A DNA stretch of 64,000 nucleotides from a virus (lineage: Duplodnaviria > Caudoviricetes): IMG/VR virus record IMGVR_UViG_3300028833_000086, positions 1-64,000 of that record. One strand, written 5' to 3'. Positions within the stretch are counted from its first letter, which is position 1. Each line of letters opens with the position of its first letter. The notes beneath the pieces are model-generated. The model had not been told where the DNA came from. It saw nothing but the letters and a program-made list of their open reading frames with translations, and searched no databases. The position numbers and the translations under genes were made by a program. Positions 1 to 64,000 of this stretch are shown one piece after another.

Positions 1-8
1 AATCGAGT

Positions 9-56
9 AAAAAAAAAAAAAAAATAGTGGAGCAGGATTTGATTCCTGCCCCACCA
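9..56 (-). terminator. Rho-independent terminator after tape measure gene
   Basis: Minus-strand hairpin TGGTGGGGCAGGA...TCCTGCTCCACTA followed by a 16-nt T run. Confidence 0.85.
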
Positions 57-60
57 GATA

Positions 61-3000
61 TTACAACGAGTATTTACTCAATTTATTTTTACCGAGGGAT
101 GTCCCTATCGTCATCGATTGTACAATCTTTTCAAATGTAGGATCGCTCTTTGCCTTCTGTACGAAGTCTTCATAACTTGTTACATTAGGTAGAGCAAATG
201 ATACATTCATGCCGTTGACTGTAGTGTTACCACCAATATTACTAATGGTCTTAGGATTCATTGCGGCAAGAGGCTGCATCATTTTAAAGATACCTTGCAT
301 CTGTTTTACACGTTCGAGAGAGAGAACTTCTTCTCCACTACGAGCAAGGATTATACCGTCCTCACCAGTTTTCTTGATTGCGTGACCAATTGTACCACCC
401 TTAGCATATGCGCCTTTTGATATTCTAGTATTTATACCATTACTATCTAATTCGTCTAATAATTTTCTATAATAAATAAAAGAATCATAATAACTTCTAA
501 CTTGTTTTTCCGCATTATCTTTTGCAATTCCATCGGGTAATTTGTTCATATTATTTTTTGCTTGAGTATATGCATTTAAGTAAAATTCATACATTTTCTG
601 ATATTCTTTTCTTTTGGCTTCTAACGCTTTCTCAGTGGAATCATCATTTTCATCATTCTGTTTATACTTTTTATTGGTGCTAGGATCACTATTATTACTA
701 TTCGACGAGCTACTAGGCGTTACATTGATTTGAGCCTGTCTTTGCGCAGCACTAACAGCCGCCTGTGTTGCCACGGTAGCAGCAAGCGCCTGCAATTGTG
801 CAAGCTCATTGGATGCGTTTACATTTGCCGCCGTAATCATATTATTAATAGCGTTTTCGACATTATTAACTGTACCAATTACATCGCTTATACGCGCATC
901 AATGTTCATACCGAATGAAGTATTATCAAGTTCATATAAGAACTCGTCTGCTTCTGTCTGAATAGTTTGCGAGATACCTACGGCACTATCTGCGGTCTGC
1001 TGTATAGCCTGTTCTACCAAACCATCAAGATCGTCAAGACGATCATTGATAAGTTTCTCGAACGAGTTATACATATTATCCATCATCTTTTCTTGATCGG
1101 ACAACCACTGTTCATACTCAGTCTGCTGAAGTTCTTTTTCAGCAGCATTCAGATTATTTGCTAACTCCTGTAAGCGTGCCTGAGTTTCCTCAGAGTCATC
1201 ACCGCCGAGCGCAGATATCTGTTTCTGATAACTTGCAATAGCTTTAGTTTGTTCCGCTACGGTATTCTCATAGTCGTACAAACTCTTTTGAGCTTCCAAT
1301 GCCTCTTTACGTTTGTCAATTGACTTCTGTAAATAATCAAGGAACGTCTCATATCCTTCTTGGATCAGATCTTTAATAGCGTGTTTCTCGTCGTCTATAC
1401 CCTTAATAATATCTTGTTGCTGGTCAATGAGGTCATTACGACGCTCCAGTATCTTCTTATTATTAGGATCATTTGCGAGCTCTTTATTTATTTTCTTTAT
1501 CTCATCGGCATATGTCTCATTTTGCTTTTCAAGTATCTTTAAGTTATTAACATGTAATCCTTGTACAGCAAGCGCAGCATCACTCATATTACCATTTGCA
1601 TACAAGTCTTCACCGATGTATGCGATCTTTTCGAACATTTGCTCTTCGCCTTGAAGAACATCGATAAGGAAATTATTCTCCTCAGTCAGACGATTAACAG
1701 CGTTGGCAATGTAGTCAAACTTATCCCACTCAAGTTGTCTGAGTTGATCATTGAGGTCGGCGATTGTTGCACCCATCTCAACGATCTGGTCATTAACATT
1801 CTGAAGAGCATCATACATACCCCACCATTGTTCTGAGCCGTATGCAATGTCACCATTAGTTACAGCCTCATCAATGGACGCGGCAAGTGCTTGAGCTTCT
1901 TGTTTAAGCTGTCCGAGCTTCTCCTCATTGCCAGCCTTAAGCTGCTTAATAAGTGCGGCAGATTCGAAATATCCTTCGGACGCTATCTTGTTTTGAATAG
2001 ATCCAATGCGGTTAGCGGCATGATCAATAGCAAGTGCCATTTCTTCGAACTGCTTGGTAATATTGTCGAATCTTGTTTGTGCTAAATTTGCAATCTCTTG
2101 TTCAAGATCTTGAACAGTATCAATACACTCATTTGCGCGATCATAATAATCTTGGAAGTCACTTATTTGCTCTTTGAGCTTTTCGTCAGTAACGGTCTCA
2201 ATATCCATCATACCGTTCATGACTTTATCCATATATACAGGATTGAGTCCGACAGCATACGCTTCTTGCATATACGCATCCGCTGCTTGTTGTTGAAGAA
2301 GAATTTCTTCTTGAAGCTTTTCGTATTTGCCAGTTACGCCGCCAAGACGTTCTTCCCATTTCTTATACGTTGCATCGGCAACCTTGCCGAGATTGGTTAC
2401 GGCGCGCTGGATTTTCTTGATCGCACGTTCTATCCAGTCAAACTTTTGTTTGGAATCAGACTTGCTAGAAGTAGAAGAGGACTTAGACGAATTCCCATCA
2501 TAATTAGGATTTTCAATTTCTACATCTGACTCGTATTTAACTTCAACCCTTTCAAGATAGCTATCAAGATCAGCTTGCGCACTATCTAATTGTTTTTCTA
2601 AGGCTGCAATTTGATATGAATTATTCCCGTCTTCTCTTGCGGTTTTAAGCTGAGATTCAAGACTTTCAACATATTCTAATTTTTTCTTAGCCTCTGCTAA
2701 TCCCTGTATCTTATCAATAGATATATCTAATTGATCACAGAGCTTGATAAGATTTTTAACATCATCTGATGTTTGAATGTCCAAACTATTGGCTAAAATT
2801 CTTGCATTATAATAATCGCTTAACGCTTCAGTAGTAGCTATTGCCCTTAATTCTTCATCGTCAAATGCTCCTAATTCCTTATCGATATCAATATCTGCTT
2901 CTGCCGCCGCTTCTTTTGCTGCCGCATAAGTTTCCATGGTATAACCAAGCCTACTCATAACTACAGCTTCAGCATTGGTTACGCCCATCTCTGTAAGAGT

Positions 3001-6000
3001 TTTCTGCATTAATGCAGCTGTTTCACCAGATGCCTGACTAAGCGCAGGATTAAGACTGTCTACAAGTATAGTAGCGATATTATTAAACGCCTCTTGTACT
3101 TCTTCTTCTTTAGTAGCAAATTCATCTGATAATATCTCAGATGTAGACAAGGTCATGATGAATTCATTTACCGCATCGGTATCAAATCCCTCGCCGCCAG
3201 CCTCTTTAAGTGAAGCATCTAGAGATTCAATCTGAGCCCTAACACTTTCAATTTGTTCTGAGCTTACTTCGCTAATATCAAAACCATCAGTAGACCATAT
3301 AGCCTTATAGGCTTCAGCCATAGAATTAAATACTGGTTTATACTGAGACTCCATATTCTTGAGCATAGTAGAAGCATCAAGAGCCTTATCAAGATCAGAT
3401 GTAGCAAGAGCAAGCATATGGGCAGCTTCTTCATAAGTCTTGGCCGTTCCAAACACTTTCTGATTCCAGACATCTAATGTTTCAGAGGTTTTTATTCCTA
3501 AACTATCAAATTGTTCCCCAGTCATTAGACCAGACTCCATTGCTTTTTTACGAGCCTCGGCGATCTTATTATCTAATGTTGTCCTGTCATTATCTCTAAC
3601 ATTACTGTTATTGAGAAGCCAGTTTATTGCCTCATCATTAAGTAACCCAGTTTCATTAATAACTCTCTGTATTTCTAGTAATACCTTTTCTTGATCTTCA
3701 GAAAAACCAGAGGTCAATCCGCTTAGGTATTTTCTAATATCTTCAGATGTTAAACCGTAATTATTAGCTCTTTCCCCTAATGATCCAAGATATTGTTCAG
3801 CCGTCTGAGATTCACTTTCATTTCGTCTTCTTAATGCAGCTGTTACAGTGGTAGAACGTAAAGTATTATCAACTTCGGAGGCTAATATATCACTCATATA
3901 ATTTTTAAAATATGAGTCTGAACTTAACCAATTTTTAATACTCTTGTTATCTGTTCCAAAATATAGATTTTTTAAATTTTGTTTTAGAGCTTCTTCTGTC
4001 TCTTCAGTATTTTCTTGAACATTTTTGATGTAGCTATCCATCAAAAGGTCGTATAGATCGCCATATTTATCTGCGGCTTCAGTTTCTCCGTAGGCAAGAT
4101 AGGTGGATTGCCTTTCGTCTAATTCTTTTTGTAATTCATCAATATATGCGGTGATATATTCGGCAGTTGTATCATCTGCTTGTGTTCGTGCCTGTTTTAA
4201 TATTTTTATATCATCTTCAATATTTCCAGTAGTAAAATAATGTTCGTTTGTTTTCTCGTCATATTTAACGAACTGGCCGTACCCAAGATTTTGCAAAGCT
4301 TGATATAATGTTGATCCACTATCAAATCCTCTGAATTTACCTTCTTCAAAAAATGCGATAGTTTCTTCGAGTTCATTATTACCCCAGCCCGTCTTGGTTC
4401 CTCTTGCGGTATCTACTGTTTCTTTATTTTTTATTTGTCTATTTGTAATAAGTAATTTATTTTGTGCTTCAAGTCCCGCGTTTACATCTCCAATAAGAGT
4501 ACTATAATTATCAAAAGATTCATTAAGTTCGTCTTGGATATCTTTTAATTCATTTTCAGCCGCAATTATTTCATCCGTAGTTGAACGATTATCCTTAATT
4601 ACTTTATTACAATCTGCAATTCTTTTTGCATAATCCTCAAGGGATTTATTGGTTTCTTGATTTTCGTTTGCGAGATCTCTAGCTGCTTGTTGAGCCTCTC
4701 TGATACTTTGCTTGTATTTTGCATATGCGGTTACGATCACCGTGGCTATTACAGATGCTACGGCAACTCCAATATTTACCATTGCCGACATCTTGGCAGC
4801 ATGTAAAGCAGCTGCTTCTGCTGCGGCGTTTTGTGCATCGGCCAATCCTTCTACTGCGCTTTCGACCTTTGCAATACTTTTGGGAGAAGTACCAATTTGA
4901 GTCATTAAATAATCTTTTGCCTCTTTGGTTATTTTCTTCCCTCTTAAATCATTAAGATCGGTTAGATTATTGGCTACATCTTCAACGCCTAAAATAGTAG
5001 GAGCCGCTATATTAGGAGTCCTTAATGTTTTTACTGCATTTAATAACCCATAATTCTTGTCAGTAAGGACATGCGATTTAGCTGCAACACCAATACCCAA
5101 TCCAGCCAAAGCAGTTCCGACACCACCAAGTAAATCAGTAATTTCCTTAAGACCATTAATGAGTGTAGTACCAAAATCAATTACATCATTAATAAAACCT
5201 GAATCTACAAGACTAGTAATGAGCTCATCAACTGCGTTCTTAAACATAGTCATGTGTGCTTCTACGCTAGTAAGATATTTCTCGTTCTCGCGCATTGCAC
5301 TACCTTCAGCATCTTGAGCCGCCTCATATGCTTCCCGAATAGTATCAGGATTGGTCAAAATACTTGCTGCAATATTTGAACGGTTTTTACCAGCGAGCAA
5401 TTCTACAAGAGCATTGGCTCTGTTTGTACCTGCTTGCCTATCTTCGAGCTGGATCTCCTTATAAATATCTGCAATGTCTTGCATGATTTCATAAGTACTA
5501 CGAAGATTACCATTTTCATTATAGATATCAACGCCCTTGAATCCGTTTGAAGCAACAGCAGTATAATCCATAATGAGCTTACGAGTTTTAGATTCCGTTC
5601 TTACAACAAAATCATCAACACCTTCTCCAAGCTCGGCAAGTTCATCCTTTGCCTCTTTAGTACCCGCAATCCTAAGTGCAATTGTTCTAATACCAGTACC
5701 AGTTTTAAGAGCATCCTGAGTGATGACGTTACCACCAACTACAAGCGCAAGCGCCTCATTTAAATCATTACCCTGAGTAGTCAGTGCTGCTGCAGAGTTT
5801 TGAAGGGCAGTTGCAAGCTGATCAGTAGCAATAGGAAATTCATTACCAAGTTTATTAATCTTGTCGACGATTTCCATTTTATCAAGTTCAGCATATGCCT
5901 GAGATGCAGAGACAAGTGCCTGAGTTGCGCTATTAATATCTTGGAACTCAGATACGTTCATAAGGATCTGAGCTGCCTTTGCAGACTCAGCAGCTTCAGT

Positions 6001-9000
6001 AAGCGACTCACCTATACGCATCCAGTCAGCTGTAGATTGCTCAAGAGTAAGAGCAGAGGAACCTATGGCGTCAGCAGTATCGAACAATGTCTGTTGATAT
6101 CTTTCAAGAGAGTATCTTGTCTCATCAGATACCTTCATCATTTCTATCAATGCAGAATCATATTGCTTTACGACAGTAACTGCTTCACGCATATAGCGAA
6201 TGATGTCATAGAATGAGAAGAACTGTGCCAGCATCTGATAATTTTTGTGGCGCCATTCTTTCATAAAATTACCGAAGAATGTTCTATCGGACTTACTTAC
6301 CGTACCAGTAAGTTGAGAAATCTCTTTAGCCCAACCCTTATATTCTTCAGTTAATACTTCTCTAGCGTCATCATTTGCCACTTCTTGAAGTTGCCTTCTA
6401 AGTTCTCTTACACGAGACAGAACGGCAGGATCAGTCTTAACTTCGTTAATCTGTAGGTTATCTAATTTTCTGATAAGACCTTTTACGTCAAGCTTGTCTA
6501 CAACGGTTTGATTAATCGCTTCTCCGACAGTTTTTTGAAGATTTATTAATTCCTCTGTTATCGATTCAGTATCTATTTCAGAATAGTCATTATTATTTTG
6601 AGCGGTTTTAAATATATTTTCGAGCTCTTCGATTCTTTCTTTTGACTTTGTTATTGTGTCTTGTGCGGACTTGGAAAGATTTTTATCCTTGCCTTTATTA
6701 ATAGTATTATTTATACCAGCTATTGCGTTTAAAAAACCATTAATCTCTTTAGCTTTAGAGATTAAAGAATTAGATATTATGTCTAAATTATTTATTCCGT
6801 TTCTAATACCTTGAATTGCATCTAAACGTATCTGAACGGAATTTTCATTTGGTTCGTCAATAGAAGATAAAAGTATTTGCCCATTTTCGATTAATTCATC
6901 TTTTATAATTTGTAATGCATTTTTTAAAGTTTCATCTGTTGTTGATGCTAATATTTCGTTTATCTTTGTAATATAATCATTAATACCTTTATGTAAATTA
7001 TTTGAATTACTTCCTGATATATCTTCTTCTATATTTGTCCCAACAATAAACATATCCAACATAGATTGAAAAGGCATTTTTGTTGGAGCTTTTTCAGTGA
7101 AAAAATCCGAACCATTATATAGCTTATTTAGCTTATCATTTGAAATTATTGCATTATTTTTTATTGCCTTATCAGCTATTGTAAATAAATTTGAATCTAT
7201 AAAATTACTTAATTCATTTTTATTTTTAATATCGGTTCCAAGGTTATTAACTAATTCTTCGATTATGTTGGAAACAATATTTAGTTTTTGTATTTCATCT
7301 TCAGTTAGGGGTATCAACTCCTTATTTGTTACATCGACAAATTCACCTTGCTTATTTCTCTCATAGATAGAATAATTATTATCGGTTATTTTATTTAAAA
7401 AAGAACCTCTTAACAATCGTTCGGTATCCTTATCATTAAAGGAAATAATATCATCACCTTGTAATGTAACTCGTGATAAAAATTGGGCCGCTAATGATTT
7501 GATAATAGTATTTTTGAAAGCGTCTTGAATTTCGTTTTTATTATTATTGAGTAAATTGGAATAATCTATTGTAGATAATTTTCCAGAGCCAAAATCAATA
7601 ATTGAAGAAGCGAACTCATCAAAGGTGTTACTATAATTCCCTTTCTTTTTTTCAAAATCTACTTGCTTGATTTTATTTGATAAAGCTGAAAAATCATTTA
7701 TCAAATCTGCATATGATGGTATGACTACTCCGCTTGGATGGTTGTGAACTTTTTCTACCGTGTATGCACTCACTGGTGTGGAATGTGTTGAATCAGATTT
7801 TAATGCAGTGATAGCACTTTTTTCTTCATATATTTTATTATTATTACGATCTTTCGTAACATGAAAGTGCATTTCTTTAGATAGATCAATATCATTAGAG
7901 GTTAAATTATCAATAAAATTATCATATATTTTATCTATGATTTTTATTGTGTTAAGTTTTTTTTGTAATTTTTTTGTAGCTTTTTTAGCTTTTTCAGATA
8001 TATTATTCGGATATATCATCGTTTTATATTTATTATTATATTGTTCAGATGCGATATCCTCTAAGACATTATCATTTTTACTGGAGTTAATTATTGACAA
8101 TAATATTTTTTCTTGTTTATTTAAAAACTTTATTAATGATTCATCTAAATTATTTCCGATATTTGTATTATATTGTTTGATTAATTTTTCAAAATTAGAG
8201 GATGTATTTTTATTATTTTCTTTTTCATTAATATCTTTTGATTTATTAGAAATTCCTTTTTTAACATTAATCGTAGCACTATTTATTGTTTGTTTTGCAT
8301 TAGCAATATTCTCAGTTCCTTTAATGTTAATCGTTGCGCTATTAACATTTATGTTAGCCTTTTCAATGTTTTGATGTGCATTTGTCGTAGTTACATTTTC
8401 ATTAGTGTTTGTGGCCTCCGCTACAGTTTTATAACCCTTGGTAAGCATTGTATTAATAAGCTTACCAATCTCATTATCCTGATATTGCGGTGCAACTTTA
8501 AAGTCAACTCCACTCTTGAGAACATCATCTACAAATCTTTTTATACTTAATTCACTACCAAGTCCCTTTTCTTGTACTGTTTGCATGTCATACAATTTAT
8601 TAAAACGTTGAAACAGTTTTGACATTTGCTGTGCTTCTTGAGCTTTGACTTTAGATTCTTCTGAACTACTGGTGGTAGATTTAAATGCCTGAAGTGCATC
8701 ATCATATCCATTTCTAAGCATTGCATCTATAATGCGTCCAGTAGTTGAAGATGCGATAGCTTTTGGAGATCCAAATTCTGTGACACCAACTTTTCTTAAA
8801 TCTTTAACAAAACTCTCAATATTTTTAAAGTTTAGTTTATCATTAAACTCATCAGCTAATAGTTCATGAAAACGTTTATTGGCAAGAGCAATTAATTCAT
8901 CACGATTGGCAACTAAATTTGCCTCCTGTGTTTTGCTGGTGGTATTAACTTTTGCATCCGTTATATTTACATTTGCATTAGTGACTTTCTGTTCTGCGTT

Positions 9001-11097
9001 TTGTACATTATCTACTTTTTTATCTTTTTTAGATTCTTTAGAAATTTCTTGAGTAGTTTTAATCTCCGACTTAGATGTAATAGATGCTATATTTGCATTA
9101 GTAAATGTAGTATCGGCATTGGCTATATTGATTGTTGCTGTACCAACTTCAATGGTGGCGGCATCAATTTTCTGTATAGCATCTTTAATCTCTTCAGCCA
9201 CAGATTCACTTACGCCTTCCACGTCTTGTGAAAGTTCACCTAAAATTTCTTTCTGTCTTTTGATAAGAGATTCAAGTTGTTGATTATAGAAGGAAAGAGA
9301 TTTATCACTACCTCCTCCTTGAATCTTACTAGAAAGTTCTTTTATCCTGCGAGAGTTATCATTAAACTCGCCAATTAATGGGTTGGCTCCGTTAGGGTAT
9401 TTGGTCTTCTTTATGGCTTCAGGAACCGAACCATATATACCATCTACGAGTCCTTTGACAATCTGCTTTAACCTATTCTTATATAAATCAGAATAATCTA
9501 ATGTAGCCCCCGTTTCCTTTATTGCATTAACGAGCTGCATAATTTTATTAGGATCAATTTTGTCTAACGCCTCAAGTTCTTCGAATTGTTTATTAATCTC
9601 TTCAGATTGATTTTTACCCTCAACAATATTCGCATTTACATTAATTGGTACTGCTCCAAGTTCGTTAGATAATTGCTCTCTAAAATTTTTAATTGCAGAG
9701 TCTTCAATTTTTAATTTACCGACAGAGAAACCGTCTTTACTTAAACTATCTTTAAGTTTAGATATAGATCTATTTAAAGCATCAGAGAAGTCTTTACCAA
9801 ATGCGTCTTGTAAACCATAAATACGTTCAGCAAGTTTTTCGTCTATTTTTCCGTTCTTAGTATTTGCAAGCTGTTCTTTAATTGATTTTATATATTTCTT
9901 AGTCTGTGTAGTTCCCCATGAAGGATTAATTATTGCGTCTAATTCTACAGGGTTTTTATCAACATACTTTTGAAGATTATTAATTACCGCTTTAAGTTCT
10001 GCGATTAATTCAGCTCCAACGCCTTCTTTAATTACAACATCAGTGGTAATATCAGATGTAGTATTTTTTTTATCAGATTTTGTCTTAACTTTAGATTCAG
10101 TAACTGCTTTTTTAGTAGGCTCTTTAATTTCTGAAGGAACACTTTCAAGAGATTTTTTTATTGTGTTTATTGATGAAGTAAAATCGTTGGAAATATTCTC
10201 CATGACTGCATCAATAAAATCATATATTTCATCAAAGGTTCTATACACCTCTCCTTGAAGATTCGGGAAAGATTTGATCACCTCGTTAATACTTGCAGTC
10301 ATTTCTTTAGTTACGTTGTCGCCAGCACGTTCGCTGAGATCTTCCATTCCATAAAACGCGCTAAATGACTCTTTTAATTTATTTAAAGCATTTACTTGCG
10401 CTTTTGCCGCTTTTTCTATATCATCGGCAGATCCGAAATTAAGTTTTAAATCATTATATTTTGCTGTAGTATCTGCTAAATCTTTTAAATCTTTTTGTAG
10501 TTTTGTTTTTACTTTTTCAAATTCATCGTTTATATCATCAGCATTTGATAATTTAAAAATCTTTGAAACATCAATACTTTCTTCATCCACCTCGGCATTA
10601 ACAGATTGTAGTAATTGCTCGAATGATTTCTTTAATTTTTCTCCACCTTCTTGTATTGATTTGGTAGCATTATTAAGACTAGTGTCAATTCCAGTAGCCA
10701 TATTCCCAATTTCTTTGGTTATATTTCCAGCAACTTGTTTAACACCAACATCTCCAACATTAGATAATTGTTTGGAGAAATTATTCATTCTAGATGATAA
10801 AGCATCCACTTCAACTTTAACATCGGCAATTGCCGTGGCCAACATTGATAAATCGCTAAGCGTTTTAGGATCAAGTCCGCCCGCCTTAGAAAGCACATCT
10901 ATTTTATCTGTCATGGCGCTAATCTGTTTTACGGCACCAGCTAATGCTTTTTCTACATTTTTAAGCCTTGGCTCAAGATCCTTATCGAGTTTCATGTTGG
11001 CTAAGTCTTTGCTCATGCCTTGGATTTGGCTGCTAATCTCTTGAGTATTTTGGAGATCAACAGCAATACCAACGCTGATTACTTTTGATTTGCTCAT
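61..11097 (-). CDS. Tail tape measure protein (3678 aa) with an internal JAB/MPN-like motif
   Basis: Very long helical/coiled-coil ORF downstream of the tail genes. TMP core (YDSALIEMMKVSDET...KINKLGNEF...GTGIRTIALRI...LAGKNRSN). HNHPSGVVIPSYAD near aa 1118. Confidence 0.93.
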   Translation of the reverse strand: MSKSKVISVGIAVDLQNTQEISSQIQGMSKDLANMKLDKDLEPRLKNVEKALAGAVKQISAMTDKIDVLSKAGGLDPKTLSDLSMLATAIADVKVEVDALSSRMNNFSKQLSNVGDVGVKQVAGNITKEIGNMATGIDTSLNNATKSIQEGGEKLKKSFEQLLQSVNAEVDEESIDVSKIFKLSNADDINDEFEKVKTKLQKDLKDLADTTAKYNDLKLNFGSADDIEKAAKAQVNALNKLKESFSAFYGMEDLSERAGDNVTKEMTASINEVIKSFPNLQGEVYRTFDEIYDFIDAVMENISNDFTSSINTIKKSLESVPSEIKEPTKKAVTESKVKTKSDKKNTTSDITTDVVIKEGVGAELIAELKAVINNLQKYVDKNPVELDAIINPSWGTTQTKKYIKSIKEQLANTKNGKIDEKLAERIYGLQDAFGKDFSDALNRSISKLKDSLSKDGFSVGKLKIEDSAIKNFREQLSNELGAVPINVNANIVEGKNQSEEINKQFEELEALDKIDPNKIMQLVNAIKETGATLDYSDLYKNRLKQIVKGLVDGIYGSVPEAIKKTKYPNGANPLIGEFNDNSRRIKELSSKIQGGGSDKSLSFYNQQLESLIKRQKEILGELSQDVEGVSESVAEEIKDAIQKIDAATIEVGTATINIANADTTFTNANIASITSKSEIKTTQEISKESKKDKKVDNVQNAEQKVTNANVNITDAKVNTTSKTQEANLVANRDELIALANKRFHELLADEFNDKLNFKNIESFVKDLRKVGVTEFGSPKAIASSTTGRIIDAMLRNGYDDALQAFKSTTSSSEESKVKAQEAQQMSKLFQRFNKLYDMQTVQEKGLGSELSIKRFVDDVLKSGVDFKVAPQYQDNEIGKLINTMLTKGYKTVAEATNTNENVTTTNAHQNIEKANINVNSATINIKGTENIANAKQTINSATINVKKGISNKSKDINEKENNKNTSSNFEKLIKQYNTNIGNNLDESLIKFLNKQEKILLSIINSSKNDNVLEDIASEQYNNKYKTMIYPNNISEKAKKATKKLQKKLNTIKIIDKIYDNFIDNLTSNDIDLSKEMHFHVTKDRNNNKIYEEKSAITALKSDSTHSTPVSAYTVEKVHNHPSGVVIPSYADLINDFSALSNKIKQVDFEKKKGNYSNTFDEFASSIIDFGSGKLSTIDYSNLLNNNKNEIQDAFKNTIIKSLAAQFLSRVTLQGDDIISFNDKDTERLLRGSFLNKITDNNYSIYERNKQGEFVDVTNKELIPLTEDEIQKLNIVSNIIEELVNNLGTDIKNKNELSNFIDSNLFTIADKAIKNNAIISNDKLNKLYNGSDFFTEKAPTKMPFQSMLDMFIVGTNIEEDISGSNSNNLHKGINDYITKINEILASTTDETLKNALQIIKDELIENGQILLSSIDEPNENSVQIRLDAIQGIRNGINNLDIISNSLISKAKEINGFLNAIAGINNTINKGKDKNLSKSAQDTITKSKERIEELENIFKTAQNNNDYSEIDTESITEELINLQKTVGEAINQTVVDKLDVKGLIRKLDNLQINEVKTDPAVLSRVRELRRQLQEVANDDAREVLTEEYKGWAKEISQLTGTVSKSDRTFFGNFMKEWRHKNYQMLAQFFSFYDIIRYMREAVTVVKQYDSALIEMMKVSDETRYSLERYQQTLFDTADAIGSSALTLEQSTADWMRIGESLTEAAESAKAAQILMNVSEFQDINSATQALVSASQAYAELDKMEIVDKINKLGNEFPIATDQLATALQNSAAALTTQGNDLNEALALVVGGNVITQDALKTGTGIRTIALRIAGTKEAKDELAELGEGVDDFVVRTESKTRKLIMDYTAVASNGFKGVDIYNENGNLRSTYEIMQDIADIYKEIQLEDRQAGTNRANALVELLAGKNRSNIAASILTNPDTIREAYEAAQDAEGSAMRENEKYLTSVEAHMTMFKNAVDELITSLVDSGFINDVIDFGTTLINGLKEITDLLGGVGTALAGLGIGVAAKSHVLTDKNYGLLNAVKTLRTPNIAAPTILGVEDVANNLTDLNDLRGKKITKEAKDYLMTQIGTSPKSIAKVESAVEGLADAQNAAAEAAALHAAKMSAMVNIGVAVASVIATVIVTAYAKYKQSIREAQQAARDLANENQETNKSLEDYAKRIADCNKVIKDNRSTTDEIIAAENELKDIQDELNESFDNYSTLIGDVNAGLEAQNKLLITNRQIKNKETVDTARGTKTGWGNNELEETIAFFEEGKFRGFDSGSTLYQALQNLGYGQFVKYDEKTNEHYFTTGNIEDDIKILKQARTQADDTTAEYITAYIDELQKELDERQSTYLAYGETEAADKYGDLYDLLMDSYIKNVQENTEETEEALKQNLKNLYFGTDNKSIKNWLSSDSYFKNYMSDILASEVDNTLRSTTVTAALRRRNESESQTAEQYLGSLGERANNYGLTSEDIRKYLSGLTSGFSEDQEKVLLEIQRVINETGLLNDEAINWLLNNSNVRDNDRTTLDNKIAEARKKAMESGLMTGEQFDSLGIKTSETLDVWNQKVFGTAKTYEEAAHMLALATSDLDKALDASTMLKNMESQYKPVFNSMAEAYKAIWSTDGFDISEVSSEQIESVRAQIESLDASLKEAGGEGFDTDAVNEFIMTLSTSEILSDEFATKEEEVQEAFNNIATILVDSLNPALSQASGETAALMQKTLTEMGVTNAEAVVMSRLGYTMETYAAAKEAAAEADIDIDKELGAFDDEELRAIATTEALSDYYNARILANSLDIQTSDDVKNLIKLCDQLDISIDKIQGLAEAKKKLEYVESLESQLKTAREDGNNSYQIAALEKQLDSAQADLDSYLERVEVKYESDVEIENPNYDGNSSKSSSTSSKSDSKQKFDWIERAIKKIQRAVTNLGKVADATYKKWEERLGGVTGKYEKLQEEILLQQQAADAYMQEAYAVGLNPVYMDKVMNGMMDIETVTDEKLKEQISDFQDYYDRANECIDTVQDLEQEIANLAQTRFDNITKQFEEMALAIDHAANRIGSIQNKIASEGYFESAALIKQLKAGNEEKLGQLKQEAQALAASIDEAVTNGDIAYGSEQWWGMYDALQNVNDQIVEMGATIADLNDQLRQLEWDKFDYIANAVNRLTEENNFLIDVLQGEEQMFEKIAYIGEDLYANGNMSDAALAVQGLHVNNLKILEKQNETYADEIKKINKELANDPNNKKILERRNDLIDQQQDIIKGIDDEKHAIKDLIQEGYETFLDYLQKSIDKRKEALEAQKSLYDYENTVAEQTKAIASYQKQISALGGDDSEETQARLQELANNLNAAEKELQQTEYEQWLSDQEKMMDNMYNSFEKLINDRLDDLDGLVEQAIQQTADSAVGISQTIQTEADEFLYELDNTSFGMNIDARISDVIGTVNNVENAINNMITAANVNASNELAQLQALAATVATQAAVSAAQRQAQINVTPSSSSNSNNSDPSTNKKYKQNDENDDSTEKALEAKRKEYQKMYEFYLNAYTQAKNNMNKLPDGIAKDNAEKQVRSYYDSFIYYRKLLDELDSNGINTRISKGAYAKGGTIGHAIKKTGEDGIILARSGEEVLSLERVKQMQGIFKMMQPLAAMNPKTISNIGGNTTVNGMNVSFALPNVTSYEDFVQKAKSDPTFEKIVQSMTIGTSLGKNKLSKYSL

Positions 11098-11111
11098 AAT
11101 TCCACCTCACT

Positions 11112-11705
11112 TTAAAAACTCAATAATTTATAGTTTCGTTTTTTTGTTGACTGAGTAACTGCTTTTTTAATTAATGAATCTTGCTCAGCATATATATTAT
11201 CCAATTCCTCAAATATTCTTGTAATTGGATCAGGTCTCATCGGTAGAGGATCTCCTTGTAAATAGCTGTAAGGGCCGTGATATCCACCAAGTGCATATAT
11301 AGAATCGTAGTCTACAATATCTGGATCATCAGTTGCATCTTTACCGATAACACACCCCATCACCAAACCATAGACATCGTATTTATCCAATTCATAAACA
11401 TCATCAAGGGATTCAGGTGTCAGTCTTATACCACCATAATATTTTCCTTTTAGGGTATTGCTATTTCTATATGGCTTGAAAGCCTTGCTTTTACCACTGT
11501 TATAAAATTGATGATGTCTCTTATATCTAACGGGTTCATAGTCTATATAAAAATCTCGAGTAGCATCTAGAGCCGCAGTTGATAATCTACGGCTCGCTTC
11601 TGTTGCAATATAATTTCCTATATCTGATTTGAAAATTTGTAATTCATTATTTAATTGGACGAAAAAGTTTTCATCCACCGTTACTTTCGTTTTCTTGTTC
11701 GCCAT
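11112..11705 (-). CDS. Tail-region hypothetical protein
   Basis: ORF with RBS GAGGGAG before MANKK; FYIDYEPVRYKR motif; immediately upstream of the TMP. Confidence 0.7.
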   Translation of the reverse strand: MANKKTKVTVDENFFVQLNNELQIFKSDIGNYIATEASRRLSTAALDATRDFYIDYEPVRYKRHHQFYNSGKSKAFKPYRNSNTLKGKYYGGIRLTPESLDDVYELDKYDVYGLVMGCVIGKDATDDPDIVDYDSIYALGGYHGPYSYLQGDPLPMRPDPITRIFEELDNIYAEQDSLIKKAVTQSTKKRNYKLLSF

Positions 11706-12189
11706 TTTTAATCTCCCTCTCAACCATTTCATTTAATACGGCTGAGAAGATAGAATTAGAAGAATTTAACAATCTATTAACCACATTGCCAATTGCACTG
11801 ACATTTTCTATTTCATCTTGAAATGTCATATTTAAAATTGTATTAAAATCAACAGCGTCTTCTGGCATAGCGGCAAGTATTTTCTTCGTATATTTTTTCT
11901 CAGCAAGTTTATTGTAATCTCCGAGTATATCCTCAGATAACTCGATATCTGTATATAAATTTAAAAGCGTAAGAAATGTATAGAACTCTTTATACACAGT
12001 ATTAATACGAAACACTTTCTGTTCCGTTCCTTCTTCTACAGGTATCTTCATATAACAGGATAGTTCAACTACTTTCTTTGCTTCAGCAATCTTTTCCTCA
12101 AGCGGCACATACTGTCTTGTAATGTGCTTCTCAATAATTCCTTCCTTATGATCTCCGTTCATCTGTTTAATAAATAATTCAATATTCAT
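11671..12189 (-). CDS. Hypothetical protein, possible tail assembly chaperone
   Basis: Acidic helical 172-aa ORF with AAGGAG RBS, two genes upstream of the TMP. Confidence 0.6.
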   Translation of the reverse strand: MNIELFIKQMNGDHKEGIIEKHITRQYVPLEEKIAEAKKVVELSCYMKIPVEEGTEQKVFRINTVYKEFYTFLTLLNLYTDIELSEDILGDYNKLAEKKYTKKILAAMPEDAVDFNTILNMTFQDEIENVSAIGNVVNRLLNSSNSIFSAVLNEMVEREIKNGEQENESNGG

Positions 12190-12269
12190 AATTTTCTCCT
12201 TTTTTATTAACTAGCAATATATTGCACATAACTAGCCAAAATCACTATCAAATAGCAACATATGGCTAG

Positions 12270-12764
12270 TTATGTAAATAGGTCATCCGCTTGTGATAAC
12301 CATCCAGCCTCAGCAATACATATAGCTTCGGCCTCGTCATCATTACAATCTATCTTGTAAACTTTTTTAACTCTACTAACAGCTTCTTGTTTGAGCTCTT
12401 CGCGTTTAAGATGCGATCCGTTCTTGGTGCACAATTTAATTCCAGTAATCTTGCGCCACGCAGAAGGAAGTATTTTAGTAAAGCTACACCCAACTTCCTG
12501 ACATACATACATAACAGCACCGAGAATGTTTGATAACATCTTAGTTGTCTCGACGTTCTGTTTATTCCACGAATCTTCAATATACAATGCGTTAGGGCGA
12601 AATAAATTTATTTTTTCTCCCAACTTCCACATCATATCTTTTATTCGCTGATCGGTATCTTTGTTTGACTTCATGTTAATAATGTCATGATAAACAAGTT
12701 CCCCATTATCTATGACCGCAACACCCGAGCAAGTAGTAGAGGCGTCTATGCCCATAACTCTCAT
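12270..12764 (-). CDS. RuvC-like Holliday junction resolvase
   Basis: MRVMGIDASTTCSG, YIED, PSAWRK and DDEAEAICI catalytic motifs. Confidence 0.88.
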   Translation of the reverse strand: MRVMGIDASTTCSGVAVIDNGELVYHDIINMKSNKDTDQRIKDMMWKLGEKINLFRPNALYIEDSWNKQNVETTKMLSNILGAVMYVCQEVGCSFTKILPSAWRKITGIKLCTKNGSHLKREELKQEAVSRVKKVYKIDCNDDEAEAICIAEAGWLSQADDLFT

Positions 12765-13000
12765 AAGACTTCCTTTCTCTTACACCACTTATCGTAGGCG
12801 TCATATGTGTCAGAACGATTAAACAAGAACACCATAATAGGCTGATGTGTTCTACGATCTTCACTTATTTCTATATCATTAAGTGTCACACCATTCTCAA
12901 GATAAAATATGCACTGTTGTATATTTAGTATTCTTATCTGAGAAAACAATTCATACGTTCTTCCAGTTATCTTACTAGTTTCAAATACCTTGTCATTCAT
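12761..13000 (-). CDS. Hypothetical protein
   Basis: 79-aa ORF with RBS; ATGA overlap with the resolvase gene. Confidence 0.75.
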   Translation of the reverse strand: MNDKVFETSKITGRTYELFSQIRILNIQQCIFYLENGVTLNDIEISEDRRTHQPIMVFLFNRSDTYDAYDKWCKRKEVL

Positions 13001-13020
13001 TTTTTATTCACCTTTCTTCT

Positions 13021-13185
13021 TTACACCGTATACGCATCTATAACTAATTCTATCGGTTGATCATTTGTTATTATGTTAAATTGAATGTCTGGATCAGTGC
13101 GCATCAATACGGGATATAGTTGTTCGTCCTGAGAAGCAATATTTATTTTTGTGTAATATGTATTATCATTTACCGTGACTTCCAT
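13021..13185 (-). CDS. Small hypothetical protein (54 aa, MEVTVNDNTYY...)
   Basis: Read manually; below the ORF-track cutoff; RBS AAGGTGGTG; fills the operon gap. Confidence 0.6.
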   Translation of the reverse strand: MEVTVNDNTYYTKINIASQDEQLYPVLMRTDPDIQFNIITNDQPIELVIDAYTV

Positions 13186-13197
13186 AACATCACCACC

Positions 13198-13518
13198 TTA
13201 ATCATTATGATAGGGAGTATTGATAATTGAATCTTTTGCATTTATAATTGCAATATCAGATTTGACAACTGTTTCCACTGTCTGATTGCCCTTGACTCCA
13301 ATCAATTGCACAAATACATCACCCTGTCTAAAACGAAGAGTATCTTCCTGTCTAAGTTTAATTGTTGCCAAATTATTATCTATGTCAGGTTCCACATCGA
13401 TAATTGTAGAGCCTTGTTTAAATCTAAAGAATATCTTTTCTCCCAAATTGTCATATCTAACACCATTAGAAAGCTGGATAGTAAATATAGGAGTCGTACC
13501 AATAATAAAATCCGCCAT
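13198..13518 (-). CDS. BppU-N/Ig-like structural domain protein
   Basis: IIGTTP...FRFKQG...LRQEDTLRF...VQL pattern typical of phage Ig-like adaptor domains. Confidence 0.6.
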   Translation of the reverse strand: MADFIIGTTPIFTIQLSNGVRYDNLGEKIFFRFKQGSTIIDVEPDIDNNLATIKLRQEDTLRFRQGDVFVQLIGVKGNQTVETVVKSDIAIINAKDSIINTPYHND

Positions 13519-13586
13519 AGTATTTTTCCTTTCTCACAAAAAATGGGACAACCAAATCACAGATGTGAAATAGTTATCCCATAAAA

Positions 13587-13901
13587 TTAATCTTCTTTCA
13601 CAATCTGCTTTTTATCGTCATCCTTAACCTTAGGTTCAACAACTAAAATTTCATCAATCTGCTTTTTGATTTCAGGATTGAATTTCATTCCCTTAGGAAT
13701 ATCAAGTGATTTAAGTTGATCTTTGGCTTCTGACTTTTTAATATGCTTATGAGCATAAGCTGAAAGAACGTCGAAAATCTTATTACACAGGACAGTGTCA
13801 TAAAGATATCTCCACGACTCATTCTTATTTCCATTGCCACATGTAGGGCAGTAAGTATATTTAGTTCCGCAGATTATGCAAGTTCTTTGTCCCTTTGCCA
13901 T
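13587..13901 (-). CDS. Zn-finger hypothetical protein
   Basis: CIICGTKYTYCPTC motif; follows the major tail gene. Confidence 0.75.
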   Translation of the reverse strand: MAKGQRTCIICGTKYTYCPTCGNGNKNESWRYLYDTVLCNKIFDVLSAYAHKHIKKSEAKDQLKSLDIPKGMKFNPEIKKQIDEILVVEPKVKDDDKKQIVKED

Positions 13902-13964
13902 AACATGTTCTCCTTTTAATCACATGGAGGGCGGTTACCCACCCTCCACAAATTTCAATTTAAA

Positions 13965-14783
13965 TTATGACTGCGAGGTAACAACAGTCGTAACTGCATC
14001 CTCATCAGGGAAGTAAATGTAATAAAGAACCTTATCAATGGAATCGCAATAGTCGATCTGAAGAGTTCCGTTGAAGTCGGTCTCAGTATTCTCAGAATCG
14101 AGGTTGATCGTTACGGAAGGATCGGGCTGGAAGCTGGGAATGTAAATATAAGCAGCTCTGTATGCATCCTCACAAGGATCAACGATAGCGACATAAAGAG
14201 TAAGGTGAATGGTGTCAGGGAAAGATGAAGCGGTATTAGTAATCTTATAACCAGCCTCAGCATCTCTGTCATACTTAATAAGATACTTGGTAGGAGCATC
14301 GGTAGCTGTTGAGGGAACAGTGATAGTCTTTGCAGAAGGATCATATGCAAATGTCTGATCTACAACTGCAGAAGTTCCCTGAGTAAGAACCTTTCCGTTA
14401 GCACCATTGCTATAAAGTCCCATAACATGAATACTACCAGTCTTAGCATCTGTAGCGTCAACAGTAGCGCCAGCAGCTACAACGGTAACAAAAGGCATCT
14501 CTATCTTATCGGTAGAAGATGCAACTTCCATAGGACTACCCGACTGTGCATTAAGAAGCACGGGTGAAAGGAGAGCAGAAGAAGCGGTGAAGCTTGCAGT
14601 CTTGCTCTGATAAATGGTACGTATTACGTTACCATTCTTATCAGTGATCTCAATAGGATCAGAGCTAACCTCGATAGAAGCAGAGGTAAGCTGGTCAAGG
14701 GTGTAGAGAAGCTCATTCTCGAAGTTCTGAGCTACGCCGTAAATAATCTCCTTAACGGCGAAATTACCAAGATTAAAAGCCAT
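13965..14783 (-). CDS. Major tail tube protein
   Basis: 272-aa beta-rich protein with highly-expressed codon usage, between head-tail genes and the TMP; hairpin at about 13925-13948 follows. Confidence 0.75.
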   Translation of the reverse strand: MAFNLGNFAVKEIIYGVAQNFENELLYTLDQLTSASIEVSSDPIEITDKNGNVIRTIYQSKTASFTASSALLSPVLLNAQSGSPMEVASSTDKIEMPFVTVVAAGATVDATDAKTGSIHVMGLYSNGANGKVLTQGTSAVVDQTFAYDPSAKTITVPSTATDAPTKYLIKYDRDAEAGYKITNTASSFPDTIHLTLYVAIVDPCEDAYRAAYIYIPSFQPDPSVTINLDSENTETDFNGTLQIDYCDSIDKVLYYIYFPDEDAVTTVVTSQS

Positions 14784-14804
14784 AATCTTATTCCTCCTTA
14801 TTTG

Positions 14805-15650
14805 TTAAATGTCCTTCATGAAATCATAAGACGAAGGATCTATATCTTTACTATTTACAAAACCTGAATACATTCCCTTAAGCACAGCTGTTGCATGCTC
14901 GTATAACTGAATACGTTTTAATGAATCAAAGAATTCAGCAATACCGACTTCCTTTAATTCTTTTAGTTTGTATTTAGTTGCAGGATGATTAATATAAGAA
15001 CTGATAAGTGGAACAAATGAAAAAGAAGAGCTTTCGCCCTTCTTTTCTTTTTGCCTCAACTCATTCTTATCTTTTCTAATCCACCACTCTTTAAGCATTT
15101 TGTCAGGTGTAAGTTCACGTTCAGGCTTCATATTAAAAACATTTTGGAGATATTGATGAAAATACTGATAGACAAGTTCCGTTATCTCCGTATCGGTTGA
15201 CTCGTCATAGAGGAACTCTTCCTCGCTTCCGTCTTCCTTCGTGCGCGCGTACGGCTCGAAGTTTTGGAAGTTTATATTGTCAAACAGCAGATTAACAACA
15301 TCTTGGTCTAGCTGTTTATACATAATCATGAACATCTGGAAGTCTGTGATTGTGTTCCAATCTATACCAGCTTCCCATAGCATTAATCTAAATTGCGTCG
15401 TATTGCCGACAAGTATACTCAAGGTTGAATAAAATTTAGATTCACCAATTGTGAGGATGTCACCTATAGTTGGCGACTTAACTGTAACAGACCCTCTTAC
15501 TCCATCTTCATTAATTATCAATGGTTCACCAAAATATAATTTAAGTCGATCAATTTCAAGAGTGGGATACTTGGGTGGTAACTTAGTCTTTACAGGCGAT
15601 AAATTACCAACTACTTTTCCCGCCTCTTCAACAGTCGTCTTACTTGGCAT
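14805..15650 (-). CDS. Conserved tail-region protein
   Basis: 281-aa ORF (PTIGDI...GMYSGF) in the structural operon. Confidence 0.7.
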   Translation of the reverse strand: MPSKTTVEEAGKVVGNLSPVKTKLPPKYPTLEIDRLKLYFGEPLIINEDGVRGSVTVKSPTIGDILTIGESKFYSTLSILVGNTTQFRLMLWEAGIDWNTITDFQMFMIMYKQLDQDVVNLLFDNINFQNFEPYARTKEDGSEEEFLYDESTDTEITELVYQYFHQYLQNVFNMKPERELTPDKMLKEWWIRKDKNELRQKEKKGESSSFSFVPLISSYINHPATKYKLKELKEVGIAEFFDSLKRIQLYEHATAVLKGMYSGFVNSKDIDPSSYDFMKDI

Positions 15651-16248
15651 ATATCTTGTTTACAAATTGTGGTTCACCATTAATAGTCTTAACAAGATTT
15701 GCATCGGTGTAAAATTCAAAAGTAAGTTTGCGGATAGCATAGTTATCATCTGTTGTATTAGGAATATTTGATATTAGCTTAGCCTTTCCGCCGCTAAAAG
15801 GATAATGGTTAAACTCGTGTATAAGTAATGAAGCAATCAAATCGTGGCGTGCCACACCTATCTCGGTGATAGCACCAGAGAAATCGGTCGAATCAGTTTC
15901 GGTAACAACCGTCTGGTTCTTTTGTTCGCAAACCACATAAAATACTAATTGCTGTATCTTCATAGATTTGTTATATCTTTCCAGTTCCGAGAATTGCGTC
16001 TCAAAACAAATGAAGTTTTTTGCCTCGACCTGAACTGGATGAATAAGATAGTATGGAAAGATTGCCTTTCCAAAGTATTCATCTGGTTCAGCCTCAGCAT
16101 CTTCCAAGTCCTTACAATCAAGGGCATGAATAATATATTTATTACTTAAGAGTTTTTCCTTTATTTCTTTTTTTAACCTTGAGTCATCGTCTTCAACATC
16201 ATGAACGAGGGACGCAAAGTATGCAGTATCTGCCGCAGTCCATTTCAT
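15640..16248 (-). CDS. Putative tail terminator/completion protein
   Basis: Position before the major tail gene; IFPY, NFICFE and RHDLIA motifs. Confidence 0.55.
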   Translation of the reverse strand: MKWTAADTAYFASLVHDVEDDDSRLKKEIKEKLLSNKYIIHALDCKDLEDAEAEPDEYFGKAIFPYYLIHPVQVEAKNFICFETQFSELERYNKSMKIQQLVFYVVCEQKNQTVVTETDSTDFSGAITEIGVARHDLIASLLIHEFNHYPFSGGKAKLISNIPNTTDDNYAIRKLTFEFYTDANLVKTINGEPQFVNKIYAK

Positions 16249-16260
16249 AGCGTCGCCTCC

Positions 16261-18933
16261 TTATAATCCCGCAATATTTAGTTGCAATGTTCCTACAACT
16301 CCACTCGTAGCCGTATAAGTTATGGTTAATACCTTACCGACATAATCCGTACCTACATAATTAGGATCACCCTTAACATAGTTAGGATTTGACTTGGAGT
16401 CATTATAAAAGTTTATACGCACCTGATTCGGATCAAGACCGTTAAAGTCTTCGCCGATAAGACCTTTAGCCTTAACATCGACACCATCGACTTCATATGT
16501 CCAAGTACCCGTCTCATATGGCAACGCATCTTCTCCCTTATAGAATAGAGCAGTAAGCTTTTTAGAACTTCCGCCAACCTTAAGAGTTTGTGATACACCA
16601 GTAAATGTGAGATCGATATGTTTGTATGGATCAATGGGACGATCATCCAAGAAATCTTCTGGAATATTTTCTCCATAATAATCCGCATACATTCCCACGA
16701 TCGTACTAGGATCACCATCGACTTCATATTCAATATAGTCGCGATTTGGATCCCATACATCTTGGTCGCCAGTATATATTCCTATTCCATGAGGAGTAGT
16801 ACGTGATACTTTAGAAATTTGCCACACACGGGGTATGTCTCCCGCGTTAACATCAACCTTAGTATCAACAATTAGTCGCTGATTATATGTCAGCTTTGAA
16901 GTAACTTCATTCATAGGCAAGTAGAACTTTATTACGTCATTAGGCGTAGTAAAAATATAGTCCGTCCAAATACCATTAGAATTCAGAACATGTGTTATGT
17001 TATTATGTTACCCAATTTGTTCGTTAGACAAATCTGGATTATTTATATTGCAATATTCAGCATATATATTATGCTTTCTTTTTAAAAACATATCAGCATC
17101 TTTATATATCCAATTACAAAACTTTAATTTTTCAGAATTTTTGTTAATACATAAATCGCTTGTTATGCCATTATTATTTGAACTAAAAACAACTTTTGAT
17201 TCAATATTTAAATTTTCTTTTAAATATTTAGACAATGAAATATTGAAATCATAAGTAGATGTAATTTTAGGCTGTATTGTTTTACGGTTCCAAACATTTA
17301 TATCTTTACAACCCATAGTGCCATTACCATCAAAATAGCCCCTTATAAAATGAGATAATAATTCGTCTGGGATATACATCGGAAATTTTAATCTATTACT
17401 TTTGTTAGGTATCATCCCACAACATATTAAAGACTCACACATATAAGAGCTAAATATTTGAAGTTTATATTGTGGTTGAACATCATACTCTTTTCCGTTT
17501 ATTATTTTTTTACAAACTGGAATATATATAAGATCACGCTTATAATTTAATTCCTTTTTAATATCTTCAAGAATATGTTTATCACATTCTTCTAATGCTA
17601 TTTCAATGGTTCCCCTCTTAAAAGAGTTATGTCCATCTGCATATAATAAACCAAGTATATACGCCTTATTAGGAGTGTTTATGTTATCAAAATATTTAGT
17701 ATTAAGAGTATACTTTCTCATAGAATTATTGTCTCGATCTATTCCTAACGAATCTAATATATGAGCCACTTTATGATTTGTAATTCCATATTCTTTACCA
17801 ATTCCCATAGTTGATATACCGTTTATATATTTATTTTTTATTATTTCTTTATCTTCTTCTGTAATCAACTCGATTGGTAATTTATTACTAGCAGCATACG
17901 TTAATACATTAGAAATGGTTTTTTCACTCCAATGTGTAATTTCTGAAATTTCCTTTATTGTTTTCCCTTGTTCGTGTAATTTATAAATTAAAGTTTTAGC
18001 CATTATCATTTCTCCTAAAATAATAAATAAAAATAAAAGTGGTAATCCGAGTGTAGGAGCACATCGGAAACGGGAGCTACCCGCTGTTCCACTTTTATAA
18101 ACAATATAAATAATTTTCTTATGCTTTCACATAAGTGCAGAACATATCAAAACCATACCATTGCTGGGTTAGGTTGTCCCCGTTGTAGCACTTGCTACAT
18201 TGTTCGTTGAGCCCATCCCTATTCGGGACTTTGCTGCGCCGATTATCCATTGTACATCTCATAACTTTTTAAAGCCGTTACGTTTGTGTTTATTTCATCA
18301 CTCCGCTTTGACATATGAGCTTTAGGAACTTCCCGCAATTAGAGGACTTTCGACATACGGTTTCCCGTATGAAGCGCATTCATTTTACGAGTTCTGGTTT
18401 CTTTGGACGCCTGCCATTTGATATTTGGTGCGATTAAACACCCAAGTAAATAAGTAGTTAACTCTTAATATTTCATAAGTAGGAAACTGAGCATTATTAC
18501 TCTGTGCCATGCCAACCACAAGCCACCTATTATATACACCTCGATTATCAGGTATGTCTACATAAAGTCCGCAGGGGAATGTTGCACCCCATCTCTCCTC
18601 GTAATTCTTTTTGTAGTAAGTAACTACATTAAGATTCTGAGAAGGCTGGAACATTATGTGATAACTGACCGCATCTTTATTTAAAGTCTGCGAACTATTC
18701 TCAATATACTTAATAGTAATAGGTACTTTGTCAGCGTCGTCTGCGGGCGTTAACCCCTCAAACTGGCGTGGGTGTGCGTCATGTTCATAGTCATAGAAAT
18801 ACGCAGTGCGAGTTTGAATATCGTCATACCACGTTTCTTCCATGATCATATCGGATTCAACCTTATGAGCTTGTCCGTTTGTATACGCACCAATTATTTT
18901 TTTATACGATTGTAGGGACGGCAATATTATCAC
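16261..18933 (-). CDS. Head-tail joining/structural protein split by group I intron 1 (exon 1: 18933-18387; exon 2: 16988 or 16982 to 16261)
   Basis: ORF-track fragments 18385-18933 and 16261-16920 rejoin in frame after intron removal (...RNQNS-[Y or FLN]-SNGIWTDY...). Confidence 0.85.
17008..18009 (-). CDS. Intron-encoded double-motif LAGLIDADG homing endonuclease with N-terminal HTH repeats
   Basis: KAYILGLLYADG and SHFIRGYFDGNG motifs; very AT-rich; lies inside the intron. Confidence 0.93.
   Translation of the reverse strand: MIMAKTLIYKLHEQGKTIKEISEITHWSEKTISNVLTYAASNKLPIELITEEDKEIIKNKYINGISTMGIGKEYGITNHKVAHILDSLGIDRDNNSMRKYTLNTKYFDNINTPNKAYILGLLYADGHNSFKRGTIEIALEECDKHILEDIKKELNYKRDLIYIPVCKKIINGKEYDVQPQYKLQIFSSYMCESLICCGMIPNKSNRLKFPMYIPDELLSHFIRGYFDGNGTMGCKDINVWNRKTIQPKITSTYDFNISLSKYLKENLNIESKVVFSSNNNGITSDLCINKNSEKLKFCNWIYKDADMFLKRKHNIYAEYCNINNPDLSNEQIG
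18011..18100 (-). promoter_or_regulatory. Three-way-junction RNA element whose loop is complementary to the endonuclease SD
   Basis: Outer stem AAAAGUGG/CCACUUUU; hairpin GCGGG-UAGCU-CCCGU; hairpin with loop CUCCUA complementary to SD UAGGAG; covarying copy at 19441-19538. Confidence 0.7.
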
Positions 18934-19250
18934 CTCCCATTAATTTTTTGTACTTCGCTACCTGCATCAAGTATGAGTTTTCTATATCTTCTATACTTAA
19001 AATCAGCCGATTGATATTCCTTAAACGCTTTAGTAAGCTTCTTAACTATATTTATAATTTGAACGGGATAGTTAAACATCTCATTCAAACCATCTAGATC
19101 GGTAAACAAATCATTAAACGCGGTTTCAACATTCACTTCTGGATAATCTTTTGCAGTCGCAGGATCAACTATTAAAAGTAGATAAAATATCTTTTTTCTC
19201 AGAAGTGTTTTTTCGGTTTCTACTTGCTCATCAGAAAATCTAATATTCAT
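18930..19250 (-). CDS. Hypothetical head-completion region protein
   Basis: 106-aa ORF overlapping both neighbours by 4 nt. Confidence 0.75.
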   Translation of the reverse strand: MNIRFSDEQVETEKTLLRKKIFYLLLIVDPATAKDYPEVNVETAFNDLFTDLDGLNEMFNYPVQIINIVKKLTKAFKEYQSADFKYRRYRKLILDAGSEVQKINGR

Positions 19251-20189
19251 GATTCGCTACCTCCCAAATATCCATTGATAATAAATCCACGGTCTCTTAT
19301 CATGCGCCTAACTTCAAGTTCAGCATCATCTTTAATGCTACGCAATTCAGACATGTGGGAACTTTGTGCGTACCCTATTGTGTTACTTATGAGGGTCGTT
19401 ACTCCACATAAGACTTACCATTACAATAATTATTTTTCATACACATTCCCTCTAAAAATCTGTATATAATAAAAAGACCGTAATTATTGTGTTAGAGGCA
19501 CGATAAAATAGGAGCTACCTACTGTCCGATCTTTTTATAACTAATGGTAAATTTTCCTATACTTTCATATAGGTACTGACTATATCTTTCACCATGCCTA
19601 TAAATAGGTTTAGGGTTCCACACTTCGGGAGACTTCTCCCTACGAGTATTTCAACTCATAGTCGATGAGGGCAGTACTATTCATACTTTCCCTGCGGATT
19701 ATCCAATTTATAAACTTTTTAAACCTTTACGCCTTGGCATATTTCATCCATTCGCTTTGGTATTATAACTTAAGGACTTCCCCGCATATTCGTGGAAATG
19801 CGACATAACGTTTCCATTATGCCGAGCTATTGATTGCAGCAAACAATCATCAACTTTACTTCTTTGCCTGAAAACATCTGAGCCAATAACGATGTCTTTT
19901 GAACTTGTGGAAGAACCCACTCATAAACCATTGCTTTACCTAACATAGTGATTAAGAATTCGTCGTCGCCATTGGCGTCAGGGTTCTTCATCTCATATGT
20001 AAGCAATCCCGTTTCATCATCCATGGAGATAGTTAAGAACAAAGCTCTTATATACGGAGTACCAATTACTTTATGCAGATACTCTTTTAATTGTTCTATA
20101 GTTACGTCCTCGTCTTGTTTGGCGATTTTATAATCGGTAACGTTAGACAAGAAACTACTAAAAATAACATCGTAGTTTATGGAAGACAT
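19247..20189 (-). CDS. Putative head-tail adaptor split by group I intron 2 (exons 20189-19853 and 19374-19247; 154 aa)
   Basis: Splicing gives ...SGKEVK-W-YAQSSHMSELR...; the exon 2 stop overlaps the next start (ATGA). Confidence 0.85.
19375..19852 (-). mobile_element. Group I intron 2 (478 nt, no intact endonuclease)
   Basis: P1 AGU|...GCU; AUGCGGGGAAG/AAUCCGCAG (P4); canonical P7 GACUA/UAGUC (AUCGACUA, AAGAUAUAGUC); P3 UUCCAC/GUGGAA; terminal G. Confidence 0.92.
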
Positions 20190-20214
20190 AAAACACCTAC
20201 CTTCCTACGACTTA

Positions 20215-20805
20215 TCACATATCAGCCACTAAAGAAAAATCTATATTGAGAATCCTTTCAAGTGCCTTAATCTTTCGTACACTGTCAAGTTCACCGTTAG
20301 AAATCTTAGTAGATACAATGTTGATAAACTGTTCTTTTGCCCCCTTGGGAAGTATGGAAATTGCATCTTCCATCTCTCCTTCGTTCATATCAAGAATTTC
20401 AGAAAGTTCTTTTATTGTGAATTTCTCATTATAAAACTTATTAAGTTCTGTAAACTCTTCAATAAAAGCATCATCCTCTATAATGAAATAAGGTGCAAAA
20501 ATAAACTGTGAATGTGAACGTACAGCACTTGCGAGATCTCTGTATTCAACTTCAATCTCGTCTCCGTAGTCCATCCATCTATATACCATTTTTGTATTAA
20601 TACCTTCCATAAGAAGTTTACCTACAGTAATAGATCTGCACAGAATAGGATCTGAAGGATCATGTTTAACACGAACCTTTTTCTCTTCTTTCACTGCCAC
20701 TTCTTCCGCCTCATCAATAACCTCTTCTACGATCTCAGGCTCGACGGGTTTAGTAACCTTCTTAACAGTTGTTTTCTTTGTAGTTGTTTTCTTTGTGTAA
20801 GCCAT
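20215..20805 (-). CDS. Conserved hypothetical protein following the capsid gene
   Basis: 196-aa ORF with AAAGGAG RBS. Confidence 0.75.
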   Translation of the reverse strand: MAYTKKTTTKKTTVKKVTKPVEPEIVEEVIDEAEEVAVKEEKKVRVKHDPSDPILCRSITVGKLLMEGINTKMVYRWMDYGDEIEVEYRDLASAVRSHSQFIFAPYFIIEDDAFIEEFTELNKFYNEKFTIKELSEILDMNEGEMEDAISILPKGAKEQFINIVSTKISNGELDSVRKIKALERILNIDFSLVADM

Positions 20806-20842
20806 TGTTATTTTTCTCCTCTTTTGTCATTTTTAATCAAAG

Positions 20843-20866
20843 TGGGAGAGCGGTCTGCCCTCCCAC
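20843..20866 (-). terminator. Hairpin/terminator after the capsid gene
   Basis: GTGGGAGGGC...GCTCTCCCAC followed by TTTGATT. Confidence 0.6.
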
Positions 20867-20906
20867 AGGTTTAAACCTTCACACTAAAGTAGTGACTCTC
20901 TTTTTA

Positions 20907-22025
20907 TTACTGGGTAATAGTCCATACACCGAACTGTCTATTTGCCTTAACAGCAATAGCCTGTTCGTACTGGAGCTCATACTTACCGATATCGTCAATA
21001 CGTCCGTGCTCTTCGCCCTTCTCGGTGATCTCATCGATCTCAGTTTCACCACGAGTTACGAACTCAACAATCTTGTAGTCATCGCTAGGAAGGATGTAAA
21101 GCTTGGTGTCGTCCATAAGCTTGGTGGTAAGGGTCTTGTCAGCGAATCTCTGAGCAACCTCGATTAGAGGAGTTCCCTCGTACTCGCCGAGTCTTCCCAT
21201 CTGAGCCATTGCTTCCTTCTGAGATTCAGAAGCCCACTGAACATTTGCAAGACCAGTAATCTTTCTAAGAGCGTTAGCGGTACCGATAATAACAGCGCTA
21301 CCATAGAGAGCTCTTACGTTGTCGACGATCTCGTCGAAGTCGTCCTTGGTTGCAGTGGTAAGAGATCCAGTATCTACGAAACCAGCGGTAACTCTGAGGC
21401 TAGATACAGCGTTGCTGATTGCGCCAAAGATGATGCCCTGATTCTTAAGCATGATAGATCTAACAAGCATAGCGATAAGCTTTGCAAAATCTTCCTGTCC
21501 AAGGAGATACTTGTTGATATCAATACCAACAGCTGCGCCGTAGCGAGCCATAGGAAGAGTGTACTTAGATCCAAGTGCAGGTCTCTGAAGAATGTAATCG
21601 TGATGTGACTTACCAACGGTAGCGATGGAAAGAATAACATTCTCATCTTCAACGGTGAATTCAACACCATCTCCATTGGCAATATTTCTGTAGTCAACAA
21701 GCTTGTTGAACCACTCAGACTCGTGATATCCTACATCAAGAGCATCGTCAACGATCTCCTCAACAAGGTCAAAACATCTACGAATCTGTCCACTCTGCCA
21801 TGCGCGCTTAAAATCTCTGGGAGAGAACTTCTTCTCAAGTCCGCAGAAATCAAGTAAAAATGCACGAAGCTTGTCATTAGCTTCTGCTTTTGAAACTACC
21901 TTACCCTCGTCATCAATGATCTGCTCTCCACGATAAAGGTCGAACATGAGGTTTCTGATAGCGTCTTCATTTGTCTCGTGCTTTGCAAATACTGCAAGCT
22001 CATTTTCAGAAAAATTAATTCTCAT
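20907..22025 (-). CDS. Major capsid protein
   Basis: 372 aa, strong codon bias, position after protease/scaffold and decoration genes as in SPbeta-like phages. Confidence 0.85.
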   Translation of the reverse strand: MRINFSENELAVFAKHETNEDAIRNLMFDLYRGEQIIDDEGKVVSKAEANDKLRAFLLDFCGLEKKFSPRDFKRAWQSGQIRRCFDLVEEIVDDALDVGYHESEWFNKLVDYRNIANGDGVEFTVEDENVILSIATVGKSHHDYILQRPALGSKYTLPMARYGAAVGIDINKYLLGQEDFAKLIAMLVRSIMLKNQGIIFGAISNAVSSLRVTAGFVDTGSLTTATKDDFDEIVDNVRALYGSAVIIGTANALRKITGLANVQWASESQKEAMAQMGRLGEYEGTPLIEVAQRFADKTLTTKLMDDTKLYILPSDDYKIVEFVTRGETEIDEITEKGEEHGRIDDIGKYELQYEQAIAVKANRQFGVWTITQ

Positions 22026-22050
22026 AATATATTGTCCTCCTTTCTCTTAA

Positions 22051-22536
22051 TTAGGGAGCGGTGACCTTGAGCTTGTTGCCGTTAACAGTAACGGTAGCGT
22101 TCTCTTTAAGGTCAGTTGCTTTGCTAGTGTTAAATGTGAAAATTGCCTCGGACTCCTCGAATACGTCAAAGAGCTCAAGAACATAACCCTTTACGGTATC
22201 GCCTTTAGCGTTGTAGAATACATCGAGTTGATCAGAGTATCTTTCATCCTCAACGATAGGAGAGTTGTAAAGGAATACAGGAGGATTCTCAACGTCAACA
22301 GCAGTAACCTCTACGTACCAATTTCCGTTTGCGGCAGCGTGAAGCTTACCAACAAAAGCGGTATTTCCTGCTACAAAATTGTAACGATCAAAATCCTTCC
22401 ATGCGCCAACAGAACCGATAACACCATTATCAGTATCAGCGTCTACAAAAATGTTAAGAGTGTGTCCATCTCCGCCACTACGAATCTTAGACGGAAATGC
22501 TACATTATGCTTAGAAACAACAACATTATAAGCCAT
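22051..22536 (-). CDS. Capsid decoration/cement protein
   Basis: 161-aa highly expressed beta protein between scaffold and capsid genes (DNG, FYN motifs). Confidence 0.65.
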   Translation of the reverse strand: MAYNVVVSKHNVAFPSKIRSGGDGHTLNIFVDADTDNGVIGSVGAWKDFDRYNFVAGNTAFVGKLHAAANGNWYVEVTAVDVENPPVFLYNSPIVEDERYSDQLDVFYNAKGDTVKGYVLELFDVFEESEAIFTFNTSKATDLKENATVTVNGNKLKVTAP

Positions 22537-22560
22537 AGTTTATTTTCCCCTTTCTAAAAG

Positions 22561-24246
22561 TTATTTGTTAGAAAACATATTTCCATATCTACCCGAACCT
22601 TTGTTGGATTTTATTTGAAATGCTTTACGGGTAGTCTGTACATTCTGTGCTGCGAAATTAAGAGCATTATTCTTAGCCGCATTAAGCAGAATGGAATCAG
22701 CTTTTGCTTTTACTTCGTCAACTGTAAGCTCGAAATGAGCATCAGCTGCCATAAGTGCCTCGAACTCCTCGCTATCACGTACTGCGGCGTACTCGTCGCC
22801 ATTAAGTACTTCCATCTTAGCGGGTTCGTTCTCGTAGTTCTGAAGTTTGGCAACCATACTATCATAAGAGTTTCTCATAGACTCAAGCTGAGTCTTTTCC
22901 TCTTCGGTTACCCAGACAGAGAATACTTCAACTCTTTCTCCAACGAGAGAATACTCGTCGCCATTACGCTCAAAGCTCTGCTTGTACGCACGACCAGTAC
23001 ACCAAGATTCCATAATCAGATAAGAACTATCTTCATATGCAGTGGTGAAGTAGTAGTCGTTGTCGGCATCACCATAAGTAATATTTACGAGATTGTGAAG
23101 TGCTCTATCTTTCTCATCGAGACTGAGCTCGAAAGTTCTAATTTCCTCGCCAGTCTTAATTGACGCGGTAATATCAGCAACGGGCTTTTCTTCCTCAGCA
23201 GGAGTTTCATCTTCTGTAGGTTTCTCCTCGTCAGCAGATTCATCACCTTCTTTAGGATCAGGAGTACCAGCCTCCTCACCTTCTTCGGGTTTCTCTTCAG
23301 ACTGAGCTTCATCTTCAGCGGGTTTTACCTCTTCATTAGCAGCAAGTTCCTCGCCAAATTCTTCAGCGAACTTTGCTTCGAGCTCTTCATCTGAAAGACC
23401 CTCGACATCGAAAGTTACCTCTTCGGCAGTCTTATTATATTTCTTAAGAAGTTCATCAAATTTCATAAGACTTTCTGTTCCTCCTTTCTCCGAATTTTTT
23501 ATAGACAAACTGTTTTGGAGTTCAGCCACCTGACGTGACAGTTCCTCAAGTTTAGCCTGCGTGTCAGCGAACGAAACCAATTCGTCACGAATGACGATAT
23601 TAGAACCAGCCATGCCAGCCTGTACCTCGGTTCCGTCTTCGAATCTTCCAAGGATGGTAACACCCTTAAAAGTAAAATCAGTTATATTGAGTATATGTGT
23701 TTTTGCATCGTAAGCCATTTCGTTCACGGCCATTTCAACACTTACCTGACACTTGCCTTCGCGTCTTAATATATCGGCGGCCTTAGTGTACTCTTCGACA
23801 ATATAACCATCGACCTCTACAAAATTCTTTTTCTTTTCTTCGTCAAACTTGATATGCGGATCACAAGACTCTGGCAAATAGCCGACGATAATCTCGTCAT
23901 AAACTGTCTCGCCATTTTCTGTGTGCATATCATGAGCGCGAAACTGGAACTCACCCTCATCGTCCTTATAGATATAACCAAGAATAGGTTTATTTATAAG
24001 AGAGGAGAGTGCGTTATTCATTGCCTCGTCGGAGACAAAGCAGTGATTAACGTTTTCACCAGTGTGGCATGCCTGTAAGTGAACAGGGAGTAGATCACTA
24101 TCCTTGTCCTCATCAAACGTCATGTCTGCATTCATGCCAATTAAAAACTGCGTGTTAGTTTCTTTGGCACTAAACACGCAGTCCTTATTTTGCTTTTCGA
24201 AGAAATTATAGAGGTCGGCAAATGTGTGTAATTTTTTCTTTGCCAT
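22561..24246 (-). CDS. Prohead protease/scaffold fusion
   Basis: N-terminal protease-like region (CHTGEN, NKPILGYI, FRAH, VSVEM) plus a long acidic scaffold region. Confidence 0.8.
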   Translation of the reverse strand: MAKKKLHTFADLYNFFEKQNKDCVFSAKETNTQFLIGMNADMTFDEDKDSDLLPVHLQACHTGENVNHCFVSDEAMNNALSSLINKPILGYIYKDDEGEFQFRAHDMHTENGETVYDEIIVGYLPESCDPHIKFDEEKKKNFVEVDGYIVEEYTKAADILRREGKCQVSVEMAVNEMAYDAKTHILNITDFTFKGVTILGRFEDGTEVQAGMAGSNIVIRDELVSFADTQAKLEELSRQVAELQNSLSIKNSEKGGTESLMKFDELLKKYNKTAEEVTFDVEGLSDEELEAKFAEEFGEELAANEEVKPAEDEAQSEEKPEEGEEAGTPDPKEGDESADEEKPTEDETPAEEEKPVADITASIKTGEEIRTFELSLDEKDRALHNLVNITYGDADNDYYFTTAYEDSSYLIMESWCTGRAYKQSFERNGDEYSLVGERVEVFSVWVTEEEKTQLESMRNSYDSMVAKLQNYENEPAKMEVLNGDEYAAVRDSEEFEALMAADAHFELTVDEVKAKADSILLNAAKNNALNFAAQNVQTTRKAFQIKSNKGSGRYGNMFSNK

Positions 24247-24255
24247 TTGCTCACC

Positions 24256-24426
24256 TCACCCATACATAATATTTGAAAACTCCACTTTGTCGTTTTTATC
24301 AAACGTCGTAATGGAGTCATTCGCAAATATATATTCTTTTCCGAACTGTGTTATTAATGAGAAACCTAGCTTTATTAATTTCTGCGCAGTTTCTTCATCA
24401 CTAGTTTTTATAAAAGGTGCATTCAT
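24256..24426 (-). CDS. Small hypothetical protein (56 aa, MNAPFIKTSDEETA...)
   Basis: Read manually; RBS GAGGTG; directly precedes the protease gene. Confidence 0.7.
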   Translation of the reverse strand: MNAPFIKTSDEETAQKLIKLGFSLITQFGKEYIFANDSITTFDKNDKVEFSNIMYG

Positions 24427-24436
24427 TTTTATCACC

Positions 24437-25759
24437 TCACGAATCTGTTAATACATATTGTAACTGCAATATATCACTATCTGTTTTAGGTACTGGTTCT
24501 GCCAAATTATTTACCGTAGCGAGGTATAAAGGATTGGTATAATAATACTTCGGACTAAATGAACCCACTTGATTAATTGAAAGACAATTGTTAATAAATA
24601 TATCGTGTTCTTCTGAAAATTCAGATTTACAACGACTATTATTATAATTGTTAGTTATATATGTGGATCCATTCCATTTATAAAATGTATCATTCACCGA
24701 ATCATACACCACAAGACCAGTTTGTGGAGATGCGCTCGCAGAATAAGAACCACCGACAAATAAATCTGGAGCTATCTTTGCCCATGACGCTCTTGGCATT
24801 GATCTAATAAATTCACTTGTTTCATAATCTACTAAATACGGATAGTTGTCATAAACCGAAATGAACATTTTATGATTAACTACATCAAGACCACCAATAG
24901 AAGTATTAGGAAATCCACCACCAGTAGAAGTTATATTTGCGCCACTATTATTTGTAATTACTTTTTCATCTACGGTATCCGTATCTACGTTATATATAAG
25001 CATGTTTTTTGTGGTACTAACTGGCCAACTTGAACCAATATAAAAGAATACTATTTTATTTTCTTGTGCATACCAACTAATATCACTTGGATATGTAAGA
25101 GTTAGATCGTGTACAATAGTCGATGATGCAGCAAAAATGGTAGCTATATCGACATTAACAGGAGTCTTCGTTACGGTTAATTTACCATTACTAACAGATG
25201 CATTATATATATATCCTTTATAATACAATCCTTGCTTATCAATATTAGTATCAGAATTAATAAAAATCTGATATTTCTTATTTGAGTCTTCAGTACCACT
25301 GGGATTACCATATCCAATAGCTCCACCTAAACTAGATGTCAGACAAACACTATTAATTAATCCATTACCATGAGAAACATCCCATGTGTAATTCATTTCT
25401 AGTCTATTGTTAGATAGGGTATTTGAAACGTTTGTTCCCATCTCTTCTGGATTACCAGAATTAGTAATATTATAAGAACCATTACCAATCATCTTTGTCC
25501 CAGCTGGCATATACTTTTTACCCGACGGAATTGTTTTATCAAATAAGAATACGCCACCAACAACGCTTTGCCACGAATAGCTTCTACCTATTCCGTTGGC
25601 TGCATTACCAAGCTGCTTTACATATTGCGCAATGTTTTCAGGATAAAAAGTATTTTCACTTTCATATACCCTAGTTTCATTACCGTTATCTAATTTTAAT
25701 TTTGTAAATCCCCTAATCTTTTTATTATATTGAGGGGTATAAAAATCAATCATCTCCAT
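24437..25759 (-). CDS. Putative virion fibre/receptor-binding-like protein, paralog B
   Basis: Shares an N-terminal region (GFTKLKL...CLTS..GG.IGYGN) and the C-terminal NPLYLAT.NNL with 25768-27180. Confidence 0.6.
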   Translation of the reverse strand: MEMIDFYTPQYNKKIRGFTKLKLDNGNETRVYESENTFYPENIAQYVKQLGNAANGIGRSYSWQSVVGGVFLFDKTIPSGKKYMPAGTKMIGNGSYNITNSGNPEEMGTNVSNTLSNNRLEMNYTWDVSHGNGLINSVCLTSSLGGAIGYGNPSGTEDSNKKYQIFINSDTNIDKQGLYYKGYIYNASVSNGKLTVTKTPVNVDIATIFAASSTIVHDLTLTYPSDISWYAQENKIVFFYIGSSWPVSTTKNMLIYNVDTDTVDEKVITNNSGANITSTGGGFPNTSIGGLDVVNHKMFISVYDNYPYLVDYETSEFIRSMPRASWAKIAPDLFVGGSYSASASPQTGLVVYDSVNDTFYKWNGSTYITNNYNNSRCKSEFSEEHDIFINNCLSINQVGSFSPKYYYTNPLYLATVNNLAEPVPKTDSDILQLQYVLTDS

Positions 25760-25767
25760 ATCCCTCC

Positions 25768-27180
25768 TTATGTTGTTACTTTGTCAAGTGTATAAGTTAC
25801 CACCATAGAATCTTCATTTGTTTTAACAACCATATCTTGAAGATTGTTTATTGTCGCAAGATATAAAGGATTTTTACCAACACAGATTTTACCATTATAA
25901 TAATCCAAACATGGCATAGTACCAATAGCATCAATCTGTTCATGATACCCATATCCTATGCTATAGTTGCCGCCACTAATATATGTTAGCGGTGCCGAAA
26001 TATTCATAGGATATTTGGTATTATTAATTTCATCCCATAAGCACCACTTACCCTCTGACTTTACCATTTTATGATTGGGTGTTATCGGGACAACAGGAAG
26101 CCACTGGTCATTATTAGATGACGGCGTAGCGTCAACACCAATAATACTACCAACAACCATACTATCACTAATTCTAATTTTATATATAGTACTTGCCGAA
26201 TTTCTTGTGCTTCCATAGTAAACATGAGTGCCATCAAATCCCAATAAATCTCCAGTACTTCTTGTTGAAGTATCTGTTGCCCAAGCTGAATCTGTATTGT
26301 TTGTTATCTCGTATTCGTCAAGTGTTTCATTTTCCATATCTAACACTAGTATTCTACGTGTACTCCCAATAGGCGTTGCCTTTCTTTCTGATATAGCGAA
26401 CTTACCCTTGCCATCAGCAACGAATCCAGTGATATTCATATCGCCACTAAGAGTATTAGTATAATTAAATGTTAATGTTTTTGATTCCGCAAGAACATTA
26501 AGTCTATCAAAAACATATGGAACAACATCTACAGTAACTACTTTGGTGGAATTATTTATTTTAATAGTTAGGTATGAATTATTATAAACAACTTTGGTCG
26601 GACAAGGGCTACTGACACTAGCGCTTCCAGTATCGGCCCACGCTGTATATTGGTCGGTTAATAATCCAATAGTAGTTTTTTGTACGCCATCTTTATTTCC
26701 GTAACCTATATATCCGCCAACTCTACTGGTAAGGCATATACTAGATATATCGCCGTTACCTTGTTGCTGACTCCAATTGTAAACCATTTTACATTCAGTC
26801 GCATCTATAGAAGACTTAACAGCGTCCCATGATCCCATTTCATAAGGAGCGGCATTATTAACAGTGCTAGCGGCTCCATTAGCAGTCATCATTACGCCTT
26901 GCGGCATATACTCACTACCAACGGGAACTGGCATGTCAAATAAATATATTCCGCCAAATAGATATTTCCATAACGGACTCCAAGATCCACGGAATATATC
27001 GGTGTTCCAATTTCCCATAGTGCGGAATTGTTTTTCAATAATCGAAGATTGCACAACATTATCGTCTTCAAATACTTGCTTACGATAAGGATTGTTTAAT
27101 TCAATCTTCGTATGTCCCTTTAATTTAAAATTAAATTTAGGGGCATATATATCAATTGGTTTTACTATTTCTTCACTCAT
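25768..27180 (-). CDS. Putative virion fibre/receptor-binding-like protein, paralog A
   Basis: Paralogous to 24437-25759; beta-rich variable middle. Confidence 0.6.
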   Translation of the reverse strand: MSEEIVKPIDIYAPKFNFKLKGHTKIELNNPYRKQVFEDDNVVQSSIIEKQFRTMGNWNTDIFRGSWSPLWKYLFGGIYLFDMPVPVGSEYMPQGVMMTANGAASTVNNAAPYEMGSWDAVKSSIDATECKMVYNWSQQQGNGDISSICLTSRVGGYIGYGNKDGVQKTTIGLLTDQYTAWADTGSASVSSPCPTKVVYNNSYLTIKINNSTKVVTVDVVPYVFDRLNVLAESKTLTFNYTNTLSGDMNITGFVADGKGKFAISERKATPIGSTRRILVLDMENETLDEYEITNNTDSAWATDTSTRSTGDLLGFDGTHVYYGSTRNSASTIYKIRISDSMVVGSIIGVDATPSSNNDQWLPVVPITPNHKMVKSEGKWCLWDEINNTKYPMNISAPLTYISGGNYSIGYGYHEQIDAIGTMPCLDYYNGKICVGKNPLYLATINNLQDMVVKTNEDSMVVTYTLDKVTT

Positions 27181-27194
27181 CTATATATCCCCCT

Positions 27195-28706
27195 TTATGC
27201 ATTTCTACTTCTTTCACCCGAATCACTTATCTCATCATCGGGTACTTTAGGTCTGCCCCCTTCTTCACCATCGCCACTTTGTGTATAAGAGGATGCTAAA
27301 GGTATCATTTTATCAGGCAGATCGAAAATTTCGTTTTCTAATATTTGCATAGCAATAGTTGCCTTCTCACTTACACCATTAAATGTATTATAAGCAAGTC
27401 TATTACTAAACCCATATTGACATGATTCAAGGAGAGTAGCTTGCAAATCTTCTTTTGTATATATAGACACTTCGAAATACTTCACTGTGCATGGATTAGC
27501 AGCGTCGTATTTAAGCATACGATTTGTAAATCCCTGAATCTGTGGAATAAGCGGAGATATTGCAAACTCTGTTTCTGCCTTAAGCCACGCTTTAAATGCT
27601 GCGGTTGACGTAATCATATTGGCGTTTAGTACAGCACCACCACCAGCAGTACCAAGTAACGTTTTATCACTTTGTTCAAGCCTATCAACATCTTTATCTG
27701 ACGAAGTTGTTGAAAAATCAAGAACATTATCTTTGTCTACATCTGCTGGTATAAGTGAAGCTGCAATATAATCAGGAAGACTTTCGAGCATCCTATTATA
27801 ATACCCAAGCATTAATTCGGGAGATACCTCAAAATCATCACTGCGTTTACTTCCACTTATTGTTTTCATAGGTATGAGTAAAAGTTTATATATGCTTAGT
27901 TCATCAGCAATTGCTTGTAAATCAGATAAATCATTTCGAGAAGCTAACTCTTGAAAAATAGCCATAATTGGCGGCAATACATGGTCGATATCATCTGTAC
28001 GGAATTTAAAGCATGCCGTGTATCTATCGTCCATATGTATCCATCTCTCATTAGTTCTTTCATATTCTTTGTACATCGAGAGAAGGGGATCGCCCAACCA
28101 ACCTAATAATTCTTGCATTGTTTGTGATTTAAATTTACTCATATCTACTGCATATGAATAATCGTGAGAACTATATATCCCGTCAATTTTACACCATGAC
28201 GGATCAAGCGGATAAAGTACGCTTCCGCTATCATCACGATAGAATATTCCATAAAACACATCCTCTCTAAATACCCTGATAAGAGCAGGAAGCATTATGC
28301 TTTGTATATCATACTTATCAAGCCAATTTAGAGTGTCATTATATTGTTTAAGAATTTTTTTGGGGTTATTTGTTTTTGTCAAACTTATATTTGGTACTAC
28401 TTGTCTACATCTAAAATCAAACATGTTAGCGTAGAAGTGTACTAATCTAAAGAATATTTGAGTTCTATAAAACAAATAACGAGCCGAAGTTATAAGGTTA
28501 CCCTCATTACTTGCAGGATTCTGTAAGTATTGTCTAATAAGTTTTCTATCCTTACCAATGATACTTTGAATATTTTGTTTATTCGGATCTTTAATTTTAA
28601 GTAGAGTGTCCTGTGTTTTTTTAAACAACACATCATCAAACTCTAGACGTTCTTTTATCTCTGCTGCCTTACGGGTGTTGCCCGTAGCTTTGGTAGATGT
28701 CGCCAT
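27195..28706 (-). CDS. Portal protein
   Basis: About 500 aa, upstream of protease and capsid; REDVFYG, LDPSWCKI and C-terminal SSYTQSG...GGRP as in SPbeta-type portals. Confidence 0.85.
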   Translation of the reverse strand: MATSTKATGNTRKAAEIKERLEFDDVLFKKTQDTLLKIKDPNKQNIQSIIGKDRKLIRQYLQNPASNEGNLITSARYLFYRTQIFFRLVHFYANMFDFRCRQVVPNISLTKTNNPKKILKQYNDTLNWLDKYDIQSIMLPALIRVFREDVFYGIFYRDDSGSVLYPLDPSWCKIDGIYSSHDYSYAVDMSKFKSQTMQELLGWLGDPLLSMYKEYERTNERWIHMDDRYTACFKFRTDDIDHVLPPIMAIFQELASRNDLSDLQAIADELSIYKLLLIPMKTISGSKRSDDFEVSPELMLGYYNRMLESLPDYIAASLIPADVDKDNVLDFSTTSSDKDVDRLEQSDKTLLGTAGGGAVLNANMITSTAAFKAWLKAETEFAISPLIPQIQGFTNRMLKYDAANPCTVKYFEVSIYTKEDLQATLLESCQYGFSNRLAYNTFNGVSEKATIAMQILENEIFDLPDKMIPLASSYTQSGDGEEGGRPKVPDDEISDSGERSRNA

Positions 28707-28730
28707 TGACAACTCCCCCTTTCACAATTA

Positions 28731-28931
28731 TTATCCAATCGGAGACCAAGTATCCAGCTCTTTGTCGTAATAATATACTTCGCCTGTATCAAGTTCCATA
28801 AACATACTTCCATCTGGGATAAGGTCATTATTGTCAGTAACAGTAGCCCTAGTAGGTTTTACTTCTGTGCTCTTACCAAACAATTCCCAAGTGGATGCAA
28901 AAACCGTATTGAATTTTTTATTAATGACCAT
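28731..28931 (-). CDS. Small virion-associated hypothetical protein
   Basis: DGSMFMELDTGEVYYYD motif; GGAGGTG RBS. Confidence 0.7.
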   Translation of the reverse strand: MVINKKFNTVFASTWELFGKSTEVKPTRATVTDNNDLIPDGSMFMELDTGEVYYYDKELDTWSPIG

Positions 28932-29022
28932 ACTGTCACCTCCAATTATTTGTTCTTCAAGTTATAATCTATATATAAGAGCAGGAGAGGAGCCGTAGCT
29001 CCTCTCCGCAACTCTATTATTA

Positions 29023-29361
29023 TCACATTTGATCGAGTTTCTTCTTCATCTCTTCAATCTGACGAATCATTTCCTCTTTATCCTCATGTCCGCTATATCC
29101 GTCATTGCGACTCATATAACGTCCATCTCTCCTATAACTCCTATCACGAGCGTACTTCATATCGTCGTCATAATAATATCTACGACCGCTATATTCATCA
29201 TCGGAATAATCCTCCATAGCTTCTATGGTTTTAATATCCTTGATAATATCTACTGCCTTATAAGTACGTTCAAGTTCAGTAGGAGATATATCGCCCTTGG
29301 TGTTTATCATTCTGATTTCACCCTTGAGCTTATCACATAAATCATACAGTTCTTTCATCAT
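29023..29361 (-). CDS. Six-gene module, gene 6 (helical protein with R/Y/D-rich segment)
   Basis: AGAAAGGAG RBS; YSGRR...RDGRYMS low-complexity segment; hairpin at 28984-29007 follows. Confidence 0.75.
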   Translation of the reverse strand: MMKELYDLCDKLKGEIRMINTKGDISPTELERTYKAVDIIKDIKTIEAMEDYSDDEYSGRRYYYDDDMKYARDRSYRRDGRYMSRNDGYSGHEDKEEMIRQIEEMKKKLDQM

Positions 29362-29378
29362 TGTGATATTCTCCTTTC

Positions 29379-29831
29379 TCAAGCTATTCTGTCGATAACA
29401 AGATTTGAATTTCGTACCTCAATTGTAGGTGTGGGAGTTACGGCCGCATTGTCAACGGTAGCATCCACATACCTTACAGAGAGACTAAAACAACAGCCTC
29501 TGGGTACAGTAACAATTACTGTGCTAGTTACATTACCAAATTCATCTACAGCCTGAGGTGTAAAAATACCCGTGCTAGTAGGTCGAGGTTCGCCATTAAC
29601 AGATATTGCTGTTGCTATAGGCGTAACAGCGCCTCCCTCAGGAACCGCTATATTACCATTGTATGTAACCTGATATCTTGCAAAACAGTTGCTTGTGATA
29701 CCACGGAGAATAAAAATACCAGTTTCGTCCTCATGATATACACAACCATTAGGACAAGGTATAGACGCCGTGAACAAAATTGGATTGTTCAGTGCTACTG
29801 ACTGAGTAGCATTAGCGAGATATTCTGCCAT
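29379..29831 (-). CDS. Six-gene module, gene 5 (all-beta; possibly BclA-CTD/C1q-like)
   Basis: MAEY start; GIFILRG, YQVTYNGNI, VNGEP and CC motifs; the fold is inference. Confidence 0.7.
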   Translation of the reverse strand: MAEYLANATQSVALNNPILFTASIPCPNGCVYHEDETGIFILRGITSNCFARYQVTYNGNIAVPEGGAVTPIATAISVNGEPRPTSTGIFTPQAVDEFGNVTSTVIVTVPRGCCFSLSVRYVDATVDNAAVTPTPTIEVRNSNLVIDRIA

Positions 29832-29843
29832 AATATCACCTCC

Positions 29844-30764
29844 TTACGCTACGACACCATTACATCCACATCCGCCACCACAGGTGAAGATGGGAGTTCT
29901 GCCATAGACAGGAGTTGAAGGAATAGGACAACTAGAAAGTCTGTTGTAGAGAGCGTCTACCTCAGCTGCTTGAGCATTCTGAATCTGAGAAAGCTGAAGC
30001 TGACTTCTGAGCTGATCGTTCTCTCTCTTGTATCCGTCGAGCTCGAGCTGGCATAACTTGTCGAGAATTGCCTGAGTATTTGCGGTGCTCGTTGCTCTGT
30101 TTGCACATGCTTCAGTTGTGATGGTATACTTTATGTCAGCAGATGCTGCTGCATTATTTGAAAAACCATTGCAAAGCTGTGCTTGAATTGCAGTCATACC
30201 CTGAGTTGCTGCGGTCTGAGCTGCAAAACTTCTTTCCATATCAGCGATCTGATTGTTGCAGAGCTGATTAGAAAGTGCGGCAACACCATCTCTTACTGAA
30301 GTGATGTTGTCATTGAGTACGGTATCTTTGAAACCACTATTCTGTCCACTCATAAGCCAAGGAAAATCGTTTCCGTTTCCACTGAAACCGTTGTTACCCC
30401 AACCAAGAGCGAAGAGAAGGATGATAATCCCAATATGTTACCGTACGGACTTTTTATTCCGTACTTCTTACACTTTCTTTTCGTGTAAGTTCAGCATATC
30501 TTTTCAATTATATATATTTCCACATTGTATATATAACTGTCGCGGTCTCGTGGGTGGATTATATCTTTTCACCACCTATGCGTTGCGTCTGACTGTACTT
30601 AGTACAGCCTTCGACTCGGATTGGCATTTCAGCTTTCCCGTTAAATACCGCGATTTAACGATGGCAGATCTGTTTTACCATCCACAGTCTCCTCCGAAAC
30701 CGTTGCCGTAACCTCCTGCGGGTGCTACGGGCATGAACATGTTGTTTGAATCTGTAAGTGCCAT
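29844..30764 (-). CDS. Six-gene module, gene 4, split by group I intron 3 (exons 30764-30677 and 30430-29844; 224 aa)
   Basis: Splicing restores MALTDS...GGDCGW-W-IIILLFALGWGNNG; Gly-rich N-terminus, hydrophobic segment, coiled coil, CGGGCGC tail. Confidence 0.9.
30431..30676 (-). mobile_element. Group I intron 3 (compact, 246 nt, no ORF)
   Basis: P1 GAUGGU|...GCCAUC with U.G pair; P10 GAUCU/GGAUU; P3 UCGCGGU/ACCGCGA; P7 GCAUA/UAUGC; terminal G; in-frame joining. Confidence 0.92.
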
Positions 30765-30862
30765 AAACATACTCCTTTCTACCGATAACTATTTTCGGTC
30801 ATTGACAATTAACGTCAGATTCTATTTATATCTAATCACTATGCGCATCTTGTGATTTGATA

Positions 30863-31093
30863 TCAGATTTTAAAACCAAACTGTTGTGCTTTTTGTATTA
30901 CACTATTCAATTGGTTTTGAGTCATACATCCGCTATTAAGCCAGTATTGTACTAAACCTTGCGGATCATTCTGATATTGTGACGGGATATTTATGTTATA
31001 TTTAGCTAAAAATCCCGATGGATTAGACATTAACGAATTGAGTTGAGACTGAATTCCATTCTGCATTTGTTCATTGTACAGTGGGTTTGCCAT
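30863..31093 (-). CDS. Six-gene module, gene 3 (Gln/Asn-rich small protein)
   Basis: GGAGG RBS; NPLY...DPQGLVQYWLNSG.MTQNQLN. Confidence 0.75.
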   Translation of the reverse strand: MANPLYNEQMQNGIQSQLNSLMSNPSGFLAKYNINIPSQYQNDPQGLVQYWLNSGCMTQNQLNSVIQKAQQFGFKI

Positions 31094-31496
31094 GCTTATT
31101 ACCTCCATTATTCTTTTGCTGTTGATTTTGCTGTTGTGATTTATTCTTTAAAGAACTAATCACTTCGTCAAATTCATCGCGAGTAATAAACTGCGAGGTA
31201 TCAATCTCTGGCTTAGTATCTTCCGTCTCTATTGCTTCAGAGTAATTAAACACTTTTAATGGTAAAGGCATACCATTTACGTCTACTGCTTTTATGAAAA
31301 ATCTTTTTTCTTCTGAATCAAACAGCACAACGCTTTTACCATTTTGCACTGGATATGCCTTTGCGCCACTATCACCTTGTACCCAAATCATATTTGTGTC
31401 AGGCTGTAACTCCTGATGCTGCGGTATGTTGGGTGTGGGATAATAGTTTTGATAGGGATTATAAGTCGCGGGAAAAGGCGAATTATAAGGTGTCAT
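31071..31496 (-). CDS. Six-gene module, gene 2
   Basis: GAAAGGAG RBS; Pro/Tyr/Gln-rich N-terminus then WVQGDSGAKAYPV...LFDSE. Confidence 0.75.
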   Translation of the reverse strand: MTPYNSPFPATYNPYQNYYPTPNIPQHQELQPDTNMIWVQGDSGAKAYPVQNGKSVVLFDSEEKRFFIKAVDVNGMPLPLKVFNYSEAIETEDTKPEIDTSQFITRDEFDEVISSLKNKSQQQNQQQKNNGGNKHGKPTVQ

Positions 31497-31881
31497 ATTT
31501 ATCAACTCCTTTCTGAAAATAATATATTGGGATCTCGTTTCCACTATCCCATGTATCAAAATAGTCGCCGTTAATAACTGCGACTACATGATTTCCAGTT
31601 GCCAATAAATATCTCCCTCTGCGATTGTCCGAACAAAAGTCTTTGATCGTATAACAATCTGGACACGTATTAGGTATAATGTATTTGTTATACCCTAACG
31701 ATCTTAAATATGCCGACCACACTTCATTCGATGAAGGCATATCAAACATTTCTAAACCTTTATTTACTATTCCTATGTAAACATATTCCCAAGATTTATT
31801 TGTCAATATTGATATTCCCCTTACTACACAATCGCCCACGAGGTTCTTAATTGGATTAGGATTTTTATATACATATGCCAT
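31483..31881 (-). CDS. Six-gene module, gene 1 (putative Cys-His-Asp peptidase-like)
   Basis: NPNP...GDCVVR...HVVAV...DTWDSG; C/H/D arrangement. Confidence 0.7.
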   Translation of the reverse strand: MAYVYKNPNPIKNLVGDCVVRGISILTNKSWEYVYIGIVNKGLEMFDMPSSNEVWSAYLRSLGYNKYIIPNTCPDCYTIKDFCSDNRRGRYLLATGNHVVAVINGDYFDTWDSGNEIPIYYFQKGVDKYDTL

Positions 31882-31882
31882 A

Positions 31883-31966
31883 TTATGTGTAACCTTTTAC
31901 TATGGCAAAACCTAAAATTACAATTAATGTTATCAATATTAAAATACAATTAGAATAATCAGCCAT
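31883..31966 (-). CDS. 27-aa hydrophobic micro-ORF
   Basis: AGAGGT RBS; MADYSNCILILITLIVILGFAIVKGYT; stops 1 nt before the next start. Confidence 0.45.
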   Translation of the reverse strand: MADYSNCILILITLIVILGFAIVKGYT

Positions 31967-32182
31967 AATAATTACCTCTCTTTTTTTTGAAATAATATTT
32001 TGCCGTTTATTCACTTTTAATCAGTCGTACAGGCACTGCATTATGCGGTGCCTGTACTAAATATGAGGGGTTTAAAAGACGCTGGGAAAACAAACCGACC
32101 GTTTACTAAGTTCGTTTCCCCAATATATAATAATAGCTATTGCTACTATTACCAATTTAAGTTACTAACAAGCGGAGCGAGT

Positions 32183-33145
32183 TTAAACATCAACTCTGCC
32201 GTAAATTTGAACACTGTATGCACCAAATCTTGATGCTGCTGATGCTGAAACTCTCTCAACTCTAAAATCTGAATATTCAGCAGGTGAATCAAGAACAATG
32301 GTTGCAACTGCATATGAACCACGCCCTGCAGGGAGTGTCATTGAGAGATTATCTTTCAATACAACAGAACCATTGTTTGCGGTGATTCTATAATTAAAAG
32401 TTATTTGAGAACTTGATGCATTGAATATAATTAAATAAAATTTTAATGCTTTAATATTTGACGGGAAAGTATATCCAATATATTCACCACCTGAAACAAC
32501 AGTATTTGATTCCCACTGTGTTTGATTGTTGTTGTCAAATGCCAAATAAGGATATGCTGAACTGTAATAAGAACTTGCATAACACGTTCCGCTTGGTGTT
32601 GTGTTTCCTGTCATTGTAGGGATTTTGGCATTATCAACACTTTCATAATATGCACTGTTTTGGATTGCAGTGTTCCATGTTGAATTTGCAATCAAAGTGT
32701 TTGATGCATAATTGTTCAATCCAATCAGAGACATTGCATTTTGGTCTGCACATACATTGCTTGCAAATGTTGTTGACCTCACAAGATAATCAACAGCATT
32801 TGAATCTGCTATAAGGGCTGATAAAACACCTGTGTCAGCCATAACTTCCGCAAGTGTAGTATAACCGCTATCCTCAATTCCCGCGCATTTTAACCATATT
32901 TCCACATCGTCTGTAGGTGTAACAGTTTTTCCATCGGGAACATCTGGCACAGGCTCAGGCCCATCGTCAGGAACATGCAAAAGTTTCCAATTATGCAAAC
33001 TCTTTTCGGCATCCGTCAATTCAAGCCAGTCAGCATATTCGATGGGCACAAAGTCATTAGCCTTCTTAGCTATTTCCGTTTTTATTTTTCCGTCGTAAGT
33101 AGTTAAACCTTGGAGATCAAGGATATCTTTATTTATATTACTCAT
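32183..33145 (-). CDS. Fibre protein with a C-terminal discoidin/F5-8-type-C-like domain
   Basis: PTMTGNTTPSG...AFD...W...QIYGR; paralog of 35663-36973 and 37091-38683. Confidence 0.7.
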   Translation of the reverse strand: MSNINKDILDLQGLTTYDGKIKTEIAKKANDFVPIEYADWLELTDAEKSLHNWKLLHVPDDGPEPVPDVPDGKTVTPTDDVEIWLKCAGIEDSGYTTLAEVMADTGVLSALIADSNAVDYLVRSTTFASNVCADQNAMSLIGLNNYASNTLIANSTWNTAIQNSAYYESVDNAKIPTMTGNTTPSGTCYASSYYSSAYPYLAFDNNNQTQWESNTVVSGGEYIGYTFPSNIKALKFYLIIFNASSSQITFNYRITANNGSVVLKDNLSMTLPAGRGSYAVATIVLDSPAEYSDFRVERVSASAASRFGAYSVQIYGRVDV

Positions 33146-33176
33146 TCTCGTTATCTCAACCTCCTTCAGTTTTTAT

Positions 33177-34595
33177 TTATGAGAATAAAGCATTGATCTG
33201 TGCTGTTGTTATTGTGCTAAGTGTAATAGTATCAGCACTTCCAGCCCCAACGACACCATCAGTCTCTTCAATAGAACCAGTAAGTGTTATAACGTCAGCC
33301 GCTCCAGATGTGCCAGTTGCGTATGATGCAATTGAAACATCGCTTGCAGTATCAAGATCGCCAATTGCATCCTTTATCTTTTTAGCAACTGATCCGCTAA
33401 CAGTATCTGCGCCATCAAGTCTTGTAAGTGCAGCAGCAACTGATTCGGTCATGGTACCAGCGCTATAAGTATATCCAACCTTAGAGCCATCAATATTAAC
33501 AACAGCAGCAGAAATTACATTGTTATTGTTAATTGTGAGCTGAACTTCGGCAGCGTTCTGCTCAGTGGTGTAGATATCAACAAGAGCCTTGGCAGCGATA
33601 TAAATAATATCACTTGTCGCATTGGCAATAACGAGCTTGATATATTTACCAGCATCGGCAGCAGTAGCGGTTCCGCCAGCTCCCTTGATAAGATCAGTTA
33701 CATCGGTAGTTCCATCATAAAGTTTTCCATCGGTTGAATCATAAGTAATGTCAACAACGCTACCAGACTCAACAACCATATCTTTAGGAATATCGATATC
33801 AACAAGTTTTTCAGCGGGAACGGGTGAAGTGGGATCGCCATCGGCACCCTGATATACTCCGTATCTCTTGCTGAAAGGATCGCTGGAAGTACCAGTAGTC
33901 TCGGTAACATATACAGTTTTAGAAGCAACTCCGCCAGAAGATGCCTGCGCAAGTTCCTGAAGAGCATCCTCAACATTAGTAGCGGTAAGATATCCGCCAG
34001 CATCAGCAATAGATACATCTTCAGCGGCGCCAGTTGTTGCAACCTTAGCAAGTGTTACGTCGTTAGCAGAGTTGGTGCCAACTTCGATAACACCATCAAC
34101 TTCTTTAATACCCTTAATGGTGACAACGCCTGAAGCCTCAGTAGCAAGTGCAAACTCAGAAGCATCAAGAGCTTCAACTGCATCTTTAACAGACTTTGCT
34201 ACAGATCCAGAAGTAGTGTCTGATCCATTAAGTACATTGATCTGTCCCTTAAGCTCGTTGAGCGCATCCAATATGGTGGTTGTAGCGGGATCAAACGTAG
34301 AATCAAGTGCAAGAGTGTATACTTCATTAGTGCTATCCCAAACAGCACCACATGCACTAGCGAGCGCATCAAGCTTTGTAGCAACATCACCGCCTCCAAG
34401 TGCAATAGTAGCATCAGGAGTATCGGTTCCAAGTACAGCGTTCGGCTTCTTATAGAAGTAAACGTTGTTACCATCCGCACTAAGCAGTACGCTCTTATAG
34501 CCTGCCTGTGCCGCGCTGTTGGCCCAATCCTTAATTTGAGTATCATAAGTTGTAAGACCAGCTAAATCGAGAAATGTTTTTTGTATAATTGCCAT
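33177..34595 (-). CDS. Fibre-like structural protein
   Basis: Ala/Thr/Asp-rich; repeated GSVAK..KDA; ATNVEDALQELA; IDIPKDMVVESG. Confidence 0.7.
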   Translation of the reverse strand: MAIIQKTFLDLAGLTTYDTQIKDWANSAAQAGYKSVLLSADGNNVYFYKKPNAVLGTDTPDATIALGGGDVATKLDALASACGAVWDSTNEVYTLALDSTFDPATTTILDALNELKGQINVLNGSDTTSGSVAKSVKDAVEALDASEFALATEASGVVTIKGIKEVDGVIEVGTNSANDVTLAKVATTGAAEDVSIADAGGYLTATNVEDALQELAQASSGGVASKTVYVTETTGTSSDPFSKRYGVYQGADGDPTSPVPAEKLVDIDIPKDMVVESGSVVDITYDSTDGKLYDGTTDVTDLIKGAGGTATAADAGKYIKLVIANATSDIIYIAAKALVDIYTTEQNAAEVQLTINNNNVISAAVVNIDGSKVGYTYSAGTMTESVAAALTRLDGADTVSGSVAKKIKDAIGDLDTASDVSIASYATGTSGAADVITLTGSIEETDGVVGAGSADTITLSTITTAQINALFS

Positions 34596-34621
34596 TTTTT
34601 TTATCCCCTTTTCTAAAATTA

Positions 34622-35128
34622 TTATGCAAACAATTGCATTATTTCTGTATCAGTTATTGCTCTTTCTTGTAACGACCATTTATATCCGTCCCATAACCAG
34701 AAAGCACAGTCTTGAATAGAGTAGTACATTCGCCTATCTGCAGGAGTAAAGCGCATTGGCAACTGAGAAGAATCTTCAACTATATCATATTGAGAATCCG
34801 CTCCGCCAATCTCAGACCACTTTGTACTATCAAACGTTATATCACTATTAGCAACGATACATCTATAAAATGCACCTGAATAAATAACTAAGTCCCCATA
34901 TTTATAATGATCACCAGATATCCATTCATATATAGGTGTTCCATCAGATATTGTAATAACCGTTGTCTGTTTAGTTCCATCATTGCCAGTCCACTCAAAT
35001 GTCAAAATATTTTGCCCATCTTGATGAACTGCAGATTTAATAGTACAAGGTGCTCCTTTAATAGCACCAAGACCAATAACTGTATTGTCCGTGTATTTTC
35101 GCGACAATGCATATGAAACAATATCCAT
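34622..35128 (-). CDS. Structural protein with a CBM5/12-like motif
   Basis: MDIVSYALSRKYT start; W.SG..YKYGDLVIYSG.FYRC motif. Confidence 0.65.
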   Translation of the reverse strand: MDIVSYALSRKYTDNTVIGLGAIKGAPCTIKSAVHQDGQNILTFEWTGNDGTKQTTVITISDGTPIYEWISGDHYKYGDLVIYSGAFYRCIVANSDITFDSTKWSEIGGADSQYDIVEDSSQLPMRFTPADRRMYYSIQDCAFWLWDGYKWSLQERAITDTEIMQLFA

Positions 35129-35184
35129 TACATCCCCATCCTTTCTTTTATATTTAGTCCCCTAGTGTGATGGGGAATCACAAA

Positions 35185-35364
35185 TTATTCGTTGTCTTCC
35201 TTCTTGACAGCAGTTCCGTCCTCAAGAAATTCATAGCCATCAGCAATGACCTTTGCCTCGGTCTTTTTTCTCCAAGTGTTCGGAACATCCATGATTGTCC
35301 AAACCTTGTCTGTCTTTTCGTTGATGTCTCTTTCCTCTAAATGCCGACTGTATTTTGCTACCAT
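35185..35364 (-). CDS. Small CD1375/XkdX-like protein (59 aa)
   Basis: Read manually: MVAKYSRHL...WTIMDVPNTWRKK; follows a coiled-coil partner. Confidence 0.6.
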   Translation of the reverse strand: MVAKYSRHLEERDINEKTDKVWTIMDVPNTWRKKTEAKVIADGYEFLEDGTAVKKEDNE

Positions 35365-35366
35365 CT

Positions 35367-35648
35367 TTATCCCTCCATTTCCGCAATCTTTTGAGCCAAT
35401 TCATCAACCATCTCTGCAAGATCGTCGATAGCCTGTGAATTTACATCGGATAATTCGGCAACATCACAGACGGCTGTATCATTTTCATTTATACCAACAG
35501 TATTAGTTTTAATTTCTTCACCTTGCTGAGAACTAGTCTGGCGCAATGCTGATTTGTCTGCCTCATTATATCTTGTTTTAATACCATACATACTAATAAC
35601 CGATGCGACTAAATTCTCAAGGTTTGAAACCCTCTTCTCTAAAGTCAT
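35367..35648 (-). CDS. Coiled-coil protein, possible fibre assembly chaperone
   Basis: AVCDVAEL/AIDDLAEM heptads; pairs with the downstream small gene. Confidence 0.6.
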   Translation of the reverse strand: MTLEKRVSNLENLVASVISMYGIKTRYNEADKSALRQTSSQQGEEIKTNTVGINENDTAVCDVAELSDVNSQAIDDLAEMVDELAQKIAEMEG

Positions 35649-35662
35649 TATTATTTCCTCCT

Positions 35663-36973
35663 TTAAACATCTTCGCGACCATAAAACTGGATCTCAGATA
35701 TATAAATCATTTTATCGTGTTGTGTTTCGGCTCCTTCTTGTGGGCCTTTAGGTATATAAATTTTAAGTTGATACCAAACATCTTTAGTTAGATTTTGTTC
35801 AAACACATATGCGTGAGTTATCCCAGTGGTAACTGGGGCAATTTGAGTACCTATCATAGCATTACCACTTCCACAATCTACATTATATTTATCCATAAAT
35901 ACATTTGTTGATGTGTTACAAGGAGTTATATCATATCTATAACACTTTACACTACTAGGAAAACGATAACCTATACTCCAGTAAGGGATAACAAAGCTGC
36001 TATCCAACATTATTGCAGCGCTCATTCCAGATCTTGTATCTAAATCTTTGTCAAAAGCAAGATAAGAATATCCAATTGGCCCACTATGTGGATTCGCAGT
36101 GCATATTCCACTCGGAGTAGTATTACCAGTCATTGCAGGAACTTTAACATTAAGTACACTTTCAAAGTAGTTAGACATACATATTCCCACGCGCCAATCA
36201 TAATCATCAAGTAATGTATTAGCAGCATAATTGTTCAATCCAATATATGTCATGGCAGTAGCATTATCGCATAATCCACCAATTGTTTTAGTTCTAAGAA
36301 CTATTTCTTTAATAGTTGCTGTATATCCAGTAGCCATGGTGAATTCAAAACGATATTTTTTATATGCCGTATTATTGCCATACATCTTATGCTTTACAAC
36401 ATTATCATGTAAATTGTTAAGTTTCATGCTACCAATTTCAATTGGTTCTCCATCATTTATTCCATAAATTGTTAATGTATTTATGATGTTATAATTATTT
36501 ATCTTTTCATCGGTAAACTGTATGGTATCAAGAATTTCCGCAGTAGGAAGTTCAATTTGTAACCACTGCCCATCACCAGCAGTATCAGCTTTCCAAGCAC
36601 TAGAATTACCAGCATTATTAAATGCTTTATAAGGTTCGTAACCTTCAGCATAACTACTTGCGCTTGCAATATATCCAACAGGATGAGTATCATCAGTCAT
36701 TACTGGTGTTAAAACTTCAGTACTTATCCACGTCTTACTTCTGACCAGATAGTCAACTGCATTCTCGTCCGCCATCAGTGCGGACAGTGTTTCGGTGTCA
36801 GCCATTACCTGACCAAGTGTTTGATAATCTTTATCCCAGATGTCAGCACAGTTGAGCCACGTCTGTATGTTATCCGTGGGTAACTCTGTCTTACCATTGG
36901 GTAATATTTTAGGGGGAGTAAAGCTACTATCCGCCCACACAGGCGTTCTCCCCAGCGCTATTGCTGTAATCAT
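35663..36973 (-). CDS. Protein with two discoidin-like domains
   Basis: Two PxMT...G...AF[N/D] units; ends QFYGREDV. Confidence 0.7.
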   Translation of the reverse strand: MITAIALGRTPVWADSSFTPPKILPNGKTELPTDNIQTWLNCADIWDKDYQTLGQVMADTETLSALMADENAVDYLVRSKTWISTEVLTPVMTDDTHPVGYIASASSYAEGYEPYKAFNNAGNSSAWKADTAGDGQWLQIELPTAEILDTIQFTDEKINNYNIINTLTIYGINDGEPIEIGSMKLNNLHDNVVKHKMYGNNTAYKKYRFEFTMATGYTATIKEIVLRTKTIGGLCDNATAMTYIGLNNYAANTLLDDYDWRVGICMSNYFESVLNVKVPAMTGNTTPSGICTANPHSGPIGYSYLAFDKDLDTRSGMSAAIMLDSSFVIPYWSIGYRFPSSVKCYRYDITPCNTSTNVFMDKYNVDCGSGNAMIGTQIAPVTTGITHAYVFEQNLTKDVWYQLKIYIPKGPQEGAETQHDKMIYISEIQFYGREDV

Positions 36974-37090
36974 TTATTACTCCTCCTTATAAAAATAGAA
37001 ACAGGTACCACACTTTTGACGGCGTGGTACCCTTGTATAAATAAATCGATTTTGAAATATATAACACTCCGTATGGAGTGGTATATTTAA

Positions 37091-38683
37091 TTAAATGTCT
37101 ACTCTTCCATAGAATTGGCATTCACGCACACCAGTATAGGATTGGGTACTGTTTATATTTCCTAATTCTACTCCAAAATATTCAGCATCTTCATCGTTGT
37201 CAAAATTCCAACTAAAAACACTTTGGTTTACTACGGCACTATAACACTCTTTTAATGAAGTATAATTCGTTCCATCGGAACTCTTAACAACACGTCTTGG
37301 ATAAGAGCCTGAATTTGTGTATTGAGGGAAATATGTATTTATCATATCTAAGTCACATCGATATATTTTTAAAGGCGAATCAAATTTGTAAATAAACCGA
37401 CCAAATGAATTACTATTTCCACTCATGTAACAAACTGTGGTGTTCCCATCAAATGCTTGATATGGTTGACTACTACCATATAATCCACTATTTGAAAGAT
37501 TAGTAAAAGAACATTCTCCACTCGGCTCAGTATTACCAGTCATCACGGGAACCTTAGCGTTGAGTACGCTTTCAAAATAAGTAGACGTACATATCTTAAC
37601 TCTCCAGTCACTATCAGCGAGCAACGTATTACTTGCATAATTACTATACCCAATATACGTCATGGCGTTCTCATTAGAGCAAATTTCGTCAATCCATCCT
37701 TTACAGGTAACGAGATAGTTGACTGCATTCTCAGATTGCATGAGTGTCTGAAGAGTAACGGGATCATTAAGAACTTGTGAGAGAGTAGTATAGTTCTTAT
37801 CTGTAACTCCGCCCGCAGTAAGCCACGACTGTACTCCACCATTTTGTCTGCCGTAGAATTGAAGCATGGAACAAGTACAAGGGTTTGTGCTTGCGTATGT
37901 TGAAGTTACATATAAACGATAGTATGTATAATCGTTATTGTTGTTAAAATTGTATTCTGCTGAATATGCCTCTGTGCTATCGGTTGCTATGCCAGTATAT
38001 AAATTAATATAAGAATTTCCGTCAATAGAGCCTTGAATATTAAAGTTTTTAACAGTAATGTGCTGAACACCACCAACACCTGCCGTTCTGTATCCAATCT
38101 TTGCTTTATGAACACGAACGGAAGAAGGAAAATGATATCCGACATAGTGTGGAAATGTATCACCGCTAACACTCGCCCAAGCATTGTCATCATTACCATC
38201 AAATGCTTTAAAAGCTGAATAACTTGCATTTAACTGACTATCAGCAAAGCACTCACCACTCGGAGTAGTGTTACTCGTCATAGCAGGAACTTTGACATTA
38301 TCAACACTCTCAAAGTATGTACTATTCTGTATTGCAGTATTCCAATCGCTATCAGCAAGAAGTGTATTGCTGGCATAATCATTAGCACCGATATATGTCA
38401 TAGCTGTTTGATCTGCACATACATCACTTGCCCATGTAGTAGACCTTACCAGATAATTAACAGCATTCTTACTATTCATCAGCGTTCTAACAATACCACT
38501 GTCCGCCAGCACTTCTGCCAACGTATCATATTGTTGAGTTAATCCAGCACACTTTTGCCAAATAACCACATCATTTATAGGTATAGCAGTTGTGCCGTCA
38601 GGTATATCTGGTTCGGGGGGAGTAGGACTACTGCCGCCATGAACCCATATTAAATCTTTATCTAAGGCTATTAGTGTGCCCAT
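37091..38683 (-). CDS. Protein with two linker+discoidin-like modules
   Basis: Internal duplication NAVNYLV...YASNTLLADSDW...YFESV.N.KVP.MT.NT.PSG; ends QFYGRVDI. Confidence 0.7.
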   Translation of the reverse strand: MGTLIALDKDLIWVHGGSSPTPPEPDIPDGTTAIPINDVVIWQKCAGLTQQYDTLAEVLADSGIVRTLMNSKNAVNYLVRSTTWASDVCADQTAMTYIGANDYASNTLLADSDWNTAIQNSTYFESVDNVKVPAMTSNTTPSGECFADSQLNASYSAFKAFDGNDDNAWASVSGDTFPHYVGYHFPSSVRVHKAKIGYRTAGVGGVQHITVKNFNIQGSIDGNSYINLYTGIATDSTEAYSAEYNFNNNNDYTYYRLYVTSTYASTNPCTCSMLQFYGRQNGGVQSWLTAGGVTDKNYTTLSQVLNDPVTLQTLMQSENAVNYLVTCKGWIDEICSNENAMTYIGYSNYASNTLLADSDWRVKICTSTYFESVLNAKVPVMTGNTEPSGECSFTNLSNSGLYGSSQPYQAFDGNTTVCYMSGNSNSFGRFIYKFDSPLKIYRCDLDMINTYFPQYTNSGSYPRRVVKSSDGTNYTSLKECYSAVVNQSVFSWNFDNDEDAEYFGVELGNINSTQSYTGVRECQFYGRVDI

Positions 38684-38817
38684 GTTAAATCCTCCTTCGT
38701 CTTATAATTTAGAAATGGACACTGCACCTTTGACAGCACAGCGTCCTAGCAGAGTGTTATCGTCAATAATAGACGATAAAATAACGACGCGAGTTTTGAG
38801 GCCCGCATCGTCTTATT

Positions 38818-40587
38818 TTATTTTATAATCGAACTTTTACGAATAGAAGATCCAAGTAAGTCTAACAAAGATTTTGTACTCTCATCATTTTTACGTTGCA
38901 TCTCGCGACCAATGATCTGAGCCACATAATAATTATATTCAAGACTTGAGAATCTATCCTTACGCATACCTGAATGTTCTTTGAGTTTAACCTTGTTATC
39001 TACAATCTTACCTTCGAGGTTAACCATCTCATTAACCAACGCAGTTGTCTGTGCGTACGGCATAAGTAATTTCACTTTTTCTTCAGTCGACATAGATGCA
39101 TAGCCAGCAACTTTTTTTACTACTTGCTCTGCATCATATTCATTGATTAATAGTGAGAGATTACCAGTCTGTATACCCGCACGAAGAGCAGTAGCCATTT
39201 CAGAGTTCTCTTGTGCATACGCCTTAATAGTCCATACGCACTTATTTGCGTTGGGCTCTCTACAACGTTCCGCCATGGCTACATCATTGCAACTACACAT
39301 AGCATCATATGTTTCACCAGTCTCCGCATCAAACTGCGGACGAGCGATAAAGTCATATACTGGAAGTCCAATACCATTTGTATCCAGTACTAGATCGGTA
39401 CACTTATAATGATTAAAATATCGCATTATAATAATACCAACCTCTTCGGTTGTTTTACCTTCAAAAGTTTCCACATAAACAATATGTGACGCCATTCCGT
39501 TATTACTAGGCGTTGCAATATTAATTTCTATTGCAGTAGCATCGTTATTGGTTGCCTTACTTGCCATGAGCGCAACATCCACAGATAATATTCGACGTTC
39601 ACCTTCTGCAAGATCAGGAACATTTATACCACGTTTTTCATAAAACTCAAATGGCAAGAAAGCATTCTTAATCACACGACAACTTGACACTTCGTCGTAT
39701 TTATAAAAAGCATCTTCCGCTTCGCCATAGAACAAAGCCTCACGTTCCATCCTAAATGAAATAGGATCAAAATCCGCTTCAGACATTTCGTCTTCAACAG
39801 CTTCTTTTGAAAAGATACCTTCTTCAATGCCAACTTCATATGGTAAGCCGCAGCAAAAATATCTCTTATTGTCATCTAGCATAAGCGCAGCATCAGACTT
39901 GCACTTTTCAAATATCCACGAACTCTTATAGTATGCGGATGTCGTATACATCTCTATATTTCTTTCCTGATATTTGGGATTATTTTTATATTCAGGCAGA
40001 TTCATATAGGGAGGTTTTCTGAGCGAGGTCAAGAATTTTTTAAGAACGTCTTGTACTATTTTTTTCTTAACCATTCTTGATTCATCTATTATTACTATAG
40101 TTGCACGATTACTACGAGCGGTATCACTTGCCGTAACAACTTTAATCCACGATCCATTTTTAAAAGTAACATGTGGATTATTTATTGCTGTAGTGATTTC
40201 TTCAATTTCATTTGATAGATTACTGCTACCCCAGTCATGTAATTTCATGAAGTCGGTTTCAATCTTACCTATAATCTCAACCGCCTGAGACTTAACTCCA
40301 GATGCTACACATACTTTTGTAGCGGGATAAAGAATACACCTAATCACACAATAAAGTGCAATTAAATACGTTTTGCCTAAGCCTCGGCTCGCGATCCAAT
40401 TGAAGACCGTACACAAATTCATTACATACAACAAAATTTTTTGAAATATACCCAATTGAATATTTAAAAACTCAGCAGCAAAGCGTTGAGGATTCGCACG
40501 ATAAAACGCTGTCCATATTGCCACACCTTCCATTAGGTTATCATATTTTTCCTGTTGTATCTGAGCAAAGCTCTTTTTATTACTCAT
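38818..40587 (-). CDS. terL: Terminase large subunit
   Basis: Walker A ASRGLGKT, Walker B IIIDESR, nuclease LSVDVA...NDAT, LDTNGIG, RKDRFSS. Confidence 0.93.
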   Translation of the reverse strand: MSNKKSFAQIQQEKYDNLMEGVAIWTAFYRANPQRFAAEFLNIQLGIFQKILLYVMNLCTVFNWIASRGLGKTYLIALYCVIRCILYPATKVCVASGVKSQAVEIIGKIETDFMKLHDWGSSNLSNEIEEITTAINNPHVTFKNGSWIKVVTASDTARSNRATIVIIDESRMVKKKIVQDVLKKFLTSLRKPPYMNLPEYKNNPKYQERNIEMYTTSAYYKSSWIFEKCKSDAALMLDDNKRYFCCGLPYEVGIEEGIFSKEAVEDEMSEADFDPISFRMEREALFYGEAEDAFYKYDEVSSCRVIKNAFLPFEFYEKRGINVPDLAEGERRILSVDVALMASKATNNDATAIEINIATPSNNGMASHIVYVETFEGKTTEEVGIIIMRYFNHYKCTDLVLDTNGIGLPVYDFIARPQFDAETGETYDAMCSCNDVAMAERCREPNANKCVWTIKAYAQENSEMATALRAGIQTGNLSLLINEYDAEQVVKKVAGYASMSTEEKVKLLMPYAQTTALVNEMVNLEGKIVDNKVKLKEHSGMRKDRFSSLEYNYYVAQIIGREMQRKNDESTKSLLDLLGSSIRKSSIIK

Positions 40588-41659
40588 CTAATGCGCCACC
40601 ATAGATCTTATTAAATATGTCTTCTGAATCCTCATCTATACTAAACTCTGGACGGGTGGCAGCATATTGACGCATATAGTCATCGTACATTTTAGAATAC
40701 TTATTCTTAATACCAAGCATTTTACATAAGTGTCCCAAGAAATAAACACTGATATATAATCCAATCTTATCTACATCTTTAAACTGGGGGTCTATATCGG
40801 CAACAGGACGTGTCTCTTCAAGTTTCTGTATAAGTTGTCCGTAAGACTCCACGCCACCAGTAACATCATTCTTATTTTGTTTAGGCGTAATATCACCAGT
40901 TTCCATAAGCTTTTGCAATGTAGCGGTTAACTTATCAGTGGATTCATTGTTAAGTCGCGCCTTATGCAATTCAAGCTGAGTGAATGCAATATTCTTAAAT
41001 AACTCTTCTTGAGCTTTAGAATTACATTCATATCGATCACACCAGTCAGAATACTCTGTTTCAAGAAAATGCAAATCATGCAAGCTGTATTCATTACCAA
41101 AATGTTTCTTGGCATTTACAAATATCTCATCGCTCTCGTCAAACTTCTCTTCAACTGGACGCTGCTCATAACTTCCAAACTTACTATCTTTCCACTTACG
41201 CCCCTTATACTGCGGCAGACTTTGTATCTGCGTAATATAAACAGCGAAAGGAGATTGATAAGTTTTTCTGTTGGTCGGATCATTCTTCTGATTATCCACA
41301 CCATTAACAGCGTTCATATACACTTCGTCATAATAAGGTTTATCCATAAGCTCAAGAACCTTCATTACGCTTTCCTTTGTTTCGTTAGGTGGATCAGATT
41401 CTCTTTTTCTTTGTTCTACCAACATCTGCACGCATTCTTTACATATAGGAAAATATCCTGCCTTAAAGCGTGCGTCTTTATAGAAGCCAGTATGATAACC
41501 AGTGTTACGCTTCCAGTTGTCGCACTTAGGACAATACATAATGTCACAGTCAAGCATTTTATTATAGGTGTCAGCAAACTTGCTATAAATCCTGCGCATG
41601 TCGGCGACACCAAGTTTTGATTCCTCGCCTAATGGCGCGGGTTGTAAATTCGTTGCCAT
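40580..41659 (-). CDS. Terminase-associated protein (probable small subunit, Zn-binding)
   Basis: CPKC...PICKEC; overlaps the terL start; SPbeta-like synteny. Confidence 0.65.
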   Translation of the reverse strand: MATNLQPAPLGEESKLGVADMRRIYSKFADTYNKMLDCDIMYCPKCDNWKRNTGYHTGFYKDARFKAGYFPICKECVQMLVEQRKRESDPPNETKESVMKVLELMDKPYYDEVYMNAVNGVDNQKNDPTNRKTYQSPFAVYITQIQSLPQYKGRKWKDSKFGSYEQRPVEEKFDESDEIFVNAKKHFGNEYSLHDLHFLETEYSDWCDRYECNSKAQEELFKNIAFTQLELHKARLNNESTDKLTATLQKLMETGDITPKQNKNDVTGGVESYGQLIQKLEETRPVADIDPQFKDVDKIGLYISVYFLGHLCKMLGIKNKYSKMYDDYMRQYAATRPEFSIDEDSEDIFNKIYGGALDE

Positions 41660-41684
41660 ATTTCACCATTTTATCCTTTTAATC

Positions 41685-41714
41685 AAAAGCCCTCGGCGCT
41701 TAACGACCGAGGGC
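41685..41714 (-). terminator. Terminator-like hairpin closing the ncRNA cluster
   Basis: GCCCTCGG...CCGAGGGC followed by TTTTGATT. Confidence 0.7.
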
Positions 41715-41715
41715 A

Positions 41716-41770
41716 AACATTTGTAGCGCGACTATTTTTATCTTTAGCGGTCGCGACGCTTATGACAGTC
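41716..41770 (-). ncRNA. H-type pseudoknot unit C followed by CAAAUGUU
   Basis: Stem 1 AGCG/CGCU, stem 2 CGCGAC/GUCGCG, A-rich loop 3. Confidence 0.65.
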
Positions 41771-41798
41771 TATAGGCTCCATGCCTCCATGGAGTCAG

Positions 41799-41855
41799 TG
41801 CAGCAGCAAGGAGTTGCACCTTGCCTCGGGGAATTCTCCCCAAACTGTAGCTGCA
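41799..41855 (-). ncRNA. tRNA-like element lacking a D-arm
   Basis: Acceptor-like UGCAGC/GCUGCA, one central hairpin, T-arm CAAGG-UGCAACU-CCUUG. Confidence 0.55.
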
Positions 41856-42005
41856 TAACAAAGGTTCCCGTAGGAACCTTTTCAGGTCACGGGCCCGCAA
41901 GCTTCCGTAACACGATCATTACTACCGCCTGTAATTACAGTCGATATGTATCATAGTAACTTAGCAGGAATATACGTCTCCCATAACGTTTAGATTTTAA
42001 TCAAA

Positions 42006-42035
42006 ATTTCAATATGCCTCACGTTACTATGAATA
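42006..42035 (-). ncRNA. Solitary CRISPR-repeat-like unit (type I-B-like)
   Basis: 30-mer TATTCATAGTAACGTGAGGCATATTGAAAT ending in an ATTGAAAT handle; no array. Confidence 0.5.
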
Positions 42036-42039
42036 AAGC

Positions 42040-42100
42040 AGCCGAGGGGGGATCGAACCTCCATTAAGATACGCACTAATTGCGTCCACAGCCATCGACC
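42040..42100 (-). ncRNA. tRNA-like element lacking a D-arm
   Basis: GGUCGA/UCGGCU acceptor-like stem, ACGCA/UGCGU hairpin, GGAGG-UUCGAUC-CCCCC T-arm. Confidence 0.55.
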
Positions 42101-42145
42101 CCAAAAAACAAAAGACGCCATAATTGATCAAATTTCATAACAGCT

Positions 42146-42235
42146 ATCGTTATCGTTCGTCGCTTATATAGGTGGACGTTCACCCATCTTTATCGTCCCT
42201 CGCTTCTTTTATGGTGGAGGTTCACCAATCTTTAT
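42146..42235 (-). ncRNA. Two tandem ToxI-like pseudoknot repeats (42 and 40 nt)
   Basis: AUAAAGAU-(U/G)GGUG-AAC(C/G)UC-CACC...GA(G/C)G; compensatory change in stem 2. Confidence 0.75.
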
Positions 42236-42250
42236 ATGACGTCTTCGAAG

Positions 42251-42539
42251 ACTCCTTCTACACATGACAGATGAGTTGAAAATTTTGCGCCCCCTCCACC
42301 TATAGGACATAAGCGAGAGGAGACAAAACATTTGAACCCCGAGCTTTTATATACCGCATCTCGGGTAGCGGGAAACATTTGGTTGCGTACCTTTTATTTA
42401 TGTCGATATACGCTCCCGACACAACATTTGCAAAAAACACTATGTATAAAACATAACGTCTTTAGTAACTCCTTCTACACATGGTAGTCGAGCTATCTGC
42501 GCCCCCTCCACCGCTAGGACAGCAGTGGAAGGAACGCAA
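42251..42539 (-). repeat. Duplicated hairpin scaffold (copies 42251-42325 and 42468-42539)
   Basis: Identical blocks actccttctacacatg (42251, 42468) and tgcgccccctccacc (42286, 42498). Confidence 0.85.
42327..42430 (-). ncRNA. Two tandem CptI-like pseudoknot units (49 and 47 nt) delimited by CAAAUGUU
   Basis: Three CAAATGTT at 47/49-nt spacing; each interval folds as an H-type pseudoknot with an A-rich loop 3. Confidence 0.78.
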
Positions 42540-42600
42540 TCACGGAAGGAAGAATCTATGAATATAATATAGAGGACAGAATTAGCCCTCTACGAGTGGA

Positions 42601-43818
42601 TTAATTAAGTTTATAAGTGTATTCGCACGTCTTTCCTTTACCACTTTCAAACACAAACATTGAAGCTCCAGCGTTTGAAGTTTTGTTAAGTGACATTCCA
42701 AATGGATCTACACCAATTATACTTCTAATATGGATTGCTTCGGCATTAATACCAACCTCAGTATTTTCGGCATGGTGTTTATGACCAGCTATTATATAAT
42801 CAAAGGACATATTATACGCTCGACCAATATCGTTTATAGCATCGGCAAGATTTTTAACCTCACCATGTATTCCAAGGACTGAGCTTCCCGCGAACACCCC
42901 GTAGTTCATTCCTGTCTCATTTTCCGTAACAATAATATTCTTATTATTTTTGAGACGCTCTTTTAAAAATGAACTAATTACCTTGCTCATATTTTCGTCG
43001 GGAAAAGCATTTTTGGGTGCCCCACACAGTCTAAGTTGATTATGATTGCTATCAACAACCATCTGGAAGTCGATAACTACATGTTCGCTCAAGGCGGTCA
43101 GCCAGTTTGCCATATACTCTGCATATAATAGAGAAGACTCAATCACTCCATATCTTAATTGCATTAACTGAGAATTAAGTCTTAACATCCCTTGGATACC
43201 ATCCCCAAGCTCCCACACAGATAATTTACGTATCTTTTCTCTTTTTATTGTTGTAACAACATCGGAGAGAAGAGCATTCATTCTCTGTTCAAATATCTCG
43301 GGGCTATAAGCGTTTACTATATTGCCAAATAAATCCTTGATCTCAAATTCTATACCATAATGAGCATCGGCTAAACACAGGAGATACTCCTTGTCGCTTT
43401 CGCCCACCGTCACAACCTTAGGAATCTTGATAGGCGGAAGAGTCTTAATTGCTTCTTTAATATGTTCAACAATCAATTCATCACGCGCTAATTCGCGTAT
43501 GTTTTTATTAAACTCAATTTTTTCACTTTGAATTTTATAACGCTCTTTTCGAAGACTACAAAGTTTATCATCAAATCCAAGGTTTCCTGTTGATCCATAT
43601 TTATTTTCATAATACTTCTTAACAGCATAGCCGCCAAATAAAGTACCATTTGCTTTTCTTAGTACATCGGTTGCGTAGGGAATATTATATATATCTTTTA
43701 ATTCTTCCCAATCTATATCAAGATTACCATCGAGCTTGTCCACGATATCCGACAGACACTGTTCATAATCTTCAACCGACATTCCTATCTTCTCAAGTTC
43801 TAATTCGATATTCTCCAT
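42601..43818 (-). CDS. Calcineurin-like metallophosphoesterase with N-terminal coiled coil
   Basis: ADAHYG, LGD, SNHNQ, IHGE and GHKHH motifs. Confidence 0.88.
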   Translation of the reverse strand: MENIELELEKIGMSVEDYEQCLSDIVDKLDGNLDIDWEELKDIYNIPYATDVLRKANGTLFGGYAVKKYYENKYGSTGNLGFDDKLCSLRKERYKIQSEKIEFNKNIRELARDELIVEHIKEAIKTLPPIKIPKVVTVGESDKEYLLCLADAHYGIEFEIKDLFGNIVNAYSPEIFEQRMNALLSDVVTTIKREKIRKLSVWELGDGIQGMLRLNSQLMQLRYGVIESSLLYAEYMANWLTALSEHVVIDFQMVVDSNHNQLRLCGAPKNAFPDENMSKVISSFLKERLKNNKNIIVTENETGMNYGVFAGSSVLGIHGEVKNLADAINDIGRAYNMSFDYIIAGHKHHAENTEVGINAEAIHIRSIIGVDPFGMSLNKTSNAGASMFVFESGKGKTCEYTYKLN

Positions 43819-43820
43819 TT

Positions 43821-44471
43821 TTATCCTTTCAATACCGCTTTTAATGTTACATCCTTGCCGATTATCTTATGGACTATCCCGTACTTTTTTGCTTCTTCGG
43901 CATACATGTAAAACTCTCGATCATTTTTTTCGTCGTATGTCTTCTCACTCATCTTAGTATTATCAAGAACATACTGTTTAATCTTCTCATTCATGCCATC
44001 AAAAAATTTCATTGTATCCTTTGCCTTACCAGTTGAGTTCGACAAATCAACTTCTCCGTCATGCTGAAGAAAAATACTGTTATTAAAAGCATATCTTTCA
44101 GGAGCCGCAAGATATATGTAATAAGCTGCCGAGGCAATGAAGCCAAGTCCAATTGCTCTAATAGGCGTCTCAGAAGTCTGAATAACATCCATGAGGGCAC
44201 CAGCGGCAAACATATCACCACCATAACTATGAATCATCAGCGTAATGGGTTTTCTATCTTTCTTAGCAAGACATACATCTTCAAGATTCCATTGGAGAAT
44301 CCACGACACCGCATCATCAATCAGTGTGGAATCTACATCCTGATTAAGTACGAGCATCCTATTTTGTAAAAATTCAGCCTGAAGTTTATCATATATGTCG
44401 CCTTTGTCTCCGTTGATTATGGAACTGAGGTCTATATAACACTCTGCCATTTCTGTTATCTCCTTGTTCAA
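43821..44471 (-). CDS. clpP: ClpP-like protease subunit
   Basis: PITLMIHSYGGD, ASAA nucleophile region, LQH, YMYAEEAKKYGIVHKII. Confidence 0.88.
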   Translation of the reverse strand: MNKEITEMAECYIDLSSIINGDKGDIYDKLQAEFLQNRMLVLNQDVDSTLIDDAVSWILQWNLEDVCLAKKDRKPITLMIHSYGGDMFAAGALMDVIQTSETPIRAIGLGFIASAAYYIYLAAPERYAFNNSIFLQHDGEVDLSNSTGKAKDTMKFFDGMNEKIKQYVLDNTKMSEKTYDEKNDREFYMYAEEAKKYGIVHKIIGKDVTLKAVLKG

Positions 44472-44536
44472 TCAATTTATGTTCCGTATGAGAGGGCAAT
44501 AATGCCACCCTCTCATATACGGACTTTGTTATTATG

Positions 44537-47128
44537 TCAAGATGCTGTATCCATGCGGGTTTCAGGCACATCATTTGTCGAGGTGGTACCAATTTTTGCC
44601 TGATTTTGCAAATTTTTTGAAAAACATTTTAATAATGCTTCAGGGTTTACCTCATATAATACTCTTAATAAGATCGCTCTATTCTTATATAATTTACTTT
44701 TAAGTCCCGCAGTTTTCTGTTCCAGTTGTGGCGTCATTATAAACGCACGATCGAGTAACCAACTAAACAAACCTATATACTTGCTTGGTAATGTTACATG
44801 TCTTATATCATCCACGAGCTGTTCGAAATCTTCTCTGAGTAGGAGATAGTTCTCCACATCACTCACACAATCATCTTTATCTATTCTAGTCTCCAATAAT
44901 TCCAGCTGATATTTCTCTATTAGTTCCTCGACATTACGCGATACTCTTTTGTTCATCTCTAATGGAAACTTCTGGAAGAAGTCTGCCGTGGGTATTGTTT
45001 CCGTTTCGGGCTTATATGACTCGAACTCCATTTTATATAGTCGGCACATAGGAGAGTCGAGTTTAAAATTTATTCTGTTTGTTGGGAACCCCTTCCTGAT
45101 CTGTTGCCAGAACGGAGGATATTTATTGTCTTTGATGCCGATGTCGGCACGTATACGTTTGATCTCATTTGTGATGTCTACTGCAGTAGATTTCTTTGCT
45201 GAATCTATACTTAATTGAGCAAGAACTGCAAGAATACAAGCATAGTCTTTATATTTTTGATCTGGATAATTATATGTATATGTTAGACATACTTGTGCGA
45301 GATTACTTGACTCACCGATATTTCTTTGGCTCGCACTTAATAAATTATCCATTGCCGCAAATGATGCAGGAGTTGAATCATATTTCTTTTTACTCTGTGG
45401 TATATTATTAACTATTGTTGGATAAACCTTGTAACAATACTTTGCATGCTCAACAATAGCTGGTGCGTTAGTTGTATATACTGAGTCACTATCAAAATCT
45501 GAGCCGTTATTTCTATCGCAGAAGCTAGTTCCTTGTACATTTACAGCCATACATAATTTGCCGAATCTAAAATACTTTTTAATCAATGGATGTAAACGAT
45601 TATGCAGATACCCTAGATTATTTTGTGAGTTAAATGGATTCCTGAACTCTGCCAGATATTCTCCGTCTCCAAATCTTTCTGAGTAACATTGTATTGCATC
45701 ATCCTCGACTTCAAACGTAGGATCCTTGCTTACATCTTCGCCCACAGAATGCAATAACATTGCGTATGGACTCCCGCACAACACAAGGTTATCCGCAACT
45801 TGTAAAAGCTTTCCCGTCTTTACCGACATAGTATAGTCGTAAATAATTTTTTTCTTACGTTCTCTAAAATATTCACTTTGTTCAAAGCTATGATCCTGAG
45901 TCCATAATGCTAATAACGCCTCATAATCATTTGAGAAATTTGCGTTCCTTTTAAGAAAGTCAAGGTAAGTATTAAGATCGGTCTTTAATGCTTTCACATA
46001 GTCTCTGGTTGGCGCAGCTACCTCATCCACAAATTCGTTATTGAGAGCATTCACCATTTGATATGACATTCTCTGGTAATTACCAAACTTACTAGGATGT
46101 GCAGTCTTAACTATTCCGAACATTGACCCATTCTCACGCACCTTCTCACACCAAGTTTCATATGGTACTCCAAATTTAACCCATTTTATGGAATTATTAG
46201 TTGTTACAACTTTTACATTCTTTACAAGATGTTTATTACCCCACATATCCGTCAGATAAGCTGTATCATAATTCTGACCAAAATAGTCTTTGAAAAATCC
46301 CTGCAAGTCTGTAGCAAATGCCGCCGCCTTTGTAAAATGATGACGTAAAAGCACATATCCATTTGTCCATTCAGGACATATCGACAAATCAATCAATGCC
46401 TGTCCATCGAACATATCACAACCAAGAATATAATCTTGTTTATATAATGCCCTACACTGATTCTTATCTAGCTCGACACTTACCACATTGGTTTTAAATT
46501 CAGACCTTACATCATTCAGGATCACAATGTCTTCAGGGTTAATTTCTATTTTTCCTACGATAGTTGAGGTCACCAACGATGTATATGCTCCAAACTCTGT
46601 TATTGGTGCATCGTGCTTTGGAAGTTTGAGGCCCATATAAAGAAAATCATGTGCTTTCTTATACAGGCTCTGCTTGATAAACATACACGACCCAACCTTA
46701 GCCTTACCTGCCGTACGATATAAGTATTTGTACTTTACGTCACCGTTCTTATAGTGAATTGTAACTCCGTTCTCATAAAATATCTTTCGTATCTCATCTG
46801 CACTTTTGCAATCAAATTTGTCTTTATTTGCTACGCATTCTTCACGCAACGCCTTTAAATAATCATTATCTGGATCGGATTCTAATGCAACATCAATACG
46901 CGCTAGCTCATCATCGTAAGTTCGGCTCCCGTAATTAAAGTTGAGACATATCACGTCGCGCGTATATTTTTCATTTCGAGTACTTAGCCCGTTAGCCTTT
47001 AAAAAATCTAGGAACAATGAATTAGTTAGCATGGCACATTTAGTATCATACTTCTTGCGCACCCCAGTCATAACTTCGTACACTGATCCAGCTTCATAGT
47101 TGTTGATCTTGTAACCAAAATCCCCCAC
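44537..47128 (-). CDS. YonO-like single-subunit DNA-dependent RNA polymerase
   Basis: 863 aa; RTAGKAKVG, FDGQALID, FRNPF, catalytic GSDFDSD, IG..SN, IDSAKK; upstream of the late operon. Confidence 0.88.
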   Translation of the reverse strand: MGDFGYKINNYEAGSVYEVMTGVRKKYDTKCAMLTNSLFLDFLKANGLSTRNEKYTRDVICLNFNYGSRTYDDELARIDVALESDPDNDYLKALREECVANKDKFDCKSADEIRKIFYENGVTIHYKNGDVKYKYLYRTAGKAKVGSCMFIKQSLYKKAHDFLYMGLKLPKHDAPITEFGAYTSLVTSTIVGKIEINPEDIVILNDVRSEFKTNVVSVELDKNQCRALYKQDYILGCDMFDGQALIDLSICPEWTNGYVLLRHHFTKAAAFATDLQGFFKDYFGQNYDTAYLTDMWGNKHLVKNVKVVTTNNSIKWVKFGVPYETWCEKVRENGSMFGIVKTAHPSKFGNYQRMSYQMVNALNNEFVDEVAAPTRDYVKALKTDLNTYLDFLKRNANFSNDYEALLALWTQDHSFEQSEYFRERKKKIIYDYTMSVKTGKLLQVADNLVLCGSPYAMLLHSVGEDVSKDPTFEVEDDAIQCYSERFGDGEYLAEFRNPFNSQNNLGYLHNRLHPLIKKYFRFGKLCMAVNVQGTSFCDRNNGSDFDSDSVYTTNAPAIVEHAKYCYKVYPTIVNNIPQSKKKYDSTPASFAAMDNLLSASQRNIGESSNLAQVCLTYTYNYPDQKYKDYACILAVLAQLSIDSAKKSTAVDITNEIKRIRADIGIKDNKYPPFWQQIRKGFPTNRINFKLDSPMCRLYKMEFESYKPETETIPTADFFQKFPLEMNKRVSRNVEELIEKYQLELLETRIDKDDCVSDVENYLLLREDFEQLVDDIRHVTLPSKYIGLFSWLLDRAFIMTPQLEQKTAGLKSKLYKNRAILLRVLYEVNPEALLKCFSKNLQNQAKIGTTSTNDVPETRMDTAS

Positions 47129-47146
47129 TACAAGTCCTCCCGTTAC

Positions 47147-49159
47147 TTAATTTAAAATTATTTCTCTAGCAAACTGCATGGTTTTGCTGCCACACATTTT
47201 GCCAAACAAAGCCCCCGCCTCAACAACGAGTTCTTTTTCCTCCTTTACGCAATCATCATAAACAAACTTAGGCAATACCTTCGCTACCGCCCCCATATCT
47301 TTAGGCGTAATCTCTGCAGGTACTTCACCGTCGTCGCGAAGTTTCTCAATTGCCTTTTCAACACGGCGCCTTGTAACAATGTCATCTACAATACGCTGGC
47401 ATTTTTCAGCATCGATAATTTCCTCTGGTGACTTTTCCCTAGGACGCGACTTGGTTTCTTTAAATGAATCATTAACTAACTTTAAATAAAACCACTTGTC
47501 AGTTCCCTCAAGTCTGTCCTGAGATTTAACCACACAACCTTCCTGTGTTGGCCCGTAATATCCATCGCCCGCCATAAAAGACTTTACATGATCCCATGAA
47601 ATAAATGGGCCATCATATAAAACATGAATATAAGTAAGTCCAACCTCGTCGCACATTTTCCTAACAAAAGTCTGTGGGAGGTAATGTCCAGTCGCATTGT
47701 CGTATATGTCGTATACTATCCAATGATTACGGGCGTATTCGGGCTTATAATCTTTAATGGCATTGCCGCAAAGATTCCACTCTCCAAATACCACCATCGA
47801 TTCATGACCGTTTTGAAACCAGCCGAGCAGCGTGTCAAGTTCTGTTCCGTACTGATAGAAACCATTGAGATTATTATTATAATCTAATACCTTATTTCTT
47901 GAGCACGCTACCAAATGTCCATCTTCGTAATATAAGGACGCATTAGAATTATGTGTTAAAATTCCATGTGCAAAAAAATTATGATTATCTTCCACCTCAA
48001 TATCGTATCCTTTACTACTACACATAGAACTTTTACATTCTTTATTTATTGAAATGATCTTATGTTCGTATAACGCCTTATCAGAGGGTATGAGTTTTTC
48101 AAAATAGTTATCCCAAAATGTATAAGACATTCTATACTCTTCAGGTAATTTATATTGCATTGACGGAATAATATATGGAGCGACTAACGAAAAGAAAATA
48201 TTACTTCCAACCAAATTCATATCTAGTTTATAATATTTATTTTTATAAAATTGAATATGACTTTCTATCCCATATTTCTCATAAAGCATATCTTTCATAT
48301 TTACTACTTCATCATATGAATAAGCTTCTACATGTAAAGATGCTCTATCTTTTTGAACAGAAGAGTGTTTTAAACTTCCGTCATCCATATACCATATACT
48401 TAATCCTATAGGTGTTAGATTTTTTATAAATTCTTTACTTATATATTTTTTATTATTTATTATTGCTTTCGATATTTCATCGTTTATACTAGGAAGACAC
48501 CTTGTTCTTCCTTGATACACTTTAGTACCATATCCACTTATTCCTTCTCGTTCATTACAAATAAAAGGAGATAGCAACCTAACTTTAAAATTGAAATAAT
48601 CTTTTTGCTGAATGGAATTACAAAAATGAATACCCTTATTAGCAAGTGGTCGCGTTGTAGGGTTTGGATAAATACTTCCATCGCCAAGAATACTTGCGTA
48701 TATAACTTGTTTTTGTATTTCTGTAGGATAAATAGCCGTTGAATATACACTATCTCCAACTTTTAATTCTCCTGCTGCGACATATCCGTTTTGAGTCCAG
48801 AATTTATGATTTGGTGTTGGATAAACCGATGCAGAATGACCAAATCCCTCCACTTTATCAAATGTAATTTTCATAAAATCTTGTCTACCATTATCCGACC
48901 AACCAATAACTTTTTTAGGCTCGACTTTTTGAGTTTCTGTATTATAAGATAGTACTTCCACGGAAAGTTTATTTTTTACTATTTCGCCAATGGTTTTTTC
49001 TGTTCCGTCTGCTAGTCTAATAGGTGTCTTACTAGGCAAACACCCGTCAACTTTAGTAGTAATTTGTATATGCTCTCCAACATTAAAACCCGACACATTA
49101 TTTTTGCGAAACTCAGTATCCTCTATACGAGCCGCCTCAATGTCTATAAATTTTTTCAT
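47147..49159 (-). CDS. ATP-dependent RNA ligase (Rnl2-like; about 305 aa after intein splicing)
   Basis: Motif I KVDG|SNAS, SRN, FGEW, YDI, EGCVVK, KLVN..FKE. Confidence 0.88.
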   Translation of the reverse strand: MKKFIDIEAARIEDTEFRKNNVSGFNVGEHIQITTKVDGCLPSKTPIRLADGTEKTIGEIVKNKLSVEVLSYNTETQKVEPKKVIGWSDNGRQDFMKITFDKVEGFGHSASVYPTPNHKFWTQNGYVAAGELKVGDSVYSTAIYPTEIQKQVIYASILGDGSIYPNPTTRPLANKGIHFCNSIQQKDYFNFKVRLLSPFICNEREGISGYGTKVYQGRTRCLPSINDEISKAIINNKKYISKEFIKNLTPIGLSIWYMDDGSLKHSSVQKDRASLHVEAYSYDEVVNMKDMLYEKYGIESHIQFYKNKYYKLDMNLVGSNIFFSLVAPYIIPSMQYKLPEEYRMSYTFWDNYFEKLIPSDKALYEHKIISINKECKSSMCSSKGYDIEVEDNHNFFAHGILTHNSNASLYYEDGHLVACSRNKVLDYNNNLNGFYQYGTELDTLLGWFQNGHESMVVFGEWNLCGNAIKDYKPEYARNHWIVYDIYDNATGHYLPQTFVRKMCDEVGLTYIHVLYDGPFISWDHVKSFMAGDGYYGPTQEGCVVKSQDRLEGTDKWFYLKLVNDSFKETKSRPREKSPEEIIDAEKCQRIVDDIVTRRRVEKAIEKLRDDGEVPAEITPKDMGAVAKVLPKFVYDDCVKEEKELVVEAGALFGKMCGSKTMQFAREIILN
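47948..49042 (-). mobile_element. Intein (365 aa) with a LAGLIDADG endonuclease
   Basis: Starts CLPSKT; block B TPNHKF; ILGDGS and WYMDDGS; ends YDIEVEDNHNFFAHGILTHN before Ser. Confidence 0.95.
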
Positions 49160-49160
49160 C

Positions 49161-49397
49161 TTAATCTCCTACGTATGTTACCTCATAACCCGCCGCCTTA
49201 AGTAGCGCCACAGCCGCATCAGTTATAGCATTTGTATTAGTCAACGACTTTCTGTATTGATTAAGCGTTGTCTCGGAAATCTCAAGAGCATCCTTATAAC
49301 TATCAATTTCATCCTCAAGCTCTTTAATATACTCGCGCTGATTATCGATCAAATTCTCATAAGTATCAATCAGCAGCAAATCATCCCATTGACTCAT
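49161..49397 (-). CDS. Small coiled-coil protein
   Basis: GGAGG RBS; tightly packed operon. Confidence 0.7.
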   Translation of the reverse strand: MSQWDDLLLIDTYENLIDNQREYIKELEDEIDSYKDALEISETTLNQYRKSLTNTNAITDAAVALLKAAGYEVTYVGD

Positions 49398-49398
49398 A

Positions 49399-49584
49399 TT
49401 AATCCTCCGTTTTAAGTTTTTCTTCGGTCTTGCCGCCTGTCAGTGCGAGAAACCTATAATGTTTCTGACACACCCAGTAATAACGGCTCGACTTTATTGT
49501 AAACATCGCGTCAGCTGGCACTCGCCTCTGCTCACGTAAACATAGGTCGCATAGCGCCCCCGACTTTCTTACCGCCTCGCTCAT
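49399..49584 (-). CDS. Small Zn-finger protein
   Basis: CDLC...CQKH. Confidence 0.6.
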   Translation of the reverse strand: MSEAVRKSGALCDLCLREQRRVPADAMFTIKSSRYYWVCQKHYRFLALTGGKTEEKLKTED

Positions 49585-49828
49585 TTTTATTTCTCCCGAA
49601 GTGCTTGGTTACACACTTACTACAACAAATGTCGTCCTGCCCGCCGCATCCAAGATCACCAAGCGACGCCACATCATCGCCGCTCCTCATAATCTTATGG
49701 CAGAAGAAACATCTCTGCTTAACGGGCAAGGGGAACCAAGGAAAACAATGTATATGATATACATATCCCAAAGCTTCATACCCCTCTCCGTCATTAACGG
49801 GCTTACCACAAACACAACATTTACGCAT
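49532..49828 (-). CDS. LIM-like double Zn-finger protein
   Basis: CCVCGK...HIHC and CFFC...CCSKC; AAAGGAG RBS. Confidence 0.65.
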   Translation of the reverse strand: MRKCCVCGKPVNDGEGYEALGYVYHIHCFPWFPLPVKQRCFFCHKIMRSGDDVASLGDLGCGGQDDICCSKCVTKHFGRNKNERGGKKVGGAMRPMFT

Positions 49829-49856
49829 TATTCAATTATACTCCTTTGTAATTATG

Positions 49857-50444
49857 TCATCTTGAAAACCAGTGGCCTCTATATTTAAACAGTGGGGTAG
49901 GGCCATTATATCCACTATTGCAAAAATATAGAGCACCCTGAGATCCATCCCAGCCAGCCGCCACCATTAATAGCGCAATTTCACACTCTTCATCGGGCTC
50001 ACTCATGCCCGCCACATAAAACTGGTTGGGCGCATATATAACATCGTGTATGCTCTTACCGTCGCGCTCAACCCTATTGAGCACCACGTTCATTACCAGC
50101 ATTTTGCCCACAAGTCCCTGACCTTTGGCCTCCGCCATTGCGATACCCATAAGCTCCTTTTCGTCTTTAGGTGTCAGCTCTATAAGTGTGCCGCCAAATA
50201 ATGACATAGGATTCTCCATCATCTCAAGTGTTGTGTCAAGTTCTTCCCTGAGAGTCAAGCTCTCCTCACGCGCCTCCGCCAGCTCTGTCTCAACCTCCGC
50301 CTTCTCATTTGCCAGCTGCACTATTTGCTTCTGCAGTTCAGCCATTTGGGTCTCTGCCTGCGCCTTCTCGTCGCTCGCTCTGAAGATCAGTATGCTGGCC
50401 AGCAGTAAGGCCACCGCCAGAAAAATATCTGTTTTATTATTCAT
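49857..50444 (-). CDS. SleB/CwlJ-like cell wall hydrolase (Hydrolase_2) with signal anchor and coiled coil
   Basis: IAMAEAKG...VVLNRV...VIYAPNQF...GALYF...GHWF. Confidence 0.85.
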   Translation of the reverse strand: MNNKTDIFLAVALLLASILIFRASDEKAQAETQMAELQKQIVQLANEKAEVETELAEAREESLTLREELDTTLEMMENPMSLFGGTLIELTPKDEKELMGIAMAEAKGQGLVGKMLVMNVVLNRVERDGKSIHDVIYAPNQFYVAGMSEPDEECEIALLMVAAGWDGSQGALYFCNSGYNGPTPLFKYRGHWFSR

Positions 50445-50589
50445 CTGACTTCATCACCTCAATCTGCTGCTCGTAGTTACGCATGCGCTCATCCATGATA
50501 CCCAGCTTGTATCCGAGCACTACTGAGCTTGCCACAATTCCGAGCACTAATAATGTCGATATAATTTTGTTACGTAATTCTTGATTCAT
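50437..50589 (-). CDS. Small membrane protein
   Basis: GGAGG RBS; one hydrophobic helix; downstream of a sigma-A-like promoter. Confidence 0.6.
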   Translation of the reverse strand: MNQELRNKIISTLLVLGIVASSVVLGYKLGIMDERMRNYEQQIEVMKSDE

Positions 50590-50638
50590 AATCATTCCTC
50601 CAAATTTAATTAGGCGCGCACCATGCCCGCCCACCAAT

Positions 50639-50668
50639 ATAATAACATATCAATTAGTATAATGTCAA
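50639..50668 (-). promoter_or_regulatory. Sigma-A-type promoter
   Basis: TTGACA-18 nt-TATTAT; shares CTTGACATTATACTA with the promoter at 51258-51286. Confidence 0.7.
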
Positions 50669-51237
50669 GTACTATGCTTTAAATAATAATAACTGGGCAT
50701 ATCCATGCGAGGCACAATGATTATTACGCCCAGCTTCTTTAATAAAGAGTTGTATCTTGTCAGGGATGCCTCGTTCATTTTGAGTTTATTGGCAAAATAC
50801 TGGCGGCTATATGAACACCTATTATCTTTAGTCATATGATCCGCCAACATTAAATAGTAGCGCAGTGCACCTTGCCAACTTTGCCCGCTCTGCATTATTT
50901 TCTTTATATCTTCGTACACCAACATCTTGCCGCCATGGGACAGTCGATCCAAATCATAATGAAAGGATCTTTGACAATCTACAATATAATTGCCATGCCC
51001 AAGCGCAATCGCCACCACATGTCCCTCATTAATAAGAAACTCTAGCGCTTCATTCACGTTCTCGCGCTGCTTCTGGTTGGGCAGCTTACCCATCATATTA
51101 AAATAGATAGCCTTGTCGCTCAGCAGTATCTGGTCGCGGTATGCGGTGCCCAGATCCATGGCTGACAGGAATGTCCCGAACTGCATGCCTGTCAGCGGCG
51201 CCGTCATAAACTCGCGATCAACAATTAGCTTACTCAT
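50665..51237 (-). CDS. Winged-HTH DNA-binding protein, possible replication initiator
   Basis: C-terminal SRQYFANKLKMNEASLTRYNSLLKKLGVI; next to the A/T tract. Confidence 0.55.
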   Translation of the reverse strand: MSKLIVDREFMTAPLTGMQFGTFLSAMDLGTAYRDQILLSDKAIYFNMMGKLPNQKQRENVNEALEFLINEGHVVAIALGHGNYIVDCQRSFHYDLDRLSHGGKMLVYEDIKKIMQSGQSWQGALRYYLMLADHMTKDNRCSYSRQYFANKLKMNEASLTRYNSLLKKLGVIIIVPRMDMPSYYYLKHST

Positions 51238-51257
51238 AGAATAACCTCCTCGCTACC

Positions 51258-51286
51258 ATATTAACACATAGGTAGTATAATGTCAA
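51258..51286 (-). promoter_or_regulatory. Sigma-A-type promoter
   Basis: TTGACA-17 nt-TAATAT with extended TG; then GAGGAGG RBS. Confidence 0.75.
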
Positions 51287-51295
51287 GTAAAAAAT

Positions 51296-51560
51296 TATAT
51301 AGATCTGTATGAACTATATTAATATACATTTAATTAATAATTATATATATATTATTAATAATAATAATATAAATATAATAATATTATATATATTTAACAT
51401 AATAAATATAATATACATAACATAATAATATTATTATATATAATATAACATAATATATATATAATATATTAATAATATACTATATATTATATTAGTTAAT
51501 AGTAGATTATACTACCTGCGCAGATGTGTATATTTTTTTATATAGATCTGTATGAACTAT
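51296..51560. repeat. Nearly pure A/T tract bracketed by a 22-bp direct repeat; candidate origin
   Basis: tatatagatctgtatgaactat at 51296-51317 and 51539-51560; coding strand switches here. Confidence 0.7.
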
Positions 51561-51833
51561 CCTCATCCTCACAGCATGGCGGTATCGCGCGATTGTTCGC
51601 CGATATGCGCCGCGTACGGATAATGTGCGAGATGTGTGTAGGTGAAAGCGCTTAGCCTCACCCACCCAAAACCCGCATGGATTCTGCGTTTTCCACCCCC
51701 CACCCACCATAAAAAACATTCCAAAAATCGCCATTTTTGCCACGTGCTATGATGCCATTGTCATCGAGAGACGACTACTCCCTCTCCCGATGACTTGATT
51801 AACAGGGAGTAGAGATAAGGATAGGTGAACCCT

Positions 51834-52295
51834 ATGAGTAGAATTACTGTATCAGAACTTGCAACTATGATGAACTCCATTCAGAACGACATGTCTATTA
51901 TTGCCAATGCTGTCAAGTCAGTAGATGAGCGGCTGACTGCCCTCGAAGAGGGCAAGAAATCGGCAACTGCAAAGAAGCCGACCACGCAGAAGTCGAAGAC
52001 TTCTGACGACACCATTTCGAAGCAGTATGATGAGATGCAGAAGACCAAGAAACCTGCAAGTACCGAGCCTAAATGGGTACTTGATAAGCGTTGTGTATAC
52101 TCTGTTCCCAACGAGTTCATCAGCAAAAAGGCTCGCTATGCATTCAAGATGCAGGCAGAGGAGAACGGTGGTACCGCCCTCACCAAAGAGCAGAGAGAGG
52201 CACTCGTCAAGAAGACACACGACAAGTACATCACTTGCAGACAGTTCAAGACTGAAAAGGCTGCTAAAGAGTTCTTCGCAAAGTGGATGGCATAA
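51834..52295 (+). CDS. Lys-rich hypothetical protein, first gene of the right arm
   Basis: Good codon usage; followed by hairpins and a T8 run (about 52300-52346). Confidence 0.8.
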   Translation: MSRITVSELATMMNSIQNDMSIIANAVKSVDERLTALEEGKKSATAKKPTTQKSKTSDDTISKQYDEMQKTKKPASTEPKWVLDKRCVYSVPNEFISKKARYAFKMQAEENGGTALTKEQREALVKKTHDKYITCRQFKTEKAAKEFFAKWMA

Positions 52296-52349
52296 CTCCC
52301 ACGGGGGCGGTTCTTCCGCCCCTCGCCCTACGGGGTGCTTTTTTTTGCA

Positions 52350-53010
52350 CCTTGTAGTCAACCCTCAAAAGTTGAGTAGGGCTGTCTGTAAGCGTTTACT
52401 CCGTAAACGCGGTATGAATCATCCCTAAGCGTAGGCATTAGAAGTCGGCGCATAGTCGGGGGACAGGGACATCCCGACAAATGTGGGCACTTTGGTCAGG
52501 CGATGGCTGAGGTGACGAGTACGGCGACGTAAGTCGCTCCACTACATAGAGGCTATTTGGCAAAGTTGCATAGCAACTGTCGTGAGTCTGCTCACCGTAA
52601 GCGTGAACATCATAGGCACGCAAGTCGGGTGGAAGAGTGGCAGATTTGGCAGAGCGAAGTTGCGAAACACCGTTGCGGAGGCGTCAGGAAGTCGCATTAC
52701 CCGACTATGAGGGATCAAATAATGCGAGGACGTAGCGAGTAAGTGGACGGTAGGCAAGCGTACGACCGAATAGGGGGTAGACGAGGGAGTGCTTGATATG
52801 TGTTCCCTGACGAAGACCGTGGTGGGGATTACCCATCGAGGTACGCAGTACCGCCATCGAGGTACGCAGTACCGAGATAACACGGCGTCGAGGTGTGGGA
52901 TAACCGTGCAATGCGGACAACCCAGTAATAGCCTAAACAACCATCAACCATCAGCTATGGAGCGCACAGGTTTGACACTGTGGGACGGTTCGAATCCGTC
53001 ATGATGGTGT
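52350..53010 (+). ncRNA. Candidate large structured non-coding RNA ending in a tRNA-like element
   Basis: GC-rich with no convincing ORF; many hairpins; long-range CATAGTCGGG/CCCGACTATG; T-arm GACGG-TTCGAAT-CCGTC. Confidence 0.45.
52833..52874 (+). repeat. Perfect 21-bp tandem duplication
   Basis: ccatcgaggtacgcagtaccg x2. Confidence 0.95.
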
Positions 53011-53144
53011 CGGGACATAGCGTCCCACCCCTGCAACGCTTGTTAGTAAGCACCATAACAGTTGACACAATTCGAATGGTGTTGAACACGGTGAGGGGAT
53101 AAACAATGAACCGCCCAAAGGGGCAGAAAGACGAGGTATTAATT

Positions 53145-53294
53145 ATGGCACGAGTATTTGGACGTAAGAACGGCAGAGGACACAGAGTATATCTTGAGAC
53201 TGTATCACTTGAAGATATGGTACGGTTACAGGCAATAAAGGTGTACCGCACATTTGTGGCGGACTACACTAACCTTGAGTTTGAGATTGTATGA
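53145..53294 (+). CDS. Small hypothetical protein
   Basis: GAGG RBS before MARVF. Confidence 0.55.
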   Translation: MARVFGRKNGRGHRVYLETVSLEDMVRLQAIKVYRTFVADYTNLEFEIV

Positions 53295-53311
53295 AACAGG
53301 AGATATGCACA

Positions 53312-53473
53312 ATGGCAACACGTGAGGTTTTCAAACAAGTATCCGAGAAGATACTCGCAGACTACATCGACGGCAATATCACCGAGGAGTACTATCACAA
53401 AGCACTTGAATCGCTCACCGATAAGTTCCTCGAGAATGAGACACAAATAATCAGCGAAGATATGCTCCGCTAA
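53312..53473 (+). CDS. Small acidic hypothetical protein
   Basis: AGGAG RBS before MATRE. Confidence 0.6.
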   Translation: MATREVFKQVSEKILADYIDGNITEEYYHKALESLTDKFLENETQIISEDMLR

Positions 53474-53490
53474 TAACAGGAGGATTGATT

Positions 53491-53640
53491 ATGGCAGGAA
53501 TTATATGGCAAATAATCCGTGAGGATGATGACGGACGAGAGACAGTGGTCGAGGAGTACAACAGTAAGATAGTGGCACAGAGCCGTCTTGCGTACTTCCA
53601 GTCTCACGGCGACTGTTATTACTACCTCGACAGCAGGTAA
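53491..53640 (+). CDS. Small hypothetical protein (49 aa, MAGIIWQII...)
   Basis: Read manually; AGGAGG RBS. Confidence 0.65.
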   Translation: MAGIIWQIIREDDDGRETVVEEYNSKIVAQSRLAYFQSHGDCYYYLDSR

Positions 53641-53657
53641 TGGAAAGGAGAACGGAA

Positions 53658-53804
53658 ATGAACTTCATACTCGGAATTATTTGGGATACAGGCGAAAAGG
53701 AAATCATCCCATACTTAACGATAGAAGAGGCTTCAAGAGCCGAACTTGACTACAAAATAGCGTTCGGTAGTCAAATTCAGTATAGCTGGGTAGGACGAAA
53801 ATGA
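53658..53804 (+). CDS. Small hypothetical protein (48 aa, MNFILGIIWDTGEK...)
   Basis: Read manually; GAAAGGAG RBS. Confidence 0.65.
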   Translation: MNFILGIIWDTGEKEIIPYLTIEEASRAELDYKIAFGSQIQYSWVGRK

Positions 53805-53819
53805 AAGCGAGGTAACAGT

Positions 53820-54296
53820 ATGGACTTGAATCAAAGATGGCTTGACTACATAAAGGAAAACAACATAGACGGGATATTTCTTTATAATCCCGAAGAGACA
53901 ACACTAATGACAATATACGAGGGAACGGGTGAAAATCTGTTTCCCGAGGATGAAGAGAACGGATATGTCGACTATTGGATGGTCGATGTATTCAGTACAA
54001 AGGGAAACGAAGACGGAGCACAAATAATGTGTACTGCCATCATAAGGGAAACGAATCCCACCATCGGCGAAATTATAGATATGGTCGAAGAAAGCGAAAT
54101 GGTAATGAGCATAGGATCCTTACCACTTCAGGATTACATCATTAGACCCGAATATGGTACACGTCTTGAGGATGCGTACAAAAGAGCAAGCGCAGCGATT
54201 TCTAATAAGCGAAATGCCGAAATGGCATACGACACGGCGATGATATTGCTTAATAATTTATATGCTTATGCAGAAGCAGAAAGGAAAGGGAAATGA
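53820..54296 (+). CDS. Hypothetical protein
   Basis: GAGGT RBS; EGTGENL..ED.E.GYVDY motif. Confidence 0.75.
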   Translation: MDLNQRWLDYIKENNIDGIFLYNPEETTLMTIYEGTGENLFPEDEENGYVDYWMVDVFSTKGNEDGAQIMCTAIIRETNPTIGEIIDMVEESEMVMSIGSLPLQDYIIRPEYGTRLEDAYKRASAAISNKRNAEMAYDTAMILLNNLYAYAEAERKGK

Positions 54297-54478
54297 AAAA
54301 CTTAATGGAAGCAGTAAACGAAACGGTATGCTTAATATTGTGGTCGCTTGTAATCATCATGGCATTATTACTCGATTCGCCGAGTAATGTTCCAGCAATA
54401 GTAATAGCAATATTGTTAATTCCCACAGGATTAACAAGTTATATATGGTACTTGACAGAATACGGAAAGGAGGATTAA
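54293..54478 (+). CDS. Small two-TM membrane protein
   Basis: Two hydrophobic segments; ATGA overlap. Confidence 0.65.
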   Translation: MKNLMEAVNETVCLILWSLVIIMALLLDSPSNVPAIVIAILLIPTGLTSYIWYLTEYGKED

Positions 54479-54533
54479 ACTGTCAAGCAAAGGAAAATGA
54501 AGTTAACACTATTACAGAAAGGGAAATGAAATT

Positions 54534-56276
54534 ATGGAAAACACAGCAATTAACGTACTCGCAGACAATAACACAGAGGAAACAACTATGCAGAATGTAA
54601 AGGAAACCGCATTCAAGCGGTACAAAGAACTACTCAATGAATACGGATACGACTACGAAGAAAATTCAATAATGGATACCATAAATGTATGGTGGGAACA
54701 GAAAGAGGAGCTGAGAAACATACTGAGAAAATCTCAGTACTGGAACGAGGACGAACAGATGATAGTCCTCAAAAACAAAACAATTCTCCGCTCATTCAAT
54801 GAGCAGGGCATCGGAGATTTCGGAAAGTGGATGCTCGAAATGTTTAGAGCTCAAAAAACAGACCAAACAATATCACACTGTTTCATAGAAATATATGAGA
54901 CAATGAGGAAATGCTTTAATGATAGCACAACAAATCTCATTTCAATTTCAAAAATCAAAGAAATAATTGACAACCCTGAAAAAGCAGATAAAATCATTAA
55001 CAATGAAGTTCTGCCTCTTGTGGACGGGCAGAAATGGAGCCGTTACATCGGTAATTTCTGTAAGAAAATCGGTTTTAATACCATAACCGATGTCAAAACA
55101 GAGATATACTCCGATGACGAAGGAAATGCCCATCAGCGTACAAAAGATATGGGCTACAATTATCACTTTGCCCTGTTAGGAGATAGTATAAATCCCCTTG
55201 AAATCAAAGGGAAAACATTTATAATATCTCTCAATTTCATCGACTATCTTACGATGTCCTTTGGTAATAACTGGGCATCATGTCATACAATTGATAAAGA
55301 CAATGTCCGTTGCTGTCACGGATCATATGAGGGACAGTGGTCAAGCGGAACACTGTCATATGGACTTGACAATGTAACAATGATTAGTTATATTGTGGAC
55401 GAAGAGAACGAAGCGGTGGTAGGAAGAAATGACCATCACAAATACGGAAAAGATGTTCCATATTGCCTGAGAGACAAGGAACACAGATGTGTTACATCTT
55501 GGCAAAATGACAAACTCTACTTTGGCAGAGTATATCCCGATGGAAGAGATGGTGGAGAAAAGGGAATCGCCGCACAGTTCAGAGAAATCATTCAGCAGGT
55601 ATTTGCCGAATGTTTAAGCGCATCAAATATTTGGACTACCAAAAAGGGTGTATCAAACACGTCCACCTATGTCAAGGGAAACCCTGATGGCTATACCGCA
55701 TACGATGACTGGAACCATTACGAAGACTGTTCCGTATCATTTCTCCGTAAGGTAGACGGAATCCTTAATGAGGATCCTATTAAAATAGCTGCAAGACCTA
55801 TGTGTCCTTGTTGTGGAGATAGACATAGAAACAATGAGAATATTTGTTGTCCTATCCATGATACAAGTGGTAATAAAGAAATTTGCCAAAGATGTGGATG
55901 CGTAATTGATCTCGATAATGATAATTATGAATATATCGACGGCAATTATTATTGTTCATGTGAATGTGCGGAAAGTGATGGCTGGGTATGGAGTGAGCGT
56001 TATGGAGAATGGTTGGATGAAGATAATGCCGTATATTGCGAAGATGATGGCATTTATTATTCCGATGACGATGACGATGTCGTCTATTGTCAAGATGATT
56101 GTTCCTATCATTTAAGGGAAAATTGCAGACAGGACGCATACACCGAAGATTGGTATTCTGACAACCACGAAGGAATTGAGACATACGACGATAATTGGTA
56201 CGCTGACGAAGAAAATGCAGACAAAGCAGGATACATATTATGTGATGACGATGACGAGTGGCATCACGTAGCGTAA
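54534..56276 (+). CDS. Large hypothetical protein with Cys/acidic C-terminal repeats
   Basis: IDYLTMSFGNNWASCH, GRVYP, CPCCG and repeated YCED units. Confidence 0.8.
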   Translation: MENTAINVLADNNTEETTMQNVKETAFKRYKELLNEYGYDYEENSIMDTINVWWEQKEELRNILRKSQYWNEDEQMIVLKNKTILRSFNEQGIGDFGKWMLEMFRAQKTDQTISHCFIEIYETMRKCFNDSTTNLISISKIKEIIDNPEKADKIINNEVLPLVDGQKWSRYIGNFCKKIGFNTITDVKTEIYSDDEGNAHQRTKDMGYNYHFALLGDSINPLEIKGKTFIISLNFIDYLTMSFGNNWASCHTIDKDNVRCCHGSYEGQWSSGTLSYGLDNVTMISYIVDEENEAVVGRNDHHKYGKDVPYCLRDKEHRCVTSWQNDKLYFGRVYPDGRDGGEKGIAAQFREIIQQVFAECLSASNIWTTKKGVSNTSTYVKGNPDGYTAYDDWNHYEDCSVSFLRKVDGILNEDPIKIAARPMCPCCGDRHRNNENICCPIHDTSGNKEICQRCGCVIDLDNDNYEYIDGNYYCSCECAESDGWVWSERYGEWLDEDNAVYCEDDGIYYSDDDDDVVYCQDDCSYHLRENCRQDAYTEDWYSDNHEGIETYDDNWYADEENADKAGYILCDDDDEWHHVA

Positions 56277-56336
56277 GGAAAAATGACACGGGCTATGTCA
56301 TACGGCATAGCCCTATAACGAAAAGGAGATAAGCAT

Positions 56337-57302
56337 ATGATGAACTTAAAATTATTCAAAAATATATGTAAGATTCACAACCAGATAGACCTTAAAAGGG
56401 AACTGCGGAAAGAACTTGAGAAATATTATGAGACCATCATTGAAGAGGACGGTTTCTTATATGCACCAAGTGAAAACATTGACGTAATGTTGACAGCACA
56501 TATGGACACCGTACACGAAAAGAAATGCAAGAAAATAATCGAAGTGGTACGGAACGGAAAGAAAGCATTATGGTCGCCACAAGGCATAGGGGGTGATGAT
56601 AGATGTGGAATATTTATGATACTCGAAATTCTCCACAACACATGCTTACGTCCTGCTATTGTGTTCTGCGAAGACGAAGAAATAGGTGGACGAGGATCTA
56701 TGAAGTTTGCTAATTGGCTTAACAAAAAGGCAGACACAAAGGAACTCAACATTAAATTCATCATTGAACTTGATCGTAGAAACGCAAACGACGCAGTGTT
56801 TTATGACTGTGGGAATAAGGAATTTAAAAAATATATAACAGAAATAACGGGATACAAAGAGGCGATAGGAAGTTTTAGCGACATTGGAAATATAAGTCCC
56901 GAACTTGACGTAGCAAGTGTAAATCTATCTTGTGGATATTATCTTGAGCATACGCTCGACCATTACGTAATACCTGAAGAAATGGAGCGTACATATGATG
57001 CAACAATTCTTTTGCTCACGGCAAGCGTAAATGTAGATAAATTTGACTATCAGGAAGATAACTGGTGGGATCGTAATTATTTTGGCCGTTTTAAATCATT
57101 TTACGATGACGAACAGTGCATTGTCGCAATTCATAACGGAAAGGAGATAATTGAAACATACGATGCAGAAGACGGCGCAGACGAAGCATTGTTGGATTTC
57201 TTAATGTGCTACGATGAAGTATGTTATGGAGAAATTGTGTATATCGGAAGTGTGTATGAGTATGAATCACTTTACACAATAAAGGAAGGAGATGTAGTAT
57301 GA
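56337..57302 (+). CDS. M20/M28-family zinc peptidase-like protein
   Basis: AHMDTVH, GGDDRCG, EDEEIG, ELDRR, SFSDI and GYY.EHT motifs. Confidence 0.85.
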   Translation: MMNLKLFKNICKIHNQIDLKRELRKELEKYYETIIEEDGFLYAPSENIDVMLTAHMDTVHEKKCKKIIEVVRNGKKALWSPQGIGGDDRCGIFMILEILHNTCLRPAIVFCEDEEIGGRGSMKFANWLNKKADTKELNIKFIIELDRRNANDAVFYDCGNKEFKKYITEITGYKEAIGSFSDIGNISPELDVASVNLSCGYYLEHTLDHYVIPEEMERTYDATILLLTASVNVDKFDYQEDNWWDRNYFGRFKSFYDDEQCIVAIHNGKEIIETYDAEDGADEALLDFLMCYDEVCYGEIVYIGSVYEYESLYTIKEGDVV

Positions 57303-57541
57303 GCAAGATTTCAGTAATGAACAGTGAGGTGGGTTTTATTAATACGGTCGGTGAAAGTGCAGATGACGGACTTAAAACCGCAAAGAAAATGGCAATAAGC
57401 GCCTGTCGGGATTTCATAATGTGGCACAATAGATACCCAGATGAATACAAGGGGTATAACAATGAACTTGTTGCCAAAATAAAAAACGCAAAGTCGGAAG
57501 TTGAAATAAGGGATCTGCTCCGTAAGGCAAGGGCAGCATAA
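57299..57541 (+). CDS. Hypothetical protein
   Basis: AAGGAG RBS; ATGA overlap. Confidence 0.7.
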   Translation: MSKISVMNSEVGFINTVGESADDGLKTAKKMAISACRDFIMWHNRYPDEYKGYNNELVAKIKNAKSEVEIRDLLRKARAA

Positions 57542-57644
57542 TTAGAGAGTGGGGTTTAGAGATGATAAAAATAAGAGCTCGGCCGTAAAAATCAAAATTG
57601 AATAAGCATATAATCAACTTAACACAATTAAAGGAGAGAATATT

Positions 57645-58556
57645 ATGATTAACGACATCAAATCTTTCGCAGATGCAGTAGCAGAAACCATCAAAGTACA
57701 GGCAGATAATTATTTCCCGAACAACTTTAAGGTAGGCAGGGTTGAAGTTAATGAGGTGGTTAAGGGAAATGATACCAAGTTGATCGGTATCATCATCGGA
57801 AAAGAAAACAGCAATGTCGCACCTAATATCTATCTTGAAAAATACTATGACAGGTATCTTAAGGGAACGGATATGGATACGCTTATCGATGAGATTTGCG
57901 CTGTTTGTGTTCAAAACGACGTACCTAATTTGAGTGCTGATGACCTCACAAATTTTGACAAGGTAAAAGATAAGATCTGTGTAAGGCTAATCAATGCGGA
58001 AAAGAATACAGAGTATCTTGCTAACAAACCGCACAAGTTAATCGAAGACTTGGCAATAATGTATTGCATCTCAGTTCTTATAAGCGAGAGTGGACAAGGT
58101 AGCGTCCCCATAACCGATCAGTTGCTTGATGCCTATGGAATTACTGTGGATGAACTGCACAATATTGCCATGACAAATCTCAAAAAGCAGACACCCAAAT
58201 TTGTTTCTATGAGGGAAATGTTACTGGAAATGGGATGTCCCGAATTTATGTTGCCTCCAAAGGATGATCTTTCAATGTATGTACTAACTAACGAAAGTAA
58301 AACGCATGGAGCCGCGATGATACTCAATAACGAGGTATTGTCTAATATAAGAGAAAAATTAAATAGGGATTTTATTATAATCCCGTCAAGTATTCACGAA
58401 GTGCTTATTGTTCCTATTTCTGATGATATCATGGACATAAATGAATACTCGAAGAAGATACAGAAAATTAATGCTTCTGAAGTCAATAGTGAGGAAGTTC
58501 TTTCTGATCACCCCTACCTTTATACTAAAAATAACGGATTCAAATCTATTATGTAA
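57645..58556 (+). CDS. DUF5688-like protein
   Basis: APNIYL, MYVLTN...GAAMIL, IIPSSIHEVLIVP and EVLSDHPY motifs. Confidence 0.8.
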   Translation: MINDIKSFADAVAETIKVQADNYFPNNFKVGRVEVNEVVKGNDTKLIGIIIGKENSNVAPNIYLEKYYDRYLKGTDMDTLIDEICAVCVQNDVPNLSADDLTNFDKVKDKICVRLINAEKNTEYLANKPHKLIEDLAIMYCISVLISESGQGSVPITDQLLDAYGITVDELHNIAMTNLKKQTPKFVSMREMLLEMGCPEFMLPPKDDLSMYVLTNESKTHGAAMILNNEVLSNIREKLNRDFIIIPSSIHEVLIVPISDDIMDINEYSKKIQKINASEVNSEEVLSDHPYLYTKNNGFKSIM

Positions 58557-58572
58557 AAGAGAGGTATGGAGT

Positions 58573-58755
58573 ATGATAGATGTGGTGGGCTTCGAGCTTG
58601 AAGCGAAACTTAAATATTTTGCAGAACAAGACACAGACGAGTGTGATGCAATGCTTGAACTTTTAAAGGCTGGTTTTACTCTTGAAGATTTTAAGTACAA
58701 TGAAGAGCGTTATGAGTGGGCAAAAAGAGTAATGAATGATTATGGTCTGATATAA
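58573..58755 (+). CDS. Small hypothetical protein
   Basis: GAGGT RBS before MIDVV. Confidence 0.65.
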   Translation: MIDVVGFELEAKLKYFAEQDTDECDAMLELLKAGFTLEDFKYNEERYEWAKRVMNDYGLI

Positions 58756-58770
58756 GAAAGGAGAATGCAT

Positions 58771-59043
58771 ATGGGAAGAACAAAGAATTATTGGTACGTA
58801 TTGGTAATGACTAATTCGGGCCCGACTTTTGTAACTAAGGTAAATTATTCAGATAAAACAGCAGAGTGGAATAAAGATGACAAGCCTTTAAAAATGAGTA
58901 TGGAATCCGCTAAGGATCTTGCTATGGGGTTGATGGCAAATCTTAATTTTGCTTTTGCAGTATGTAATTTTTATGAACTTGAAGATCAGCCTTATAGATA
59001 CAAATTGGGCAAATTTGAATGGAAACCAAATAGCAATACTTAA
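58771..59043 (+). CDS. Hypothetical protein
   Basis: GAAAGGAG RBS. Confidence 0.7.
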   Translation: MGRTKNYWYVLVMTNSGPTFVTKVNYSDKTAEWNKDDKPLKMSMESAKDLAMGLMANLNFAFAVCNFYELEDQPYRYKLGKFEWKPNSNT

Positions 59044-59106
59044 AGTGCACTTGGCATAACAACAAAGGAGGTGGTAAGATAATGACAATCTTACGGAAGG
59101 AGGGTT

Positions 59107-59301
59107 ATGAAATACGCGGTACTAAGCGATCGGGAGTTCGCTAAACTCCTAAAGAAAAACGGATATGTGGTCGTCAGAAGTAGTGGCGACCACACCATTT
59201 GGACAAATGCTAATCGTAAAGACAGCATAACAGTAAACAAAAACATAAACCCAATGGTAATGAGGCGACTTATTAAAGAACACAATATAAAAGGAGAATG
59301 A
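59107..59301 (+). CDS. hicA: HicA-family mRNA interferase-like protein, no HicB partner
   Basis: REFAKLLKKNGYVVVRSSGDHTIW pattern (G-x-H catalytic His), 64 aa. Confidence 0.75.
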   Translation: MKYAVLSDREFAKLLKKNGYVVVRSSGDHTIWTNANRKDSITVNKNINPMVMRRLIKEHNIKGE

Positions 59302-59305
59302 TTTT

Positions 59306-60310
59306 ATGGCACAGATTATTAATTTTAATTCTTTTGTAACTCCTAACGTCACGGCACAGGCAGAAGTTATTGCTCCTCAGCCGAAGACACATATCAACCC
59401 CTTTGAAAACAGAAAACTTCCTTGGTCAGGCATCGGTGCTGATATTCCCGAGGATATGAAAAAGTATGGAACCGCAGAAGATATTGTTAATGCATTTCTT
59501 CCTTGGCAACTTGGACTGTCTGAAGTAAGTGTAGGCGGTCAGGTAGTACCTAACTACAAGGCCATTGTCCGCTCTGACACTGGTAAAGTATTTGGTATTA
59601 CAAAAGACAGATACAGGCCTGTTCAGAACGCAGACGCCTTTGCTTTTGCTGATGTACTCCGTCAACAGGGAGCAACCTTTGAGAAGGTTGGATGTTATAA
59701 GGGAGGAGAAAAGATTTGGTTCCTCATGAAACTGCCCAGCAGATCCTATGGCGGAGATCAGCATGACCTTTACATGTTCCTTATGAACGGTAATAACGGA
59801 AAGCAGTCGCTCTTCGCTGCCTTCACTACCATCAGAGCAATGTGCTGCAACATGGCACACCTCGTAAGTAAGAATGCAACCTACAAGGTAAGCATTCAGC
59901 ATAGAGGTAATCTTGAAGGTAAGATGCTTGAGGCACAGGAAGTTATGGCTGGAGCCACTGCGTACTTCGACGGACTTACCCATACCATGGAAGAGTTGAG
60001 AAATATTAATCTCACCCGTGCTGAAATGGGAAAGATAATCGAAGGACTGTTCCCTTATGCTGAGGATGCGACGGATCGTGTAAAGAGAACAGCGGTAGAG
60101 AAGAGAAATCAGCTCACCAATATCCTTTATAATGCTCCTGATCTTCAGAACGAAAACATGAACGGGCTCAGATTGGTACACGCACTGACTGACTATGAGT
60201 CACATGCGATACCCGCAAGACGTCCCGAGGGATTTGAAGAGAACCGTCTGATCAACCTTGTGGAAAAGCCTATGCTTGCCGATAAGGTAATTCAGCTCCT
60301 CACAGCTTAA
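59306..60310 (+). CDS. DUF932-family phage/plasmid protein
   Basis: PW.GIG, YRPVQN.DAF.F.D, GG.KIW, IRAMCCN, H.G motifs. Confidence 0.85.
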   Translation: MAQIINFNSFVTPNVTAQAEVIAPQPKTHINPFENRKLPWSGIGADIPEDMKKYGTAEDIVNAFLPWQLGLSEVSVGGQVVPNYKAIVRSDTGKVFGITKDRYRPVQNADAFAFADVLRQQGATFEKVGCYKGGEKIWFLMKLPSRSYGGDQHDLYMFLMNGNNGKQSLFAAFTTIRAMCCNMAHLVSKNATYKVSIQHRGNLEGKMLEAQEVMAGATAYFDGLTHTMEELRNINLTRAEMGKIIEGLFPYAEDATDRVKRTAVEKRNQLTNILYNAPDLQNENMNGLRLVHALTDYESHAIPARRPEGFEENRLINLVEKPMLADKVIQLLTA

Positions 60311-60319
60311 CCAATAACC

Positions 60320-60350
60320 AAGAGGGTGGGCATAGTGCTCACCCTCTTTA
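60320..60350 (+). terminator. Hairpin/terminator after the DUF932 gene
   Basis: AAGAGGGTGGGCA...TGCTCACCCTCTT followed by TAT. Confidence 0.6.
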
Positions 60351-60360
60351 TGAAAGGAGA

Positions 60361-60576
60361 ATGATTATGACAGTAGAAATCCATATTACGGAACATGAAT
60401 ATCACGATGAACTTCTCAAACAGATACCAGTACATTCAGACGGGACGCAACATCGTGAAGACTTGGCTCGCCTCGCCGCAGAGAGATGTAATATTCCTTT
60501 TGAATCTCTTGATTGTGTTATTTATGACACCAATGCATTCTCTATCCCTATATGGCCAAGAGAAGGAGAAAAATGA
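60361..60576 (+). CDS. Hypothetical protein
   Basis: GAAAGGAG RBS. Confidence 0.65.
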   Translation: MIMTVEIHITEHEYHDELLKQIPVHSDGTQHREDLARLAAERCNIPFESLDCVIYDTNAFSIPIWPREGEK

Positions 60577-60749
60577 TGATAAAAATAATGCTTGCATTTG
60601 ACGGAACAGAAGAAGACTTTCAGAAAAACATGGAAGCAGATGAAAATTTTGATCTTGTTGACAGTATTTATTATGCAATAAATTACTGTCAAAGAGGAGA
60701 AGAAACTTATCATAATAATATTCAAATTACCGTAAAAGAGGAGGATTAA
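60573..60749 (+). CDS. Small acidic hypothetical protein
   Basis: AAGGAG RBS; ATGA overlap. Confidence 0.6.
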   Translation: MMIKIMLAFDGTEEDFQKNMEADENFDLVDSIYYAINYCQRGEETYHNNIQITVKEED

Positions 60750-60751
60750 AT

Positions 60752-60961
60752 ATGAGTAAAAGCGCAGTTGTATTTGAAGCACCGAGAGATGGATATACTA
60801 TAAAGCAGATAGAAGATAGAGCATTAACCATAGGGGAAGTTAAAGATATTCTTTCCCAGTATGACGAAGATGATTTGTTTGTGCTTAGCCACGACAACGG
60901 ATATACCTACGGATCAATTGAAAGGTATCCTGAATGTAGAGAAGTAGAAGAGGAGGAATGA
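60752..60961 (+). CDS. Small acidic hypothetical protein
   Basis: GAGGAGG RBS; LSHDNGYTYG motif. Confidence 0.7.
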   Translation: MSKSAVVFEAPRDGYTIKQIEDRALTIGEVKDILSQYDEDDLFVLSHDNGYTYGSIERYPECREVEEEE

Positions 60962-61227
60962 ATATGTTATATACAGCACCAAATCAAACATATACGAAAA
61001 AATATCTTGCCGAACTTAAAGATAAGTACGGAATTATTTATGACGGAAAAGGATGTTTTGCTTTTAAAGTAATTCCAAGAAAAATGAGTAATCCGCTTAT
61101 TCAATTATTAGCCGAAGATGATGGTACTCTTTCTGAGACCGATATTAAGTTTGATATCTATTGGATTAAAGATTTTATTAATAATTTACAAGCGGCTCAA
61201 ACATATGCAGATAAAATTAATTTCTGA
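60958..61227 (+). CDS. Hypothetical protein
   Basis: GAGGAGG RBS; overlap with the previous gene. Confidence 0.65.
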   Translation: MNMLYTAPNQTYTKKYLAELKDKYGIIYDGKGCFAFKVIPRKMSNPLIQLLAEDDGTLSETDIKFDIYWIKDFINNLQAAQTYADKINF

Positions 61228-61243
61228 TAAGGAGAATGTGACT

Positions 61244-61771
61244 ATGGAAAAGAAAATTATAGATAAGATTGATGAAACATATGAAATCTTAAACAAGAGA
61301 ATTGAGGATATTAACCTGAAGTTCAAGATATTGTTTGATGAATTACTTACAAAAGACGTAATTCATATGATAATCGCCATAAGAGACTTTAATAAAGGCA
61401 ACTATTCGTATAGATTCGCTGGTAATAAAACCATTATAATAGGCCTTCAATATAGAGCGAGTGAAAAAATAACCTGTTTTTATACGTTTAGATACGATGA
61501 CAACAGAAGTTTTAAAATGAATCTGTTAAATCCTATAGCCTACAATGATAATTACATTTATCACTTAGAAAGCCGAGCAAAAGAATTAAGTGTAATGGAA
61601 GATTATTATAAACTTATTATTAATAATCTCAAGAATATTATAGATGATATCACCGAGACTTATAGGAATATATCTGAAACTCAGTCTGATAAGTTAGATG
61701 CAATATTATCTCAATTTGATGCAGACTACACACCAACTAAACACATCAAAGTAACTGTTGAATGGGTATAA
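61244..61771 (+). CDS. Hypothetical protein
   Basis: AAGGAG RBS before MEKK. Confidence 0.7.
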   Translation: MEKKIIDKIDETYEILNKRIEDINLKFKILFDELLTKDVIHMIIAIRDFNKGNYSYRFAGNKTIIIGLQYRASEKITCFYTFRYDDNRSFKMNLLNPIAYNDNYIYHLESRAKELSVMEDYYKLIINNLKNIIDDITETYRNISETQSDKLDAILSQFDADYTPTKHIKVTVEWV

Positions 61772-61783
61772 GGAGAAAAGCAT

Positions 61784-62191
61784 ATGAGAAGGGTAATCGA
61801 TGATACACATTTAGAAAGACTTGCAGATATGTTAACGGAAATCATTTTTGCTATTCCTGCTGACAAGGTAAGCGAATATGATTACGGCACATATCGTAGT
61901 CAGTCCCACTTAATAAAAGATTTTATATTAAAACACACAAATAATATTAAGTTTGGTCAGAGTATGAATAAGACGGGAATTGGGAACAATGGGTGTTATG
62001 AACTTATATATACTGGCGATCCCTTAGAAGAACAGATATTCGGGCTTATACATCTGACCAATAATATGTACGGAGGAACTATTTGTTGGATAAGTGATTA
62101 CGATAATAACATAGAATGGAAATCTCGTACGATTCATGGATGTAATCCCAAAGATGAAAGAGCCGTTGCAAGATTAAGATATGCAGAATAA
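61784..62191 (+). CDS. Hypothetical protein
   Basis: AAGGAG RBS. Confidence 0.7.
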   Translation: MRRVIDDTHLERLADMLTEIIFAIPADKVSEYDYGTYRSQSHLIKDFILKHTNNIKFGQSMNKTGIGNNGCYELIYTGDPLEEQIFGLIHLTNNMYGGTICWISDYDNNIEWKSRTIHGCNPKDERAVARLRYAE

Positions 62192-62272
62192 AAGAGGTAA
62201 ATATGAATAAGGATCCGCCGCACTTAACACAGCAACAAGTTAACAGCAGACTTAAATCTAGGAGGAACGAAT

Positions 62273-62923
62273 ATGAATGTTAAAGTTGTATCGGTTGCTC
62301 AATTTGAAAGGGAGACAGGAATTCACATCTCACATTTGTCTGGCAAAATGGATAAGGTAAGAGCGCTTTCAACATATGCGGGACAGAACCCGAGTTGTAA
62401 AGCAATGATGAAGAACGATAAGACTGTTTGTTCTCATTGTTACGCCTATAAGCAGGTTGAGTCTGGTGTATACCCGAATCAGAGAACGGCGCTTGAGCGA
62501 AATGGAAAGGCGTTAAGTAATAAATTACTTACTATCGTACCCAACTTATCAAAGCAGGAGATATTCCGTTTTGAATCTCACGGCGACATTATAAATGTAA
62601 TTCATGCACGCAATTACATTAGGATCGCCAAGGCAAATCCAACTGTAAACTTTGCAGCATGGACAAAACGTCCTTCAATATGGGAATCGGCAATTGGAAA
62701 GGAGGGAAAGCCCGATAATCTTAAGATAGTTTACAGTAGTCCTATTGTAAACTATCCTGCTGAAGTTTGGAACAGATTCACTTTCGTAGATAGCATATTC
62801 ACGGTGTATGAGAAAGGAGTTGTAGCACCAAATCAAACACCATGCCAGTGTGGTAAAGGATCTTGTAACAGATGCAGATTCTGTTATACCAAAAGTGGAA
62901 TGATCGCCGAAACATTACGATAA
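62273..62923 (+). CDS. Gp88-like (radical-SAM-related, Cys-rich) phage protein
   Basis: GKM..V..LST, C...VCSHCYA, FRFESHGD, WTKRP, C..C..C.FCY. Confidence 0.7.
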   Translation: MNVKVVSVAQFERETGIHISHLSGKMDKVRALSTYAGQNPSCKAMMKNDKTVCSHCYAYKQVESGVYPNQRTALERNGKALSNKLLTIVPNLSKQEIFRFESHGDIINVIHARNYIRIAKANPTVNFAAWTKRPSIWESAIGKEGKPDNLKIVYSSPIVNYPAEVWNRFTFVDSIFTVYEKGVVAPNQTPCQCGKGSCNRCRFCYTKSGMIAETLR

Positions 62924-62950
62924 CTTGACAATATAACAAAGGAGAGTATA

Positions 62951-63310
62951 ATGAGTAGAGTAGCATACAAACTTATGAGACTTAAGAAAGACGGAAAAGT
63001 TTATCCATTGTTTATTGATAAGGGAACGCCAACCAAGTTTGGTAAATGGCTCCCTGCAGAATGTCACCCGACAAAGGGATTTGCTGTTCGTCAAGGTTGG
63101 CACTGTTGTTTTACGCCCTATGCTCCACATCTCAAAGAGAAGTTAGCAAGTGGAGAACAGAGAGTATGGGTTGAGGTAATGGTTGATGATTATACAACTT
63201 ACGACCGTCCTGAATCACAAGGAGGAGCGTGGATCCTTGCTAATAAAATGAAGGCAATTCGCACCATAACAATGGAAGAGGCCGAACAGATTAGAAAGGA
63301 GGCAGCATGA
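62951..63310 (+). CDS. Conserved phage hypothetical protein
   Basis: AYKL.R...YPLFI...GFAVRQGWHC...QGGAW. Confidence 0.75.
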   Translation: MSRVAYKLMRLKKDGKVYPLFIDKGTPTKFGKWLPAECHPTKGFAVRQGWHCCFTPYAPHLKEKLASGEQRVWVEVMVDDYTTYDRPESQGGAWILANKMKAIRTITMEEAEQIRKEAA

Positions 63311-63633
63311 TTACATTTGAACAGGGAGTTGAAATAGGACATCCCGATAGGTTAGGTATGACAAAACTCTTATTGGCTTGTGAACACTTCGAACGCTTAA
63401 GTAATTATCAAATACAGGCTAGAGTTAAAGATACATGGGCTGACCTTGGTGCTCGATTATGGTACAAGCAAATCGTAATCTATAGAGGTTGCGAAAATGA
63501 TTCTTTTCAAATAAATCCGAATGAAAGGGAAGCAATACTTAATTCCAGCAATGATGCTGAAATAATCTGGGCTGTTAAACACGCAATGGAAAACTATCCT
63601 GAACTTTATACAAAATCAAAATGGAGGAAGTAA
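63307..63633 (+). CDS. Hypothetical protein
   Basis: AAGGAGG RBS; ATGA overlap. Confidence 0.7.
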   Translation: MITFEQGVEIGHPDRLGMTKLLLACEHFERLSNYQIQARVKDTWADLGARLWYKQIVIYRGCENDSFQINPNEREAILNSSNDAEIIWAVKHAMENYPELYTKSKWRK

Positions 63634-63635
63634 AT

Positions 63636-63812
63636 ATGGCAAAATATGAAGTGCAGCTTGTGAACCAACACTATTATAGCTCAATAATTGAAGCTGAGGA
63701 TAGAGAAGAAGCCGAGAAAAAAGCAGAAGAACTTTTATCTGAACTTGGTACCAGCATCATGACATTCAATGAAGAATCTTGGGTTGATGAAATAGAGGAG
63801 GTAGAAGAATGA
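63636..63812 (+). CDS. DpnD/PcfM-like small acidic protein
   Basis: MAKYEV.......IIEAEDREEAEKKA pattern. Confidence 0.6.
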   Translation: MAKYEVQLVNQHYYSSIIEAEDREEAEKKAEELLSELGTSIMTFNEESWVDEIEEVEE

Positions 63813-64000
63813 GATATTATTTTACAGACTTTTATAATTGGGAACAGCCGAAAATTGATCAGCTCCGCAAGGAAGGTAAGTATGTCTATTCTGTAATTGA
63901 TGATGAGGGCGAACATTACTCTATCAGAAGATGGGGGATCTGTAATAGATTCGCTTTCCTTGTTACAGATGTAGACATCATACCCGCCGATGAAGATTCA
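63809..64000 (+). CDS. Hypothetical protein, truncated by the window edge
   Basis: GAGGAGG RBS; open to the end of the window (MRYYFTDFYNW...). Confidence 0.6.
   Translation, partial: MRYYFTDFYNWEQPKIDQLRKEGKYVYSVIDDEGEHYSIRRWGICNRFAFLVTDVDIIPADEDS

Follow-up and report, generated by a model that had tools for sequence, protein, structure and literature searches.

A probable strand-specific small-RNA island with candidate toxin-less type III antitoxin units ahead of the packaging genes of a Firmicutes phage

In a large gut/rumen phage, a 0.9-kb RNA-folding stretch sits ahead of the DNA-packaging genes and contains a pseudoknot unit (A2) that matches the CptI family of type III RNA antitoxins. 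The reading that we favour, with modest confidence, is that this stretch is a strand-specific small-RNA island of an SPbeta-like temperate Firmicutes phage, in which acquired toxin-less type III antitoxin units would neutralise the host toxin CptN. This reading builds on the folds and their conservation, on the family match of A2, on the identical grammar of bacterial loci and on the absence of the toxin gene, while its mechanism, that is, expression, processing and neutralisation, we infer by analogy with the pseudo-ToxI of phage phiTE.

The gap ahead of the packaging genes

The stretch is a 941-nt gap (41660-42600, minus strand, on which all features described below lie) in a 122.7-kb phage genome that is 97% complete; the window, meaning the whole stretch of DNA that was analysed, covers 64,000 nt. 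In the minus-strand sense, the upstream neighbour is a 405-aa Mre11/SbcD-like exonuclease gene (42601-43818, phrog_284), and the downstream neighbour is a 359-aa packaging-associated, small-terminase-like gene, which has its start codon at 41659 and overlaps TerL. No credible ORF was found in the gap, the longest minus-strand ORF being at most 48 aa. The minimum free energy of the minus strand is −318.5 kcal/mol, compared with −269.4 ± 5.8 kcal/mol for shuffled sequences (z −8.5), and the plus strand folds with a z of −3.1. The initial annotation, which had described a gap devoid of credible ORFs and filled with discrete structured units, is borne out by these data, with coordinates and boundaries essentially unchanged.

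Within the gap there are five H-type pseudoknots with A-rich linkers, a sixth, compact pseudoknot, a G.U-rich hairpin in two copies, a pair of tRNA-like units that lack an anticodon and a terminator, and a self-comparison of the gap revealed internal repeats that back both the duplicated scaffold and the two pseudoknot families. Read from the sequence, both stems of every pseudoknot still pair although the sequence varies among the copies. With a simple scan for H-type pseudoknots whose linker is A-rich, we obtained four matches in this 0.94-kb gap; since the density of matches over the whole 122.7-kb genome is 0.11-0.15 per kb per strand, only about 0.14 would be expected there.

At its upstream edge the island is bordered by a terminator-like hairpin with a weak U tail (42569-42593), right after the exonuclease gene. 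At the downstream end, where a terminator had been proposed, one is indeed present: the segment 41680-41714 comprises an intrinsic terminator (41714-41689) and leads into the RBS and the start of the 359-aa gene. Because the relatives have an identical terminator-RBS arrangement, this terminator is the phage's own. A sigma-70-like promoter was not found on the minus strand of the gap. No single Rfam family accounts for the gap, either at the gathering thresholds or at E values up to 10, at which ToxI, CRISPR-DR, tRNA, tmRNA, ROOL/GOLLD and riboswitch families all failed to match, and blastn of the gap against 50,697 phage records gave zero matches.

Lying immediately ahead of the small-terminase-like gene and TerL, the repeats could also be taken for DNA elements, namely pac/cos sites recognised by terminase. 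Such a role is scarcely credible. Read from the other strand, the six G.U pairs of the long hairpin would become A.C mismatches, and on account of these pairs and of the strong strand asymmetry of folding we rejected a DNA-level pac site; moreover, the stems covary while their sequences differ, and the corresponding gaps of relatives are only 110-370 nt long and have other content.

CptI-like units and their bacterial counterparts

Three of the pseudoknots (A1, A2 and PK5) are accompanied by the delimiter CAAAUGUU, which occurs four times in the gap. The first delimiter and unit A1 occupy 42380-42430, the 47-nt unit A2 lies at 42333-42379, and the third delimiter (42327-42334) closes this tandem pair, while PK5, as read from the sequence and found by the pseudoknot scanner, lies with the fourth delimiter, CAAAUGUU(U), at 41715-41760. 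Using a covariance model (R1) trained on 25 CptI units, all of them bacterial, and searching the whole window with filters off, we found that A2 (42379-42333) is matched over its full length with 41.2 bits (E 4e-8), compared with 12 bits for the next best match in the window and 46-56 bits for real cptI units adjoining cptN. Aligned with a unit that adjoins a cptN gene in locus L347, A2 reaches a z of 11.9 and is identical at 39 of the 47 positions.

Unit A2 consists of the stems S1 (CCGC/GCGG) and S2 (CCCGAG/CUCGGG), the linker AUAUAAAAG and the 3′ tail GUUCA. It keeps the 9-nt A-rich L2, including the A and kink-U positions, as well as the single-stranded 5′ and 3′ tails, and its L2 agrees with the E. 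rectale-type L2 (L343 array) at all but one of the nine positions. In E. rectale CptI, mutating the L2 A or kink-U positions abolishes antitoxicity (PMC4627078). The likeness to that antitoxin (E. rectale CptIN, PDB 4RMO; Rao et al. 2015, PMC4627078) extends to the length (47 versus 45 nt), the two-stem H-type pseudoknot with a very short L1 and a 9-nt A-rich L2 with its kink U, and the single-stranded tails, AA(U)GUUU on the 5′ side and GUU(C/G)A on the 3′ side. Judged by its sequence, A2 is a bona fide member of the CptI family.

The other two units have the topology and delimiter of A2. A1, which measures 49 nt if cut at CA|AA, has an S1 of 6 bp, an S2 of 5 bp, an A-rich linker and a U at the kink position; it is not matched by R1 beyond its 5′ tail and shows weak similarity to the first unit of the bacterial L347 array (z 3.5). 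PK5 has S1 AGCG/CGCU, S2 CGCGAC/GUCGCG, a long A-rich linker and the tail CUACA, lacks a 5′ delimiter, and is not matched by R1. Since both fail R1, A2 is the sole demonstrable CptI-family member. The earlier proposal that the gap encodes antitoxin mimics thus stands in part: the units delimited by CAAAUGUU resemble type III antitoxins, given the significant match of A2 to a custom CptI model and a grammar shared with bacteria, but A1 and PK5 could not be placed in the family by that model.

This grammar was traced by scanning for three copies of CAAATGTT spaced 28-52 nt apart, a pattern whose matches are mostly noise from unrelated tandem repeats and whose counts are to be read as at least the number found. 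Among the matches listed, cptI-type loci were present in uncultured Clostridia, Oscillospiraceae and Lachnospiraceae. Each such locus has, in order, a promoter, a 5′ hairpin, two pseudoknot units of 46-48 nt, a delimiter, a terminator and an ORF, and the ORFs behind these arrays are CptN homologues (PDB 4RMO: E 1.7e-22 and 3.1e-18). CptN homologues were found in 15 of the 399 sampled Clostridia genomes, every one with such an array. The bacterial loci and the CAAAUGUU units of the phage have the same delimiter, unit length and pseudoknot geometry; in the phage, too, units stand in tandem, joined at the A|AA site, and the last delimiter is followed by a terminator. Unlike the CptI loci, the phage has no cptN behind its units and no recognisable promoter, its three units are highly dissimilar, with two failing R1, and about 560 nt of other RNA modules split the array.

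The toxin itself was sought across the 97%-complete genome, where no CptN or ToxN gene was found (tblastn with nine toxins, best E 0.13); the gene that follows the phage units is the 359-aa packaging-associated gene rather than a cptN. At the sequence level, the match of A2 and the absence of the toxin indicate that the phage carries a toxin-less copy of a host-type RNA antitoxin, and with a CptI-like RNA present and the nuclease gene absent, the RNA would most likely serve to disarm that host defence. The phage TerL was not found in the 399 sampled Clostridia genomes.

We have also compared the relatives for gain and loss of modules. With R1, no CptI-like unit was detected on 60 related loci (385 kb), so that these units are confined to this phage and its 99% twin, which has 13 differences in the gap and none inside the CptI-like units. 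The hairpin and tRNA-like core, by contrast, is retained with compensatory changes in close relatives that lack the units. Accessory counter-defence cargo is expected to be gained and lost in this way, with the units absent where the core is present.

Because complete cptIN loci exist on viral or prophage contigs (IMG/VR L259, L294, L325 and L326), a toxin-less array could also be what is left of a cptIN locus, once carried by the phage for addiction or defence, that has decayed by losing its toxin and whose units now drift without function. This would fit a phage that is SPbeta-like, and hence probably temperate, as well as the divergence of A1 and PK5 past detection by R1 and the restriction of the units to this phage and its twin. 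Decay is nevertheless hard to reconcile with four intact delimiters, with the preservation of both stems of all three units and of their A-rich linkers, and with a twin whose differences in the gap all fall outside the units. Furthermore, the genome shows no trace of cptN, PK5 is followed by the conserved terminator of the phage itself and not by an imported one, and the units, instead of adjoining a gene scar, are set apart by further RNA modules that are conserved. We consider such a remnant quite improbable.

ToxI-like pseudoknots and the conserved core

The scaffold is present in two copies. Copy 1 begins with a CU-rich leader (42552-42539) and the long G.U-rich hairpin H1 (42538-42498, loop GUCCUA), and its remainder (42432-42497), a 75% repeat of 42236-42275, carries the GUAGAAGGAG box and a 13-bp hairpin (42463-42432) that, as the pairing reads from the sequence, abuts the first CAAAUGUU. 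The second copy of H1 (42286-42326) is an 81% repeat with a degenerate 5′ arm and the same loop and 3′ arm. In scaffold copy 2 (42112-42285), the final stem of 11 bp (42245-42235 with 42122-42112) encloses both pseudoknots of a second family (B), whereas its homologue in copy 1 is a plain hairpin.

These family-B pseudoknots are B1 (42194-42235, 42 nt; S1 GGUG/CACC, S2 CCUC/GAGG) and B2 (42154-42193, 40 nt, recognised through the internal repeats), whose S2, CGUC/GACG, is compensatory relative to that of B1; a partial third delimiter of the family follows B2 at 42153-42146. When compared with the Clostridial ToxI arrays upstream of PF13958 genes, family B agrees in its identically spaced 5′ module, GGUGAAC-xxx-YACC, in the covariation of S2, in its A-rich tails and in a 5′ delimiter that is exactly the one seen in the L370 and L374 arrays, but its loop (9-11 versus 6-9 nt) and its unit (40-42 versus 34-38 nt) are longer. 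A model built from 12 Clostridial ToxI units (R2) matches B1 with 23.2 bits (E 5.8e-4), although it also matches unrelated intergenic pseudoknots. A resemblance of the second family to ToxI is moderately supported for B1 but not for B2, which scores 6.6 bits (below significance), and the top match of a ToxI HMM is likewise non-significant (E 1.3), with nothing in Rfam. On sequence grounds, family B resembles ToxI moderately.

ToxN is present in 32 of 400 Clostridia genomes, and a 24-mer pattern of family B (up to three mismatches) found no counterpart in 401 Clostridia genomes. Pseudoknots that the family-B pattern retrieved from soil phages in IMG/VR, where they lie between two small genes, were set aside as support, since their shared 14-mer is imposed by the pattern; this soil-phage family is matched neither by the ToxI model nor by Rfam.

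Of the conserved core, hairpin H1 has 19 pairs, nine of which show compensatory changes among six sequences, and its six G.U pairs are compatible solely with a minus-strand RNA. The H1 module also follows the exonuclease gene in L003, L004, L006 and L021. The two tRNA-like units reported by the initial annotation were confirmed, their acceptor stem and T arm with its conserved T-loop being kept by covariation over 10 sequences. Unit 1 (42036-42104) has an acceptor stem and a T arm with the loop GGUUCGAUC, lacks the D stem, and has, where the anticodon arm would be, a middle hairpin with a short loop; unit 2 (41797-41856, T-loop UGCAACU) is of the type seen in L011, L024 and L025 and is followed by a 7-bp hairpin (41777-41793) that recurs in L021 and L006 in the same arrangement with altered stems.

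Real tRNA-Asn(GTT) genes occupy the syntenic spot in relatives with 47-55% exonuclease identity, which might suggest that the tRNA-like units are decaying copies of such a gene and that the rest is spacer. This is very improbable, however, given that compensatory changes maintain the acceptor and T stems in 10 units, the anticodon arm is consistently swapped for a short-looped hairpin, the model of the tRNA-like units misses the real tRNA-Asn genes, and the surrounding modules are themselves conserved and structured. Neither unit matches an Rfam tRNA at E values up to 10, and ARAGORN, run on the window and the relatives, reported neither a tRNA nor a tmRNA. A two-piece or degenerate tmRNA was dropped, since the units are self-contained and ARAGORN finds nothing, and a Y-RNA (YrlA) was dropped on topology: in YrlA the acceptor is closed and the middle arm open, the reverse of the open acceptor and closed middle arm found here. 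To ascribe a decoy role to the tRNA-like units is speculation.

Between the two tRNA-like units lies a module (41951-42032) shut by a 10-bp stem (42032-42023 with 41960-41951). An overlapping 30-mer (42035-42006) had been likened to a CRISPR repeat, a likeness that we could not sustain: no Rfam CRISPR-DR family matches at E values up to 10, the 30-mer in part forms one arm of the 10-bp stem, and a duplicate of the local terminator-tail sequence comes immediately after the 30-mer. The module is 89% identical over 36 nt to L003 and L007, and the compact pseudoknot inside it (approximately 41989-41966) is common to L003 and L010, with a compensatory change in S1. Three hairpins follow (41857-41950), one of them a 9-bp hairpin with a UACG loop (41882-41861).

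The conservation of this core in relatives without CptI-like units is also what would be seen if the whole island were a housekeeping structured RNA, providing processing signals, 3′-end protection or regulation of the packaging operon without any anti-defence role, with the antitoxin likeness due to shared ancestry or convergence of small A-minor pseudoknots. In line with this, R2 also matches lone pseudoknots right after ordinary genes, at 20910-20871 of the phage and in L006 (position 7980, after TerL), so that the fold may be a general intergenic element and not a decoy, and in the soil-phage group, which is unrelated, a pseudoknot bearing the same 14-mer lies between two small genes. We still regard a purely housekeeping island as unlikely, because it leaves unexplained the 41-bit match of A2 to CptI, which extends to the tails and the cleavage motif, the fourfold occurrence of the delimiter in just the manner of cptI arrays, and the absence of the modules from close relatives.

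Proposed action and relation to known systems

In the favoured reading, the G.U-rich hairpin and the anticodon-less tRNA-like units would form a framework for processing and scaffolding, with cleavage by RNase P and RNase Z at the tRNA-like units. Elements of this kind directly beside other structured RNAs are known from MALAT1/mascRNA and from the TMERs of MHV68, and the same juxtaposition in the phage, although it is a bacterial virus, suggests release by these two enzymes. This framework would have acquired two ToxI-like pseudoknots as well as three CptI-like ones, the latter bordered by CA|AAUGUU, the motif of the CptN cleavage site. When infection shuts off host transcription, the labile host CptI would decay and free CptN to abort the infection; the phage RNA would then supply substitute CptI units, which CptN would cut at the delimiters and with which it would become locked in an inactive protein-RNA complex, so that infection could go on.

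To our knowledge, what is known of phages mimicking RNA antitoxins comes from one laboratory system, phiTE with ToxIN. According to the summary in PMC5086642 of Blower et al. 2012, the pseudo-ToxI of Pectobacterium phage phiTE replaces the decaying antitoxin so that the toxin stays inactive. As far as that summary goes, the present case is alike in its phage-borne, toxin-less repeats that resemble a host type III antitoxin and in the action proposed for them. It differs in that phiTE concerns ToxI in an enterobacterial setting, whereas here CptI and possibly ToxI-like units occur in a Firmicute setting, and in place of the expanded identical repeats of phiTE as summarised there, diverged units known from sequence alone are set among tRNA-like and hairpin modules.

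The structure of CptIN is well known; an anti-phage activity of the system has not been shown, and it has been assayed only in E. coli (PMC5086642). A toxin-less CptI-family unit in a wild gut/rumen Firmicutes phage would be indirect evidence that CptIN matters for phage defence in its native hosts, and would indicate that the pickup of such RNAs by phages occurs in nature. The setting is unusual, in that the antitoxin-like units lie within a conserved frame of tRNA-like units and hairpins, at a site of variable content in relatives, which suggests the existence of non-coding 'anti-defence islands' that are invisible to protein-based annotation.

According to published work, the pairing of CptI and CptN is strictly cognate, and divergent units would thus each cover another toxin allele. 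A further-reaching possibility, which we put forward tentatively and hold to be doubtful, is that of a modular, RNA-only counter-defence cassette, in which a framework cut by RNase P and RNase Z would act both as a landing pad and as a means of release for a changing library of CptI- and ToxI-like mimics, each tuned to another toxin allele of the host. If true, it would be the first natural evidence of CptIN acting against phages. Unit A2 and its nearest bacterial CptN, from an L347-type locus, are both available as sequences.

Setting and architecture of the gap

The gap downstream of the exonuclease gene (41660–42600, minus strand, 941 nt) is best read as a two-layer non-coding island, made up of a conserved frame and accessory cargo. 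It lies in a virus record of 122.7 kb (97% complete, CheckV), the large terminase of which shows 42% identity to SPbeta-like Bacillus phage terminases and also matches Clostridium, Clostridioides and Enterocloster phages. Upstream is an Mre11/SbcD-like exonuclease gene (405 aa, phrog_284, 42601–43818), and downstream a 359-aa gene (phrog_3314, 40580–41659) that overlaps TerL (38818–40587). Elsewhere in the window are an RNA ligase gene (PF09414, 47147–49159, minus strand), into which an intein carrying a LAGLIDADG homing endonuclease domain is inserted, and a single 3678-aa ORF (61–11097, minus strand).

As the initial annotation had it, the gap contains no credible ORF, since the minus-strand ORFs are all ⩽48 aa across the 941 nt. 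On the gene strand the RNA folds to −318.5 kcal/mol versus −269.4 ± 5.8 in dinucleotide shuffles (z −8.5), compared with z −3.1 for the opposite strand. Despite the nearness of TerL, this strand asymmetry makes a packaging site acting at the DNA level extremely improbable. At gathering thresholds Rfam had no match to the gap, and relaxing the cutoff to E 10 brought up nothing meaningful; ARAGORN detected neither tRNA nor tmRNA. The minus strand of the gap has only two terminator-like sites, one weak (just past the exonuclease gene) and one strong (41714–41689), and no sigma-70-like promoter, a pattern consistent with a single predicted transcript that is produced by read-through or is unconventionally promoted.

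The anatomy first proposed for the gap is borne out by its internal repeats: the duplicated scaffold corresponds to repeats D2 and D3 (75–81% identity, 212–217 nt apart), a motif with CAAAUGUU at its end (D1) occurs in three copies, and D5 and D6 form a tandem pair of 40–42 nt. All five proposed pseudoknot units, namely A1 (42380–42430), A2 (42333–42379), B1 (42194–42235), B2 (42154–42193) and PK5 (41715–41760), do fold as H-type pseudoknots, in the order S1 (4–6 bp), S2 5′ strand in the S1 loop, A-rich linker and S2 3′ strand, with pairing always retained although the stem sequences vary among copies. A mechanical scanner for this topology found four in the gap versus 0.11–0.15 per kb per strand genome-wide. 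The final stem of the first scaffold copy is a plain 13-bp hairpin, while in the second copy the homologous 11-bp stem (42245–42235 with 42122–42112) encloses the family-B pair, as had been suggested.

Nothing was found to support the CRISPR-repeat-like reading of a 30-mer in this region, which matches no CRISPR-DR family of Rfam at E up to 10. It is partly one arm of a 10-bp stem (repeat I7), and directly beyond it 42006–41995 repeats the sequence found at the local terminator tail (repeat D9). Within the same stem lies a sixth, compact pseudoknot (about 41989–41966), also present in relatives L003 and L010, with a compensatory change in S1.

A conserved frame with variable content

In phages at 69–83% protein identity, part of the island is kept directly after the exonuclease gene, comprising a CU-rich leader, a long G.U-rich hairpin (loop GUCCUR), a tRNA-like unit and a small hairpin. 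The long hairpin has 19 pairs, nine of them with compensatory changes in six sequences, and its RNA strand is fixed because six of the pairs are G.U. The tRNA-like unit has an acceptor stem of 6–7 bp and a T arm with the conserved loop GGU(U/G)C(G/A)A; a single-stranded linker replaces the D arm, and a hairpin whose loop is 4–5 nt replaces the anticodon arm.

In distant relatives (47–55% identity), a genuine tRNA-Asn(GTT) occupies the position of these units, 45–550 nt downstream of the exonuclease gene in L013, L042, L051–L073 and others; many of these come from human-gut assemblies, and some contigs measure 0.2–1.9 Mb. Decaying tRNA genes could be imagined from this shared position; covariation across ten tRNA-like units in the acceptor and T stems, and the failure of a model of these units to match the tRNA-Asn(GTT) genes of the distant relatives, speak against that reading, which we consider very improbable.

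Among phages the gap is between about 110 and 940 nt long and its content varies case by case, marking this site as a hot spot for RNA modules. In the best-supported reading, the hairpin and tRNA-like units form a frame common to relatives, and the cargo is confined to this phage. Compared with a twin contig (98.6% identity), there are 13 differences across the gap and none within the pseudoknot units.

CptI-family units and their bacterial counterparts

One genome per prokaryotic species was scanned for three CAAATGTT motifs at 28–52 nt spacing. Unrelated tandem repeats predominate among the matches listed, which also include a distinct group of loci from uncultured Clostridia, Oscillospiraceae and Lachnospiraceae. 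In each of these, a sigma-70 promoter and then a short hairpin precede two pseudoknot units (46–48 nt, with the same geometry as the phage units); the delimiter, a terminator and an RBS follow, leading into an ORF of ~160 aa. These ORFs, covered by no Pfam or PADLOC model, match the CptN toxin (PDB 4RMO, E 1.7e-22 and 3.1e-18). Searched with CptN, 15 of 399 sampled Clostridia genomes have homologues, all 15 with an array upstream; complete cptIN loci also occur on four IMG/VR contigs, and one bacterial array is near-identical to the published E. rectale CptI repeat. CptI folds into an H-type pseudoknot of 45 nt whose L1 is a single base and whose L2 is A-rich and 9 nt long; its antitoxicity requires the kink U of L2 and the neighbouring A, cleavage follows the unit's final A, and its cognate specificity with CptN is strict (Rao et al., PMC4627078).

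A covariance model of 25 bacterial units only (R1), run with all filters off, matches the window once, at A2 (model match 42379–42334), full length, with 41.2 bits (E 4e-8; runner-up 12 bits); true cptI units adjoining cptN on other contigs reach 46–56 bits. A2 and the second unit of a bacterial array located ahead of an intact CptN homologue have identical bases at 39 of 47 positions (z 11.9 relative to shuffles), and A2 has kept the L2 pattern as well as the two single-stranded tails. The idea of antitoxin-like units with a shared delimiter is supported, with A2 as the significant match; A1 and PK5 have the topology, linker style and delimiter in common with A2 but miss R1 beyond the 5′ tail, and A1 is only weakly similar to the first unit of the bacterial array matched by A2 (z 3.5). 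A housekeeping structured RNA whose pseudoknots are merely antitoxin-like, which would leave the CptI match of A2 unexplained, is an unlikely alternative.

The phage genome yielded nothing in CptN protein and PF13958 searches at E up to 10, and tblastn with nine toxins revealed no CptN or ToxN gene (best E 0.13). Across 60 related loci (385 kb), no CptI match was detected. The units might also be left over from a cptIN locus that the phage once carried and now be drifting, which would likewise leave no toxin gene; we regard this as distinctly unlikely. The best-supported reading, drawn from sequence comparison, is that the cargo includes a putative toxin-less CptI-family antitoxin, together with two CptI-shaped and two ToxI-like units.

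Pseudo-ToxI of phage phiTE is a precedent for RNA antitoxin mimicry (PMC5086642). By analogy, the host antitoxin would decay in infection, the phage CptI-family RNA would replace it, and CptN would stay inactive through the phage-supplied antitoxin; we infer that this RNA may be expressed, cut and able to neutralize a toxin. Because CptI–CptN pairs do not cross-react, divergent units would be a reasonable way of covering several alleles. We found no published report of a phage-borne CptI mimic; antitoxin mimicry by RNA is already known as a principle, and a CptI mimic in a phage would be a new version of it. In bacteria, the L356 array upstream of a distant CptN-like gene has three pseudoknot units (36–37 nt) with no common delimiter and wholly different stems, so arrays of strongly divergent antitoxin units do occur naturally.

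Family B and other structured elements

ToxN (PF13958) is present in 32 of 400 sampled Clostridia genomes. Family B has in common with the ToxI arrays upstream of Clostridial ToxN a GGUGAAC-xxx-YACC module with identical spacing, and one ToxI array group starts with family B's own delimiter. With an HMM of 27 ToxI units, B1 is the top match in the phage genome, but with E 1.3. A covariance model of 12 consistently aligned ToxI units with S2 as structure (R2) gave 23.2 bits (E 5.8e-4) for B1 and 6.6 bits for B2 over the window, and the family-B 24-mer has no counterpart among 401 genomes. Because these statistical tests are mixed, we name family B ToxI-like, not ToxI.

R2 also matches a lone pseudoknot at 20871–20910 (minus strand; 25.4 bits, E 1.4e-4), directly after the stop codon of a 372-aa gene (20907–22025) and directly before a terminator hairpin. 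Similar lone R2-matching units follow genes in three relatives (L006:7980–8019, after TerL; L026:2318–2357; L024:1967–2006).

Some 30 related GC-rich phage contigs (L390–L435, IMG/VR soil/wetland; for example L405:2557–2584) have a conserved, hairpin-flanked pseudoknot between 143-aa and 144-aa genes, composed of GGUGAACGUCCACC, a loop with UAAGU and then GACG, with no matching Rfam family. In the window, a GC-rich stretch (~52%) of ~700 nt with no convincing ORF (52420–53100, plus strand) joins two divergent gene blocks; it has no Rfam or ARAGORN match, its folding z is only −2.5 (plus) and −2.0 (minus), and it contains a T-arm-like GGUUCGAAUCC motif at 52987. Outside the window, the plus strand of the phage genome at 95–98.5 kb has six T-loop motifs, which suggest a tRNA gene cluster there.

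Follow-up and report, generated by a model that had tools for sequence, protein, structure and literature searches.

To our knowledge, phage RNAs that mimic a type III antitoxin are essentially known from one laboratory system, that of the Pectobacterium phage PhiTE. This phage evades ToxIN by means of expanded or hijacked ToxI repeats, an RNA mimicry that suppresses ToxN, and its wild type has 1.5 repeats, out of phase, which are inactive before their expansion in laboratory escape mutants (PMC3475682). The toxIN operon itself is defined by the order of promoter, repeat array, terminator, and toxN (PMC8860590). A recent survey states that the repeats of toxI and cptI are mostly near-identical, and reports non-identical tandem units with stem-2 covariation for tenpI (PMC12283969).

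The closest precedent of the array described here, found in an uncultivated phage known from metagenomic sequence, is the pseudo-ToxI of PhiTE, given that both are phage-encoded, toxin-less, ToxI-like repeats located in an intergenic gap. The two differ in that the metagenomic phage has two complete in-phase units, at most 94% identical to bacterial arrays, and in that its array is embedded in the terminator loop of a small RNA, beside a second antitoxin family (CptI). [quoted passage not shown]

The source record is a virus of 122,737 bp (a 123-kb phage, 97% complete), and the window, by which we mean the whole stretch of 64,000 nucleotides that was analysed, is its first 64 kb. The array lies in a non-coding gap of about 940–961 nt, without any credible ORF, which is bounded on one side by an exonuclease-like gene (42601–43818) and on the other by a 359-aa gene, after which comes the large terminase gene, and the genes surrounding it are on the minus strand. 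According to ARAGORN, the window is free of tRNA genes. Pieces resembling tRNAs, with a GGTTCGA(A/T)(T/C)CC motif like that of the TPsiC arm, can be seen at window positions 42101–42038 (minus strand), 3' of the array, and the same motif is present in related phages (L032:2860-2935 and L034:2740-2810), where it follows a long GCGUUCC...GGGGGCGC hairpin.

The preliminary description of this DNA had reported a unit of 42 nt, a second of 40 nt, and a partial third, and all of them, the last with 8 nt, are present on the minus strand, from 42235 to 42146, as established both by Tandem Repeats Finder (TRF; 42146–42235, period 42, 2.2 copies, 82% matches, score 117) and by reading the sequence. The first unit (type A, 42 nt, 42194–42235) reads AUAAAGAU-UGGUG-AA-CCUC-CACCA-UAAAAGAAGC-GAGG-GACG, and is made up of a 5' tail AUAAAGAU (42235–42228), a stem 1 in which UGGUG (42227–42223) pairs with CACCA (42216–42212), a stem 2 in which CCUC (42220–42217) pairs with GAGG (42201–42198), an A-rich loop UAAAAGAAGC (42211–42202), and the 3' tail GACG (42197–42194). 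The second unit (type B, 40 nt, 42154–42193), AUAAAGAU-GGGUG-AA-CGUC-CACCU-AUAUAAGC-GACG-AACG, has the same 5' tail AUAAAGAU (42193–42186), a stem 1 of GGGUG (42185–42181) with CACCU (42174–42170), a stem 2 of CGUC (42178–42175) with GACG (42161–42158), the loop AUAUAAGC (42169–42162), and the 3' tail AACG (42157–42154). The partial third junction, AUAACGAU (42146–42153), completes the second copy of a CGAUAA motif (42155–42150), the first copy of which is found at 42195–42190, all on the minus strand. The junction 5' of the first unit is CAUAUAA instead of CGAUAA, which makes the 5' processing of this unit uncertain.

Each unit is predicted to fold into an H-type pseudoknot, in which the 5 bp of stem 1 enclose a loop of 6 nt and four of the six loop bases pair, as stem 2, with a tetramer located 8–10 nt downstream. 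The unconstrained minimum-energy fold, in which the array pairs with the upstream hairpin, was set aside, as pseudoknots are not representable in it. The swap of CCUC/GAGG for CGUC/GACG in stem 2, which the preliminary description had also pointed out, is present between the two units, and recurs in most of the homologous arrays.

These features resemble those of ToxI in several respects, that is, tandem repeats of around 40 nt (within a range of about 34–45 nt, in at least about two units, with 2.2 copies in the phage and 2–3 in its homologues), a predicted H-type pseudoknot in each unit, whose two stems are short and nested and whose third loop is the longer one, a junction that is conserved, rich in A, and presumably single-stranded, and homologous arrays flanked by a promoter and a terminator, with a PF13958 toxin downstream. 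On the other hand, the phage units are longer than those of ToxI (40–42 nt versus 34–36 nt), adjacent units are non-identical, being of two alternating types with a compensatory change in stem 2, and the phage copy has neither a terminator of the native type nor a toxin. The array also matches no Rfam model, with no relevant hit at either the gathering or the permissive thresholds, a result which was likewise obtained for the genuine toxN-linked arrays, so that Rfam does not discriminate between members and non-members here. As for TenpI, the RNA of the TenpIN systems, which can be set beside the present array by description only, the non-identical units and the stem-2 covariation are shared, and the toxin family is different.

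The expectation that arrays of similar sequence would be linked to toxN was borne out at five distinct metagenomic loci (L041/L070/L071, L072, L073/L074, L075, and L079/L080), the units of which are 79–86% identical to the phage array, and all five present the layout of a promoter followed by 2–3 units, a terminator, and toxN. In the first of them (L041), obtained by a scan of metagenomes, a promoter-like sequence precedes two units, a GGGAAGC...GCUUCCC terminator, and an ORF of 210 aa that matches the Pfam family ToxN_toxin (PF13958) at 112.5 bits (E 2.9e-32, cut-off 25), AbiQ in PADLOC, the solved Bacillus thuringiensis ToxN structure 4ATO (E 2.5e-12), and the further solved structures 7D8O and 2XD0 of ToxN and 4GLK of AbiQ. 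The contigs of proteins 62–65% identical to this toxin were then fetched, and the same family of units was found upstream of the four further ToxN genes (L072, L073/L074, L075, and L079/L080). The identification of the array as a ToxI of the ToxN/AbiQ type, as originally put forward, is thus supported by the toxN-linked homologues and by the AbiQ and PF13958 matches of their toxin, and the action as a decoy that was proposed with it is considered likely.

The units become progressively different as the toxins become more distant. When the toxins are 57–60% identical to that of L041 (L076 and L077), the units keep the same frame with different stems (UCUC/GAGA and CAGC/GCUG), a relative at 50% (L048) has GGCG/CGCC as its stem 1, and toxin relatives at 41–44% have longer and quite different units. 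As the difference between units grows while the identity of ToxN falls (41–60%), the RNA and the toxin diverge together, and the phage units accordingly fit a single narrow clade of toxins, the closest one. The identity of individual arrays to that of the phage is 94% for the chromosomal, toxin-less array of L040 (see below), 86% for the E. oxidoreducens array (L039) and L079, and 79–83% for L041, L072, L073, and L075. A search of viral contigs for close relatives of these ToxN proteins recovered none. The toxIN locus of L070 (L070:1637-5373), with its cognate array, lies among genes for a DDE transposase, an XRE-type regulator, HicAB, and conjugation-type proteins, and the transposase, hicAB, and conjugation-type neighbours suggest a mobile-element setting for it.

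The pseudoknot was also assessed through the covariation of 22 aligned homologous units, counted on the two-stem model, although the covarying cells are not independent events, given that the units are linked by duplication and descent. With this kinship in mind, the stem cells are paired in 93.4% of cases, versus 82% in shuffled alignments and no more than 59% after sliding the partners, compensatory changes on both sides are found in five of the nine pairs, and the covariation score of 0.317, against 0.148, was reached by none of 500 shuffles. For the middle pair of stem 2, for example, 14 units have C-G and seven have G-C. For the modelled pseudoknot, the evidence clearly points one way despite the kinship of the units, and the recurrence of the same unit family, with both stems, in independent bacterial and metagenomic loci indicates at the sequence level that the array is beyond chance. 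The junction bases C, A, U, A, and A are invariant in all 22 units, and the G is nearly so; by analogy with ToxIN, the CGAUAA junction is probably the site of recognition and cleavage by the toxin.

The two types of unit, type A (UGGUG..CCUC..CACCA..GAGG) and type B (GGGUG..CGUC..CACCU..GACG), follow each other in the order A-then-B in the phage and in L040, L084, L039, L072, L073, L075, and L079, and two A units are found only in L041. This alternation is unusual, given that toxI repeats are mostly near-identical in the recent survey (PMC12283969), and a plausible reason for it is that the GAGG of one unit is unable to mispair with the CGUC of the next. As far as can be judged from their sequences, the arrays constitute a newly defined ToxI subfamily with alternating, compensating units, to which that of the phage belongs.

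The phage itself has no recognisable toxin, given that the PF13958 profile has no match at E<=1 anywhere in the record and a tblastn search with the L041 toxin produced only noise. The terminator of the GGGAAGC type is also absent from the phage copy, and the array is followed by a U-run and more non-coding, RNA-like sequence, with no ORF. The layout of promoter, terminator, and toxN, which is found in L041/L070, L072, L073, L075, and L079, is thus missing from the phage, and because there is no toxN anywhere and the native terminator is lacking, the phage copy is an orphan member of the RNA family, rather than a ToxIN locus. The toxN-linked homologues and the covariation, together with a 97% complete genome that is free of toxN, therefore lead to the reading of a genuine ToxI carried toxin-less. 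A phage genome without toxN, with two complete units and with junction motifs at their flanks, is also what a phage mimic of ToxI would look like, and two complete in-phase units is the same number as in native bacterial arrays.

A long-range stem encloses the array, with its 5' arm GAAGACGUCAUA at 42235–42246 and its 3' arm UAUGGCGUCUUU at 42122–42111, followed by the U-run UGUUUUUU (42110–42103), all on the minus strand, and, when the units are held unpaired in ViennaRNA, 42246–42235 pairs with 42122–42111. In the phage phi3T, a conserved hairpin of 27 nt is followed at once by a plain terminator made of these two arms, and in the window copy 2 of the conserved hairpin (42251–42277, minus strand) lies immediately upstream of the array. 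Because the arms pair when the units are unpaired, and form a simple terminator in phi3T, the array is considered to sit in the loop of the terminator (42103–42122, minus strand) of the second copy of a small RNA, the hairpin of the first copy being located at about 42494–42468 on the same strand.

The 27-nt hairpin, AGCUC(A/G)(U/C)CU(G/A)CCAUGUGUAGAAGGAGU, is invariant, and the small RNA is present in 55 IMG/VR contigs, in the Bacillus phage phi3T and its relatives, and in a Vibrio phage (the loci collected are L001:2500-2560, L002:2500-2535, and L086-L139). In many of the contigs, the hairpin comes directly after a sigma-70-like promoter and before a variable intrinsic terminator, often beside tRNA genes. 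It has no match in Rfam, and no paper with its sequence was found, so this is apparently a widespread phage small RNA that is undescribed so far. When the entire non-coding gap was compared with GenBank phages by blastn, the small-RNA motif was matched and the repeats were not.

A second pair of repeats, which is CptI-like (42327–42430, minus strand), lies at about 100 nt from the array. Window positions 42326–42426 are 83% identical over 102 nt to a stretch of the Eubacterium oxidoreducens genome (L039:6075-6174) found directly upstream of a homologue of CptN (PDB 4RMO_A, E 6e-25), and this position upstream of cptN independently supports the CptI-like reading of the phage pair. The CptI of the CptIN system of E. 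rectale (PDB 4RMO; PMC4627078) shares with the ToxI array the H-type pseudoknot, the A-rich long loop, the single-stranded tails, and the two-unit organisation. They differ in the sequence of the unit and of the junction motif, which is CGAUAAAG in the ToxI array and CAAAUGUU in the CptI-like pair, and in the cognate toxins of the phage unit family, which at the five loci are ToxN (PF13958) and not CptN. In E. oxidoreducens, the ToxI and CptI arrays are likewise distinct and end in terminators of their own, the CptI pair being located between the ToxI array and the toxin gene of cptIN. The array had been described as distinct from the CptI-like pair, and it is, since the units differ and the pair instead matches the cptN-linked stretch. 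Two further degenerate ToxI-like units, GGUGAGGUUCUACCUUAGUGAAC and GCGUGGUCCUGCUUAGUGGAC, can be recognised by eye between the array terminator and the CptI pair in E. oxidoreducens (L039:5995-6075), and on this reading up to three antitoxin-like arrays would be stacked before a single cptN.

As regards phages, the array is rare, given that only this lineage was matched among the 2.9 million contigs of IMG/VR. Of the 26 loci returned by a first viral pattern scan, 25 were fortuitous and lay in GC-rich coding DNA, and one was real, from a relative 98% identical to the window with an identical array (L028), and a second, looser scan again recovered this relative only. Within the large terminase gene of the relative there is also an insertion of 325 nt (L028:1272-1596, minus strand, opposite window position ~40379), which the window phage does not have, and the similarity of which to group I introns is weak and stays below threshold (17.3 bits, E 0.055).

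The restriction to one phage lineage, together with the absence of the cassette from phages in which the neighbouring gene is 78–83% identical, and the failure to find a sigma-70-like promoter for the array on the minus strand, would be expected if this were passenger DNA, left behind by a recent recombination with a bacterial toxIN locus or an orphan one, and with no role in the phage. This is nevertheless unlikely, as there are two complete units, in phase and with all of their stems intact, the native terminator and the toxin are cleanly gone without leaving any remnant of toxN, the array falls exactly within the loop of the small-RNA terminator, and it adjoins a second, different type III antitoxin. 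The comparison of the 961-nt gap with that of the 98% relative also speaks against a passenger, given that there are 13 differences, all of them in 41680–42051, the downstream 40% of the gap, and none in 42052–42620, where the two copies of the small RNA are located along with the CptI pair and the ToxI array.

Toxin-less arrays are also found in bacteria, and these bear on the setting in which a ToxI without its toxin might be used. A scan with the exact pattern over 185,579 genomes, one per prokaryote species, produced four matches, which is about what would be expected by chance, and one of these was real; E. oxidoreducens DSM 3217 has an array of the same units (38 nt, 2.8 copies) followed by a terminator (L039:5847-5954), with no PF13958 gene in its genome, and a pattern search of 401 genomes of its family matched this genome alone. 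The possibility that this locus belongs to a related prophage was rejected, as its ORFs have no match in the phage and the similarity is confined to the two RNA arrays. Two other toxin-less arrays, with promoter-like sequences and terminators, were found in related uncultured Lachnospiraceae (L040:864-949, minus strand, and L084:2838-2925), at a common site with the order dprA, array, a 74-aa ORF, and an ATPase of the type II secretion type, and toxN is absent from both of these sites. The region is 89% identical overall between the two, and the middle of dprA is just 60–76% identical. A recent loss of toxN was also rejected as the origin of the orphan loci, as no remnants of the gene were detected in L040, L039, or the phage.

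Given that the arrays nearest to that of the phage (L040/L084, 94%) and the array of E. oxidoreducens have no toxin, orphan arrays may serve a use other than that of countering a resident ToxN. The phage array, in turn, might work in the lysogen or in the cell at large, for example as an anti-addiction module for the loss or tolerance of plasmids or elements that bear ToxN, and the fixed chromosomal site in the two Lachnospiraceae, the array of E. oxidoreducens, and the toxIN locus found among transposase, HicAB, and conjugation-type genes are all compatible with such a role. We regard this as quite improbable for the phage array, and it would in any case rely on the same sequestration of ToxN, so that it differs from the main reading in setting and not in kind. 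The chromosomal orphan arrays could likewise be anti-addiction modules.

Although prophage-borne toxIN loci and viral tenpN loci have been reported (PMC12283969), it is very improbable that the array is the antitoxin of a complete phage-borne pair with a toxin too divergent to be recognised, given the outcome of the profile and tblastn searches of the whole phage, the lack of an ORF after the array, and the ease with which the toxins cognate to this unit family are recognised as ToxN.

Returning to a genuine ToxI carried without its toxin, since there is no toxin gene in the phage, the RNA most likely disarms a bacterial ToxN defence during infection. The best-supported role would be that of keeping ToxN inactive and thus defeating abortive infection, by analogy with what was shown for PhiTE (PMC3475682), in which case the array would be transcribed, would bind ToxN, and would protect the phage from it, and the natural host would carry a ToxN of this clade. 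In the proposed mechanism, the array would be transcribed from the minus strand of the non-coding cassette, within the loop of the small-RNA terminator, and each unit would then fold into its H-type pseudoknot, in which stem 1 has 5 bp, stem 2 has 4 bp, and the third loop is rich in A. The ToxN endoribonuclease of the host would cleave this precursor at its CGAUAA(A)G junction, which is conserved and presumably single-stranded, and would remain bound to the products of about 40 nt as an inactive complex. As the infection stops the transcription of the host, the labile host ToxI would decay, and the phage ToxI would hold ToxN in its place, so that abortive infection would fail.

Some of the features of this locus are new, namely the alternating units, the placement in the loop of a small-RNA terminator, and the pairing with a CptI decoy. 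It is tentatively suggested that the array is cargo in the small-RNA terminator loop and forms, together with the CptI pair, a modular, multi-target decoy cassette against type III TA systems, and that the arrays of this clade are obligate non-identical pairs in the order A-then-B. If this were true, the difference between types A and B in stem 2 would insulate neighbouring pseudoknots from mispairing, or dictate another stoichiometry of toxin and RNA.

Finally, ToxI of this kind would restrain ToxN, a suicide enzyme, in some gut or rumen bacteria, and toxin-less ToxI arrays persist in bacterial chromosomes. An uncultivated phage already bears a full-length ToxI array, which can be traced to bacterial toxN-linked arrays and lies beside a second antitoxin family, and this suggests that the capture of antitoxin RNAs is a real form of counter-defence in nature, for which the phage array and a ToxN of the cognate clade constitute a directly testable pair of toxin and antidote.

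Follow-up and report, generated by a model that had tools for sequence, protein, structure and literature searches.

A toxin-less two-unit cptI antitoxin array in the RNA cassette of a 123-kb phage, probably a decoy of the pseudo-ToxI kind

The minus strand of a 122.7-kb virus record (IMG/VR; CheckV completeness 97%) carries at 42333-42428 a complete two-unit cptI array, shown here to be near-identical to the array of the P0139-type CptN subfamily. The window referred to below is the stretch that was analysed, that is, the first 64 kb of this record. [quoted passage not shown] It cuts the transcript of its antitoxin repeats behind A45, and the pseudoknots so released form a 2:2 ring with the toxin that keeps it inactive (PMC4627078). 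In the phage, the array stands without a toxin gene, and it is probably a captured cptI antitoxin acting as an anti-defence decoy, by analogy with pseudo-ToxI of phage PhiTE, an RNA mimic of the ToxI antitoxin (Blower et al. 2012, PMC3475682).

Four copies of CAAATGTT, out of nine in the whole genome, lie on the minus strand inside 715 nt (42423-42430, 42374-42381, 42327-42334, and a fourth at 41716-41723). The first three form the boundaries CAAAUGUU that begin at 42430, 42381, and 42334, as an earlier reading made from the sequence only had noticed; their spacings are 49 and 47 nt, and each interval is an H-type pseudoknot (Table 1). In both units, the hairpin loop of S1 contains the 5' strand of S2, according to direct reading and to a pseudoknot scanner. 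The stems proposed in the sequence-only reading hold for unit A, the core UGUCG/CGACA of which extends to GUGUCGG/UCGACAU via G.U ends, and the stems and loop of unit B were recovered by direct reading and independently by the scanner. Since the units of natural cptI arrays are bounded by the same motif, CA|AAUGUU is likely the CptN processing site, in line with the toxin cleavage site suggested from the sequence; the analogue in CptIN is GUUGA|AAGUUU, with a 3' cyclic phosphate on A45 (PMC4627078). After boundary 3, where natural loci have a terminator and cptN, the phage has ~560 nt of other structured RNA.

Table 1. Features of the RNA cassette and of its flanking genes, in window coordinates.
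Feature	Position	Strand	Remark
Exonuclease-like gene	42601-43818		Flanks the RNA cassette
RNA cassette, ~940 nt	41660..42600	minus	ORFs ≤51 aa only; between exonuclease-like and packaging genes
Leader element, ~100 nt, two copies	42432-42539 and 42240-42326	minus	A+B lies exactly between the copies
Boundary 1, CAAAUGUU	42423..42430	minus	Predicted CptN cut CA|AA between 42429 and 42428, from PMC4627078
CptI-like unit A	42380..42428	minus	Predicted processed 49-nt monomer AAUGUUG...AACCA
Unit A S1, UGUCG/CGACA	42417-42421 with 42401-42405	minus	
Unit A S2, GCGUAU/GUACGC	42408-42413 with 42385-42390	minus	
Unit A A-rich loop, UAAAUAAAAG	42391-42400	minus	
Boundary 2, CAAAUGUU	42374..42381	minus	Between A and B; kept in 6/6 sequences of alignment A6
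CptI-like unit B	42333..42379	minus	Predicted processed 47-nt monomer AAUGUUUCCCGC...GGGGUUCA
Unit B S1, CCGC/GCGG	42368-42371 with 42354-42357	minus	
Unit B S2, CCCGAG/CUCGGG	42360-42365 with 42338-42343	minus	
Unit B A-rich loop, UAUAUAAAAG	42344-42353	minus	
Boundary 3, CAAAUGUU	42327..42334	minus	After unit B
Second tandem pair of small H-type pseudoknots, ~42 + ~40 nt	42152-42236	minus	
tRNA-like hairpins	41798-42101	minus	T-arm-like motif GGUUCGAUCC near 42050
Unit C, third pseudoknot, same topology	41721..41769	minus	Scanner; S1 AGCG/CGCU, S2 CGCGAC/GUCGCG, loop AAAGAUAAAAAUA
Boundary 4, CAAAUGUUU, directly into intrinsic terminator GCCCUCGG...CCGAGGGCUUUU	41689..41723	minus	Terminator scan
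359-aa ORF	40580-41659		phrog_3314 match; next gene after the cassette terminator; just upstream of the large terminase gene

Both units are assigned to the CptI family because of their homology to natural cptIN loci, which is the decisive evidence. A search with a pattern bridging units A and B retrieved a single metagenome contig, L242, otherwise dissimilar to the phage, in which promoter-proximal A-like and B-like units are followed by CAAAUGUUUGCCC, a terminator, and a 155-aa CptN. Homologues of the L242 toxin led to four further loci. By blastn, the phage A+B pair is 93.3% identical to L249/L250 (P0139) over 104 nt (E=1.2e-42), 91.8% to L247/L248 over 97 nt (E=9.2e-38), 85.6% to L244 over 104 nt (E=1.6e-28), and 83.7% to L246 over 104 nt (E=8.1e-26); the values for L242 are 85%, 102 nt, and E=1.5e-25. 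L249/L250 stem from bovine and other metagenome contigs, one ENA record being labelled bovine metagenome. Taken singly, unit A is 88% identical to unit 1 of L242 (42 nt, E=4.9e-8) and unit B 85% identical to unit 2 (48 nt, E=1e-9). The proteins encoded downstream of the cognate arrays reach 165-177 bits with NF047359 (cut-off 90), and the downstream CptN matches PDB 4rmo with E=1.7e-24. In all five natural loci (L249/L250, L247/L248, L244, L246, and L242), A and then B precede a single CptN, and on this homology A+B is assigned to one CptN subfamily as its native, heterotypic array. The P0139-type CptN gene occupies L249:701-1168, and contigs with the P0139 cptIN locus are as long as 207 kb.

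The stems are conserved together with the sequence. All four phage stems are identical to those of L249/L250, and every stem difference between the phage and the other natural loci is a compensated pair. In alignment A6, composed of the phage and the five natural loci, 126 of the 126 pair cells over 21 stem pairs are paired, versus 23-46% with slid partners; double changes number three (A-S1 U-A/C-G, A-S2 G-C/A-U, and B-S2 G-C/U.G), and broken pairs zero. None of the seven differences between the phage and L249 lies in any of the 42 stem columns (P=0.01).

The Eubacterium rectale CptI monomer quoted in the sequence-only reading proved to be the exact reverse complement of primer CptI-WT (PMC4627078). 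A pattern common to CptI(Er) and unit B is found at more than 120 bacterial loci, nearly all from Lachnospiraceae, laid out as a promoter, one to three 45-nt repeats, a terminator, and a 156-aa gene, which is CptN (PDB 4rmo, E=2e-77). With an HMM of 48 distinct E. rectale-type units (nhmmer), only unit B was matched in the phage (E=2.2e-6). A CptN profile search of 399 Clostridia genomes matched 15 genomes, and the DNA upstream of 13 matches was fetched. Several divergent Clostridia arrays are bounded by CAAAUGUUU, and their last boundary enters the terminator directly, as at phage 41723-41689; this boundary-plus-terminator layout is present in L142, L143, L148, L242, and L249.

Thirty natural units were aligned (A2). 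The pseudoknot is 79.6% paired in this alignment, versus 30-42% with slid partners, and double changes are observed in 12 of 12 pairs. The covariance model R1 was built from these 30 units without the phage, a single covariance model being unable to hold both pseudoknot stems. Unit B scores 52.5 bits on R1 (E=1.6e-10), while unit A, with 8.4 bits (E=9.8), is not recognised by it. The lack of any match to CptI models, put forward in the sequence-only reading as evidence against its own proposal, is not what was found: unit B is matched by R1, and unit A by the L242 array.

Natural cptI arrays are often heterotypic, with two unlike units per toxin. Among the divergent arrays, L140 harbors three unlike units, and G242 and G363 two each; in the G242-type subfamily, comprising at least 197 protein clusters, the two unlike units per array are constant. 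The GTDB family of G242 contains CptN relatives in 3 of its 67 genomes, none nearer to the phage. The more divergent of the fetched subfamilies mostly show two unlike units per array. In the E. rectale-type two-repeat loci (L009-L128), the repeats usually differ: CCAC/GUGG and CCGAU/GUCGG are the stems of repeat 1, and repeat 2 combines CCGC/GCGG most frequently with CCAAU/GUUGG. A 2025 survey of tenpIN characterises the toxI and cptI repeats known until then as mostly perfect repeats (PMC12283969). Two unlike units match the two RNAs of the 2:2 CptIN ring, which suggests heterotypic complexes.

The motif AAATGTT occurs at 41 sites in the 122.7-kb genome, and at exactly three of them an H-type pseudoknot rich in G+C, its loop rich in A, stands immediately before the motif. 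All three are located in one cassette, and the units are not scattered through the genome. The strict descriptor, which was designed after seeing the units, requires such a pseudoknot to end 2-7 nt before AAATGTT; in 40 dinucleotide shuffles it matches 0.075 times on average and never more than once. A loose H-type pseudoknot descriptor gives ~200 matches per genome and is not discriminating by itself. Nested minimum-free-energy folding of the units was not significant (z-scores -1.6 to +0.6), a null result that is uninformative because the units are pseudoknots. Rfam returned nothing relevant on the array at gathering or permissive thresholds, and GenBank phages gave no blastn match to the cassette.

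CptN was not found in the whole 97%-complete genome, either with two purpose-built profiles labelled A1 and A4 (one of 10 sequences and one of 17, the latter spanning 31-100% identity) or with NF047359 used beside them. The same profiles match viral contigs with a complete cptIN, used as positive controls, with E=5.5e-65 and 1e-57. A tblastn search with 22 toxins and hmmsearch --max in all six frames also found no CptN, the best E being 0.4, and neither did the L242 toxin used as query on the phage genome. ToxN (PF13958) is absent from the phage, and Rfam gives no ToxI-family match. The sequence-only reading had recognised no cptN in the window; this holds, and extends to the rest of the genome, where a CptN/ToxN homologue, the presence of which would have made the locus a true toxin-antitoxin pair, was likewise not found. 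No trace of a cptN pseudogene was detected anywhere in the genome. A weak tblastn match of CptN over 33 aa (E=0.008), located at 64.8 kb, was dismissed as noise; the ORFs there are HicA-like and unnamed small proteins. A scan for promoters and terminators found no sigma-70-like promoter before unit A, and the order of a CptIN locus (promoter, repeats, terminator, cptN) is not that of the phage array. Since it has no cptN, no sigma-70-like promoter, and a distant terminator followed by a packaging ORF, the array is an orphan antitoxin and not a toxin-antitoxin locus.

Besides A+B and the two ~100-nt GUCCU-loop hairpin elements on either side of it, the cassette comprises another pseudoknot pair and tRNA-like hairpins, although ARAGORN called no tRNA in it. 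The ~100-nt element may be the leader or scaffold of the cassette. It is formed of a 12-bp hairpin with a GUCCU loop, followed by GGGGCGC and then by the conserved CAUGUGUAGAAGGAGU. The second pair, with GGUG/CACC-like S1 stems and an S2 that covaries (CCUC/GAGG versus CGUC/GACG), resembles a ToxI-type repeat; its boundary, GAUAAAGAU, is unlike that of the CptI pair, and a pattern scan of IMG/VR retrieved it only from the twin of the phage. Unit C possesses no 5' boundary motif, has no match to R1, and has no homologue among the natural loci compared. Its 3' boundary region, by comparison with the end of the L242 array, shows 83% identity over 30 nt (E=0.034), and the boundary-into-terminator arrangement at 41689..41723 is how natural cptI arrays typically end on their 3' side. 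This terminator lies ~560-600 nt downstream of A+B and precedes the packaging-region ORF.

Related phages were located through this 359-aa ORF; seven related viral contigs retain it, with 78-99% identity. The upstream DNA is readable for six of the seven relatives, and CptI is missing in five of these six. The 99%-identical twin phage has the same cassette. In L135 and L137 (78-83% identity), the site and the leader hairpin are kept, the latter with compensatory changes (L135:2810-2870 and L137:2690-2740), before different cargo that is tRNA-like and includes no CptI; L133, L134, and L138 have no cassette. Because relatives keep the site and the leader without CptI, the array is classed, from these sequence comparisons, as accessory cargo in a swappable, variable RNA cassette. 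The IMG/VR scan for the A+B array in viral sequences gave only the 99%-identical twin, and with the array known only from the phage and this twin there is no within-phage evolutionary record of its conservation. The 359-aa ORF was considered as a novel toxin and rejected, as it is a conserved packaging-region ORF, mostly without CptI upstream, that adjoins the terminase.

Toxin-less CptI units are documented in two other large phages. One, a 107-kb genome that is 100% complete and has terminal repeats, contains a canonical CptI unit after similar pseudoknot-like units, and a 150-kb provirus of Mediterraneibacter hominis (91% complete) carries one canonical unit directly after tRNA-Asn; neither has CptN, and in both the CptI adjoins tRNA or tRNA-like RNAs. 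The chromosome of M. hominis NSJ-55 (L231) has an intact repeat and terminator with an internally deleted CptN (residues ~30-105 missing), and this host is a lysogen of the provirus bearing the toxin-less unit. A small contig harbors, near a serine recombinase gene, an orphan array of unlike units, with a complete cptIN elsewhere in that genome. The triple-boundary pattern, searched in IMG/VR, retrieved mostly unrelated tandem repeats and also the nine viral contigs with a complete cptIN taken as controls. These loci, comprising both the array and CptN, are L165, L183, L196, L197, L203, L208, L211, L222, and L226. The 2012 survey lists no cptIN on phages (PMC3401426).

Compared with CptI of CptIN (E. 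rectale, PDB 4RMO, PMC4627078; survey PMC3401426), the phage array, 93% identical to the P0139-type L249/L250 array, shares the H-type pseudoknot, the A-rich loop, the tandem arrangement of 45-49-nt units, a conserved boundary ending in A|AA, and the boundary-plus-terminator that closes the transcription unit. It differs from CptIN loci in having no cptN, no canonical promoter, and a terminator ~560 nt away behind other RNAs, and from the E. rectale type in having the boundary AAAUGUU instead of AAGUUU and units strongly unlike each other. Like pseudo-ToxI, the array is phage-encoded, is similar to the antitoxin RNA of a host, and comes without a toxin. The proposed mechanism would also be the same, pseudo-ToxI replacing the decaying host antitoxin and keeping the endoribonuclease toxin inhibited. 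The two cases differ in toxin family (CptN versus ToxN), complex geometry, and host phylum. Furthermore, the wild-type phage here has a full two-unit array with its processing sites intact, whereas PhiTE reportedly needed repeat expansion or recombination to escape. Escape is demonstrated for PhiTE and would be a prediction for the present array.

Racrs, the RNA anti-CRISPRs of phages, are solitary mimics of CRISPR repeats that imitate the guide or partner RNA of a defence system and sequester its effector. They differ from the phage array in target system and RNA fold, and no sequence relationship exists between the two. Orphan antitoxins and anti-addiction modules of bacterial chromosomes likewise represent antitoxins kept without a toxin, the difference being that the carrier here is a virus, so that the beneficiary is the invader and not the cell.

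As no toxin gene is present, the antitoxin RNA most likely disarms a host CptN defence during infection. Homology, toxin absence, and the pseudo-ToxI precedent make this decoy role, already advanced from the sequence, the best-supported function. The phage lineage would have captured the array from a host cptIN locus and would transcribe it during infection. Host CptN may then cut the transcript at CA|AAUGUU, releasing pseudoknots of 49 and 47 nt, which would re-assemble with CptN into the inactive ring complex. With the phage-supplied antitoxin persisting as host cptI expression falls, the abortive-infection trigger would never fire.

Other explanations have to be weighed against this decoy function. 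It is improbable, although the most plausible of these alternatives, that the array is a neutral relic, either leftover host DNA or a phage cptIN module minus its toxin, useless to the phage. Complete cptIN loci do ride on the nine viral contigs above, arrays with a missing or truncated toxin also exist in bacteria (L231; truncated toxins, PMC3401426), and the array is found in one phage lineage only. However, no trace of a cptN pseudogene exists anywhere in the genome, the four stems and three boundaries are all intact, and the seven differences from the nearest natural array all avoid stems (P=0.01). Moreover, the array sits between the copies of the cassette leader and not beside a decayed gene, and toxin-less CptI recurs in unrelated large phages. 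That the array represents some unrelated H-type pseudoknot, such as a riboswitch of preQ1-I or SAM-II type, a frameshift element, or a regulatory element, has a negligible likelihood. Two stems and an A-rich third loop are a topology common to such elements, but Rfam yields nothing at either threshold, and the identity of 83-93% to arrays preceding CptN genes effectively refutes it.

Two further proposals, both unlikely, concern what a functional array would do. In the sequence-only reading, A and B were each aimed at a different CptN variant. CptI antitoxins are strictly cognate-specific, and non-cognate CptI RNAs do not neutralise (PMC4627078), so that, in principle, each of two unlike units might serve a toxin of its own; units of clearly different subfamilies are indeed joined on some other mobile elements (L108 and L129). 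This idea loses its support since A+B, in the same order, is the native array of one toxin subfamily, with only one CptN behind it in each of the five natural loci. The G242-type subfamily likewise has a constant heterotypic pair, and in E. rectale-type arrays, too, the two repeats differ consistently. Slightly less probable still is a role in processing, in which pseudoknots and CAAAUGUU would serve as punctuation releasing the neighbouring cassette RNAs, such as the hairpin elements and the tRNA-like RNAs, toxin neutralisation being incidental. The units do lie among further separate structured RNAs, the cassette ends with a fourth boundary, and the provirus has its CptI unit right after tRNA-Asn in a tRNA array. 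Yet the only known nuclease for the site is CptN, which the phage lacks, and the three qualifying AAATGTT sites out of 41 all belong to one cassette. Punctuation is also disfavoured because related phages run the cassette, with leader and tRNA-like cargo, without a CptI unit. The decoy function remains the preferred account of the array.

A broader reading, held tentatively and considered rather doubtful, regards the whole of 41660-42600 as a modular RNA anti-defence island. It would consist of the conserved leader hairpin as a scaffold for expression or stability and of swappable cargo, each cargo mimicking a different host RNA partner of a defence nuclease, and would also represent the first natural evidence for an anti-phage CptIN in native Clostridia. 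The cargo would comprise the CptI pair, the second, ToxI-like pseudoknot pair, unit C, and the tRNA-like hairpins, with relatives swapping cargo.

The biological role of CptIN has been open since 2012. The system functions as a toxin and antitoxin and makes plasmids more stable, phages of the native hosts having been unavailable in the studies (PMC3401426, PMC4627078), and in E. coli it gave no protection against coliphages (PMC3401426; PMC4627078). A wild phage keeping an intact, toxin-less copy of one specific cptI array would be evolutionary evidence for CptIN acting against phages in gut and rumen Clostridia. The literature searched includes pseudo-ToxI, TifA, and tenpIN in viruses, and phage-borne CptI was not found in it. 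Phage RNA mimicry of a type III antitoxin is thus already known, and what appears new here is the CptN family and the host phylum. If this is true, antitoxin RNA mimicry would no longer be confined to one Pectobacterium phage but would include another toxin family and another phylum. The P0139-type CptN and the phage A+B array constitute a concrete pair for testing.

The large terminase of the phage displays 42% identity to YonF of Bacillus phage SPbeta, and its closest match is from an uncultured human-faecal phage. From its terminase, the 123-kb virus appears related to SPbeta-like phages. Just past the window, a 67-aa ORF resembles the HicA toxin (PF07927, E=5.8e-9; G000:C1:64544-64747, equivalent to L243:545-748), and the 88-aa ORF that follows it could be a HicB partner. 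An RNA ligase gene at 47147-49159 (minus strand) is split by an intein that contains a LAGLIDADG homing endonuclease domain, according to Pfam. The structural region includes a giant single ORF of 3678 aa at 61-11097, also on the minus strand.
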